Position numbers and translations under genes: made by a program
The notes under the pieces: model-generated
What the model was told of the DNA's origin: nothing
What the model saw: the letters and a program-made list of their open reading frames with translations, nothing else
Database searches by the model: none
Assembly (NCBI RefSeq): GCF_019597925.1
Contig: NZ_CP080442.1
Span: 69,678-101,677 of the forward strand
Direction: 5' to 3'
From: [Clostridium] scindens
Lineage (GTDB): Bacteria; Bacillota; Clostridia; Lachnospirales; Lachnospiraceae
Length of the DNA stretch: 32,000 nucleotides
In this document: positions 1 through 32,000 of the stretch, piece by piece
Numbering within the stretch: position 1 is the stretch's first letter
Layout: the number at the start of each line of letters is the position of its first letter

Positions 1-47
1 GCCATGCGTGTAAGCATAGGCAGGATTATGAAAGAGAGAAAGCAGAT

Positions 48-3000
48 ATGAAGCGAAGCAGTCTGTGGGGATGGATAACAGGAAAGGCAGCCTTAAAAAG
101 AATCATAGCCGCAGGCGCGGTGATCGTTGGCCTGCCCATCGTCTGGCATAGTTACCAGAACGGCGGAATATTCGACCCGGATAGTTATGCGAAAAACCAA
201 AAAGTACAGGATAACCAGGTTATTTTCCCGGAGGAGGATGAGTACAGCCAGGAAGACGGCGGGAAGGGAGACAGCGATCTGTGGGAGAAAGACCACAAGG
301 CAGAAGAGAAGCTGAACCCGGAAGATATGCCGGACTCCTCCATCCTGTTTGAAACGAAGGGAAAACTGGCGGAATTTGGAAGCGCCGATCAGATGACCTC
401 TGATGCGAACCAGCCAGGAGGCATTCCCGGAAGCCCGGACGGAGATGACGGGCCGACGATCCTGGTTCCGGGAGGGGACGGGAGTATCACAGTACCTGAC
501 GGAACATTTGGGCCAGATGGGAACCACAATGGGAACGGATCCGAAGGAAACGGAGGCGGGGATGATTCCCATCCATCCGTGGATCCTGATCCCATTATTC
601 CAGACCCGGATCCCAGGCCGGAACTGCCGCCCGACATCTATGAAGGATTAATTCCGGTAGAGACATTTCCGGATGGAGGAATATCAGGGGACGGCAGCAA
701 TGTGAAGATTACCTTAAGGCTCACTGAGGATATATATGAGACAAACCCCATCTATTACGGGGAGGTACTGGATGACTGGAAGCTGTTCTGTGCTGTCTGC
801 GTCTATGTGGATGTGGATAGCGGGGAAGGCATGTCAACAATATACCGGATAGAAGACTATAATGAGAACTTTAAAATCGGAAGTTTTCCCAAGGTGGCTA
901 AGGAAGACTTTTCCGTTGATTTTTACTTTCGGCCAAATAAAGGAAGCAAATGGCAGAAGGAAACCTGGAATTATAAGGTAAAGCCATTCAAAGTCATGTT
1001 CAGCGGATGGGAAGAGGGAACCTATTCATCACCGGCATGGTATCCACAGATCGGAGAGACCAGGAATCTACTGAATTACTATCCGGACGTACTTCCAGAA
1101 GAGTGGGTGGATATCCGGTCCCTTCCCATTGACCTGCCGGAAATGTTCCCGGGATGGTCGGAGACGCCGCAGGGCGAGCCGGTACCGCTGATATACGCTC
1201 CGATGCTTCCGGGACGTCATGTGCTGTATCCTCTGGAATTGGTTCCGGTACCGGAAGGAATGAGCGTCAGTATGGAAATGAACTGGAACTATTGGATGTG
1301 CCTGCAGACGCTGAATGAATATACCGGCAGCAGGGAGATGCTGGAGGTGCCGGATGGTATTGGAATGATTGACCTGTATGGGGTAAGCGTGGATGCGATC
1401 AAGATTCCCAGTTCCGTGCTGGAAGTGAACCTGGATGCTTTTGGGCTGGAGGTTAGCCAGTCTTACCAAGTGGATGAGGAGAATCCTAATTACGCTTCCT
1501 TTGAAGGCATGCTTCTTAACAAAGATAAGACGGTCCTATATGCGGTCCCGTCAGAAAAGAAGACGGTTACCGTACCGGAAACCGTGACATATGCGGAGAT
1601 ATCCAATAATGCGATCGAAGAGATGCATTTTCAGTCCGGCATGCCAATCAAACTGGAACTTGAAAACCTTCACGATGCGTCTCTATATGTTCCGGCGGAG
1701 GCGTATTTCACGTATCTTGCAGCCTGGGGAGACCGGCTTGGAAGCAACAGGCTTCTTCCGGATAATGGCGCTGATGCAGAGTTTATTATCCAAGACGGGG
1801 CGATCTTATCTAGAGATGGCAAGATTCTGTATGGGCTGCTGGATTCTGTGGGTGGCATCTATGCGGTTCCGGACAAAGTGGAGTACATAGAGGAAGGAGC
1901 ATTTGCAGGCAGCGCCAGCCTGTCTACAGTTATCCTGCCAGATAGCGTGAAGTCTCTGAATGCCCAGGCAATGACGGGCAGACAGATATCCTGTATTATC
2001 TGCCTGGGAGCTGAGCCGCCTGCTATTAAGGGGGACAGTTTTGATAATCTGGACGTTCTTCAAGTACAGGTTCCCAAAGGAGCCGGAGAATCTTATGTGG
2101 ACGCGTGGACGCAGGCGCTGGGCAGGGAGAAAGCTGAGGCGATCGTGACGGAGGCGTTCAATCAGATGGAGAGCAAGGATGGATATACTTATCTGACGCA
2201 GGAAGATGGGGCGGTTCTTCTGAAAGTGCCGGAGGATCTGGTGTACTTTAACGGAAATGAATTGCAGGATGTTACGATCAAGGAGATTGGAAGCAACGTA
2301 TTTTCCAATTGCGGACAGTTGCTGGTGGCAGAACTGCCAGAAAGCGTCAAAAGAATTGGCGAGGGCGCATTTGAAAAATGTAGAGAAATCCAGGGTATTG
2401 TAAGTTATTCCACCGATACGGTGACCGTGGGAGAGAATGCATTTGCAGGCTGCAGCAAGTTAAGGTTCCTGGCATTCAATGCTGCTTCGGCCACCTTTGA
2501 AAATGAATATTGGCCAGGAGGAGGCATGAAATACTGCGTACCGGAGGGGGCAAGCGGATATAACGGCAATCATGTGCCGCCAGGCTGTGCTTCATATTTC
2601 CTGGAAAGCCAGAATGAAGGCCGGCTGCTTTATGGAGAGGATGAAGAAGGCAGGTATCTGCTAGCCGCTACCGATAATATTACAGGAGAGGTGCTGTTGC
2701 TGCCCGATACCTTGGAGATTGACGACGAAGCCATGTCTGGCTGCGGAGAATCATTTACCTTAGATTCGGCAGGGATGGCAAGGCTGCGCTATATAGGGGA
2801 TTATGCCTTCATGGATTCCGGGGTGACCGGGGATATCATACTTCCAGATACGCTAAGATATCTCGGCGGTTATACGTTCTATGGATGTACAGGCATCTCA
2901 TCCATCCATATAGATGGCCCTCTTGACTGGTACAAGAATGAATTTCATGGCCCGGAACTTAGAAGCAGCGTATTTTCGGGGTGTACAAATCTGGAAACAG

Positions 3001-3683
3001 TGACCTTTGGAAGCGAATGCGGAGTGAAAACGATCGGAGAAGAAGCATTCTGGAATACGGCGCTGAAGTCTATCGACCTTCCGGAAGGAGTCACAGGCCT
3101 TCTTTCAGGCGCGTTTGGCTGTACACAATTGACAGAGATCAAGATTCCCGCCAATATGGAAAATATATATTACTCCGTCTTTGATAGCTGCTCGAAACTT
3201 AAAAAAGTAGAGTTTAGCAGTGACATTCCGCCAAGCCTGATCCTATATGGGGTAGGATATGGATATCTCTTTGGCATGGATCTGCCGGATGACTTCCGTA
3301 TTGTGCTATCAGGAAATGCGGCTGGAAAAGAGGAAGCCTATATTGAGGCATGGAAATATGCTATGATAGGCTACGGAGCGGATGATCAGAATGAACTGTC
3401 GCAAGACCAGATAAGAGAAGGCGAGAATATCGTGCGGAGACTGCTGGGGCTTGAGGCGGCGCGCATTGAGGCGGCTCCTGCACCGGTAGCGCCGGATGCC
3501 ATGCCAGCGCAGGAAGAAGAGAACGAGAGCGAAGATGCCGGGGGCGAGCCGCAGATTGACGATGTACAAGACAAGGCGGAAGATGCTGGAACCGGCAATG
3601 GGAACGCCGGGACAGATGCAGAGGCCGACCATGCAGAGCCGGAGTCCGGCAAGGCAGAGAATGAGGGGGAAGAAGAGTTATGA
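48..3683 (+). CDS. Large membrane-anchored surface protein with BspA-type leucine-rich repeats, a Pro/Asp/Gly-rich N-terminal linker and an acidic C-terminal tail
   Basis: 1211-aa ORF. N-terminal hydrophobic anchor (AALKRIIAAGAVIVGLPIVW). Repeated LRR_5-like units (IGEGAFEKCREIQGI; IGDYAFMDSGVTGDIILPDTLRYLGGYTFYGCTGISSIHI; IGEEAFWNTALKSIDLPEGV). No LPXTG motif seen. The stop overlaps the next start (ATGA at 3680-3683). Confidence 0.8.
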   Translation: MKRSSLWGWITGKAALKRIIAAGAVIVGLPIVWHSYQNGGIFDPDSYAKNQKVQDNQVIFPEEDEYSQEDGGKGDSDLWEKDHKAEEKLNPEDMPDSSILFETKGKLAEFGSADQMTSDANQPGGIPGSPDGDDGPTILVPGGDGSITVPDGTFGPDGNHNGNGSEGNGGGDDSHPSVDPDPIIPDPDPRPELPPDIYEGLIPVETFPDGGISGDGSNVKITLRLTEDIYETNPIYYGEVLDDWKLFCAVCVYVDVDSGEGMSTIYRIEDYNENFKIGSFPKVAKEDFSVDFYFRPNKGSKWQKETWNYKVKPFKVMFSGWEEGTYSSPAWYPQIGETRNLLNYYPDVLPEEWVDIRSLPIDLPEMFPGWSETPQGEPVPLIYAPMLPGRHVLYPLELVPVPEGMSVSMEMNWNYWMCLQTLNEYTGSREMLEVPDGIGMIDLYGVSVDAIKIPSSVLEVNLDAFGLEVSQSYQVDEENPNYASFEGMLLNKDKTVLYAVPSEKKTVTVPETVTYAEISNNAIEEMHFQSGMPIKLELENLHDASLYVPAEAYFTYLAAWGDRLGSNRLLPDNGADAEFIIQDGAILSRDGKILYGLLDSVGGIYAVPDKVEYIEEGAFAGSASLSTVILPDSVKSLNAQAMTGRQISCIICLGAEPPAIKGDSFDNLDVLQVQVPKGAGESYVDAWTQALGREKAEAIVTEAFNQMESKDGYTYLTQEDGAVLLKVPEDLVYFNGNELQDVTIKEIGSNVFSNCGQLLVAELPESVKRIGEGAFEKCREIQGIVSYSTDTVTVGENAFAGCSKLRFLAFNAASATFENEYWPGGGMKYCVPEGASGYNGNHVPPGCASYFLESQNEGRLLYGEDEEGRYLLAATDNITGEVLLLPDTLEIDDEAMSGCGESFTLDSAGMARLRYIGDYAFMDSGVTGDIILPDTLRYLGGYTFYGCTGISSIHIDGPLDWYKNEFHGPELRSSVFSGCTNLETVTFGSECGVKTIGEEAFWNTALKSIDLPEGVTGLLSGAFGCTQLTEIKIPANMENIYYSVFDSCSKLKKVEFSSDIPPSLILYGVGYGYLFGMDLPDDFRIVLSGNAAGKEEAYIEAWKYAMIGYGADDQNELSQDQIREGENIVRRLLGLEAARIEAAPAPVAPDAMPAQEEENESEDAGGEPQIDDVQDKAEDAGTGNGNAGTDAEADHAEPESGKAENEGEEEL

Positions 3684-4633
3684 TTATCGAACAGTCGGAA
3701 CATATTGTCCGGGAAGTCAGGAAGGCTTTTATCGGAAAAGACGAGATTATAAAGAAGGTGCTGATGACGATATACGCCGGAGGCCACATTCTTCTGGAAG
3801 ATTCTCCGGGGGTGGGAAAGACCGCTCTGGCGCTGGCGTTTTCCAGAGCCATTGGACTGGATTATAAGAGAATCCAGTTTACGACGGATACGCTTCCGTC
3901 GGATATTACCGGGTTTACTATGTTCAACCGGCAGGCCAATGAGTTTGTATATCATGAAGGCGCGGCAAACTGCAACCTTCTGCTGGCGGATGAGATCAAC
4001 CGTACTTCGCCGAAGACGCAGGCAGCCCTTCTGGAGGCCATGGAGGAGAATAATGTTACCGTAGATGGAGTGACCCATATGCTGCCTTCGCCGTTTATCT
4101 GCATCGCGACCCAGAACCCTTTTGGAACGTCAGGCACCCAGCCGCTGCCGGAATCTCAGATGGACCGTTTCATGACAAGGCTGTCTATCGGGTATCCGTC
4201 AGCCGAAGATCAGATGCAGATCCTGAAGGCGCACCGGTACGCCAACCCACTGGAAGACATTCAGGTGGTGGCAACCAGAGAAAATATCCTGGAGGTCAGG
4301 AATTATCTGTCCTCCGTGCGGCTAAACGATGATATGCTCCGCTATATTATAAAACTGTGTGAAGAGACCCGGCAGCTTCCACTGGTGGAACTGGGCATCA
4401 GTCCCCGTGGAGTGCAGGCGTTGACGAGGATGTCCAAGGCTCATGCGATTCTGCATGAAAGAGGCTATGTTGTTCCGGAAGACGTGCAGGCTGTCTTTGT
4501 AGACGTGTGTGCCCATCGTCTGGTACTGAGGCCTCAGGCCAGGGTAGAAGGCGTGACGGAGCGTGATCTTTTGGCGGATATCCTCAAAAGATTCCAGGCG
4601 CCTGCAATGAATAAGAGGTGGAAGAATGAATAA
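3680..4633 (+). CDS. MoxR-family AAA+ ATPase
   Basis: 317 aa. Walker A (SPGVGKTALA), Walker B (LLLADEINR) and the typical MoxR C-terminal region (ISPRGVQAL...AHAILHERGYVVPEDV). Overlaps both neighbouring genes. Confidence 0.9.
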   Translation: MIIEQSEHIVREVRKAFIGKDEIIKKVLMTIYAGGHILLEDSPGVGKTALALAFSRAIGLDYKRIQFTTDTLPSDITGFTMFNRQANEFVYHEGAANCNLLLADEINRTSPKTQAALLEAMEENNVTVDGVTHMLPSPFICIATQNPFGTSGTQPLPESQMDRFMTRLSIGYPSAEDQMQILKAHRYANPLEDIQVVATRENILEVRNYLSSVRLNDDMLRYIIKLCEETRQLPLVELGISPRGVQALTRMSKAHAILHERGYVVPEDVQAVFVDVCAHRLVLRPQARVEGVTERDLLADILKRFQAPAMNKRWKNE

Positions 4634-5798
4634 AAGCCGGAAGATATATGGGAGTATCTTTCTCTTCTCCCTTTTCATCCTCCTTCTGTCCGGCAGCCGG
4701 TATGTCTTAGCGGCAGTGGCAGCAGAGGCCGCCCTTTTGCTCTTGCTAAGGATACTTCTGTCTGTTGATGCAAAAGGCATCCAGCTAATGCAGAAAATGC
4801 AAACGGCATGCGTTGCCGGACAGGAACTGGAGATATCTATGGAGGCACTTTCGAAAAGGCGGCTTAGGGCAGCCGGAATTCTGGAAGTTACTATGGCATA
4901 CCGTAATGTGCTGTTTGGGTTTACAGGGAGGCAGCAGATTCAGATTCCCCTTGCAGGCAGACAGGAATCCTTTCTGATACCGTTTGGCTCTGAACTGTGC
5001 GGGGAAGTGCATGTGAAGGTAGAAAAGGCTGTCTGCTATGACCTTTTCGGCCTGTGCAGGGCGGAATTGGAATGTCCGGGCGAGCAGATGCTGACGGTGC
5101 ATCCCGGGAAGGTGCCGATACGCCTGCTGCTCAAGCGGCAGCCCCAGGGATATCTGGAAGGGGAACAGTATTATCAGAGCCGGAAGGGCAATGATGTAAG
5201 CGAGGTCTTTGACTTGAGGGAATATTACCCGGGAGATGACATCCGCTCAATTCACTGGAAACTGTCCAGCAAGATGGATTCTGTGATTGTCAGGGAAGGA
5301 AGCGACACGTCCCATTATGATACGATTCTTCTATTTGATGCCGGGCTTGGAGGCAAAGAGAAGCAGTGGGATAAGAAAGTATTGTCATCTGCCGTAGAAC
5401 TGGGGATCTCTGTAAGCGGCAGGCTAATTGAGCTGGGAATACCCCATTATATAGGAATACCGGCAGGGGACAGGATTTTGCGGCTTCAAGTGTCAGATCG
5501 TGCGGATTATCTGCAGATGATAGATATCTGGATGGGGATCACTCTTCCAAAGAAGAGCGGAATAGTACTCCAGAACTTTCTGATTGAGAAAATGCAGAAG
5601 GAGTATACAAAGCTTATCTATGTTGCGGTGGGAGAATATTCGGAAGAATTATTCCAGATGGAAGGGGAACTGGACATGACGGCAATATGCCTGCAGGAGA
5701 ACGGCGATCAGGTGGGACTGACGCAGAGAGGCTCAAGCCAGCTGGTGGAACTTCCCTATGATCTGCTGTACAGCCATCCTCATAATATATCTATATAA
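4626..5798 (+). CDS. DUF58 domain-containing protein (MoxR partner)
   Basis: 390 aa. N-terminal TM segment. DUF58 signature REYYPGDDIRSIHWKLSSK. 8-nt overlap with the MoxR gene. Confidence 0.85.
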   Translation: MNKSRKIYGSIFLFSLFILLLSGSRYVLAAVAAEAALLLLLRILLSVDAKGIQLMQKMQTACVAGQELEISMEALSKRRLRAAGILEVTMAYRNVLFGFTGRQQIQIPLAGRQESFLIPFGSELCGEVHVKVEKAVCYDLFGLCRAELECPGEQMLTVHPGKVPIRLLLKRQPQGYLEGEQYYQSRKGNDVSEVFDLREYYPGDDIRSIHWKLSSKMDSVIVREGSDTSHYDTILLFDAGLGGKEKQWDKKVLSSAVELGISVSGRLIELGIPHYIGIPAGDRILRLQVSDRADYLQMIDIWMGITLPKKSGIVLQNFLIEKMQKEYTKLIYVAVGEYSEELFQMEGELDMTAICLQENGDQVGLTQRGSSQLVELPYDLLYSHPHNISI

Positions 5799-5850
5799 CA
5801 AGAATCCTTCCTCAAAGGATCATGAAGGATAGCAAAGGAGAGACATTAAG

Positions 5851-8181
5851 ATGCGCATGCGAAACCAGGAGGATGCGGTAAAAAGAATAGAACTGAAAAG
5901 CGCATCCAAGAGCATGCAGGCAGAAAGACTGTGGCAGTTTCTCCTGGCGGCGCTTCTTTTGATAGGAATGCTTAGATCCTACCTGGACTGCGTGACGCTT
6001 AGCGGAATGCATGCGTGGATACTTTCTGTTGCAGGAGGCGCTGCGCTTCTGTGCTGCGCCGTATTATCATCTCACCCAAGGACAAGCGCATATGCAACGC
6101 TTCCGCCTGTGGCGGCCGGAGTGATCTGGACTGTCATATCTGGAATCAGGGAGGTATATGGCGGCTTTCTGGGAGTGATGAATTATCTGATCAGCTGGTG
6201 GAATCTAAGATATGATGACGGGAAGAATCTGTTTCAGGGAGAAACGATCACTCAGCAAGGAATAGAGGCATTTTCCGTAGTAATGATCCTAGCGGTTACG
6301 GCGGTCGTGTGGGAGATGGTGCAAAAAAGGAGGAGCGTCCTGTCCGGAATTCTTTTGATGCTATATCTGGCTCCTGGCCTCATATTAGGCTATTTGTCTA
6401 CAGTGACTGCCTCCATTTTGCTGACGGCCGGGGTCGGGATGTGGCTTCACCGGATTCAGGGAGGCAGGCAGTTGCAGAGAGGATTGTGGACAGCTGGTCT
6501 GGGAATCCTATTCTTTGCGTTAGCGGTTTGCGTAGGAGGAGAAAGCCTGAAGGGAATCGAGCATTTCCGCAAGGAAAGCGCCCGTCAGATCCGGGACATG
6601 CGGTTTGGCGAAGATTCGCTGCCGGAAGGCAATATGTATAGGGCGGATTCTATGCTTGACGGGGATGAGGAGACATTGGAGGTTGCAACAAGGCAAGTGA
6701 AGTCCATGTATCTTCGCGGCTTCGTAGGGGGCTGCTATGAAGAAGGGATCTGGACGCCGCTTAAGAATTCCGCGTTTGGCGGAGAAAATGCGGGAATGAT
6801 GGGATGGCTCAAGAAACAGGGGTTCTATACAGCAAGCCAGTATTTCGCCTATGCCAGTATAAAAGAGCAGGAGGAGATTCCGAAGAACCAGGTAGAGATT
6901 AAAAATATCGGCGCGCGCAGAAACTATATTTACATGCCTTATTCCGCACAAAGGCCGAAGAAGACGCAGGCTCATCAGGAGCAGGATGCGAATTTCCAGT
7001 CATCCAGCTTCCTTGGAAGCAGGGAGTATGCCTATTCAGAGCGGTCAGAAAATATTCCGGCAGAATTGCTTCATGTATCAGGCTGGGTGTCCAGCCCTTC
7101 CGGGAAAGAAGAAAAAGCCTACCAGGAAGAGGAAGCAGTCTATCGCAGTTTCGTGTACGAGAATTATCTGGACGTGGATGATTCCCTGGTGGGCTTGATG
7201 GACTTCCTGTTCTGGGCCGATGCAAAGCCGGAGGAGAAGGATGGCATCTATACGTCTACCGACAGGATACGGACCATTTTAAGAGAAATGACATCTTATA
7301 AAGCGAATCCGGAAGCAGTGCCGGAAGGAGAAGAGCCCGTGCGCTGGTTTCTTACGGAAGGGCGGCAGGGAAATGCGGCGCTATATGCCACCACTGCGGT
7401 GCAGGCGTATCGTGCAAACGGGATACCGGCCAGGTATGCGGAAGGCTATCTGCTTAAGGAAGCGGAAGTGGCGGATTCCAAGAATGGAAAAGTCACGCTT
7501 ACCAGCCAGGACAGCCATGCCTGGGCGGAAGTCTATACGGATGGCATCGGCTGGGTCCCGATTGATGTGACGCCGGGATTCTATTATGATACATATGCGT
7601 TGATGGAAATGGTACAGAAGCCTCAGGGAATCCAGCAGACGGCTGCCGTGGAAGATACGGAAAATGATGCGGATCAGGTTAATGACAAAGGTCAGAAAGG
7701 GACGGAGGAGGAAAAGGACAAGACTTCCGAAACCATTCTTCAGGCTGTGCTGGGGGCAGGGGTCATGGTGCTGATCGTTATAACGGCTCTGATCATATTT
7801 TTGGAGAGCCGGCGCTATCTATGTCTGAGGAGACTGGCTCGGAATTACCGGGATGCCGGGGAGGAAGGCAAGGCGCGCATTCTGTGCCATGCAGTCATCG
7901 AATTTCTGCGTATGGCTGGGATAGAAGCAATTCCCGGGTGGCAGGCGGAGGAGACGGAACAGGCATTGACGGAACTTGTGCCGGCCTTTCAGGAGGGAGA
8001 ATACATTAGGGTCAGCCATCTGATAGAAAAGCATATCTATGGAGACGAGGAATTGCGGGCACATGAGAAGAGAGCCCTGGCGAGTTTCATTGAAAAGATG
8101 AACAGGGAGAGGAAGAGATTAAAACTGCAAAGGCGGCTTCGCATTCGCTATTGCAGATGGCGCATAAAGCAAAAGATATAG
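5851..8181 (+). CDS. Polytopic membrane protein with a transglutaminase-like core domain (YebA-like); the catalytic Cys position appears to be replaced by Ala
   Basis: 776 aa. Several N-terminal TM helices and one C-terminal TM. Core motif GNAALYATTAVQAYRANGIPARYAEGY...SHAWAEVYTDGIGWVPIDVTPG. RBS AAAGGAG lies upstream. Confidence 0.8.
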   Translation: MRMRNQEDAVKRIELKSASKSMQAERLWQFLLAALLLIGMLRSYLDCVTLSGMHAWILSVAGGAALLCCAVLSSHPRTSAYATLPPVAAGVIWTVISGIREVYGGFLGVMNYLISWWNLRYDDGKNLFQGETITQQGIEAFSVVMILAVTAVVWEMVQKRRSVLSGILLMLYLAPGLILGYLSTVTASILLTAGVGMWLHRIQGGRQLQRGLWTAGLGILFFALAVCVGGESLKGIEHFRKESARQIRDMRFGEDSLPEGNMYRADSMLDGDEETLEVATRQVKSMYLRGFVGGCYEEGIWTPLKNSAFGGENAGMMGWLKKQGFYTASQYFAYASIKEQEEIPKNQVEIKNIGARRNYIYMPYSAQRPKKTQAHQEQDANFQSSSFLGSREYAYSERSENIPAELLHVSGWVSSPSGKEEKAYQEEEAVYRSFVYENYLDVDDSLVGLMDFLFWADAKPEEKDGIYTSTDRIRTILREMTSYKANPEAVPEGEEPVRWFLTEGRQGNAALYATTAVQAYRANGIPARYAEGYLLKEAEVADSKNGKVTLTSQDSHAWAEVYTDGIGWVPIDVTPGFYYDTYALMEMVQKPQGIQQTAAVEDTENDADQVNDKGQKGTEEEKDKTSETILQAVLGAGVMVLIVITALIIFLESRRYLCLRRLARNYRDAGEEGKARILCHAVIEFLRMAGIEAIPGWQAEETEQALTELVPAFQEGEYIRVSHLIEKHIYGDEELRAHEKRALASFIEKMNRERKRLKLQRRLRIRYCRWRIKQKI

Positions 8182-8191
8182 GCGCAATCCC

Positions 8192-8221
8192 TTGACAGTT
8201 CGGGCTATGTTATGCTACGAT
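8192..8221 (+). promoter_or_regulatory. Candidate sigma-A promoter for the T-box leader and metG
   Basis: TTGACA at 8192-8197, then an 18-nt spacer, then an extended -10 TGCTACGAT (TACGAT at 8216-8221). Confidence 0.5.
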
Positions 8222-8227
8222 TTTTAG

Positions 8228-8550
8228 TACGAATTATATGCAAACGCAGTGACGAAGAGAGTACGTGGTAGGAAGTCCTACAGAGAAGTCCCCGGATTCC
8301 GGACAGGAACAGGCTGAGAGGGATGGGCGAAATACGGCGGAAGATGGCTTCCAAGCGGTGCAGTCGATAGGCTACATATAGTTAGTCCAGGTAGGCTGCA
8401 AAGGGTCCGCCCTTTAACGCGGTAGGGTGTATCTTAATGCACCTGCTAAGGCTTCCTGCCGCGAGGCAGAAGCGAACAGAAGTGGTAACGCGGGTTAGTC
8501 TCGTCTTCTCCGATTTTTCTTATCAAGAAGAATCGGAGATTTTTTTTCTT
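8228..8550 (+). promoter_or_regulatory. T-box riboswitch leader, probably with a Met specifier, controlling metG
   Basis: Stem I start GACGAAGAGAGTACG (AGAGA/AGTA boxes) and GCTGAGAG. Conserved T-box sequence AGTGGTAACGCGGG at about 8481-8494. Terminator hairpin TCTCCGATT/AATCGGAGA plus a T8 run at 8507-8548. Candidate AUG specifiers at 8323-8325 and 8344-8346. Confidence 0.85.
8507..8548 (+). terminator. Intrinsic terminator of the T-box leader (attenuator)
   Basis: 9-bp stem TCTCCGATT ... AATCGGAGA followed by TTTTTTTT. Confidence 0.8.
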
Positions 8551-8607
8551 CATGGAGAACTGCAGCGTGTGCATATATCAGCAAAGAGGACAAGGAGAGG
8601 ATTAGAA

Positions 8608-10521
8608 ATGGATAAACAGAAGTACTATATTACGACAGCCATTGCTTATACATCGGGGAAGCCGCACATTGGGAACACGTATGAGATCGTGCTTGCGGAT
8701 GCGATCGCCAGATATAAGAGAAGCCAGGGGTACGATGTATTCTTCCAGACCGGCACGGACGAGCATGGGCAGAAGATCGAGTTGAAGGCAGAAGAGGCAG
8801 GGGTTACGCCAAAAGAATTTGTAGATGGAGTTGCCGGACAGATTCAGACGATCTGGGATCTGATGAATACGTCCTATGACAAATTTATCCGTACCACGGA
8901 CGCTGACCATGAAAAGCAGGTTCAGAAGATATTTAAGAAATTATATGACCAGGGGGATATTTACAAAGGATATTACGAGGGAATGTACTGCACGCCCTGC
9001 GAGTCCTTCTTTACCGAGTCCCAGCTGGTGGACGGCAAGTGTCCTGACTGCGGCCGCGAAGTGCAGCCGGCAAAGGAAGAAGCGTACTTCTTTAAGATGA
9101 GCAAATACGCGGATCGTCTGATCGAGCATATTAACAGCCATCCGGAATTTATCCAGCCGGTATCAAGGAAGAATGAGATGATGAACAACTTCCTGCTTCC
9201 GGGACTGCAGGATCTGTGCGTATCCAGGACATCCTTCAAATGGGGAATCCCGGTAGACTTCGATCCGGAGCATGTGGTATACGTGTGGCTGGACGCGCTG
9301 ACCAACTACATCACGGGCATCGGCTACGACTGTGATGGAGAGAGCACGGAGCAGTTCAAGAAGGACTGGCCGGCGGATCTGCACCTGATCGGAAAGGATA
9401 TCATCCGCTTCCATACCATTTACTGGCCAATCTTCTTGATGGCGCTGGATCTGCCGCTTCCAAAGCAGATATTCGGCCACCCGTGGCTATTACAAGGCGA
9501 CGGCAAGATGAGCAAATCCAAGGGAAACGTACTCTATGCGGATGAACTGGTAGACTTCTTCGGCGTAGACGCGGTGCGTTACTTCGTGCTTCATGAGATG
9601 CCATTTGAAAATGACGGCGTGATCTCCTGGGAACTTATGGTGGAGCGCATGAATTCAGATCTTGCCAATACCTTGGGCAACCTGGTGAACCGGACCATCT
9701 CCATGACCAACAAGTATTTTGACGGCGCTGTCACGGATAAGAAAGTGGCGGATGACGAGGACGCAAAGGCCGTGGACGCAGACCTTAAGGCGGTCACGGA
9801 GAATACGCCAAAGGCCGTGGAGGCTAAGATGGATGAACTACGGGTAGCGGACGCCATCACAGAGATTTTCAATCTGTTCAAACGCTGCAACAAATATATA
9901 GACGAGACCATGCCATGGGCGCTGGCGAAAGACGAGTCTAAAAAAGACCGCCTGGAGACGGTGCTTTACAACCTGCTGGAAAGCATCAAGGCAGGCGCCG
10001 TGCTGCTGGAATCCTTCATGCCAGACACCTCCGCCAAGATTCTGGCGCAGCTGGGCGACGGCAAAGTAACCGATAAGCCGGAGATTCTCTTTGCAAGACT
10101 CGACATAGACGAAGTCATGAAGAAGGTAGAAGAACTCCATCCTCCGGTTGCTGAAGAAGTAGCAGAGGAAGAAGTCATTGATATCGAGGCAAAGCCAGAG
10201 ATTACATTTGAAGAATTCGGCAAGATGCAGTTCCAGGTGGGCGAGATCATCGCCTGCGAGGAAGTGAAGAAGTCAAAGAAGCTGCTGTGTTCCCAGGTGA
10301 AAGTGGGAAGCCAGGTGAAGCAGATCGTATCCGGAATCAAGGCGCATTACTCTGCAGAAGAGATGGTCGGCAAGAAAGTCATGGTGCTTGTGAACCTTAA
10401 GCCGGCAAAACTGGCAGGAGTATTATCCGAAGGAATGCTGCTGTGCGCGGAAGACGCAGAAGGCAATCTGGCGCTGATGACCCCGGAAAAAGAAATGCCG
10501 GCTGGCGCACAGATCAGTTAA
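8608..10521 (+). CDS. metG: Methionine--tRNA ligase with a C-terminal tRNA-binding (Trbp111/EMAP-like) domain
   Basis: Start chosen at ATG 8608 (MDKQKYYITTAIAYTSGKPHIGN), after the RBS GGAGAGG. HIGH-type motif KPHIGN, KMSKS motif and zinc knuckles CTPCE/CPDCG. The ORF-track start at 8437 would read through the leader terminator. Confidence 0.95.
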   Translation: MDKQKYYITTAIAYTSGKPHIGNTYEIVLADAIARYKRSQGYDVFFQTGTDEHGQKIELKAEEAGVTPKEFVDGVAGQIQTIWDLMNTSYDKFIRTTDADHEKQVQKIFKKLYDQGDIYKGYYEGMYCTPCESFFTESQLVDGKCPDCGREVQPAKEEAYFFKMSKYADRLIEHINSHPEFIQPVSRKNEMMNNFLLPGLQDLCVSRTSFKWGIPVDFDPEHVVYVWLDALTNYITGIGYDCDGESTEQFKKDWPADLHLIGKDIIRFHTIYWPIFLMALDLPLPKQIFGHPWLLQGDGKMSKSKGNVLYADELVDFFGVDAVRYFVLHEMPFENDGVISWELMVERMNSDLANTLGNLVNRTISMTNKYFDGAVTDKKVADDEDAKAVDADLKAVTENTPKAVEAKMDELRVADAITEIFNLFKRCNKYIDETMPWALAKDESKKDRLETVLYNLLESIKAGAVLLESFMPDTSAKILAQLGDGKVTDKPEILFARLDIDEVMKKVEELHPPVAEEVAEEEVIDIEAKPEITFEEFGKMQFQVGEIIACEEVKKSKKLLCSQVKVGSQVKQIVSGIKAHYSAEEMVGKKVMVLVNLKPAKLAGVLSEGMLLCAEDAEGNLALMTPEKEMPAGAQIS

Positions 10522-10564
10522 AATCTTCAAACAATAACAAAAAGGGACAGGATATGATGCAAAG

Positions 10565-10599
10565 TGACACGTAACACTTTTTAAAAGTGTTACGTGTCA
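10565..10599. promoter_or_regulatory. Perfect 17-bp-arm palindrome (TGACACGTAACACTTTT t AAAAGTGTTACGTGTCA) just upstream of the ddh RBS; candidate operator or RNA hairpin
   Basis: Inverted repeat read directly from the sequence. No flanking U-tract on either strand. A possible -10 TATGAT lies about 15 nt upstream. Confidence 0.5.
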
Positions 10600-10622
10600 A
10601 ATTAACAAAGGAGATGAAGAAT

Positions 10623-11609
10623 ATGGATAAAATCAGAATTGGTATCGTGGGATATGGCAACATTGGCAGAGGCGTGGAGAAGGCCATCGCCCGCAACGAG
10701 GATATGGAACTGACGGCTGTATTTACGAGAAGAGACCCTTCAGGCGTAAAGATTGCAACCGAGGGTGTTGAGGTAAAGCATATCGATGACATGTTATCCA
10801 TGAAGGATAAAATTGATGTGATGATGCTCTGCGGAGGCTCTGCGACGGATCTTCCGGTAATGGGGCCCCAGATCGTCCAGAATTTTAATACAATTGACAG
10901 TTTTGATACCCATGCCAGAATCCCGGAATATTTTGCAAATGTGGATAAAGCGGCAAAATCCGGTGGACATGTAGGAATCATCTCTGTGGGCTGGGATCCG
11001 GGAATGTTCTCGTTAAACCGCCTGTATGCAGAGTCCATCCTGGTACAGGGAAGCACCTATACATTCTGGGGAAAGGGCGTAAGCCAGGGGCATTCTGACG
11101 CCATCCGGCGCGTGGAAGGCGTAAAGAATGCCATCCAGTATACCGTGCCGGTTGAGGACGCCGTGGAACGCGTAAGGAGCGGAAGCGAGCCGCAGCTTAC
11201 CACAAGGGACAAGCATCTGCGGGAATGCTATGTAGTGCCGGAAGAAGGGGCAGACCTTAAGAAGATTGAAGAGACCATCAAGACAATGCCGAATTATTTT
11301 GATGATTATGATACGACGGTTACCTTTATCACAGAGGAAGAGCTGAAAGAGAACCACAGCAAGATGCCTCATGGCGGATTTGTAATCCGAAGCGGCGAGA
11401 CGGGGACGGATGGAAGCAAGCATATTATCGAATATTCCCTGAAACTGGATTCTAATCCAGAATTCACGGCCAGCGTGCTCGTGTGCTATGCAAGAGCTGC
11501 CTATCGTCTGGCGAAGGCAGGCGAGACAGGGGCAAAGACGGTATTCGATATCGCTCCGGCGCTTTTATCTATGAAGACGCCGGAACAGCTGCGCGCCGAG
11601 TTGCTGTAA
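10623..11609 (+). CDS. ddh: meso-Diaminopimelate D-dehydrogenase
   Basis: Start at ATG 10623 (MDKIRIGIVGYGNIGRGVEKAI), after the RBS AAAGGAG. Strong likeness to Corynebacterium Ddh motifs (GWDPGMFS, FWGKGVSQGHSDAIRR, MPHGGFV, NPEFTAS). Confidence 0.9.
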   Translation: MDKIRIGIVGYGNIGRGVEKAIARNEDMELTAVFTRRDPSGVKIATEGVEVKHIDDMLSMKDKIDVMMLCGGSATDLPVMGPQIVQNFNTIDSFDTHARIPEYFANVDKAAKSGGHVGIISVGWDPGMFSLNRLYAESILVQGSTYTFWGKGVSQGHSDAIRRVEGVKNAIQYTVPVEDAVERVRSGSEPQLTTRDKHLRECYVVPEEGADLKKIEETIKTMPNYFDDYDTTVTFITEEELKENHSKMPHGGFVIRSGETGTDGSKHIIEYSLKLDSNPEFTASVLVCYARAAYRLAKAGETGAKTVFDIAPALLSMKTPEQLRAELL

Positions 11610-11628
11610 CAGCAGGTTTGGAGGAGAC

Positions 11629-12390
11629 ATGATATTCGAGACACATGCACATTATGATGACGAGCAATTTGATGAGGACCGCAGGGAACTCCTGGAATCC
11701 ATGGCAGCGGGAGGCGTAGGCACGATCGTAAATGTAAGCGCTACTTATGAATCCTGCCAAAAGGTAGTAGATATGGTCCAGGAATATCCCTTCATGTATG
11801 CTGCTGTGGGCGTCCACCCGGATAATGTGGGCAGCCTGAATGAAGAGACGTTTGCAAGCATGAAGGAGTTATTCCGGAAGGATAAGGTAGTGGCGGTTGG
11901 CGAGATCGGCCTTGACTATTATTGGGACAACGAGTCCCATGAGACGCAGAAGGAATGGTATGTCCGCCAGCTGGACTTGGCCAGGGAACTGGATCTTCCG
12001 GTCCTGATCCACAGCCGGGACGCGGCGGCAGATACGATGCAGATTATGAAAGAGCACGCACAAGGGCTTAAAGGCGTGATCCACTGCTACTCCTACTCCA
12101 TGGAAATGGCAAAGGAGTATGTGAAGATGGGCTTCTACATCGGAGTAGGCGGAGTCGTTACGTTCAAAAACGGAAGAAGGCTTAAGGAAACGGTGGAAGC
12201 GATACCGCTGGAATCCATCCTTCTTGAGACGGATTGTCCATATCTTGCGCCCGAGCCGTTTAGAGGCAAACGCAATAACTCTATGTATATCAAGTATGTG
12301 GCAGAGGAGATTGCAGGGCTGAAAGGAACGACTTATGAAGAGGTCGTGGCGCAGACGGAGGAAAATGCTAGGAAAATGTATCGCTTATAA
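11629..12390 (+). CDS. tatD: TatD-family metal-dependent hydrolase (YabD-like)
   Basis: 253 aa. MIFETHAHYDD, EIGLDYYW, HSRDA and ETDCPYLAP motifs. Follows metG, as in the Bacillus metS-yabD arrangement. Confidence 0.9.
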   Translation: MIFETHAHYDDEQFDEDRRELLESMAAGGVGTIVNVSATYESCQKVVDMVQEYPFMYAAVGVHPDNVGSLNEETFASMKELFRKDKVVAVGEIGLDYYWDNESHETQKEWYVRQLDLARELDLPVLIHSRDAAADTMQIMKEHAQGLKGVIHCYSYSMEMAKEYVKMGFYIGVGGVVTFKNGRRLKETVEAIPLESILLETDCPYLAPEPFRGKRNNSMYIKYVAEEIAGLKGTTYEEVVAQTEENARKMYRL

Positions 12391-12410
12391 ATCATTAAAA
12401 AATCAGAAAG

Positions 12411-12437
12411 CGGATGGCTCTTTATGCCATCCGTTTC
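12411..12437 (+). terminator. Intrinsic terminator after tatD
   Basis: Stem CGGATGGC / GCCATCCG with a 7-nt loop, followed by TTTCATC. Confidence 0.6.
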
Positions 12438-12580
12438 ATCATCAACAGCGGGTCAGAGGACCGGCGGCTGTCTCTGAAAATTCATATTTTCTTAATATTA
12501 TTTTATTTTTTTGTATATCATAAAAGCCCAGAGTATTGTATAATAATGAATATTACACAGGACTGGGGGAGTAAAGTTTC

Positions 12581-13456
12581 ATGAGCAGGCCGACTTTGGG
12601 GAATCCGCAGAATACCATCGAGATCTTACAGAAATATCAGTTTACATTTCAGAAAAAATTCGGTCAGAACTTCTTAATTGATACCCACGTATTAGACAAA
12701 ATTATCCGTGCCGCTGACATCGGCAAAGAAGACATGGTGCTGGAGATAGGGCCAGGCATTGGTACGATGACGCAGTATCTGGCAGAAGCAGCGGGAAAGG
12801 TGATCGCAGTAGAGATTGACAAGAACTTGATACCCATTCTATCAGATACGCTAAGCGGGTATGAGAATGTGCAGATTATCAATGAGGATGTACTAAAACT
12901 GGATATTCAAAGGCTTGTGGAGGAAGAAAATGCCGGGCGGCCGATCAAGGTCGTGGCCAACCTCCCTTATTACATTACGACTCCGATTATTATGGGGCTA
13001 TTTGAGAGCCATGTGCCGCTTTACAGCGTTACCGTCATGGTACAGAAGGAAGTGGCGGACCGTATGCAGACAGGGCCGGGCAACAAGGATTACGGCGCGC
13101 TGTCATTGGCGGTCCAGTATTATGCCGAGCCTTATATTGTGGCAAATGTGCCGCCCAACTGCTTTATGCCAAGGCCGAAGGTGGGGTCTGCGGTGATACG
13201 GCTTACACGGCATGAGAAGCCGCCGGTGGAAGTAGAAGATGAAAGACTGCTATTTGATATAATCCGAGCGTCATTTAACCAGCGGCGCAAGACGCTGGCG
13301 AATGGGCTGAACAACTCGGACAGGCTGGATATTCCCAAGGAGGCGATCACAGAAGCCATCCAGCAGCTGGGAAAGGGGCCGTCCGTCAGGGGAGAGACGC
13401 TGACGCTTGAAGAATTTGCAAAGTTAAGCAATAGTTTGTGGCAATATATGCAGTAG
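12581..13456 (+). CDS. rsmA: 16S rRNA (adenine1518/1519-N6)-dimethyltransferase
   Basis: 291 aa. FGQNFLID and EIGPGIGTMT SAM-binding motifs, and NLPYYITTPI. A candidate -10 TATAAT lies at 12539-12544 upstream. Confidence 0.93.
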   Translation: MSRPTLGNPQNTIEILQKYQFTFQKKFGQNFLIDTHVLDKIIRAADIGKEDMVLEIGPGIGTMTQYLAEAAGKVIAVEIDKNLIPILSDTLSGYENVQIINEDVLKLDIQRLVEEENAGRPIKVVANLPYYITTPIIMGLFESHVPLYSVTVMVQKEVADRMQTGPGNKDYGALSLAVQYYAEPYIVANVPPNCFMPRPKVGSAVIRLTRHEKPPVEVEDERLLFDIIRASFNQRRKTLANGLNNSDRLDIPKEAITEAIQQLGKGPSVRGETLTLEEFAKLSNSLWQYMQ

Positions 13457-13515
13457 GGCTATTGACTTTACTATAATAACCTGAAACACAACAACGAACA
13501 GAAAGGATGATGACT

Positions 13516-14886
13516 ATGGCGACAAAGAGAGAGTATGCATTGTTTGAGATCACACCGGAGATTGAGCATTTTGCCCAACTTTGCGAAGACAATAATGCAA
13601 TTGATAAGGAACTGTACACGAAGTACGAGGTAAAGAGGGGCCTGCGTGATGTGAACGGCAAGGGCGTCCTGGCCGGACTTACGAATATATCAGACGTATG
13701 CGCCACCAAGATCGAAGATGGCAAGGAAGTCCCGTGCGCAGGCAACTTATACTACCGTGGCTACAATATCAAGGATCTGGTACAGGGATTTTTAAAAGAT
13801 GAACATTACGGATTCGAAGAGATCGCATATCTTTTACTGTTCGGAGAACTGCCGAATGAGAAGGAACTGTCTATGTTCCATGAGACGCTGGTAGAACGGC
13901 GCACGCTGCCGCCTACATTTGTAAGAGACGTAATCATGAAGGCGCCAAGCCGGGACATGATGAACAGCCTGTCCCGCTCCATATTGAATCTGTATACTTA
14001 TGACGCCAAAGCGGACGACACATCCATACCGAATGTGCTGCGCCAGTGCTTGAACCTGATCAGCCAGTTTCCGATGCTGATGGTCTATGGATACCACGCA
14101 TATAATTACCGTATGGGGGATGATCTGTTTATCTATGCGCCGTCCCCGGAACTGTCCACAGCAGAGAATATCTTGATGATGCTCAGGGAAGACCGCAAGT
14201 ATACGAAGCTGGAAGCCAAGATCCTGGACATGGCCCTCGTGCTTCACATGGATCATGGCGGCGGTAATAACTCCACGTTTACCACCCATGTCGTCACGTC
14301 ATCCGGCACCGATACATATTCCACTATTGCCGCGGCCATGGCGTCCCTTAAGGGGCCAAAGCACGGCGGTGCGAACATCAAGGTAACTCAGATGTTTGAA
14401 GACATGAAGGAAAATCTTTCTGACTGGGAAGACAAAGATGAAGTGCGCAAGTATCTGAACGACTTGCTGGAGAAAAAGGCATTTGACAAGAAGGGGCTGA
14501 TCTATGGAATGGGCCATGCGATCTACTCCGTATCTGACCCAAGAGCTGATATCTTCAAAGTGTTCGTAAAGCAGCTGGCGAAGGAAAAGGGATACGAAAA
14601 AGAATACGCCCTGTATGAGATGGTGGAGCATATGGCTCCGGAAGTGATTGCTGAGAAACGCAAGATATATAAAGGCGTGAATGCTAATGTAGACTTTTAC
14701 AGCGGACTGGTATACGGCATGCTGGATCTGCCGCCGTCATTATACACGCCGATATTCGCGGCAGCGCGTATTGTAGGATGGAGCGCCCACAGGCTGGAAG
14801 AGTTAAAGAACGTAGACAAGATCATACGTCCGGCTTATAAGCCGCTGGCGGCCCACAGAGATTATATCAGAATGGAAGACAGATAG
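13516..14886 (+). CDS. Citrate synthase (Si-type family)
   Basis: ORF 13507-14886. ATG 13516 is best spaced from the RBS GAAAGGA. Motifs LHMDHGGGNNSTF, GPKHGGAN, GMGHAIYSVSDPRA and NVDFYSG. Confidence 0.9.
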   Translation: MATKREYALFEITPEIEHFAQLCEDNNAIDKELYTKYEVKRGLRDVNGKGVLAGLTNISDVCATKIEDGKEVPCAGNLYYRGYNIKDLVQGFLKDEHYGFEEIAYLLLFGELPNEKELSMFHETLVERRTLPPTFVRDVIMKAPSRDMMNSLSRSILNLYTYDAKADDTSIPNVLRQCLNLISQFPMLMVYGYHAYNYRMGDDLFIYAPSPELSTAENILMMLREDRKYTKLEAKILDMALVLHMDHGGGNNSTFTTHVVTSSGTDTYSTIAAAMASLKGPKHGGANIKVTQMFEDMKENLSDWEDKDEVRKYLNDLLEKKAFDKKGLIYGMGHAIYSVSDPRADIFKVFVKQLAKEKGYEKEYALYEMVEHMAPEVIAEKRKIYKGVNANVDFYSGLVYGMLDLPPSLYTPIFAAARIVGWSAHRLEELKNVDKIIRPAYKPLAAHRDYIRMEDR

Positions 14887-15825
14887 ATGGAAAATGAGTT
14901 TTACTACCCCTCCAGAGATGGCAAGACCCAGATCCACGCGATGGAATGGGTGCCGGAGGGAGAGATAAAAGGCGTGCTGCAGATCTGCCACGGCATGGTC
15001 GAATATATAAAGAGGTACCGGGAACTGGGCGAATATCTGGCAGAACGCGGGTATTATGTGACCGGCCATGACCATCTGGGACACGGGCAGTCTGTGCAAA
15101 GCGAAGCCGATTATGGATATTTTGATGAGACAAAAGGCAACCAGTATGTAATAGGCGACATACATAGGCTGAGGGAGATTACGATGGAGAAATTCCCGGA
15201 TGCGCCTTATTACATGCTGGGGCACAGCATGGGTTCGTTCCTGCTCAGGCAGTACCTGACCTTATATGGCAAAGGGCTGGCTGGAGCCATTGTCATGGGA
15301 ACCGGCTATCAGGGCACGCTGATACTTTCGGCTGGACAGTGCATCTGCCGTATTATCGCTGCGTTCAAGGGATGGAAATACCGGAGCAAGTTCGTAGACC
15401 GGCTTAGTTTCGGCGGATATAACAAGAGATTCGAGCCTGGAGAGACTTCCAAGGAATGGATCACCAGCGATAAGGAAAGGTGCCGGAAGTACGCGGAGGA
15501 TCCTCTGTGCTCCTTCATGTTTACCTTAGGCGCATATTATCAGATGTTTGAAGGGATGAAGGCGCTGACCAGGGACGAAAGCATGGAGCACATTCCAAAA
15601 GACCTTCCTATGCTGTTTGTGTCCGGCAAGGACGATCCGGTAGGCGGATTTGGCAAAGGCGTAGAAAAGGTATTCGCCAAGTATAAAGACGCCGGAATGC
15701 AGAAGATATCTATGCATCTGTATGAGGGTGACCGGCATGAGATATTAAACGAGACAGACCGGGAACAGGTGTATGATGACCTGTTCCAGTGGATGGAAGA
15801 TCAGAAAGGAGCGCGGCAATTTTAA
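14887..15825 (+). CDS. Alpha/beta hydrolase (lysophospholipase / monoacylglycerol-lipase-like)
   Basis: 312 aa. Nucleophile elbow GHSMGS, HG oxyanion motif (ICHGMVEY) and C-terminal DRHEILNE. The start abuts the citrate synthase stop. Confidence 0.8.
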   Translation: MENEFYYPSRDGKTQIHAMEWVPEGEIKGVLQICHGMVEYIKRYRELGEYLAERGYYVTGHDHLGHGQSVQSEADYGYFDETKGNQYVIGDIHRLREITMEKFPDAPYYMLGHSMGSFLLRQYLTLYGKGLAGAIVMGTGYQGTLILSAGQCICRIIAAFKGWKYRSKFVDRLSFGGYNKRFEPGETSKEWITSDKERCRKYAEDPLCSFMFTLGAYYQMFEGMKALTRDESMEHIPKDLPMLFVSGKDDPVGGFGKGVEKVFAKYKDAGMQKISMHLYEGDRHEILNETDREQVYDDLFQWMEDQKGARQF

Positions 15826-15845
15826 GGTGCCGCGCTCCTTTGACC
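15808..15845 (+). terminator. Intrinsic terminator overlapping the hydrolase stop codon
   Basis: 10-bp stem GGAGCGCGGC / GCCGCGCTCC (15808-15817 and 15829-15838) followed by TTTG. Confidence 0.65.
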
Positions 15846-15904
15846 GAAAAAAATAAGGCGTCCATGGGGATGATTCGAATTTTTTTCGAAAATGTGATGA
15901 AACA

Positions 15905-15933
15905 TTGACAATGAATAATTGAAAGAATAGAAT
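15905..15933 (+). promoter_or_regulatory. Near-consensus sigma-A promoter
   Basis: TTGACA (15905-15910), a 17-nt spacer, then TAGAAT (15928-15933). Confidence 0.6.
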
Positions 15934-15949
15934 AAACTCAAAATATAAG

Positions 15950-15996
15950 GGTACACAGACAAAGGCGTCGGAACTTTGTCTGCGTGCCTTTTTTTG
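15950..15996 (+). terminator. Strong intrinsic terminator or attenuator hairpin in the dat leader
   Basis: 15-bp stem (15950-15964 pairing with 15974-15988, one A/C mismatch and one G-U), a 9-nt loop, then a T7 run at 15989-15995. It sits about 10 nt after the predicted TSS and 20 nt before the dat RBS. Confidence 0.7.
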
Positions 15997-16028
15997 TTGC
16001 ATAAACTATGAATTTGGAGGAAGAAAAG

Positions 16029-16874
16029 ATGAAAACATTGGGCTATTATAACGGTAAATTTGGCGAACTTGAGGACATGAGCATTCCGATGAACGACCGC
16101 GTATGCTGGTTTGGCGACGGCGTCTATGACGCAGGGCCGTCCAGAAATTATAAGATATTCGCGATGGATGAACATGTAGACAGATTCTTTAACAGCGCAG
16201 GCCTGTTAGACATAAAGATGCCGATGTCGAAGGAAGAATTAAAGGCGCTCCTGCAGGAGATGGTAGATAAGATGGATACGGGAAACCTGTTTGTATACTA
16301 CCAGGCAACCAGGGGGACAGGAATCCGCAATCACGCATATACAAAAGGACCGGCCAACCTGTGGATCATGCTGAAGCCGGCAGAGATATCCGACGGAAAA
16401 GAACCTATAAAATTGATTACCTGCGAAGATACAAGATTCCTACACTGCAACATAAAGACCTTGAATCTGATTCCTTCCGTGGTGGCGACGCAGAAAGCCC
16501 AGGATGCCGGATGCCAGGAGGCAGTATTCTACCGTGCAGGAGGGCGGGTGACAGAATGCGCGCATAGCAATGTACATATTATCCAGGACGGCAAACTTGT
16601 GACAGCCCCAACCGATAACCTGATTCTTCCGGGAATCGCGAGAGCGCATATCATCAAAGCCTGCAAGAAACTCGGAATTCCGGTAAGCGAGACGCCATAT
16701 ACGCTGGATGATCTTTTTAAAGCGGAAGAAGTAATCGTATCAAGTTCCAGCAATCTCTGCTTGTATGCCAATGAGATTGACGGCAGGGCGGTAGGCGGAA
16801 AGAATCCGGAATTGCTGGAGAACATCCGCAGCGAAGTACTGAATGAATTTTATGAGGCTACAGAAGCAGAATAA
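16029..16874 (+). CDS. dat: D-amino-acid (D-alanine) aminotransferase, PLP fold-type IV
   Basis: Start at ATG 16029, after the RBS GGAGG. Motifs FGDGVYD, YYQATRG, and RFLHCNIKTLNL (compare Bacillus Dat RWLRCDIKSLNL). Confidence 0.8.
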   Translation: MKTLGYYNGKFGELEDMSIPMNDRVCWFGDGVYDAGPSRNYKIFAMDEHVDRFFNSAGLLDIKMPMSKEELKALLQEMVDKMDTGNLFVYYQATRGTGIRNHAYTKGPANLWIMLKPAEISDGKEPIKLITCEDTRFLHCNIKTLNLIPSVVATQKAQDAGCQEAVFYRAGGRVTECAHSNVHIIQDGKLVTAPTDNLILPGIARAHIIKACKKLGIPVSETPYTLDDLFKAEEVIVSSSSNLCLYANEIDGRAVGGKNPELLENIRSEVLNEFYEATEAE

Positions 16875-16893
16875 CAGACGGAAGGGTGAAGTC

Positions 16894-17634
16894 ATGGGAG
16901 AGATTAGATTTATGGCGGCAGGAGACAGGGCTATGGTGGCGGAGTTTGGAAATGTGATTGACAATGCCGTCAATAACAAGATTCATCTCCTGGCCGCAAG
17001 GATTACGGCAGAACATCTGCCGGGGATAGAAGAACTGGTTCCGACATTTCGGTCCCTGATGATATATTACGATCCTCTGTACACTTCCTTTGGAGAGTTA
17101 AGACAGAGGATAGAGGCATTGGGGAGCATTTCCGGAGAGGCGGTCAGAAAGAAGAAGCGTATTCTTAAGATTCCCTGCTGTTATGGGGCGCGATTCGGGC
17201 TGGATCTAAGAAGCATGGAAGCGTATACCGGGCTCGACCGGGACGAGATTATAGACATCCACAGTTCCGTGGACTACAAGATCTATATGATGGGCTTTCT
17301 TCCTGGTTTCGTATATCTAGGCGGTCTGGATAAAAGGATTGAGATGCCAAGACTTGAGACGCCTCGCGTGAAGATACTTCCCGGGGCGGTAGGGATCGGA
17401 GGAGGCCAGACTGGCATATATCCGCTGGCGTCTCCGGGTGGCTGGAGGCTGATGGGAGGAACCCCTGTCGACTTCTATGATCCGGACAGAAAAGAGCCAA
17501 TCCTTTGCAAGGCCGGAGAATACATACGTTTTGTACCAATTACCATCGGCGATTATTATGAGATCCGCCATCAGGTAGTAAAAGGAGACTATCAGGTAGA
17601 AATTGTGGAAGAAGGTGAAGAAGGATGTCCATAA
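16894..17634 (+). CDS. pxpB: 5-oxoprolinase subunit B (KipI / allophanate hydrolase subunit 1 family)
   Basis: Start at ATG 16894 (MGEIRFMAAGDRAMVAEFG). Motifs MMGFLPGFVYLGGLD and GIYPLASPGGW. Confidence 0.85.
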   Translation: MGEIRFMAAGDRAMVAEFGNVIDNAVNNKIHLLAARITAEHLPGIEELVPTFRSLMIYYDPLYTSFGELRQRIEALGSISGEAVRKKKRILKIPCCYGARFGLDLRSMEAYTGLDRDEIIDIHSSVDYKIYMMGFLPGFVYLGGLDKRIEMPRLETPRVKILPGAVGIGGGQTGIYPLASPGGWRLMGGTPVDFYDPDRKEPILCKAGEYIRFVPITIGDYYEIRHQVVKGDYQVEIVEEGEEGCP

Positions 17635-18533
17635 AAATCACAATGCCCGGAGCGCTGACTACGGTGCAGGATGCCGGAAGGTTCGGCTATCAGAAATCCG
17701 GCATAGGAACCTCCGGGGTCATGGATCTGGAATCATACCAGAAGGCAAATTACCTGGTAGGAAATGAGTCCGGGGAAGCCGTCCTGGAGTTTACCTTATT
17801 TGGCGGAGCGATGGAATTAACGGAGGATGGGATAATCGCTATTACGGGTGCAGATATGGAGCCGACATTAAACGACAGACCCATAGCCATGAATCAGCCG
17901 GTTCCGGTAAGATCAGGGGATGTCCTTGCGTTCGGCATGGCAAAAGAAGGGTGCCGCTCCTATCTGGCCGTTGCCGGAGGCCTGGATGTCCCGGTGGTCC
18001 TTGGAAGCCGCGCTACCAATATGAAATGCAGGATGGGAGGATACGAAGGCCGTCCGCTTAAGGCAGGAGATGAAATCGCTGTCGGGGCAGACAGAAAAGA
18101 CTTTGACCAGATAAAAGACAGGCGTGTCAAAGCCCGTCAGTATCTGTCGGAAATCACGGTAAGAGTGGTAGAAGGCCCTCAGGCGGAGTACTTTACCGAG
18201 GGAGGCAAGAAGACCTTCTATAAAGAAACCTACACCATATCTGACCAGAGCGACCGCATGGGCTATCGCATGGAAGGAAAGAAGATCGAAAGCGTTTCCG
18301 GCACCGACATCATATCGGACGGGATCGCATTGGGCTCCGTCCAGGTACCGGCCGACGGAAGGCCGATCGTGCTTCTTGCCGACAGGCAGACCACAGGAGG
18401 ATATGCGAAGATTGCCACCGTGTGCTCCTTTGATATTCCCAAACTGGTGCAGGGTAGACCCGGGGACAGAGTCAGATTTGTCCGGATATCCGTAGAAGAA
18501 GCGCAGAAGATCAACAGAAAGCGGGGAATCTAG
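17625..18533 (+). CDS. pxpC: 5-oxoprolinase subunit C (KipA / allophanate hydrolase subunit 2 family)
   Basis: 302 aa. PGALTTVQDAGRFGYQKSGIGTSGVMD, and QTTGGYAKIATV near the C-terminus. 10-nt overlap with pxpB. Confidence 0.85.
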   Translation: MSIKITMPGALTTVQDAGRFGYQKSGIGTSGVMDLESYQKANYLVGNESGEAVLEFTLFGGAMELTEDGIIAITGADMEPTLNDRPIAMNQPVPVRSGDVLAFGMAKEGCRSYLAVAGGLDVPVVLGSRATNMKCRMGGYEGRPLKAGDEIAVGADRKDFDQIKDRRVKARQYLSEITVRVVEGPQAEYFTEGGKKTFYKETYTISDQSDRMGYRMEGKKIESVSGTDIISDGIALGSVQVPADGRPIVLLADRQTTGGYAKIATVCSFDIPKLVQGRPGDRVRFVRISVEEAQKINRKRGI

Positions 18534-19322
18534 ATGAAGAATTATTATGATATGAAGCCGACAGAGGTAAGGAAATTGATCCGTGAAGGGAAGATCGTGG
18601 GCCCGACTTCCGGAATGTGTGCCGGATATGCCCAGGCCAATTTGGTAATCCTGCCAAAAGAACTGGCTTATGATTTCCTTCTCTTTACGCAGAGGAACCC
18701 CAAGTCCTGCCCAATCCTGGAAGTCAGCGACGTGGGGAGCAGGAAACTGCATTACATCGCTGATGACGCGGATATCGCAACAGATATTCCGAAGTACCGC
18801 ATCTACAGACAGGGAGAACTGGAAGGAGAGTACGGAAATGTGGAAGACTTCTGGCAGGATGACTTTGTCAGCTTCCTGATCGGATGCAGCTTTTCATTTG
18901 AATCGGCCCTTCTGGATGCGGGGCTTCCGGTGAGACATATTGAGGAACACTGCAATGTGCCAATGTACAAGACGAACATCCCCTGTACGCCGGCCGGGGT
19001 ATTTGAAGGAAACATGGTGGTCAGCATGAGGCCGCTTCCCTATGATCAGGTGGCTGAGGCAGTGATGGTGACAGGAGAGATGCCACGGGTCCATGGCGCG
19101 CCGATCCATATCGGAGATCCTGAAGTGATTGGGATTATAGATATTGACCAGCCGGATTTTGGGGACCGCGTCACAATCCGGGATGGCGAAGTGCCAGTAT
19201 TCTGGCCCTGTGGCGTGACGCCTCAGAACGTCATCATGAATGTCAGGCCGGATCTTGTTATCACGCATTCCCCGGGTCATATGCTGATCACCGATGTGAA
19301 AAACGTGGAATTAAAATATTAA
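18534..19322 (+). CDS. DUF1445 / UPF0317 putative hydro-lyase (D-glutamate-cyclase-type domain)
   Basis: 262 aa. GMCAGYAQANLVILP, QRNPKSCPILEV, and HGAPIHIGDPEVIGI...FWPCGVTPQ. The start abuts the pxpC stop. Confidence 0.75.
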   Translation: MKNYYDMKPTEVRKLIREGKIVGPTSGMCAGYAQANLVILPKELAYDFLLFTQRNPKSCPILEVSDVGSRKLHYIADDADIATDIPKYRIYRQGELEGEYGNVEDFWQDDFVSFLIGCSFSFESALLDAGLPVRHIEEHCNVPMYKTNIPCTPAGVFEGNMVVSMRPLPYDQVAEAVMVTGEMPRVHGAPIHIGDPEVIGIIDIDQPDFGDRVTIRDGEVPVFWPCGVTPQNVIMNVRPDLVITHSPGHMLITDVKNVELKY

Positions 19323-19349
19323 CGATATATCAGAGAGAAGGAATAAAGA

Positions 19350-20120
19350 ATGTATGCGGTAGATTTGAACTGCGATCTTGGAGAAAGTTACGGAAATTAT
19401 ATCTGTGGAATGGATGAAGAAGTGATTCCCTACATTTCCTCCGCAAATATAGCCTGCGGATTCCATGCATCCGATCCAATGGTAATGGGCAAGACGGTTG
19501 CGCTGGCAAAAAAGCAGAATGTATGTGTCGGCGCGCATCCTGGCTATCCAGACCTGGTGGGGTTTGGAAGGCGTAACATGGCAGTCTCCCCGGAAGAAGT
19601 AAAGGCAATGGTACAGTACCAGATGGGAGCGCTGATGGCACTTTGTAAAGCGCAAGGCATGCGACTTGCGCATGTGAAGCCTCATGGAGCCATGTACAAC
19701 ATGGCAGCAAAAGATGAGAAACTGGCCCTGGCGATCTGCCAGGGAATCAAGGAAGTCGATCCGGAACTGATCCTGCTCGGCCTGTCGGGAAGCGAGATGC
19801 TTAAGGCGGCTGAAAAGATCGGGCTTAAGGCAGCCAGGGAAGTATTTGCCGACCGGGCTTATGAAGAAGATGGGTCTCTGGTGGCCAGAAGCAAGGAAGG
19901 CGCCATGATTACAGATGAAGAAGAAGCGATCAGAAGGGTCATAATGATGGTGAAGGAAGGAAAGGTTACAGCAATCACCGGAAAAGAGATTGCGGTAACC
20001 CCCCACTCTGTCTGTATACATGGAGATGGGCCGAAGGCACTTGCATTTGTTCAGAAGATACGCAAGACGCTGGAAGCAGAGGGGATTACGATAGCACCGC
20101 TTAAAGAAGTCATTGGCTAG
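19350..20120 (+). CDS. pxpA: 5-oxoprolinase subunit A (LamB/YcsF family)
   Basis: 256 aa. N-terminal VDLNCDLGESYG, ANIACGFHASDP, KPHGAMYN and ICIHGDGP. Confidence 0.88.
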   Translation: MYAVDLNCDLGESYGNYICGMDEEVIPYISSANIACGFHASDPMVMGKTVALAKKQNVCVGAHPGYPDLVGFGRRNMAVSPEEVKAMVQYQMGALMALCKAQGMRLAHVKPHGAMYNMAAKDEKLALAICQGIKEVDPELILLGLSGSEMLKAAEKIGLKAAREVFADRAYEEDGSLVARSKEGAMITDEEEAIRRVIMMVKEGKVTAITGKEIAVTPHSVCIHGDGPKALAFVQKIRKTLEAEGITIAPLKEVIG

Positions 20121-20171
20121 ACTGCCTGAGATGTCAGGCCGGGGATATGAGATGTAAAGGAGTGACATAGT

Positions 20172-21026
20172 TTGGAAGCACAAGCACAGGTTAAGAGGGA
20201 AACTGTAGAAGATATTATATTGCGCCATTCAAAACGCGGCATGCATGTACTGCGAAAATATATGGATACCCATTATTGCCAGAAAGCCGTGGAGAAACTC
20301 TTATCTCTGCCATATGGAAATATATTGCTCACCACAGGGTTCTATGTGGAAGGGCATGCAGAGACGGACGGGCCGCTTGGGACGATGACGCTAGGAAAGG
20401 CATTGGCCAAACTTGGCTACCATCCCATAATCGTTACGGATAAATACTGTAAGGGATTCTTCGAAGTAGAAGGCCTGGAGGTAAAATATGTGCATCTTGG
20501 CGATGGAAAAGAGGAATATGAGAAACTGCTGGAGGAATGCCAGCCGGTAGCACTGATCTCCATAGAAAGATGCGGGCGCAATGTCCAGAATGATTATGCA
20601 AATATGCGGGGGATCAGCATAAAGGACAAGACCGCAAGAACCGACATCCTGTTTGAAATGGCCAGGCAAGAAGGGATTCCTACCTTCGGGGTAGGCGATG
20701 GCGGCAATGAGATCGGAATGGGAAATCTAAAAGAAGTCATTATGAGCAAACTGGCCTTGACCCCTTGCGATATAGAAGTGGATGCCCTTATTATCGCCAC
20801 AGTATCCAACTGGGGAGCATATGCGCTGGCGGCGTATATGCAGAAGATTAAGAAGATAAAAGTACTTCCTACATATAAGGAGATTGAAAATTATCTGAAG
20901 ACTATTGTCAGGATGGGAAGTGTAGACGGAGTCACAAAAGAGCAGGCCATGAGCGTGGATGGATTCTCGCTGGAGGTAGAGCGTGAGATTCTGGAAGAAT
21001 TGCATAGGGCCGTGAGATCCTATTAA
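20172..21026 (+). CDS. DUF4392 domain protein (the other half of the D-glutamate-cyclase architecture)
   Basis: 284 aa with a TTG start, after the RBS AAAGGAG. Motifs TTGFYV, IERCGRN, GVGDGGNEIGMGN and ATVSNWGAYAL. Confidence 0.65.
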   Translation: MEAQAQVKRETVEDIILRHSKRGMHVLRKYMDTHYCQKAVEKLLSLPYGNILLTTGFYVEGHAETDGPLGTMTLGKALAKLGYHPIIVTDKYCKGFFEVEGLEVKYVHLGDGKEEYEKLLEECQPVALISIERCGRNVQNDYANMRGISIKDKTARTDILFEMARQEGIPTFGVGDGGNEIGMGNLKEVIMSKLALTPCDIEVDALIIATVSNWGAYALAAYMQKIKKIKVLPTYKEIENYLKTIVRMGSVDGVTKEQAMSVDGFSLEVEREILEELHRAVRSY

Positions 21027-21484
21027 GCAGAATCATCCCCGGGCGGCAGAGTTGCGTGAATATTCTTCTCCGTACGCAGTACATAGTGGGTGCGGGTCTG
21101 GCATACTCCGGCCTGGCCCTTGACCCACTGATGGATATGTTCAAGATGCTCGGGAGAACGGCAGGCCACCTTCAGAATGTAGTCGGAGTCTCCAGTAAGG
21201 TAATAGCAGGAAATGATGTTCGGATGCTCTCCTACATTCTCCACAAAGGAGTCATTGTAGCGGGGGTGCTCCAAAGTCACTTCAATCAAGGCAGTGACGG
21301 CATTGCCAATCCGGGAATCATTGGTTATGACGGTGTAAGATTCAATGATGCCCAGAGCCTCCATTTTCCGAATTCGCTCAATGACGGTGGAAACCGACAG
21401 ATGGACAGCCTTGCTGATATCCGAGGCCTTCATCCTTGCATTTTCTTTTAAGTTTTTAAGAATCTCATAATCCAGATGATCCAC
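21023..21484 (-). CDS. Lrp/AsnC-family transcriptional regulator
   Basis: 153 aa. N-terminal HTH (LDYEILKNLKENARMKASDISKAVHLSVSTVIERIRKME) and a C-terminal RAM/AsnC_trans_reg-like domain. 4-bp convergent overlap with the preceding gene. Confidence 0.88.
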   Translation of the reverse strand: MDHLDYEILKNLKENARMKASDISKAVHLSVSTVIERIRKMEALGIIESYTVITNDSRIGNAVTALIEVTLEHPRYNDSFVENVGEHPNIISCYYLTGDSDYILKVACRSPEHLEHIHQWVKGQAGVCQTRTHYVLRTEKNIHATLPPGDDSA

Positions 21485-21672
21485 CTTGCATCCTCCTTAA
21501 AAAGTAGATAAAAAACCTTGTGTTTATTTTAACATATGACAGTAAGAAAGGCAAAAGTGTCACGGGAGTTTTTTTCGTACATGCTATACTTAAGAAAAGT
21601 ATCCGGATGATGATTACATGAATAGGAAAGATATCTGGAATACTAAAAATAAGTCATATGGAGGGACTACAC

Positions 21673-22473
21673 ATGAGGTTAAAAGACAAAGTGATTCTGG
21701 TCACAGCATCCACCAGAGGCATTGGCCTGGCTATCGCTCAGGCATGCGCGAAAGAAGGAGCCAAAGTCTACATGGGCGCCAGGAATCTGGAACGTGCCAA
21801 GGCGCGGGCTGACGAGATGAATGCGGCAGGCGGCAATGTAAAGTATGTTTACAATGATGCGACAAAAGAAGAGACATACGTGACGATGATTGAGGAAGTC
21901 ATCGAACAAGAAGGGCACATTGACGTGCTTGTAAATAATTTCGGCTCATCAAATCCCAAGAAAGATCTTGGAATTGCCAATACAGACCCGGAGGTATTCA
22001 TCAAGACGGTAAATATCAATCTGAAGAGCGTATTTATCGCAAGCCAGACGGCTGTCAAGTATATGGCGGAACATGGAGGCGGAAGCATCATCAACATCTC
22101 ATCCGTAGGAGGACTGATACCAGATATCTCTCAGATTGCCTATGGAACCAGCAAAGCGGCAATTAATTATCTGACGAAGCTGATCGCCGTACACGAGGCA
22201 AGGCATAACATCAGATGCAATGCGGTACTTCCAGGAATGACGGCAACAGACGCGGTGCAGGATAATCTGACGGATGACTTCCGCAACTTCTTCCTGAAGC
22301 ATACGCCAATCCAGCGTATGGGACTCCCGGAAGAGATCGCGGCAGCAGTAGTATACTTCGCAAGCGACGATGCCGCATACACCACAGGCCAGATCCTAAC
22401 TATATCTGGAGGTTTCGGATTGGCTACGCCGATATTCGGAGATCTGTCTGAACGCTCAGACGCCCGCGGGTAG
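21673..22473 (+). CDS. Short-chain dehydrogenase/reductase, like clostridial 7-alpha-hydroxysteroid dehydrogenase
   Basis: Start at ATG 21673, after the RBS GGAGGG. TASTRGIG cofactor motif, NNFG, and catalytic S...YGTSK. From memory, long stretches resemble NADP-dependent clostridial 7-alpha-HSDH (GGGSIINISS, IRCNAVLPG, FASDDAAYTTG). Confidence 0.8.
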   Translation: MRLKDKVILVTASTRGIGLAIAQACAKEGAKVYMGARNLERAKARADEMNAAGGNVKYVYNDATKEETYVTMIEEVIEQEGHIDVLVNNFGSSNPKKDLGIANTDPEVFIKTVNINLKSVFIASQTAVKYMAEHGGGSIINISSVGGLIPDISQIAYGTSKAAINYLTKLIAVHEARHNIRCNAVLPGMTATDAVQDNLTDDFRNFFLKHTPIQRMGLPEEIAAAVVYFASDDAAYTTGQILTISGGFGLATPIFGDLSERSDARG

Positions 22474-22510
22474 GCTTTCATGGGTTAATGTAATCAAAAG
22501 AAGAATCAGG

Positions 22511-22545
22511 AAAAGAGACAGCCAGGAGTGGCTGTCTCTTTTATC
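22511..22545 (+). terminator. Intrinsic terminator after the SDR gene
   Basis: Stem AGAGACAGCC / GGCTGTCTCT followed by TTTTATC. Confidence 0.75.
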
Positions 22546-22585
22546 TATATTAATTATTCGAAGATAAATTTTATCCTTTCAAAAC

Positions 22586-22614
22586 TTGACAGATAAATTG
22601 AATGAGTGTAAGAT
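22586..22614 (+). promoter_or_regulatory. Candidate promoter of the HD-domain gene, implying a 5' UTR of about 140 nt
   Basis: TTGACA (22586-22591), a 17-nt spacer, then TAAGAT (22609-22614). Confidence 0.45.
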
Positions 22615-22756
22615 ATAAGATACAAATGTCCATCATACCAAACAGGCATGGCATTTAACAATTTATGATTAGTTTGTCTGACAATTTCAATATGAGGTGA
22701 TGGCAAACCGCTGTATACATAACGCAGGAGAAATAATTTAAAATGGAGGTATCACA

Positions 22757-23329
22757 ATGAATAAAATGTCAAGGGAAGAAGCTTGGGAACTACTTACGGA
22801 ATACACAAAGACGCCGGCGCTGCGTAAACACGCTTTAGCAGTTGAGGCAGTCTTGAAACATTTTGCCAGATTGAACGATGAAGATAGCGAAGTCTGGGGC
22901 GTTGCAGGCTTGCTGCATGATCTAGACTATGAAAAATTCCCAGATCAGCATTGCCAAAAGGCAGAAGAAATCATGCGCGAATCTGGAGTCGATGAAACGT
23001 ACATCCGTGCAATGAAATGCCATGGGTATGGCATCTGTACAGATGTGAAGCCAGAAAGCAATCTGGAAAAAACACTGTTCGCGGTCGATGAGTTGACCGG
23101 ACTCATAAATGCGCTTTGCCTAATGCGTCCTTCAAAAAGCGTGCTGGATTTGGAAGTGAAATCTGTAAAGAAGAAATTTAAAGATAAATCTTTCGCCGCC
23201 GGCGTAAATAGAGATGTGATTCGCAGCGGCTGTGAAATGTTGGGAATGGATCTGGATACCGTCATTCGTGAAACGATAGAGGGCATGAAAGAAAATGCGG
23301 AAGAAATCGGATTAAAAGGGAATCTATAA
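22757..23329 (+). CDS. HD-domain metal-dependent phosphohydrolase
   Basis: 190 aa. HD motif in AGLLHDLDYEKF. The RBS GGAGG lies 7 nt upstream of the ATG. Confidence 0.8.
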   Translation: MNKMSREEAWELLTEYTKTPALRKHALAVEAVLKHFARLNDEDSEVWGVAGLLHDLDYEKFPDQHCQKAEEIMRESGVDETYIRAMKCHGYGICTDVKPESNLEKTLFAVDELTGLINALCLMRPSKSVLDLEVKSVKKKFKDKSFAAGVNRDVIRSGCEMLGMDLDTVIRETIEGMKENAEEIGLKGNL

Positions 23330-23353
23330 TTTGGCATAAGTAATCAATAACAA

Positions 23354-23582
23354 CGAAAACCCGCTAGCCATAAGGCTTGCGGGTTTTCGCTGTTGTTATA
23401 GTTATCTAAAGGAATGAGAGTAAAGCGCGCACCGGGCCTTTCCCGGTGTTTTACTTTATGAGGGGGGAGATAGTTGAGTGTTGATCAACTATCTGATACT
23501 TATTATAAAGGCTAATTGTGTCCAAAGTGTTTTCATTCTCTTAAAGAAAACGAAAAGTTCTTAAAAAGCTCTTAAGAAGGAG
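23354..23582. repeat. Structured non-coding repeat module, copy 1 (229 bp)
   Basis: Hairpin 1 at 23360-23383, hairpin 2 at 23430-23448, a G6 run at 23462-23467 and hairpin 3 at 23468-23494. TGTCCAA at 23519-23525. TCTTAA motifs at 23539, 23559 and 23570. Ends in AAGGAG. Differs from copy 2 by 6 substitutions over 192 nt. Confidence 0.9.
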
Positions 23583-23686
23583 AAGAAAATGATACAAAAA
23601 CCTCTGCTTGACATTCTTAGATTAAAATGTAACAATAGTTGCGTAACTGATGTAACATAATAAAACTTATATAGAGGTAAGCCAGT

Positions 23687-24289
23687 ATGCCGCCAAAAGC
23701 AAAAATAACGAAAGAGATGATTTTAAATACGGTCCTGGAAATTACAAGAAAGACAGGATTCGAAACGGTAAACGCAAGAAGTATTGCAAGTAGATTACAA
23801 TGTTCTACCCGGCCTATTTTTACCTGTTATGAAAATATGGATGAATTAAAAAACGAATTTCTTGCTTTTGCTTATGAATATTATGAGCAGTATGTCACTG
23901 ACTATCGCAATTCTACGAAGGTCAGCCCCTTATTGCTCCTTCCTCTTTCTTACATTGAATTTGCCCGGGAAGAAACTCATTTATTTAAGTTATTATTTAT
24001 TAATGATATGGATTTGAAGATGAAAGAGGCCAAGGACTTTTATGAAGAAGCGGATAATGAGGAAAGGGCAAGGCTTTTTTCAGAAACTGTTGGAATAGGG
24101 CTGGAACGCGCAAGAGTAATATTTTTGGATTTATTCCTTTATACCCACGGCATAGCAGTCCTAACGGCGACGAAAAAGATAACATTAGATAGGAGCAGCG
24201 CTGAAACAATGGTGGCAAATGTATTGTCGGCTTTTATAAAGCGTGAGAAACCAGATTGGAATGATGAATATCTAAGGAGTACAAAATGA
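23687..24289 (+). CDS. TetR/AcrR-family transcriptional regulator
   Basis: 200 aa. N-terminal HTH (ILNTVLEITRKTGFETVNARSIASRLQCSTRPIFTCYENMDEL). ATGA overlap with the next gene. Confidence 0.85.
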   Translation: MPPKAKITKEMILNTVLEITRKTGFETVNARSIASRLQCSTRPIFTCYENMDELKNEFLAFAYEYYEQYVTDYRNSTKVSPLLLLPLSYIEFAREETHLFKLLFINDMDLKMKEAKDFYEEADNEERARLFSETVGIGLERARVIFLDLFLYTHGIAVLTATKKITLDRSSAETMVANVLSAFIKREKPDWNDEYLRSTK

Positions 24290-25101
24290 GAACTAATCAA
24301 CATTTGATCGACTTTTACAATCATTATGATGAGGATAGCCGCCTGGCAATGAAGCATGGCTCTGTAGAGTTCCTCACCACGATGCATTACATTGAAAAAT
24401 ATATAAAGCCCGGCGACCATGTGCTAGAAGTCGGCGCGGGTACCGGACGCTACTCCCACGCGCTGGCACGTCAGGGATACGAGGTTGACGCAATAGAACT
24501 GGTGGAGCACAATATAGATATTTTTCGTCAAAATACAAAACCAGACGAAACGATAACGATCACCCAAGGAAATGCTATGGATTTAGCCGGCTATCCAGAC
24601 GATAAATATGAGATTACGCTGCTGTTGGGCCCGCTGTACCACCTTTACCGTATAGAGGATAAAAGACAAGCGCTGCGGGAAGCAATTCGCGTAACTAAAC
24701 CAGGCGGCGTGGTTTTTGCCGCGTATGTGATCTCCGATGGATGTCTTCTTGACGAGGGATTCCATCGTGGCAACATCAATGTTGCAGAATATATTAGGAA
24801 AGGATTGCTTGACGCTGAAACATTTGCCGCCAAGTCTGAGCCAAAGGACTTGTTTGAACTTGTCCGTAAGGAGAATGTCGACGAGTTAATGTCCATATTC
24901 CCAGTGACCCGGCTGCATTATGTGGCCACAGATGGCTGCGCCTTACTGATGCGGGAAGCGTTGGACGCAATGGATGATGATACTTTTGAATGGTACCTGA
25001 GATACCATTTTACGACCTGCGAGCGGGAAGATCTAATTGGCGTTACGAGTCATGCGGTTGATGTATTCAGAAAGAATGTGAGAAATATAAATGGTTTATA
25101 A
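24286..25101 (+). CDS. Class I SAM-dependent methyltransferase
   Basis: 271 aa. Motif I VLEVGAGTGRYS and post-I EVDAIEL. Translationally coupled to the TetR gene. Confidence 0.85.
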   Translation: MRTNQHLIDFYNHYDEDSRLAMKHGSVEFLTTMHYIEKYIKPGDHVLEVGAGTGRYSHALARQGYEVDAIELVEHNIDIFRQNTKPDETITITQGNAMDLAGYPDDKYEITLLLGPLYHLYRIEDKRQALREAIRVTKPGGVVFAAYVISDGCLLDEGFHRGNINVAEYIRKGLLDAETFAAKSEPKDLFELVRKENVDELMSIFPVTRLHYVATDGCALLMREALDAMDDDTFEWYLRYHFTTCEREDLIGVTSHAVDVFRKNVRNINGL

Positions 25102-25114
25102 TATGTAGAAACAG

Positions 25115-25342
25115 CGAAAACCCGCTAACCTTTCGGCTAACGGGCTTCGTTGTTGTTATAGTTATCTAAAGGAATGAGAGTAAAGTGCGCACCGGGCCTT
25201 CCCCGGTGTTTTACTTTATGAGGGGGGAGATAGTTGAGTGTTGATCAACTATCTGATACTTATTATAAAGGCTAATTGTGTCCAAAGTGTTTTCATTCTC
25301 TAAAAGAAAAAGAAAAGTTCTTAAAAACATCTTAAGAAGGAG
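25115..25342. repeat. Structured non-coding repeat module, copy 2 (228 bp)
   Basis: Collinear with copy 1 at a constant offset of 1760 from 25151 to 25342. The left ~85 nt match copy 3 with only 2 differences. Hairpin 1 at 25121-25144. Confidence 0.9.
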
Positions 25343-25505
25343 TTAAGCAATGCTTAGGAGGGCATTTAAGAACGGACGAGAGGCCATCAGTCCAGCATGT
25401 CCGAATACAAATGAAGTGACTTTGAAAAAGCGGAGTGTTACAATGGAAGAGATCATGATGGTCTATGATTTATAACTGATAAATTGAGAGAAAGGACAAG
25501 AGATA

Positions 25506-25886
25506 ATGGAATATAAAGTGAATGACCAGGAACTGAATGCTTCAACGTTTATTACGTTTGTGAATAGGGTATGGCCAGGGGATTATGATCTGGATAAGAC
25601 GCAGGCTGCGCTGTCGAGAACATTGAATATCACAGCTTACGATGAAAAGGAACTTGTGGGCTGTCTGCGGATTCTTTCAGACGGCTATTATTTTGGAACC
25701 ATTACAGAACTGCTTGTTCTTCCAAAGTATCAGAAGCAAGGAATTGGGAGCAGGCTGCTAACGCTTGCCAAAGATAACACTCCGACCATGCTGTATTTCG
25801 GCGCACAGCCAGGAGCAGAAGGATTTTATGAAAAAAACGGATGTCAGAAGAGTCTGCAATCCTATTTAATAGATAAAGAAGACTAA
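25506..25886 (+). CDS. GNAT-family N-acetyltransferase
   Basis: 126 aa. Acetyl-CoA binding motif LVLPKYQKQGIGSRLL and FYEKNG. Confidence 0.85.
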   Translation: MEYKVNDQELNASTFITFVNRVWPGDYDLDKTQAALSRTLNITAYDEKELVGCLRILSDGYYFGTITELLVLPKYQKQGIGSRLLTLAKDNTPTMLYFGAQPGAEGFYEKNGCQKSLQSYLIDKED

Positions 25887-25908
25887 AATTTGAAAGGCAT
25901 TTTAGGTT

Positions 25909-26742
25909 ATGAAAGAACATAAGTATGAGGTATTGCTGGCATCCGTTATTGCTGCCCGCGCTACATCATTTATATTTAGCAAAATGATTTTGGAGTACAT
26001 AGACACGTTTAATCTGCTGGCGATACGCTGCTTGCTGGCATTTGCAATTCTGGCAGTGCTGTTTTTTAAAAGATTAAGAGACATGCCGTTTAAAACCGTG
26101 ATTTCCGGTGTTATTGTGGGGATTTTATTCTTCCTTGTCATGAGTGCAGAGCTAACTGCGCTGAAAGAGGCTTCGTCCTCCACGGTTTCGCTTTTGGAAA
26201 ATTGCGCGATCATCTTCGTACCATTGCTAGAGGCAATTCTACTTTGGAGGCTTCCAAGCGGAAGAATCATGATCAGCGCATTGGCGGCGTTTCTTGGCGT
26301 GGCCTGCCTCACTTTGGCGCAGGGCGGACTTACTGGCGGCGTCTTTTGGGGACTGCTGTCAGCGGTACTCTATGCCATTGCTATTATTGTGACGGCAAAA
26401 GTATCCCAAGGCTCTGGCGATCCTCTGTGTATAGGAATCGTACAGGTTGGTACCATGGGCGTTCTTGCCCTTTCCGCATCCTTTCTATTTGAAACTCCCG
26501 CACTGCCAGCTGGAAGCAGGCAGTGGATCATGATAGGAATTCTTGCAGTTGTGTGTACCTGCTTTGGTTTTACATTACAGCCGATGGCTCAAAGCAGAAT
26601 CTCAGCGGAGCGCGCCGGTATATTTTGCGCAATAAGTCCGGCGATAGCAACTTTGCTTGGCGTGGCCGTATTACATGAAAATATTGGGTTCCTGGGGATT
26701 GCTGGATTGATTTTGATACTGTCCAGCATAGTCATTGCATAA
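25909..26742 (+). CDS. DMT-superfamily (EamA-like) transporter
   Basis: 277 aa with about 10 hydrophobic helices in the two-EamA-repeat pattern. Confidence 0.8.
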   Translation: MKEHKYEVLLASVIAARATSFIFSKMILEYIDTFNLLAIRCLLAFAILAVLFFKRLRDMPFKTVISGVIVGILFFLVMSAELTALKEASSSTVSLLENCAIIFVPLLEAILLWRLPSGRIMISALAAFLGVACLTLAQGGLTGGVFWGLLSAVLYAIAIIVTAKVSQGSGDPLCIGIVQVGTMGVLALSASFLFETPALPAGSRQWIMIGILAVVCTCFGFTLQPMAQSRISAERAGIFCAISPAIATLLGVAVLHENIGFLGIAGLILILSSIVIA

Positions 26743-26779
26743 AGCATGTAAAAATGTCGTAAAGTATGCAATGACATTT

Positions 26780-27094
26780 TTATCTATAGTCGAAGAATAT
26801 GGTTTTAAAAGGGGCTTTCCCATGGCAGATATCCCGCTTGGAATAGTATAGATCAATCTTTAGGGTAGCAGGAGTGCCATTAATAGAATTGTGCTTATCT
26901 TCGATATCCCGGATGATTTCATCTGATTTCCAATATTTATAGACAAGAACTTTTAATTCGGTATCTCTGGTTCCAGGAGTATTAAATGACATGCTGCTAA
27001 GTACATGGTAATCAGGGAGATTAATGTAGTAATTAACACCATTTAACAGTTGGATTACTAGAAATAAGATAATTAACTTCTTTTTCATGTTCAT
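26780..27094 (-). CDS. Small hypothetical secreted or membrane-anchored protein
   Basis: The ORF runs to 27109 (TTG). ATG 27094 gives MNMKKKLIILFLVIQLL, a signal-anchor-like N-terminus. I recognise no family. Divergent from the XRE gene. Confidence 0.5.
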   Translation of the reverse strand: MNMKKKLIILFLVIQLLNGVNYYINLPDYHVLSSMSFNTPGTRDTELKVLVYKYWKSDEIIRDIEDKHNSINGTPATLKIDLYYSKRDICHGKAPFKTIFFDYR

Positions 27095-27126
27095 ATATCT
27101 CGCTTTCAAATTATTTAGAGAGGATA

Positions 27127-27151
27127 ACTGTATAGTACCTCACTGTATAGT
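27127..27151. promoter_or_regulatory. Two direct 10-bp repeats (ACTGTATAGT-N5-ACTGTATAGT) in the divergent intergenic region; candidate XRE operator
   Basis: Exact repeats at 27127-27136 and 27142-27151, between the small secreted-protein gene and the XRE gene. Confidence 0.45.
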
Positions 27152-27203
27152 GAATTACTATATAAAAATTTATCGAATATACTTTGTGCAGGGAGTGAGG
27201 TAT

Positions 27204-27419
27204 ATGGGACATGGTCATTTAGAGTTAAAGATTGAAGAATTGCTTAAAGAAAAAGGTGTCAGTAAAAATACCATTTGTAAGGAACTGGATATTCCAAGAT
27301 CGAATTTTAACAGATATTGCAGGAATGAATTCCAGAGGATGGATGCAAATCTAATCTGTAAGTTATGTGAATATTTCGAATGTGAAGTCGGAGAATTAAT
27401 AGTGTATGTGAAAGAATAG
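27204..27419 (+). CDS. XRE-family (Cro/CI-type) helix-turn-helix regulator
   Basis: Start at ATG 27204, after the RBS GGAGTGAGG. 71 aa. HTH KGVSKNTICKELDIPRSNFNRY. The ORF-track start at 27087 overlaps the divergent gene. Confidence 0.8.
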   Translation: MGHGHLELKIEELLKEKGVSKNTICKELDIPRSNFNRYCRNEFQRMDANLICKLCEYFECEVGELIVYVKE

Positions 27420-27420
27420 G

Positions 27421-27460
27421 AGTCTGCCAGAGAGAGATTTGTGCAGGCTTTTCTTTTTTT
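27421..27460 (+). terminator. Intrinsic terminator after the XRE gene
   Basis: 7-bp stem AGTCTGC / GCAGGCT (one G-U) followed by TTTCTTTTTTT. Confidence 0.5.
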
Positions 27461-27587
27461 GTCATAGACATCTGATTTTTTATGGCTGCGCCATGTTCTG
27501 TATGGATTTTATATTATAACGGCCGGACTTGATATTTGCTATAGTCAAAAAGGAAAAAAGGAGAATCCGGGGAAGCCGGATACAGAG

Positions 27588-27813
27588 CGAAAACCCGCTA
27601 ACCTTGCGGCTAACGGGTTTCGTTGTTGTTATAGTTATCTAAAGGAATGAGAGTAAAGTGCGCACCGGGCTATATCCGGTGTTTTACTTTATGAGGGGGG
27701 GGGAGATAGTGAGTGTTAATCAACTATCTGAATCTAAGTATAAAAGAAAAATATGTCCAAAGTATGTTGAATCTCTAAAAGAAAAAGAAAAATTCTTAAG
27801 AAGGACTTAAGAA
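27588..27813. repeat. Structured non-coding repeat module, copy 3 (226 bp, diverged right half)
   Basis: Hairpin 1 at 27594-27617, hairpin 2 at 27663-27681 and a G9 run at 27695-27703. TGTCCAA at 27754-27760. TTCTTAAGAA palindrome at 27793-27802 and CTTAAGAA at 27806-27813. Ends 14 nt from the stop codon of the - strand Spo0A_C-like gene. Confidence 0.85.
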
Positions 27814-27827
27814 CTTGGGAAGAAAAC

Positions 27828-28178
27828 CTAAACCAGCACGGCTACGGCTTCTTTCTGCCTTAAATGAGCAGTAAGGATATCTAAAAATTCGCTGGATGTA
27901 GGCTGCGAGTCAAGAGGACGAAGGGCAATTTCCTGAAGCAGGCGGCGGTTGCCTCTTTCCCAACAGACTCTAATGACGGTTCTGATATCTCTTTCTACGC
28001 TGCTGCTAGTAGTATGATAGTATTTTGCAATCTGAGGATATAATAATTTGCTCACGGACAGAAGATAGTCTTCGTCTCTCAAACATAGTTTCACCCCATA
28101 GTTCAGATACCGGTATCCACGGTAGGTTGCGCCGATGCCAAGAGCACGTATAAGACATTCGATTTCTAGTTCGCTCAT
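27828..28178 (-). CDS. Stand-alone Spo0A C-terminal (DNA-binding) domain protein
   Basis: ALGIGATYRGYRYLNYGV...LYPQIAKYYHTTSSSVERDIRTVIRVCWERGN parallels the Spo0A effector domain (...KGYLYL...[32 protein letters not shown]). There is no receiver domain. Start at ATG 28178 is preferred (RBS GAGGA 7 nt upstream) over the GTG at 28274. Confidence 0.75.
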   Translation of the reverse strand: MSELEIECLIRALGIGATYRGYRYLNYGVKLCLRDEDYLLSVSKLLYPQIAKYYHTTSSSVERDIRTVIRVCWERGNRRLLQEIALRPLDSQPTSSEFLDILTAHLRQKEAVAVLV

Positions 28179-28286
28179 GTGATTTTCCTCATCTAATGCC
28201 TTACATTGAAAAACAAATATGCTATGTGCTTCTATTATATAGGATATTTCTTCGATATGTTGCGACTCGGACACAATAAGTAAGAG

Positions 28287-28303
28287 TTCGACTCATTTCG
28301 ACA
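28287..28303 (-). promoter_or_regulatory. Tandem Spo0A-box-like sites (AGTCGAA and TGTCGAA on the - strand, 10-bp spacing)
   Basis: TTCGACT at 28287-28293 and TTCGACA at 28297-28303 on the + strand. The second is a perfect match to the Bacillus 0A box TGTCGAA. Located just upstream of the -35 of the GH25 promoter. Confidence 0.45.
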
Positions 28304-28311
28304 TATCCAAG

Positions 28312-28341
28312 TTAACAAAAACAGAAGAATCAACATATAGT
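28312..28341 (+). promoter_or_regulatory. Candidate promoter of the GH25 muramidase gene
   Basis: TTAACA (28312-28317), an 18-nt spacer, then TATAGT (28336-28341). Confidence 0.45.
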
Positions 28342-28365
28342 ATATAAAAAAGAAGGTGGGACATT

Positions 28366-29343
28366 ATGAGCATCCATGGAATAGATGTAAGCAGATTTCA
28401 GGGCAGCATAGACTGGGAGGCCGTAAGAGCGGGCGGAATACAGTTTGCCATGATCCGGGCCGGTTATGGAGAAGGGACCGTGGACCAGGAGTTCAGGAGA
28501 AATGCCAGCCAGTGCAATCAGGCTGGGCTGCCGTTCGGAGTGTACTGGTTTTCCTATGCGTATACGCCGGAAATGGCCAGGCAGGAGGCGGAATTCTGCA
28601 TTAATGCCATATCCGGATACGAGGTACAGTATCCGGTCTGCTTTGACTTTGAATATGCATCGGTAGACTATGCGGAAAATCAAGGCGTAAATGTGACAAA
28701 GGAACTGGCCACTTCTCTGGTAGATGCATTCTGTCAGAGAGTTGAGGAGTTGGGATATTTTGCCATGTATTACAGCAACCTGGATTTTCTTAACCGGATG
28801 TTCGACGCTTCCTTAAGAAGCAAGTATGCGCTCTGGTACGCGCAGTATGCTGCAGAGCCAGCTGTCAGCGGAATGGCTATTTGGCAGTATAGTGACACTG
28901 GGCGAGTAAATGGCATATCTGGGAACGTTGACCAGGATATTGCCTATTATGATCTGGCAAATGTAATATCCAGGGCTGGACTGAATCGGCTAAGAGGCGA
29001 GGTATCTACGCCGGATTCCGCGACGCCGGAACCCAATGACGTGATTACCTATATCGTTAAGCCTGGGGATACCTTAAGCGGGATAGCGCTTAGGTTTGGA
29101 ACGACATATCAGGAGATTGCCGCGTACAACAACATTTCTAATCCCAATCTAATCTATGCGGGACAGCGTCTGCTGATCCCACTGGGATATAATCCGCAAA
29201 AAGTGCGCTATTACACCATTCAGCCAGGGGATACCTTAAGCGGAATTGCCCTTAAGTTTGGAACGACCGTGGCGCAGCTGCAGCGCCTGAACGGCATTCG
29301 CAATCCCAACCTGATCTATGCGGGAACTACGATCAGAGTATGA
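28366..29343 (+). CDS. Glycoside hydrolase family 25 muramidase with two C-terminal LysM domains
   Basis: 325 aa. N-terminal [13 protein letters not shown]...FAMIRAGYG and DQDIAYYD. Two LysM repeats ([19 protein letters not shown]...[12 protein letters not shown] and [19 protein letters not shown]...[11 protein letters not shown]). Confidence 0.9.
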
Positions 29344-29361
29344 GAGGAAGAAGAGAAAATT

Positions 29362-29399
29362 GGCCTGGAATCCAGATACTGGAAGCCGGGCCTTTTTTT
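29362..29399 (+). terminator. Intrinsic terminator after the GH25 gene
   Basis: Long imperfect hairpin GGCCTGGAATCCAG ata CTGGAAGCCGGGCC followed by a T7 run. Confidence 0.7.
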
Positions 29400-29478
29400 C
29401 ATAATATCTTAAGAAAATTCCCAGATTGCTCTTAAAAAATCCCTGCTATTCTTGTATAGTATAAGGGAGGTGATGAAA

Positions 29479-30174
29479 ATGTCTAAAATATTAGTATGTG
29501 ATGATGATAAGGAAATCGTAGAGGCCATCGATATATATCTGTCCCAGGAAGGGTATGAAGTATTAAAGGCATATGATGGGGAAGAAGCACTGAAGGTATT
29601 GGGCAAGGAGAAGATAGACCTTCTGGTAATCGACGTCATGATGCCAAAACTGGACGGGATCAGAGCCACCCTTAAGATCCGGGAAGCCAACAATATGCCA
29701 ATCATTATTCTTTCGGCAAAATCCGAAGACGCAGATAAGATCCTTGGCCTTAACGTAGGTGCGGACGATTATGTGACGAAGCCTTTCAATCCATTGGAAC
29801 TGGTTGCAAGAGTCAAGTCGCAGCTTCGGCGTTATACGCAGCTTGGCAGTACTGCGAATCATAAAAATGAAGCGGTCTATGAAGTTGGAGGCCTGTCGAT
29901 CAACGATGACTTAAAGGAAGTAACGGTGGATGGAGAGCCAGTGAAGCTTACGCCGATCGAATATAATATTCTGCTACTGCTGGTAAAAAATCAAGGGAAA
30001 GTATTCTCTATAGACCAGATCTATGAAAGTATATGGAATGAGGACGCCATTGGCGTAGATAATACGGTGGCGGTACATATCAGGCATATACGTGAAAAAA
30101 TAGAGATCAATCCAAAAGAGCCCCGTTATCTGAAGGTAGTATGGGGAGTCGGATATAAGGTGGAGAAGCTTTAG
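29479..30174 (+). CDS. OmpR/PhoB-family response regulator
   Basis: Start at ATG 29479 (MSKILVCDDD), 8 nt after GGGAGG. Receiver motifs DLLVIDVMMPKLDG and LSAK. Winged-helix C-terminus (LTPIEYNILLLLVKNQGKVFS...YLKVVWGVGYK). Confidence 0.9.
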   Translation: MSKILVCDDDKEIVEAIDIYLSQEGYEVLKAYDGEEALKVLGKEKIDLLVIDVMMPKLDGIRATLKIREANNMPIIILSAKSEDADKILGLNVGADDYVTKPFNPLELVARVKSQLRRYTQLGSTANHKNEAVYEVGGLSINDDLKEVTVDGEPVKLTPIEYNILLLLVKNQGKVFSIDQIYESIWNEDAIGVDNTVAVHIRHIREKIEINPKEPRYLKVVWGVGYKVEKL

Positions 30175-30186
30175 AAGGGAGTTTAT

Positions 30187-32000
30187 ATGAAGCAACAATG
30201 GTACAAATCAAATGTTGCAAAGGGGATATTGATCGTAGCCCAGCACATATTGCTGGTCATAATCGTAACCAGTTTTATGTGGATGATGTCCTATCCGGCC
30301 CTTAGAGGAGAACTATTTGTGGGAAAGCCGGCAAAGAAATACGAGGACACCGTAAGTTTTGGCAACCAATTATTGACAATCAGCCATGACGTAGCAAACG
30401 GCATCAAGCTGCGCAAGATGTTTGAGACGGATGGCAGCTATGATCCGCAAAGGATCGTGGACATTGAGGAATATTATAAAAATAGGGAGATCAATAATAA
30501 AAACAGCAGCGGCCTGGCGTATGATCTGCAGGATTTATACAGCTGGGGGGAGGAATGGTATGACAAAGGAGAAATCAGCTATCAATCCGATGCCGAGATA
30601 GCATTTGCCTCCCAGGAGGTGCCATCCGATGATAATATCATCGTTTGCAAGCGGTCTAATGATACGTATCATTATTACTATTATAGCGAATTTAGAAATC
30701 TGATAGACAGTGGACAGTTAAGATTCGTTATCAGCAATGAAAATGAAGGGATGTCCGGGGAAGAAATTCTGGATGAACTGCATAATGGAAGCCGCTATGA
30801 AGGAGAAAATCAGGGGCAGCAGTTTAAGGGGCTGCAAGACGCAGAAGGAAAGATTGAATTTATAGACTGCTGGAGTTATGACGGAACCTGGGTGGAGGAA
30901 AGATATTCGCCAATCGGCGAGAAGAGCATCATAGATCTTGCAAATAATAATCCACAGTGGAACGGAAGGCTGAACGAAGCCTTTGAAATGCTGCATCAGA
31001 CTGTAGATTCGATATTCGGCGATATAACGACCTATAAAGATCTGGATGAATCCTATCAGGAAGGCGATACAAATCTGGCTTACATGTATGTGGATGAGGA
31101 TACAGAGCAGATCTATACCAACCGTAAGGAGTATGAGGACTACTCCATGGTGGAAGAGAACCTTAAGAAGATTCGCGGAATGGGGAAATATACAATTGTA
31201 AGACCCAAACTGGCGGACTTTGAGTCAAATCTTAAGGACACCGATGCGACGCAGTGGAGGGACATGATCAAGTATCCTGCGGAAGGAAAGAATTTTATTT
31301 ATGCAGTTGGAGTAGACACTGCTTACCCAATCCAGGATGATTTCCATGCAGAGAATCTTATGTATGAAAAATATGGATCTAACGCTAGAAGCATAGCAAT
31401 CCCGGGAGTCCTTGCCGCCATATTGTTTGTTGCCTTCATGGTGTGGCTTACGAGCATCGCGGGAAGGCGGATGCGGGATGAGGAACTGCATCTGAACTGG
31501 TTTGATCATATTAAGACGGAACTGGCAGCAGTGATCATAGCGCTGCTTTGGGGAATTCCCCTGATGCTCGTTTATGTCGGAATCCCTGTCTCGTCGCTTC
31601 GTTCATACAATGATAGCGAGACGCTGATCTATCAGGTTGGTTATGTATACAACGCTCTGCCATATGTCCTGGCTGGAGGAGTCGTGGCAGCATATACCTG
31701 CGGCATGTTCCTGATCGGATATCTTAGCCTGGTTCGCCGGATTAAGGCAAAGGAACTCTGGTCCAACAGCGTGCTGAGATGGCTTTGCGGATTTATAGGA
31801 CAGTTATTCAGGAATCTTCATACAACATGGAAGGTTATATTGCTGTTTGGCTTGTTTGCGGTAATCCATTGGATTGCCTATATCAGTATGGGAAGTAGTA
31901 TCTGGCTTTTCCTGGCCCTGGCGGTGGAAGCTGTGGCATTTGTGTTCCTGATCCGGCAGGCAATTGGCAGGCAGAGGATTAAGAAGGGAATTGAGAAGAT
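30187..32000 (+). CDS. Putative sensor histidine kinase, N-terminal part only (partial at the window end)
   Basis: The frame is open from ATG 30187 to the window end (over 600 codons; my own translation). One N-terminal TM, an extracytoplasmic region of about 370 aa, then several TM helices. No H-box is reached yet, so the kinase call rests on adjacency to the response regulator. Confidence 0.55.
   Translation, partial: MKQQWYKSNVAKGILIVAQHILLVIIVTSFMWMMSYPALRGELFVGKPAKKYEDTVSFGNQLLTISHDVANGIKLRKMFETDGSYDPQRIVDIEEYYKNREINNKNSSGLAYDLQDLYSWGEEWYDKGEISYQSDAEIAFASQEVPSDDNIIVCKRSNDTYHYYYYSEFRNLIDSGQLRFVISNENEGMSGEEILDELHNGSRYEGENQGQQFKGLQDAEGKIEFIDCWSYDGTWVEERYSPIGEKSIIDLANNNPQWNGRLNEAFEMLHQTVDSIFGDITTYKDLDESYQEGDTNLAYMYVDEDTEQIYTNRKEYEDYSMVEENLKKIRGMGKYTIVRPKLADFESNLKDTDATQWRDMIKYPAEGKNFIYAVGVDTAYPIQDDFHAENLMYEKYGSNARSIAIPGVLAAILFVAFMVWLTSIAGRRMRDEELHLNWFDHIKTELAAVIIALLWGIPLMLVYVGIPVSSLRSYNDSETLIYQVGYVYNALPYVLAGGVVAAYTCGMFLIGYLSLVRRIKAKELWSNSVLRWLCGFIGQLFRNLHTTWKVILLFGLFAVIHWIAYISMGSSIWLFLALAVEAVAFVFLIRQAIGRQRIKKGIEK

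What the first reader, a model, noticed from the sequence alone, without database searches (positions are those of the whole stretch)
16029..21026. dat-pxpB-pxpC-DUF1445-pxpA-DUF4392 operon: a split D-glutamate-cyclase architecture interleaved with 5-oxoprolinase and a D-amino-acid transaminase
**What the sequence shows:** Six tightly packed + strand genes:
- a 10-nt overlap at 17625-17634;
- abutting genes at 18533/18534;
- gaps of 19, 27 and 51 nt.

**Established knowledge:**
- PxpABC is the ATP-dependent prokaryotic 5-oxo-L-prolinase.
- The DUF1445 and DUF4392 families are fused in mammalian D-glutamate cyclase, which interconverts D-glutamate and 5-oxo-D-proline.
- Dat interconverts D-glutamate/D-alanine with 2-oxoglutarate/pyruvate.

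**What is unusual here:** The two cyclase-type halves are separate genes flanking pxpA, and a D-specific transaminase leads the operon.

**Inference:** The operon is a dedicated D-glutamate / 5-oxo-D-proline salvage or detoxification route (for example peptidoglycan-derived D-Glu), possibly forming one multi-subunit complex. A convergent Lrp/AsnC regulator is a candidate sensor. As far as I know, the function of the bacterial DUF1445/DUF4392 pair is not experimentally defined.
Basis: partly seen in the sequence, partly recalled or inferred. Interest (0 to 1): 0.7.

Follow-up and report, generated by a model that had tools for sequence, protein, structure and literature searches.

The report
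Gut-bacterial D-glutamate / 5-oxoproline salvage operon
A human-gut Lachnospiraceae bacterium carries a conserved six-gene operon that combines an ATP-driven 5-oxoprolinase, both halves of the enzyme known in mammals as D-glutamate cyclase, and a D-amino-acid transaminase; it most likely recycles D-glutamate and its ring-closed form, but this route has not been tested in any bacterium.

Summary
**Observation:** confirmed exactly. Six co-directional genes lie at 16029-21026: dat, pxpB, pxpC, DUF1445, pxpA, DUF4392. All hit the predicted Pfam models strongly, and the overlaps and gaps match those reported. A convergent AsnC/Lrp gene overlaps the last stop codon.

**Linkage is real.** The same gene set recurs in at least eight gene orders. 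These span Lachnospiraceae, Peptococcaceae, Negativicutes, Sulfurospirillum, Dehalococcoidia and marine Porticoccaceae.
- Natural fusions exist: PxpC::DUF4392 and PxpA::DUF4392.
- Porticoccaceae add an alanine racemase. A sister gut species adds an alanine-family transporter.

- Split DUF1445/DUF4392 genes are the prokaryotic norm, not an oddity. DUF1445 was adjacent in 56 of 80 DUF4392 loci.
- The AsnC regulator belongs with dat, not with the cyclase genes. Related genomes have dat and asnC convergent, without the five genes between them.
- The Pxp proteins look ordinary. PxpA is 48% identical to E. coli PxpA.

**Function:** a D-Glu / 5-oxo-D-proline to 2-oxoglutarate route is the most coherent reading. 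It is inferred, not shown. No bacterial characterisation was found in the searchable literature.

**Extra:** a conserved promoter-proximal terminator in the leader carries a small hairpin with a six-base loop that resembles an ANTAR target.

**Verdict:** a new variant of known systems, moderately high interest.

The parts
15874..15890 (+). TTCGAA-N5-TTCGAA direct repeat 15 nt upstream of the -35 hexamer. It is a speculative operator, for example for the AsnC/Lrp protein.
   Evidence: Read directly from the sequence. Similar TTCGAA/TTCGnAA-rich stretches lie upstream of the -35 in L006, L008 and L004. Not tested statistically.
15905..15933 (+). Sigma-70-like promoter: TTGACA, 17 nt, TAGAAT.
   Evidence: Best match in the 8.7 kb scanned, 11 of 12 positions. 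The same promoter-leader layout is seen in related loci.
15949..15995 (+). Leader hairpin plus U7, an intrinsic-terminator-like element between the promoter and the SD. Its 5' arm holds a mini-hairpin, GAC[AAAGGC]GUC, at 15958-15969.
   Evidence: - Fold energy -26.9 kcal/mol, z -3.7.
- The motif is present in 18 of 29 distinct cluster leaders, against a background of one per 15.2 kb per strand.
- The 3-bp stem covaries.
- No Rfam family matches.
16029..16874 (+). dat: fold-type IV aminotransferase of the D-amino-acid transaminase type.
   Evidence: - PF01063, 8e-46.
- Best NCBIfam model is TIGR01121, at 220 bits, below its 277 cutoff.
- 2.7e-46 to Bacillus YM-1 DAAT (3daa), with Y31, R98, H100, K145, E177 and L201 all conserved in the alignment.
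16894..17634 (+). pxpB (KipI-type, CT_C_D).
   Evidence: PF02682, 2.5e-70. TIGR00370 PxpB at 197 bits, above the 145.6 cutoff. SD and ATG at 16894.
17625..18533 (+). pxpC (KipA-type, CT_A_B). It overlaps pxpB by 10 nt.
   Evidence: PF02626, 8e-98. TIGR00724 at 328 bits, above the 230 cutoff. The NF045499 PxpC equivalog scores 283, below its 500 cutoff.
18534..19322 (+). DUF1445 / UPF0317 'putative hydro-lyase', homologous to the N-terminal half of vertebrate D-glutamate cyclase. Its start abuts the pxpC stop.
   Evidence: PF07286, 4.8e-71. NF003969 at 426 bits, above the 324 cutoff. 1.5e-91 to the function-unknown PDB entries 2pif and 3db9.
19350..20120 (+). pxpA (LamB/YcsF lactamase subunit).
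   Evidence: PF03746, 9e-108. NF003814 at 387 bits, above the 226 cutoff. 48% identical to E. coli PxpA.
20172..21026 (+). DUF4392 (GLUCM-like_C), homologous to the C-terminal half of vertebrate D-glutamate cyclase and to the Mn-binding protein TON_0340.
   Evidence: - PF14336, 4.4e-80.
- 9e-27 to TON_0340 (4dwz).
- The six metal ligands E59, D61, E115, D157, E161 and D246 of TON_0340 correspond to E64, D66, E132, D176, E180 and D263 here, and all are conserved.
21023..21484 (-). Convergent Lrp/AsnC-family regulator. Its stop codon overlaps that of DUF4392.
   Evidence: - PF01037 plus PF13404.
- A 69%-identical orthologue is convergent directly on dat in L138-L142, which lack the five middle genes.
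- It lies upstream and co-directional with dat in L011, L020 and L153-L163.

Best explanation
The locus is a single leader-controlled operon for disposing of or using D-glutamate and its lactam, 5-oxoproline. It is built from two modules.

**Module 1: the five-gene block pxpB-pxpC-DUF1445-pxpA-DUF4392.**
- PxpABC is the ATP-dependent lactam-opening machine.
- DUF1445 plus DUF4392 form the two-subunit bacterial counterpart of D-glutamate cyclase, which interconverts D-Glu and 5-oxo-D-proline. The DUF4392 subunit has a two-metal (Mn/Mg) site.
- I favour the view that the cyclase-type subunits work physically with PxpABC. Ring-opening of the D-lactam, which is uphill on its own, would then be driven by ATP.

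**Module 2: dat plus the AsnC regulator.**
- Dat transfers the amino group of D-Glu to pyruvate, giving 2-oxoglutarate and D-alanine.
- D-alanine is then racemised elsewhere.

**Net flow:** 5-oxo-D-proline (and the L form) goes to Glu, then to 2-oxoglutarate.

**Shown:** domain identities, conserved catalytic and metal residues, operon structure, cross-phylum linkage and the fusions.

**Inferred:** substrates, direction of flux, stereospecificity and complex formation.
For: **Domains and residues**
- All domain assignments are confirmed.
- The Dat keeps all canonical DAAT residues.
- DUF4392 keeps all six TON_0340 metal ligands.

**Gene orders in which the set recurs**
- dat-B-C-1445-A-4392 in Lachnospiraceae and Peptococcaceae.
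- B-C-1445-A-4392-dat in L017 and L018.
- 4392-dat-B-C-1445-A in Schwartzia.
- 1445-4392-A-B-C in Sulfurospirillum.
- 1445-A-B-C-4392 in Dehalococcoidia (all).
- 1445-A-B-C::4392-dat-alr in Porticoccaceae.

**Fusions and related linkages**
- PxpC::DUF4392 occurs in at least 22 sequence clusters. PxpA::DUF4392 occurs in 5.
- In the window, pxpB/pxpC overlap and pxpC/DUF1445 abut, which suggests translational coupling.
- The alanine racemase in Porticoccaceae completes a route from D-Glu through D-Ala to L-Ala.
- An AGCS amino-acid symporter leads the operon in the sister species.
- A close Dat homologue elsewhere sits beside an S58 aminopeptidase and a pyroglutamyl peptidase.
- DUF4392 is independently linked to murL/murD-like genes, which handle D-Glu in cell-wall synthesis.

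**Established knowledge**
- Mouse DGLUCY, a DUF1445+DUF4392 fusion, converts D-Glu to 5-oxo-D-proline (PMC5339696).
- PxpABC paralogues differ in lactam specificity in P. putida.
Against: - No biochemical data exist for any bacterial member.
- The DUF1445-DUF4392 pair occurs alone in 41 of 80 loci, and mammalian DGLUCY needs no ATP. The pair can therefore work without Pxp.
- From my own knowledge of Niehaus et al. 2017 (not readable here), PxpABC alone suffices for 5-oxo-L-proline.
- The cluster's Pxp proteins do not form a distinct cross-phylum subfamily. The window PxpA is 48% identical to E. coli PxpA but only 37% to the Porticoccaceae cluster PxpA.
- If PxpABC opened the D-lactam while a free cyclase re-closed it, the result would be a futile cycle.
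- Dat homologues of 68-78% identity stand alone in many relatives, so Dat may be a general or biosynthetic enzyme.
- The Dat scores below the TIGR01121 equivalog cutoff.
Confidence: 0.5

Rival explanations
1. Two independent, co-regulated enzymes with no complex. PxpABC opens only 5-oxo-L-proline with ATP. The split cyclase equilibrates D-Glu and 5-oxo-D-proline without ATP. Dat pulls the D branch toward 2-oxoglutarate. The operon then handles racemic pyroglutamate through parallel L and D branches.
For: - Each unit is self-sufficient elsewhere. Bare DUF1445-DUF4392 pairs occur in 41 of 80 loci, and pxpABC occurs alone in E. coli.
- The Pxp sequences look ordinary.
- Mouse DGLUCY acts without ATP.
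Against: - Fusions PxpC::DUF4392 and PxpA::DUF4392 are easier to explain by physical or sequential coupling, as is the constant interleaving of DUF1445 between pxpC and pxpA.
- Unassisted D-lactam opening is thermodynamically unfavourable (established knowledge: known 5-oxoprolinases spend ATP). Flux toward Dat would therefore be weak.
Confidence: 0.27
2. D-glutamate homeostasis for cell-wall synthesis rather than catabolism. Dat makes D-Glu from D-Ala and 2-oxoglutarate. The cyclase dumps excess D-Glu as 5-oxo-D-proline, or recovers it. PxpABC repairs spontaneously formed 5-oxoproline.
For: - Dat homologues are widespread and often stand alone with AsnC, as expected for a housekeeping enzyme.
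- DUF4392 lies next to murD or murL-murD-like genes in six loci.
- meso-DAP dehydrogenase lies upstream in the window.
- Alr plus Dat is a known D-Glu synthesis route in bacilli (own knowledge).
Against: - An uptake transporter leads the operon in the sister species.
- A pyroglutamyl peptidase and an S58 peptidase sit in the Dat-alone version.
- A promoter-proximal terminator suggests inducible control, not constitutive expression.
- The five-gene block is present or absent among close relatives, which does not fit an essential role.
Confidence: 0.13
3. The real substrate is a different lactam or D-amino-acid derivative. Candidates include a substituted pyrrolidone carboxylate, a gamma-D-glutamyl peptide fragment of peptidoglycan, or butyrolactam-like compounds. 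The D-Glu cyclase annotation would then mislead for the bacterial proteins.
For: - PxpABC paralogues in P. putida act on butyrolactam rather than 5-oxoproline.
- TON_0340, a DUF4392 protein, was reported only as a weak Mn-dependent phosphatase with unknown physiological substrate.
- DUF4392 is also fused to SAM methyltransferases.
Against: - Three independent links tie DUF4392 to D-Glu: the DGLUCY fusion, Dat adjacency, and murL/murD adjacency.
- The active-site cavity residues are near-invariant across the family, which suggests one shared small substrate (PMC5132392; alignment A1).
Confidence: 0.08
4. The juxtaposition is accidental or purely syntenic. The genes sit together only because of shared ancestry within Lachnospiraceae.
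For: In C. hylemonae the whole neighbourhood, including housekeeping flanks, is syntenic.
Against: The same set appears with different flanks (Jutongia), in at least eight gene orders, across several phyla, and as fusions.
Confidence: 0.02

Closest known systems
Prokaryotic 5-oxoprolinase PxpABC (E. coli ybgJKL; B. subtilis ycsF-ycsG-ycsI-kipI-kipA-kipR operon; C. difficile kipOTIA; C. glutamicum pxpTABC)
   Same: - All three subunit families are present and adjacent.
- PxpA is 48%, PxpB 38% and PxpC 40% identical to the E. coli proteins.
- The B. subtilis operon also carries a DUF1445 gene, ycsI, and a Mn importer, ycsG (PMC10448178, plus own knowledge).
   Different: - Here DUF4392 and a D-amino-acid transaminase are added, and DUF1445 is wedged between pxpC and pxpA.
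- There is no transporter or GntR/IclR-type regulator in the window.
- The characterised systems are described only for 5-oxo-L-proline. The papers checked contain no mention of the D form.
Vertebrate D-glutamate cyclase DGLUCY / C14orf159 (EC 4.2.1.48)
   Same: Both constituent domains, PF07286 and PF14336, are present with strong scores.
   Different: - There are two separate polypeptides, encoded either side of pxpA, rather than one mitochondrial fusion protein.
- They are embedded in an ATP-dependent lactamase operon together with a transaminase.
- Activity is untested.
TON_0340 of Thermococcus onnurineus (DUF4392; PDB 4dwz)
   Same: Homologous over about 230 residues (9e-27), with all six metal-binding acidic residues conserved.
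   Different: TON_0340 is a stand-alone archaeal protein, assigned a weak generic phosphatase activity. Archaea lack DUF1445 according to that paper.
Bacillus sp. YM-1 D-amino-acid transaminase (PDB 3daa/1daa)
   Same: Same fold type IV. The catalytic Lys and Glu and the Y31/R98/H100 carboxylate trap are conserved.
   Different: The score falls below the NCBIfam equivalog cutoff (220 against 277 bits). The genomic context is different.
ANTAR-type antiterminator target RNAs (EutV, NasR, AmiR)
   Same: The leader mini-hairpin has a 3-bp stem and a six-base loop with A at position 1 and G at position 4. It overlaps the 5' arm of an intrinsic terminator upstream of nitrogen-metabolism genes.
   Different: Only one such hairpin is present in the window, where ANTAR sites are dual. 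No ANTAR-domain protein is encoded in the 32 kb. Loop position 1 is G in 5 of 17 leaders.

Membership tests
PxpABC 5-oxoprolinase | Three subunit families (PF03746 PxpA, PF02682 PxpB, PF02626 PxpC) encoded together. | tested here: met
   E-values 9e-108, 2.5e-70 and 8e-98. All three lie within 16894-20120.
PxpABC 5-oxoprolinase | Scores above the curated NCBIfam cutoffs for each subunit. | tested here: inconclusive
   PxpB TIGR00370 scores 197 against a 145.6 cutoff (met). PxpA NF003814 scores 387 against 226 (met). The PxpC equivalog NF045499 scores 283 against 500 (not met), although the TIGR00724 domain model scores 328 against 230.
PxpABC 5-oxoprolinase | ATP-dependent hydrolysis of 5-oxo-L-proline to L-glutamate. 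| not testable with these tools
   Needs an enzyme assay.
D-glutamate cyclase (DGLUCY, EC 4.2.1.48) | DUF1445 (PF07286) domain. | tested here: met
   4.8e-71., NF003969 at 426 bits against a 324 cutoff.
D-glutamate cyclase (DGLUCY, EC 4.2.1.48) | DUF4392 (PF14336) domain with its metal-binding acidic cluster. | tested here: met
   4.4e-80. E64, D66, E132, D176, E180 and D263 match the six ligands of TON_0340.
D-glutamate cyclase (DGLUCY, EC 4.2.1.48) | Both domains in one polypeptide. | tested here: not met
   They are separate genes, 18534-19322 and 20172-21026, with pxpA between them.
D-glutamate cyclase (DGLUCY, EC 4.2.1.48) | Conversion of D-Glu to 5-oxo-D-proline. | not testable with these tools
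   Needs a chiral enzyme assay.
D-amino-acid transaminase (EC 2.6.1.21) | Fold-type IV PLP enzyme with the catalytic Lys145, Glu177 and the Tyr31/Arg98/His100 carboxylate trap (Bacillus YM-1 numbering; residue roles from own knowledge). | tested here: met
   The alignment to 3daa shows GDGVYD, TRGTGIRNH, CNIKT, VTEC and LILPG conserved.
D-amino-acid transaminase (EC 2.6.1.21) | Score above the TIGR01121 equivalog cutoff. | tested here: not met
   220 bits against a cutoff of 277.45. It is still the best-scoring class IV model.
Lrp/AsnC transcription regulators | N-terminal HTH_AsnC plus the C-terminal AsnC_trans_reg ligand-binding domain. | tested here: met
   PF13404 at 3.7e-13 and PF01037 at 4.4e-17.
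ANTAR target RNA | Mini-hairpin with a stem of at least 3 bp and a six-base loop with A1 and G4, overlapping a terminator. | tested here: met
   GAC[AAAGGC]GUC at 15958-15969, inside the terminator 15949-15995. Definition taken from PMC3369931.
ANTAR target RNA | Two tandem hairpins separated by a short linker. | tested here: not met
   The window has no second A1/G4 hairpin near the first. The only other one lies 39 nt upstream, in the promoter. A second one close by is seen only in L101, L107 and L006.
ANTAR target RNA | A cognate ANTAR-domain regulator. | tested here: not met
   No PF03861 hit among the window ORFs scanned. It could be encoded elsewhere in the genome.

The most novel reading that the evidence does not exclude
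PxpA, PxpB, PxpC, DUF1445 and DUF4392 assemble into one five-subunit, ATP-driven 5-oxo-D-prolinase. To my knowledge this enzyme activity has not been described in any organism. It would feed D-Glu to Dat, giving gut anaerobes an oxygen-independent route to consume peptidoglycan-derived D-glutamate and host-excreted 5-oxo-D-proline. The operon would be switched on by a previously undescribed antiterminator element, the conserved hairpin with a six-base loop in the leader terminator.
Probability: 0.22. Interest if true: 0.8.

Novelty: new variant of a known kind. Interest (0 to 1): 0.6.

Why it matters
**Open questions it touches.** DUF1445 and DUF4392 are large, widely distributed families. DUF4392 alone gave 2,209 hits among 50%-identity representatives. 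Their only assigned activity comes from one mouse enzyme, and the bacterial role is undefined.

**What this operon offers.** It gives a concrete, testable hypothesis in cultivable gut bacteria (C. hylemonae, Claveliimonas bilis). The hypothesis covers:
- how anaerobes dispose of D-glutamate, a major peptidoglycan component, and of 5-oxo-D-proline, which humans excrete;
- whether PxpABC-type lactamases can be re-tooled for the D enantiomer;
- which half of D-glutamate cyclase does what.

**Possible regulatory element.** The conserved leader motif could be a new regulatory RNA for D-amino-acid metabolism.

**If wrong.** The locus is simply a co-regulated set of known enzyme families.

Tried and rejected
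1. **Structure of DUF1445.** A single-sequence AlphaFold2 model was unusable (mean pLDDT 39.9), so no fold search was run.
2. **Niehaus et al. 2017.** The paper that discovered PxpABC could not be read. Whether it discusses ycsI/DUF1445 is therefore unknown to me.
3. **A specialised 'D-type' Pxp subfamily.** Pairwise identities do not show one. The window PxpA is 48% identical to E. coli PxpA, and 37% to the Porticoccaceae cluster PxpA. Rejected as evidence for a specialised subfamily, though it is not decisive either way.
4. **An apparent 584-aa DUF1445 'fusion' in Dehalococcoidia.** Pfam finds only the C-terminal DUF1445 domain. I take it as probably an over-extended ORF from my crude caller in high-GC DNA. 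An unrecognised N-terminal domain was not excluded.
5. **An apparent 656-aa DUF4392-MurL 'fusion' in L040.** Likewise probably a caller artefact. Not checked directly.
6. **Neighbours of bare DUF1445-DUF4392 pairs in Dehalococcoidia.** They are housekeeping genes (recG, degV, mutS, uvrB) and give no functional hint.
7. **Rfam.** Nothing in the window at gathering threshold, and only chance-level hits in the leader.
8. **Canonical ANTAR site.** Rejected because the second hairpin and an ANTAR protein are missing.
9. **Upstream citrate synthase and alpha/beta-hydrolase genes.** They are syntenic only in some relatives and are separated from the operon by a hairpin and a promoter. I do not treat them as part of the operon.
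10. **The AsnC gene in Porticoccaceae.** It is divergent from putA and may be PutR, so I did not count it as support for AsnC linkage.

Full report
**1. The observation**

The six plus-strand ORFs exist as described.
- **pxpB.** It starts at ATG 16894, 19 nt after the dat stop.
- **pxpC and DUF1445.** pxpB and pxpC overlap by 10 nt (17625-17634). The pxpC stop abuts the DUF1445 start (18533/18534).
- **pxpA and DUF4392.** Gaps of 27 and 51 nt precede pxpA (19350) and DUF4392. DUF4392 uses a TTG start at 20172 with the SD AAAGGAG at 20156-20162.
- **asnC.** The convergent asnC gene (21023-21484, minus strand) shares overlapping stop codons with DUF4392.

Every predicted domain is confirmed with strong scores. 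NCBIfam agrees for PxpA and PxpB and calls DUF1445 a 'putative hydro-lyase'.

The source is a human-gut metagenome Lachnospiraceae. Two contigs, L085 and L086, encode a 100%-identical Dat. The closest named relatives are [Clostridium] hylemonae (70% identical DUF4392), Claveliimonas bilis and Blautia.

**2. The proteins in detail**

*Dat.* It aligns to Bacillus YM-1 D-amino-acid transaminase at 2.7e-46. The alignment keeps Tyr31, Arg98, His100, Lys145, Glu177 and Leu201 (the roles of these residues are from my own knowledge). It falls short of the TIGR01121 equivalog cutoff, at 220 against 277 bits.

*DUF4392.* It is homologous to the crystallised TON_0340 protein. Six acidic residues bind two Mn/Mg ions in that structure (PMC5132392). 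All six are conserved here, at E64, D66, E132, D176, E180 and D263, and they are invariant or nearly so in a 66-sequence alignment.

*DUF1445.* It matches two structural-genomics entries of unknown function, 2pif and 3db9, at about 1e-91.

*Pxp subunits.* PxpA, PxpB and PxpC are 48%, 38% and 40% identical to the E. coli subunits.

**3. Is the linkage conserved?**

Yes, and well beyond shared ancestry.
- C. hylemonae has the same six genes plus asnC in the same housekeeping neighbourhood.
- Jutongia has them with different flanks.

I scanned 80 species-representative genomes anchored on DUF4392 and searched them with the window's proteins. These are the 80 best matches out of more than 594, so the sample is biased toward relatives of the query.
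- 56 loci have DUF1445 adjacent. In 41 of these it is a bare pair, mostly in Dehalococcoidia/SAR202 and Sulfurospirillum, among housekeeping genes.
- 15 loci also have pxp genes.
- 16 loci have a Dat-like gene.

The full set occurs in shuffled orders:
- dat-B-C-1445-A-4392
- B-C-1445-A-4392-dat
- 4392-dat-B-C-1445-A (Schwartzia)
- 1445-4392-A-B-C (Sulfurospirillum)
- 1445-A-B-C-4392 (Dehalococcoidia)

*Fusions.* Representatives of the DUF4392 family include fusion proteins.
- PxpC::DUF4392 is a genuine, diversified fusion. It has at least 22 clusters, 50-100% identical and 584-607 aa long, in marine Porticoccaceae.
- Its context there is DUF1445-pxpA-pxpB-pxpC::DUF4392, then a class IV aminotransferase, then alanine racemase. 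That aminotransferase also keeps the DAAT signature.
- PxpA::DUF4392 occurs in five clusters, in the context pxpB-pxpC-DUF1445-pxpA::DUF4392.

**4. Modularity**

I scanned 80 metagenome loci anchored on close Dat homologues, 68-100% identical.
- dat is followed by pxpB in 32 loci.
- dat is not followed by pxp genes in 38 loci. In 21 of these, at least 4 kb of downstream sequence was available.
- In L138-L142, dat is directly convergent with an asnC that is 69% identical to the window's.

The five genes pxpB to DUF4392 therefore behave as a cassette that is present or absent between dat and asnC. asnC also lies upstream of dat on the same strand in other loci. The regulator therefore travels with dat.

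Two other variants point to uptake and breakdown:
- In the sister species (Dat 86% identical), an AGCS Na+/alanine-family symporter gene precedes dat under the same leader.
- In a prevalent Dat-alone lineage, dat is followed by an S58 (DmpA-type) peptidase and, nearby, a pyroglutamyl peptidase.

**5. Other D-Glu links**

DUF4392 is immediately adjacent to a MurL-like epimerase gene and a MurD-like ligase gene in five loci from five phyla. It lies next to murD in one Clostridiales genome. The MurD2/MurL literature does not mention such a partner. This is an independent tie between DUF4392 and D-glutamate.

**6. Mechanism**

*What is established.*
- Mouse DGLUCY, a DUF1445-DUF4392 fusion, converts D-Glu to 5-oxo-D-proline (PMC5339696).
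- PxpABC opens 5-oxo-L-proline with ATP (own knowledge; RefSeq annotation).
- PxpABC paralogues can have other lactam specificities.
- DAAT interconverts D-Glu plus pyruvate with 2-oxoglutarate plus D-Ala (own knowledge).

*The most coherent flow.* 5-oxoproline, including the D form, is opened to glutamate. D-Glu is then transaminated to 2-oxoglutarate. The resulting D-Ala is racemised, and the racemase is encoded in the Porticoccaceae version of the cluster.

*Coupled or independent?* Lactam opening is uphill, so I favour coupling of the D-specific subunits to the ATP-dependent Pxp machine.
- For coupling: the two fusions, and the tight translational coupling in the window.
- Against coupling: both units work alone elsewhere, and the cluster Pxp proteins show no specialised subfamily.

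I therefore give about 0.5 to the overall pathway reading. Whether the units are coupled or independent is roughly evenly split within that.

*Other rivals.* A homeostatic or biosynthetic role for D-Glu, and a different lactam substrate, remain possible.

**7. Regulation**

The best promoter in the region is at 15905-15933. It is followed by a strong hairpin plus a U7 run at 15949-15995, ahead of the SD. The same layout of promoter, terminator and SD recurs in divergent loci.

Embedded in the 5' arm of the terminator is a mini-hairpin, GRC[RRDGRN]GYC.
- It is present in 18 of 29 distinct cluster leaders.
- It is present in only 1 of 21 Dat-alone leaders under the strict pattern. That one is a dat-DUF4392 pair.
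- The background rate is one per 15.2 kb per strand.
- It also precedes DUF4392-first operons in Schwartzia and the transporter-first operon in the sister species.
- The middle stem pair covaries: AU 12, GC 2, GU 2.
- The six-base loop has G at position 4 in 17 of 17 leaders, and A at position 1 in 12 of 17.

This is the signature of ANTAR target hairpins (PMC3369931). A second hairpin is found only in some leaders, and no ANTAR protein is encoded in the window. No Rfam family matches. I regard it as a candidate antiterminator element of unknown partner.

**8. Novelty**

All six families are annotated. The split DGLUCY homologues in gut bacteria are already listed in a table of one preprint (PMC11580864). 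The DUF1445-pxp link exists in the B. subtilis ycs/kip operon. I found no experimental or comparative description of the following:
- the full six-gene pathway;
- the Pxp::DUF4392 fusions;
- the Dat/Alr connection;
- the leader motif.

The library lacks most subscription journals, so absence there is not proof. I rate the finding as a new variant of known systems, with interest 0.6.

Noticed in passing
window 15949-15995 (mini-hairpin 15958-15969); also L001, L005-L008, L010, L011, L020, L087, L095, L100, L101, L107, L119, L135, L137, L144, L019, L070: A conserved promoter-proximal intrinsic terminator. Its 5' arm carries a 3-bp mini-hairpin with a six-base loop (G4 invariant, A1 in most), which resembles half of an ANTAR site. 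No Rfam family matches. It is strongly enriched upstream of these operons.
   Followed up: partly
window 15874-15890: A TTCGAA-N5-TTCGAA repeat just upstream of the -35 hexamer. Similar AT-rich TTCGAA-like stretches occur in some related leaders. It could be the AsnC/Lrp operator.
   Followed up: no
L031:9977-13715, L067:7211-10804, L071, L040, L053; L016:9998-12395: [quoted passage not shown] This association is not mentioned in the MurD2/MurL review I read.
   Followed up: partly
L138-L142 (for example L141:5983-7386) compared with window 16029-21484: dat and an orthologous asnC (69% identity) are directly convergent in related genomes. The five genes pxpB to DUF4392 therefore form an insertion/deletion cassette between them.
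   Followed up: yes
L087-L093 (L087:4463-5965): In the closest sister lineage (Dat 86% identical), an AGCS Na+/alanine-family symporter gene precedes dat in the same leader-controlled operon. The window species lacks it.
   Followed up: partly
L125:5986-10121: In a prevalent gut lineage with a stand-alone Dat (78% identical), dat is followed by an S58 (DmpA-type) peptidase and, about 2.5 kb downstream, a pyroglutamyl peptidase (Peptidase_C15).
   Followed up: partly
P0121, P0125, P0142, P0145, P0147, P0150; P0171, P0178, P0200, P0210, P0268: DUF4392 is fused to a C-terminal SAM-methyltransferase domain in six representative proteins of about 585 aa. It also occurs inside giant proteins of 2,300-3,760 aa of unknown origin.
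   Followed up: no
L165-L167 (for example L165:4714-11411): The marine Porticoccaceae version of the cluster adds an alanine racemase. It ends at an AsnC-type gene that is divergent from putA and so may be PutR.
   Followed up: partly
L003/L005 (L005:5798-7481) and L107 (between pxpA and DUF4392): In one MAG the DUF1445 match is truncated and followed by about 1 kb with no match to the window's cluster proteins. In L107 about 1.3 kb separates pxpA from DUF4392. These may be insertions or decay.
   Followed up: no
window 21023-21026: The stop codons of DUF4392 (plus strand) and asnC (minus strand) overlap in TTAA, with no terminator between them. The convergent transcripts must therefore overlap.
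   Followed up: no
window 48-8181 and 27828-29343: Other window content:
- a 1,211-aa BspA-type LRR protein;
- a MoxR-DUF58-transglutaminase trio;
- a 148-aa ORF with only the Spo0A C-terminal domain;
- a GH25-LysM lysozyme.

GC content drops from about 0.50 to 0.37-0.46 after about 21 kb.
   Followed up: no

What the first reader, a model, noticed from the sequence alone, without database searches (positions are those of the whole stretch)
25115..25270. Wobble logic and GNRA loops suggest hairpin 1 functions on the minus strand, giving a candidate ~140-150 nt C-rich sRNA in three paralogous copies
**Evidence for the minus strand:**
- Read on the + strand, hairpin 1 of copies 2 and 3 (CCCGCTAACC / GGCTAACGGG) has C/A and A/C mismatches.
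- Read on the - strand, the same positions become U-G and G-U wobbles (CCCGUUAGCC-loop-GGUUAGCGGG).
- The - strand loops become GNRA tetraloops (GAAA in copy 2, GCAA in copy 3).
- The invariant left edge CGAAAA gives a UUUUCG tail in all three copies on the - strand. The + strand tail varies (TTTTCG, CTTCG, TTTCG).
- Copy 1 changes three stem positions relative to copies 2 and 3 yet keeps pairing on the - strand, apart from one A/A mismatch.

**Predicted minus-strand transcript:**
- starts after a -10 TATAAT (complement of 23502-23507 and 25262-25267; TATACT in copy 3);
- folds a 5' hairpin;
- exposes single-stranded CUCCCCCCUCAU, which is anti-Shine-Dalgarno-like and comparable to the C-rich seeds of Firmicute sRNAs such as RsaE/RoxS;
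- then hairpin 2, a CU-rich invariant linker and the terminator.

**Caveats:**
- There is no good -35 at 17 bp; TTGGAC sits only 12 bp from the -10.
- The copy 3 variant of hairpin 2 is a G-U pair on the + strand but an A/C mismatch on the - strand.
Basis: partly seen in the sequence, partly recalled or inferred. Interest (0 to 1): 0.75.

Follow-up and report, generated by a model that had tools for sequence, protein, structure and literature searches.

The report
Multicopy C-rich small RNA, minus strand
The three repeats are most likely copies of a small regulatory RNA gene read from the minus strand; it belongs to a family found in at least 120 Lachnospiraceae (gut bacteria) species that matches no Rfam entry and that I found described in no paper.

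Summary
The window holds three ~240-nt copies of one module. More than 300 related modules were collected, almost all from Lachnospiraceae genomes and gut metagenomes.

Three lines of evidence point to the minus strand:
- **Hairpin mismatches.** In the variable hairpins, single mismatches are almost all A·C on the + strand, which is G·U on the minus strand. The counts are 72:1, 39:8 and 15:3. An independent metagenome set gives 46:12, 16:5 and 3:0.
- **Promoter.** A near-invariant TATAnT -10 box exists only on the minus strand, 7 nt before the conserved 5' hairpin.
- **Flanking genes.** Genes on the promoter side point either way (64 + / 59 -), so this is not a 5' UTR.

The predicted RNA is ~140 nt here and ~80-100 nt in a shorter form elsewhere. 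From 5' to 3' it has a hairpin, single-stranded CUCCCCCCUCAU, a variable hairpin, an invariant CU-rich linker and a terminator.

A direct repeat with an 11-bp period sits where a -35 box would be, so the promoter probably needs an activator. Long-form copies lie next to a VanR-like two-component system and an orphan Spo0A C-domain gene.

Expression, regulator and targets are all inferred. In design it resembles csRNA, LhrC and RoxS/RsaE, but it matches none of them.

The parts
25113..25255 (-). Predicted sRNA, copy 2 (the finding), about 140 nt, long form
   Evidence: Fold of the minus strand gives three hairpins, z = -6.65. The ends are inferred from the -10 spacing and the terminator.
25228..25254 (-). 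5' hairpin AGAUAGUUGA-loop-UCAACUAUCU, starting at or 1 nt after the inferred transcription start
   Evidence: The RNA's 5' arm is invariant in homologues. Its 3' arm varies through G·U pairs on the minus strand.
25209..25227 (-). Single-stranded C-rich region 1 (CCCCCCUCAUAAAGUAAAA); the CUCCCCCCUCAU core is the family-wide conserved candidate seed
   Evidence: Unpaired in the minimum-energy and centroid folds. Conserved in short and long forms.
25179..25218 (-). Hairpin 2 (CACCGGG..CCCGGUG, 25190-25208) on a basal AAAGU/ACUUU stem
   Evidence: Homologues carry many different hairpin sequences here, with A·C: G·T on the + strand of 15:3 and 16:5.
25150..25178 (-). Single-stranded CU-rich region 2 (ACUCUCAUUCCUUUAGAUAACUAUAACAACAA), specific to the long form and almost invariant
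   Evidence: Invariant columns in alignment A3 of 34 long forms. Unpaired in the fold.
25115..25149 (-). Hairpin 1 with UUUUCG tail, the intrinsic terminator of the sRNA; also usable in the other direction by the upstream + gene
   Evidence: Flagged as a minus-strand terminator. 10 of 11 pairs show compensatory changes; covariation score 0.314 against 0.136 in shuffles, 0 of 500. G·U pairs number 36 on the minus reading and 8 on the plus reading.
25262..25267 (-). -10 box TATAAT
   Evidence: Position-specific conservation T99 A100 T88 A72 N T100 in 127 homologues, 7 nt before the hairpin.
25274..25293 (-). Direct repeat ACAYAnTTT / GACACATTT with an 11-nt period in place of a -35 box; candidate activator site
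   Evidence: Of 308 matches to the promoter matrix in 1.9 Mb, 302 were classed as sRNA modules by the script's hairpin test, and one of the other six is a variant sRNA copy.
25318..25338 (-). Upstream TTCTTAAA-N5-CTTAAGAA boxes, about -68 and -79
   Evidence: Tandem NTTAAR boxes occur in 29 of 119 long forms and 3 of 116 short forms. Similar boxes lie in the conserved leader of the neighbouring response-regulator genes.
23352..23495 (-). Predicted sRNA, copy 1; -10 at 23502-23507, repeat boxes 23514-23533
27586..27730 (-). Predicted sRNA, copy 3; -10 TATACT at 27737-27742, repeat boxes 27749-27768 (best match to the family promoter, 96th percentile)
27565..27581 (-). Second terminator-like hairpin with a T run just past the copy 3 terminator
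27828..28274 (-). Gene for a protein consisting only of a Spo0A C-terminal DNA-binding domain, directly upstream of and co-directional with copy 3; candidate regulator
   Evidence: Pfam Spo0A_C, E = 1e-32. Present on the promoter side of 19 of 78 long-form modules and 0 of 91 on the terminator side.
29479..30174 (+). VanR-like OmpR-family response regulator, followed by a histidine kinase; candidate regulator
   Evidence: Present on the promoter side of 30 of 78 long-form modules, always divergent, against 1 of 91 on the other side.

Best explanation
Each copy is an independent gene for a small non-coding RNA transcribed from the minus strand.

**Well supported by comparative sequence evidence:**
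- The module is conserved in over 300 loci, almost all from Lachnospiraceae.
- Its variable hairpins are maintained by compensatory and G·U changes that make sense only on the minus strand.
- A canonical -10 box exists only on that strand, at a fixed distance from the conserved 5' hairpin.
- The orientation of flanking genes is not fixed.

**Inferred:**
- RNA polymerase is recruited by an activator bound to the 11-bp-phased direct repeat (ACAYAnTTT, GACACATTT) that replaces the -35 box.
- Transcription starts at or just before AGAUAG and ends at hairpin 1, giving about 140 nt here and about 80-100 nt in the short form.
- The 5' hairpin protects the RNA.
- The unpaired CUCCCCCCUCAU, and in long forms UCUCAUUCCUUUAG, resemble the 3' tail of 16S rRNA. 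They probably pair with purine-rich ribosome-binding sites and block translation, as the C-rich sRNAs of other Firmicutes do.
- Several copies raise the dose or allow separate control.

**Regulator.** It is unknown. Candidates are the VanR-like two-component system and the orphan Spo0A-C-domain protein encoded beside long-form copies, or Spo0A itself. Linkage to a Mur ligase, a GH25/LysM muramidase and a VanR-like system hints at a cell-envelope or sporulation signal.
For: - **Repeats and homologues:**
- **Strand, from mismatches:** A·C against G·T on the + strand is 72:1, 39:8 and 15:3, and 46:12, 16:5 and 3:0 in an independent set.
- **Strand, from folding:** the minus-strand fold of the short-form hairpin is better by 3.1 kcal/mol on average, in 65 loci against 22, Wilcoxon p = 1.5e-9.
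- **Terminator helix:** 10 of 11 pairs have compensatory changes, and 0 of 500 shuffles reach the observed score. 92% of cells pair on the minus reading and 85% on the plus reading.
- **Promoter:** -10 TATAnT and the direct repeat. 302 of 308 matrix matches were classed as sRNA modules.
- **Fold of copy 2:** z = -6.65 with both seeds unpaired.
- **Flanking genes:** the promoter-side gene is + in 64 loci and - in 59.
- **Synteny:** the short form lies between a DHH (RecJ-like) gene and a Mur ligase gene in about 40 loci.
- **Linkage:** response regulator in 30 of 78 and Spo0A_C gene in 19 of 78 long-form modules, on the promoter side only.
- **No coding potential:** no conserved ORF.
- **Design parallels:** csRNA (PMC3091779) and LhrC (PMC4132741).
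Against: - No transcript was observed. Expression, ends, regulator and targets are all inferred.
- The U-tract does not discriminate the strands in the short form (4.8 against 4.7 T in 9 nt). Those terminators are bidirectional.
- Hairpin 2 followed by TTTACTTTAT also scores as terminator-like on the + strand.
- G·T pairs on the + strand are a minority but not absent (8, 3, 12 and 5).
- No conserved target was found. The neighbouring Mur ligase start region is no more complementary than to shuffled seeds (mean z = -0.45). The only strong in-window match is one MoxR-like gene.
- The 5' hairpin shows no compensatory change. Its RNA 5' arm is simply invariant, which is unexplained.
Confidence: 0.75

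Rival explanations
1. The minus-strand RNA is real but is not an anti-ribosome-binding-site base-pairing regulator. It could titrate a protein through the invariant 5' arm AGAUAGUUGAU or the invariant linker. It could act as an antisense RNA against read-through from the convergent upstream gene. It could also work through a structural switch between the 5' hairpin and the linker (AUAGUU can pair with AACUAU).
For: The 5' arm and the 27-nt linker are conserved at the sequence level far beyond what a short seed needs. No conserved target was found. The left-hand gene is convergent in 85 of 125 loci.
Against: The unpaired C-rich and CU-rich stretches between hairpins are the hallmark of csRNA, LhrC and RoxS-type regulators. 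The flanking genes differ between loci, so no fixed antisense partner exists.
Confidence: 0.13
2. The module works on the + strand. Hairpins 1 and 2 would be tandem terminators for the upstream + genes, followed by a promoter (TTGATC-17-TATAAA in copies 1 and 2) and a 5' leader ending in GAAGGAG for the downstream + genes.
For: All three copies follow + strand genes, and copies 1 and 2 precede + strand genes. Hairpin 2 plus a T-rich tail is terminator-like on the + strand.
Against: - Mismatch asymmetry strongly favours the minus strand.
- The conserved hexamer reads AnTATA on the + strand, which is not a -10 box.
- The downstream gene is on the - strand in 59 of 123 loci, including copy 3.
- The TTGATC box is not conserved.
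- The distal part of the module differs between loci.
Confidence: 0.05
3. It is a DNA-level repeat: a REP- or MITE-like mobile element, or a recombination site separating gene cassettes.
For: It is multicopy and palindrome-rich, and it separates small accessory-looking gene sets in the window. Some homologues lie in viral-binned contigs beside integrases.
Against: - It has no terminal inverted repeats. Target-site duplications were not looked for.
- The only inverted repeats found are the terminator palindromes.
- The short form sits as a single copy at one syntenic site across many genera.
- G·U-specific compensatory change implies selection on an RNA.
- The window is ordinary chromosome (MetRS, KsgA, citrate synthase).
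Confidence: 0.03
4. It is a type I toxin-antitoxin pair: a small + strand peptide starting after the GGGGGGAG ribosome-binding-like site, with the minus-strand RNA as antitoxin.
For: Copies 1 and 2 carry a 29-codon hydrophobic-looking ORF, and copy 3 and L006 carry a 33-codon ORF, after an SD-like G run.
Against: Across 210 modules the longest such ORF has a median of 16 codons. Only 27 reach 25 codons, in different frames and with in-frame stops.
Confidence: 0.02

Closest known systems
csRNAs (CiaR-dependent small RNAs, ccnA-E) of Streptococcus
   Same: - Two to six paralogous genes per genome.
- The promoter has no -35 box. A response-regulator direct repeat with an 11-bp period lies about 10 bp before the -10 box.
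- The RNA is a 5' stem-loop, an unpaired stretch complementary to Shine-Dalgarno and AUG sequences, and a terminator.
- Sizes are 51-202 nt (PMC3091779).
   Different: - The -35-proximal repeat here is ACAYAnTTT / GACACATTT, not NTTAAG-N5-TTTAAG. CTTAAG-N5-CTTAAG-like boxes do occur, but about 45 nt further upstream and only in some long forms.
- The host family is different.
- No Rfam model matches the module.
- CAU lies 3' of the C run, so it cannot pair with a start codon downstream of the same Shine-Dalgarno sequence.
LhrC1-5 of Listeria monocytogenes
   Same: Multicopy and partly tandem. Strictly dependent on a cell-envelope two-component system (LisRK). Redundant CU-rich sites bind ribosome-binding regions (PMC4132741).
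   Different: LhrC carries UCCC in both loops as well as in the linker. Here the C-rich parts are in single-stranded linkers and the loops are variable. No model match was found. The regulator here is unknown.
RoxS/RsaE of Bacillus and Staphylococcus
   Same: A C-rich sRNA of Firmicutes that targets Shine-Dalgarno sequences and is transcribed under an OmpR-family regulator (ResD/SrrA). This rests on my own knowledge and for the UCCC motif.
   Different: No sequence or structure similarity was detected by Rfam models. RoxS is single-copy and conserved in Bacillales, whereas this family is confined to Lachnospiraceae in the sample.

Membership tests
csRNA (CiaR-dependent sRNAs) | CiaR box NTTAAG-N5-TTTAAG 10 bp before the -10 box | tested here: not met
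   The repeat next to the -10 box is ACAYAnTTT / GACACATTT. CTTAAG-like tandem boxes lie at about -68 and -79 in 29 of 119 long forms.
csRNA (CiaR-dependent sRNAs) | Two stem-loops flanking an unpaired stretch complementary to ribosome-binding sequences; several paralogues | tested here: met
   Tandem arrays occur elsewhere (L087, L004, L016, L118).
csRNA (CiaR-dependent sRNAs) | Sequence and structure similarity to known members | tested here: not met
   No Rfam family reaches its threshold. Within the window module the only match at E up to 10 is a chance microRNA-model hit over the copy 1 terminator palindrome. In short-form loci only sub-threshold chance matches over terminators appear.
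LhrC | Three UCCC motifs in loop A, the linker and the terminator loop | tested here: not met
   C-rich stretches are in the linkers only. The hairpin loops vary and are not C-rich.
LhrC | LisRK-dependent transcription | not testable with these tools
   Only genomic linkage to a VanR-like response regulator and kinase could be shown.
RoxS/RsaE | Match to the family's covariance model | tested here: not met
RoxS/RsaE | C-rich unpaired regions that pair with Shine-Dalgarno sequences | tested here: inconclusive
   C-rich unpaired regions are present. Pairing to targets was not shown, and the one good in-window match is a MoxR-like start region at -21.9 kcal/mol.
Independent trans-acting sRNA gene (generic) | Own promoter, own intrinsic terminator, no ORF, position independent of neighbouring gene orientation | tested here: met
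   Transcription itself was not observed.

The most novel reading that the evidence does not exclude
This would be a Lachnospiraceae-wide multicopy riboregulator whose promoter is driven by a Spo0A-type protein.
- The 11-bp-phased boxes read TTnRACA on the minus strand. That is one or two bases away from the canonical 0A box TTCGACA.
- Canonical tandem 0A boxes lie only 500 nt away.
- An orphan Spo0A C-domain gene sits directly upstream of long-form copies.

The RNA would then be a previously unknown post-transcriptional arm of sporulation or cell-envelope decisions in dominant gut commensals. Its long-form paralogues would additionally be wired to a VanR-like two-component system.
Probability: 0.2. 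Interest if true: 0.75.

Novelty: new member of a known kind. Interest (0 to 1): 0.6.

Why it matters
My literature searches found no characterised regulatory RNA for Lachnospiraceae, one of the most abundant bacterial families of the human gut.

This family is conserved across at least 120 species-level genomes. It is often multicopy, and its promoter architecture is distinctive enough to find copies genome-wide.

It gives a concrete, testable entry point:
- a defined promoter motif with which to look for the regulator;
- two defined seed regions for target prediction;
- a genomic link to cell-wall genes, a VanR-like sensor system and a Spo0A-like factor.

Tried and rejected
- **Rfam.** The whole window was searched at gathering thresholds, the region at E up to 10, and eight homologous loci at E up to 1. 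Nothing real was found.
- **Plasmid collection.** No match.
- **+ strand small ORF or type I toxin.** Rejected because no conserved frame exists.
- **+ strand promoter and 5' UTR.** Rejected on gene orientation and on the -10 logic.
- **U-tract asymmetry as a strand test.** Uninformative, because the short-form terminators are symmetric.
- **Mur ligase start region as a conserved target.** No better than shuffled seeds.
- **Enrichment of seed complements at start sites in 1.9 Mb of fetched loci.** Too few sites to judge.
- **Regulon search with the promoter matrix.** Apart from sRNA genes, only two weak matches of uncertain meaning.
- **Canonical Spo0A control of the sRNA promoter.** The boxes lack the central CG, so a direct 0A box was not accepted.
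- **Literature.** Searches for a described Lachnospiraceae sRNA found none. Bulk catalogues of candidate structured RNAs from gut metagenomes (PMC8040213) could not be checked for an unnamed entry.
- **Not done.** I did not test whether the MoxR complementarity is conserved in other genomes.

Full report
**1. What is in the window**

A module of about 240 nt occurs three times, at about 23353-23590, 25113-25350 and 27586-27815. The copies are 79-96% identical. Read on the + strand, the module contains in order:
- hairpin 1 (CGAAAACCCGCTAACC..GGCTAACGGGTTTCG);
- an invariant linker (TTGTTGTTATAGTTATCTAAAGGAATGAGAGTAAAG);
- hairpin 2 (CACCGGG..CCCGGTG);
- TTTTACTTTATGAGGGGGGAG;
- hairpin 3 (AGATAGTTGA..TCAACTATCT);
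- ATTATA;
- TGTGTCCAAAGTGT;
- an A/T-rich stretch ending in TTCTTAA..CTTAAGAA.

The surrounding DNA is ordinary chromosome, with genes for methionyl-tRNA synthetase, KsgA, citrate synthase and DAP dehydrogenase.

**2. Relatives**

No Rfam family matches the module, and no plasmid does either.

BLAST against phage records found four unannotated human-faecal contigs. Their alignment showed that the conserved core is ATGAGGGGGG, then hairpin 3, a TATA box and TGTGTCCAAAGTGTGT. The hairpin to the left of the core has a different sequence in each.

A pattern built on hairpin 3 found 8 viral-binned contigs. Nearly all are Lachnospiraceae, including Dorea, Blautia, Oliverpabstia, Acetatifactor, Fusicatenibacter, Bariatricus, Schaedlerella and Mediterraneibacter.

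A second pattern that does not include hairpin 3 found at least 119 metagenome contigs, mostly from the human gut.

Two architectures exist:
- **Short form.** One variable GC-rich hairpin with A and T tracts lies directly beside TTCTTATGAGGGGGG and the core.
- **Long form.** This is the form in the window. It has hairpin 1 and the invariant linker in addition.

**3. Which strand**

The first test needs no alignment. In each variable hairpin I counted single transition mismatches flanked by Watson-Crick pairs. Neutral decay of a DNA palindrome should give A·C and G·T equally often. An RNA hairpin tolerates only the one that is G·U on the transcribed strand.

| Set | Hairpin | A·C : G·T on the + strand |
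|---|---|---|
| 93 short forms | terminator | 72 : 1 |
| 35 long forms | hairpin 1 | 39 : 8 |
| 35 long forms | hairpin 2 | 15 : 3 |
| 83 metagenome long forms | hairpin 1 | 46 : 12 |
| 83 metagenome long forms | hairpin 2 | 16 : 5 |
| 83 metagenome long forms | hairpin 3 | 3 : 0 |

Further results agree:
- Minus-strand folds of the short-form hairpin are on average 3.1 kcal/mol more stable. The minus strand wins in 65 loci against 22 (p = 1.5e-9).
- In the alignment of 34 long forms, 10 of 11 terminator pairs show compensatory changes. The covariation score is 0.314 against 0.136 in shuffles (0 of 500) and 0.05-0.09 when the partner is slid.
- The same cells pair in 92% of cases on the minus reading and 85% on the plus reading. 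G·U pairs number 36 on the minus reading and 8 on the plus reading.
- Copy 2 folds on the minus strand into three clean hairpins with both CU-rich segments unpaired, at -50.3 kcal/mol and z = -6.65. On the + strand z is -3.08 and hairpin 1 is lost.

One test failed to discriminate. The T content after the short-form hairpin is the same on both strands, so those terminators are bidirectional.

**4. Promoter**

In minus orientation, 127 homologues give this consensus:

ACAcA.TTTggaCACAtTT-N5-tTATa.T-N7-AGATAGTTGA

- The hexamer has T 99%, A 100%, T 88%, A 72%, N and T 100%. This is a canonical -10 box that reads as nonsense on the + strand.
- The distance to the hairpin puts the start at or just before AGAUAG. 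The RNA would be about 140 nt in the window.
- There is no -35 hexamer. This layout is typical of promoters activated by OmpR/PhoB-type regulators or by Spo0A. That link to activators is an inference.
- A position matrix of this region found 308 matches in 1.9 Mb of fetched DNA, and the script classed 302 of them as sRNA modules. One of the other six is a variant sRNA copy.
- The window copies score at the 54th, 54th and 96th percentile of the family.

**5. Not a leader, not coding**

The gene on the promoter side is on the + strand in 64 loci and on the - strand in 59. In the window, copy 3 faces a convergent gene.

The ORF that follows the SD-like G run on the + strand has a median length of 16 codons. 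Frames differ and in-frame stops occur.

**6. Genomic context**

The short form often lies between a DHH (RecJ-like) gene and a Mur ligase gene, in either orientation. It also occurs in tandem arrays, for example three copies 229 nt apart in L087.

Long forms are linked, on the promoter side only, to two regulator genes:

| Neighbour | Promoter side | Terminator side | Orientation |
|---|---|---|---|
| VanR-like OmpR-family regulator with kinase | 30 of 78 | 1 of 91 | always divergent |
| Gene encoding only a Spo0A C-terminal domain | 19 of 78 | 0 of 91 | always co-directional |

A GH25/LysM muramidase gene is often present as well.

The window shows exactly this arrangement:
- copy 3;
- the Spo0A_C gene at 27828-28274 (-);
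- GH25/LysM at 28366-29343 (+);
- the regulator at 29479-30174 (+);
- the kinase.

The regulator genes share a conserved leader with TCTTAAG-type boxes. Similar tandem boxes lie at about -68 and -79 of some long-form sRNA promoters, including all three window copies. They occur in 29 of 119 long forms and 3 of 116 short forms.

**7. How it probably works**

Comparative sequence evidence supports a conserved, structured, non-coding unit on the minus strand with its own promoter and terminator.

The mechanism is inferred, as follows:
- An activator binds the phased repeat and switches the gene on.
- The 5' hairpin stabilises the RNA.
- The unpaired CUCCCCCCUCAU, and in long forms UCUCAUUCCUUUAG, resemble the 3' tail of 16S rRNA (my knowledge of that sequence).
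- They pair with purine-rich ribosome-binding sites and repress translation.

This is the design of streptococcal csRNAs and of Listeria LhrC.

I could not find a conserved target. The adjacent Mur ligase start region is not specially complementary. The best match in the window is the start region of a MoxR-like ATPase gene (AAUGAGGGGGAAGA, -21.9 kcal/mol). That is a single, untested hit.

**8. Comparison and novelty**

The unit works like csRNA, LhrC or RoxS but is a member of none:
- the promoter boxes differ from the CiaR box;
- the C-rich motifs are not in the loops;
- no covariance model matches.

Literature searches in the held library found no description of a Lachnospiraceae sRNA. Bulk catalogues of candidate structured RNAs could contain it unnamed. 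I therefore rate it a new family of a known kind.

**9. Open points**

- The RNA's 5' arm AGAUAGUUGAU is invariant even where its partner changes. That suggests a sequence-specific role I cannot explain.
- The identity of the activator is open. The boxes read TTnRACA, close to the 0A box TTCGACA but without the central CG. Canonical tandem 0A boxes lie between the Spo0A_C gene and the muramidase gene.

Noticed in passing
window 28284-28300: Two canonical Spo0A boxes in tandem (TTCGACT CAT TTCGACA) lie between the Spo0A-C-domain gene and the GH25/LysM gene. Similar boxes are visible in the same position in L020, L028, L168 and L251.
   Followed up: partly
window 27828-28274 (-): A 148-aa protein consists only of the Spo0A C-terminal DNA-binding domain, with no receiver domain. 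It is a recurrent neighbour of the long-form sRNA. Its function is unknown.
   Followed up: partly
window 29398-29478; many loci: The leader of the VanR-like regulator gene is strongly conserved: ATATCTTAAGAAATT-N11-CTCTTAAAAAAT-N8-TTGTATAGTATAAGGGAGGTGATG. This suggests autoregulation through CTTAAG-type boxes.
   Followed up: partly
window 3655-3680: The start region of a MoxR-like AAA ATPase gene contains AAUGAGGGGGAAGA. It is the best complement to the sRNA C-run among 27 start regions in the window (-21.9 kcal/mol). The site overlaps the end of the upstream BspA-like LRR gene. Conservation was not tested.
   Followed up: partly
window 27565-27581 (-): A second terminator-like hairpin with a T run lies just beyond the copy 3 terminator on the minus strand.
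   Followed up: no
window 29050-29325: The direct repeats D4 and D5 (162-nt spacing) are the two LysM domains of the GH25 muramidase gene.
   Followed up: yes
window 23590-23664 and 25351-25476: Short ORFs of 24 and 41 codons follow the GAAGGAG at the promoter-distal edge of copies 1 and 2. The second is called as a gene in the metagenome record L133. They are unrelated to each other.
   Followed up: no
L087 (three copies, 229-nt spacing), L004, L016, L118; L159, L189, L199: Short forms occur in tandem arrays. Some long forms occur as pairs on opposite strands, which by position appear to be convergent pairs with facing terminators.
   Followed up: partly
L016 around 5130, L120 around 1438 (oriented coordinates): The terminator palindrome extends to include an inverted copy of the seed (CCCCTCATAAGAAAAC ... 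GTTTTCTTATGAGGGG). In these loci the C-run could be sequestered, or a partial inverted copy is present.
   Followed up: no
all homologues: The RNA's 5' arm AGAUAGUUGAU is invariant, while the 3' arm and the loop vary. This is unexplained. It could be a protein-binding site, a second seed, or a promoter-proximal DNA element.
   Followed up: partly
L067, L090: Two hits are labelled Bacteroides or Tidjanibacter metagenome-assembled genomes among an otherwise Lachnospiraceae list. This is probably binning contamination.
   Followed up: no
L035 around 5938: A variant copy has a changed 5' hairpin (CAGATAGATGAACAACACCTATCT) but the same promoter boxes and C-run.
   Followed up: no
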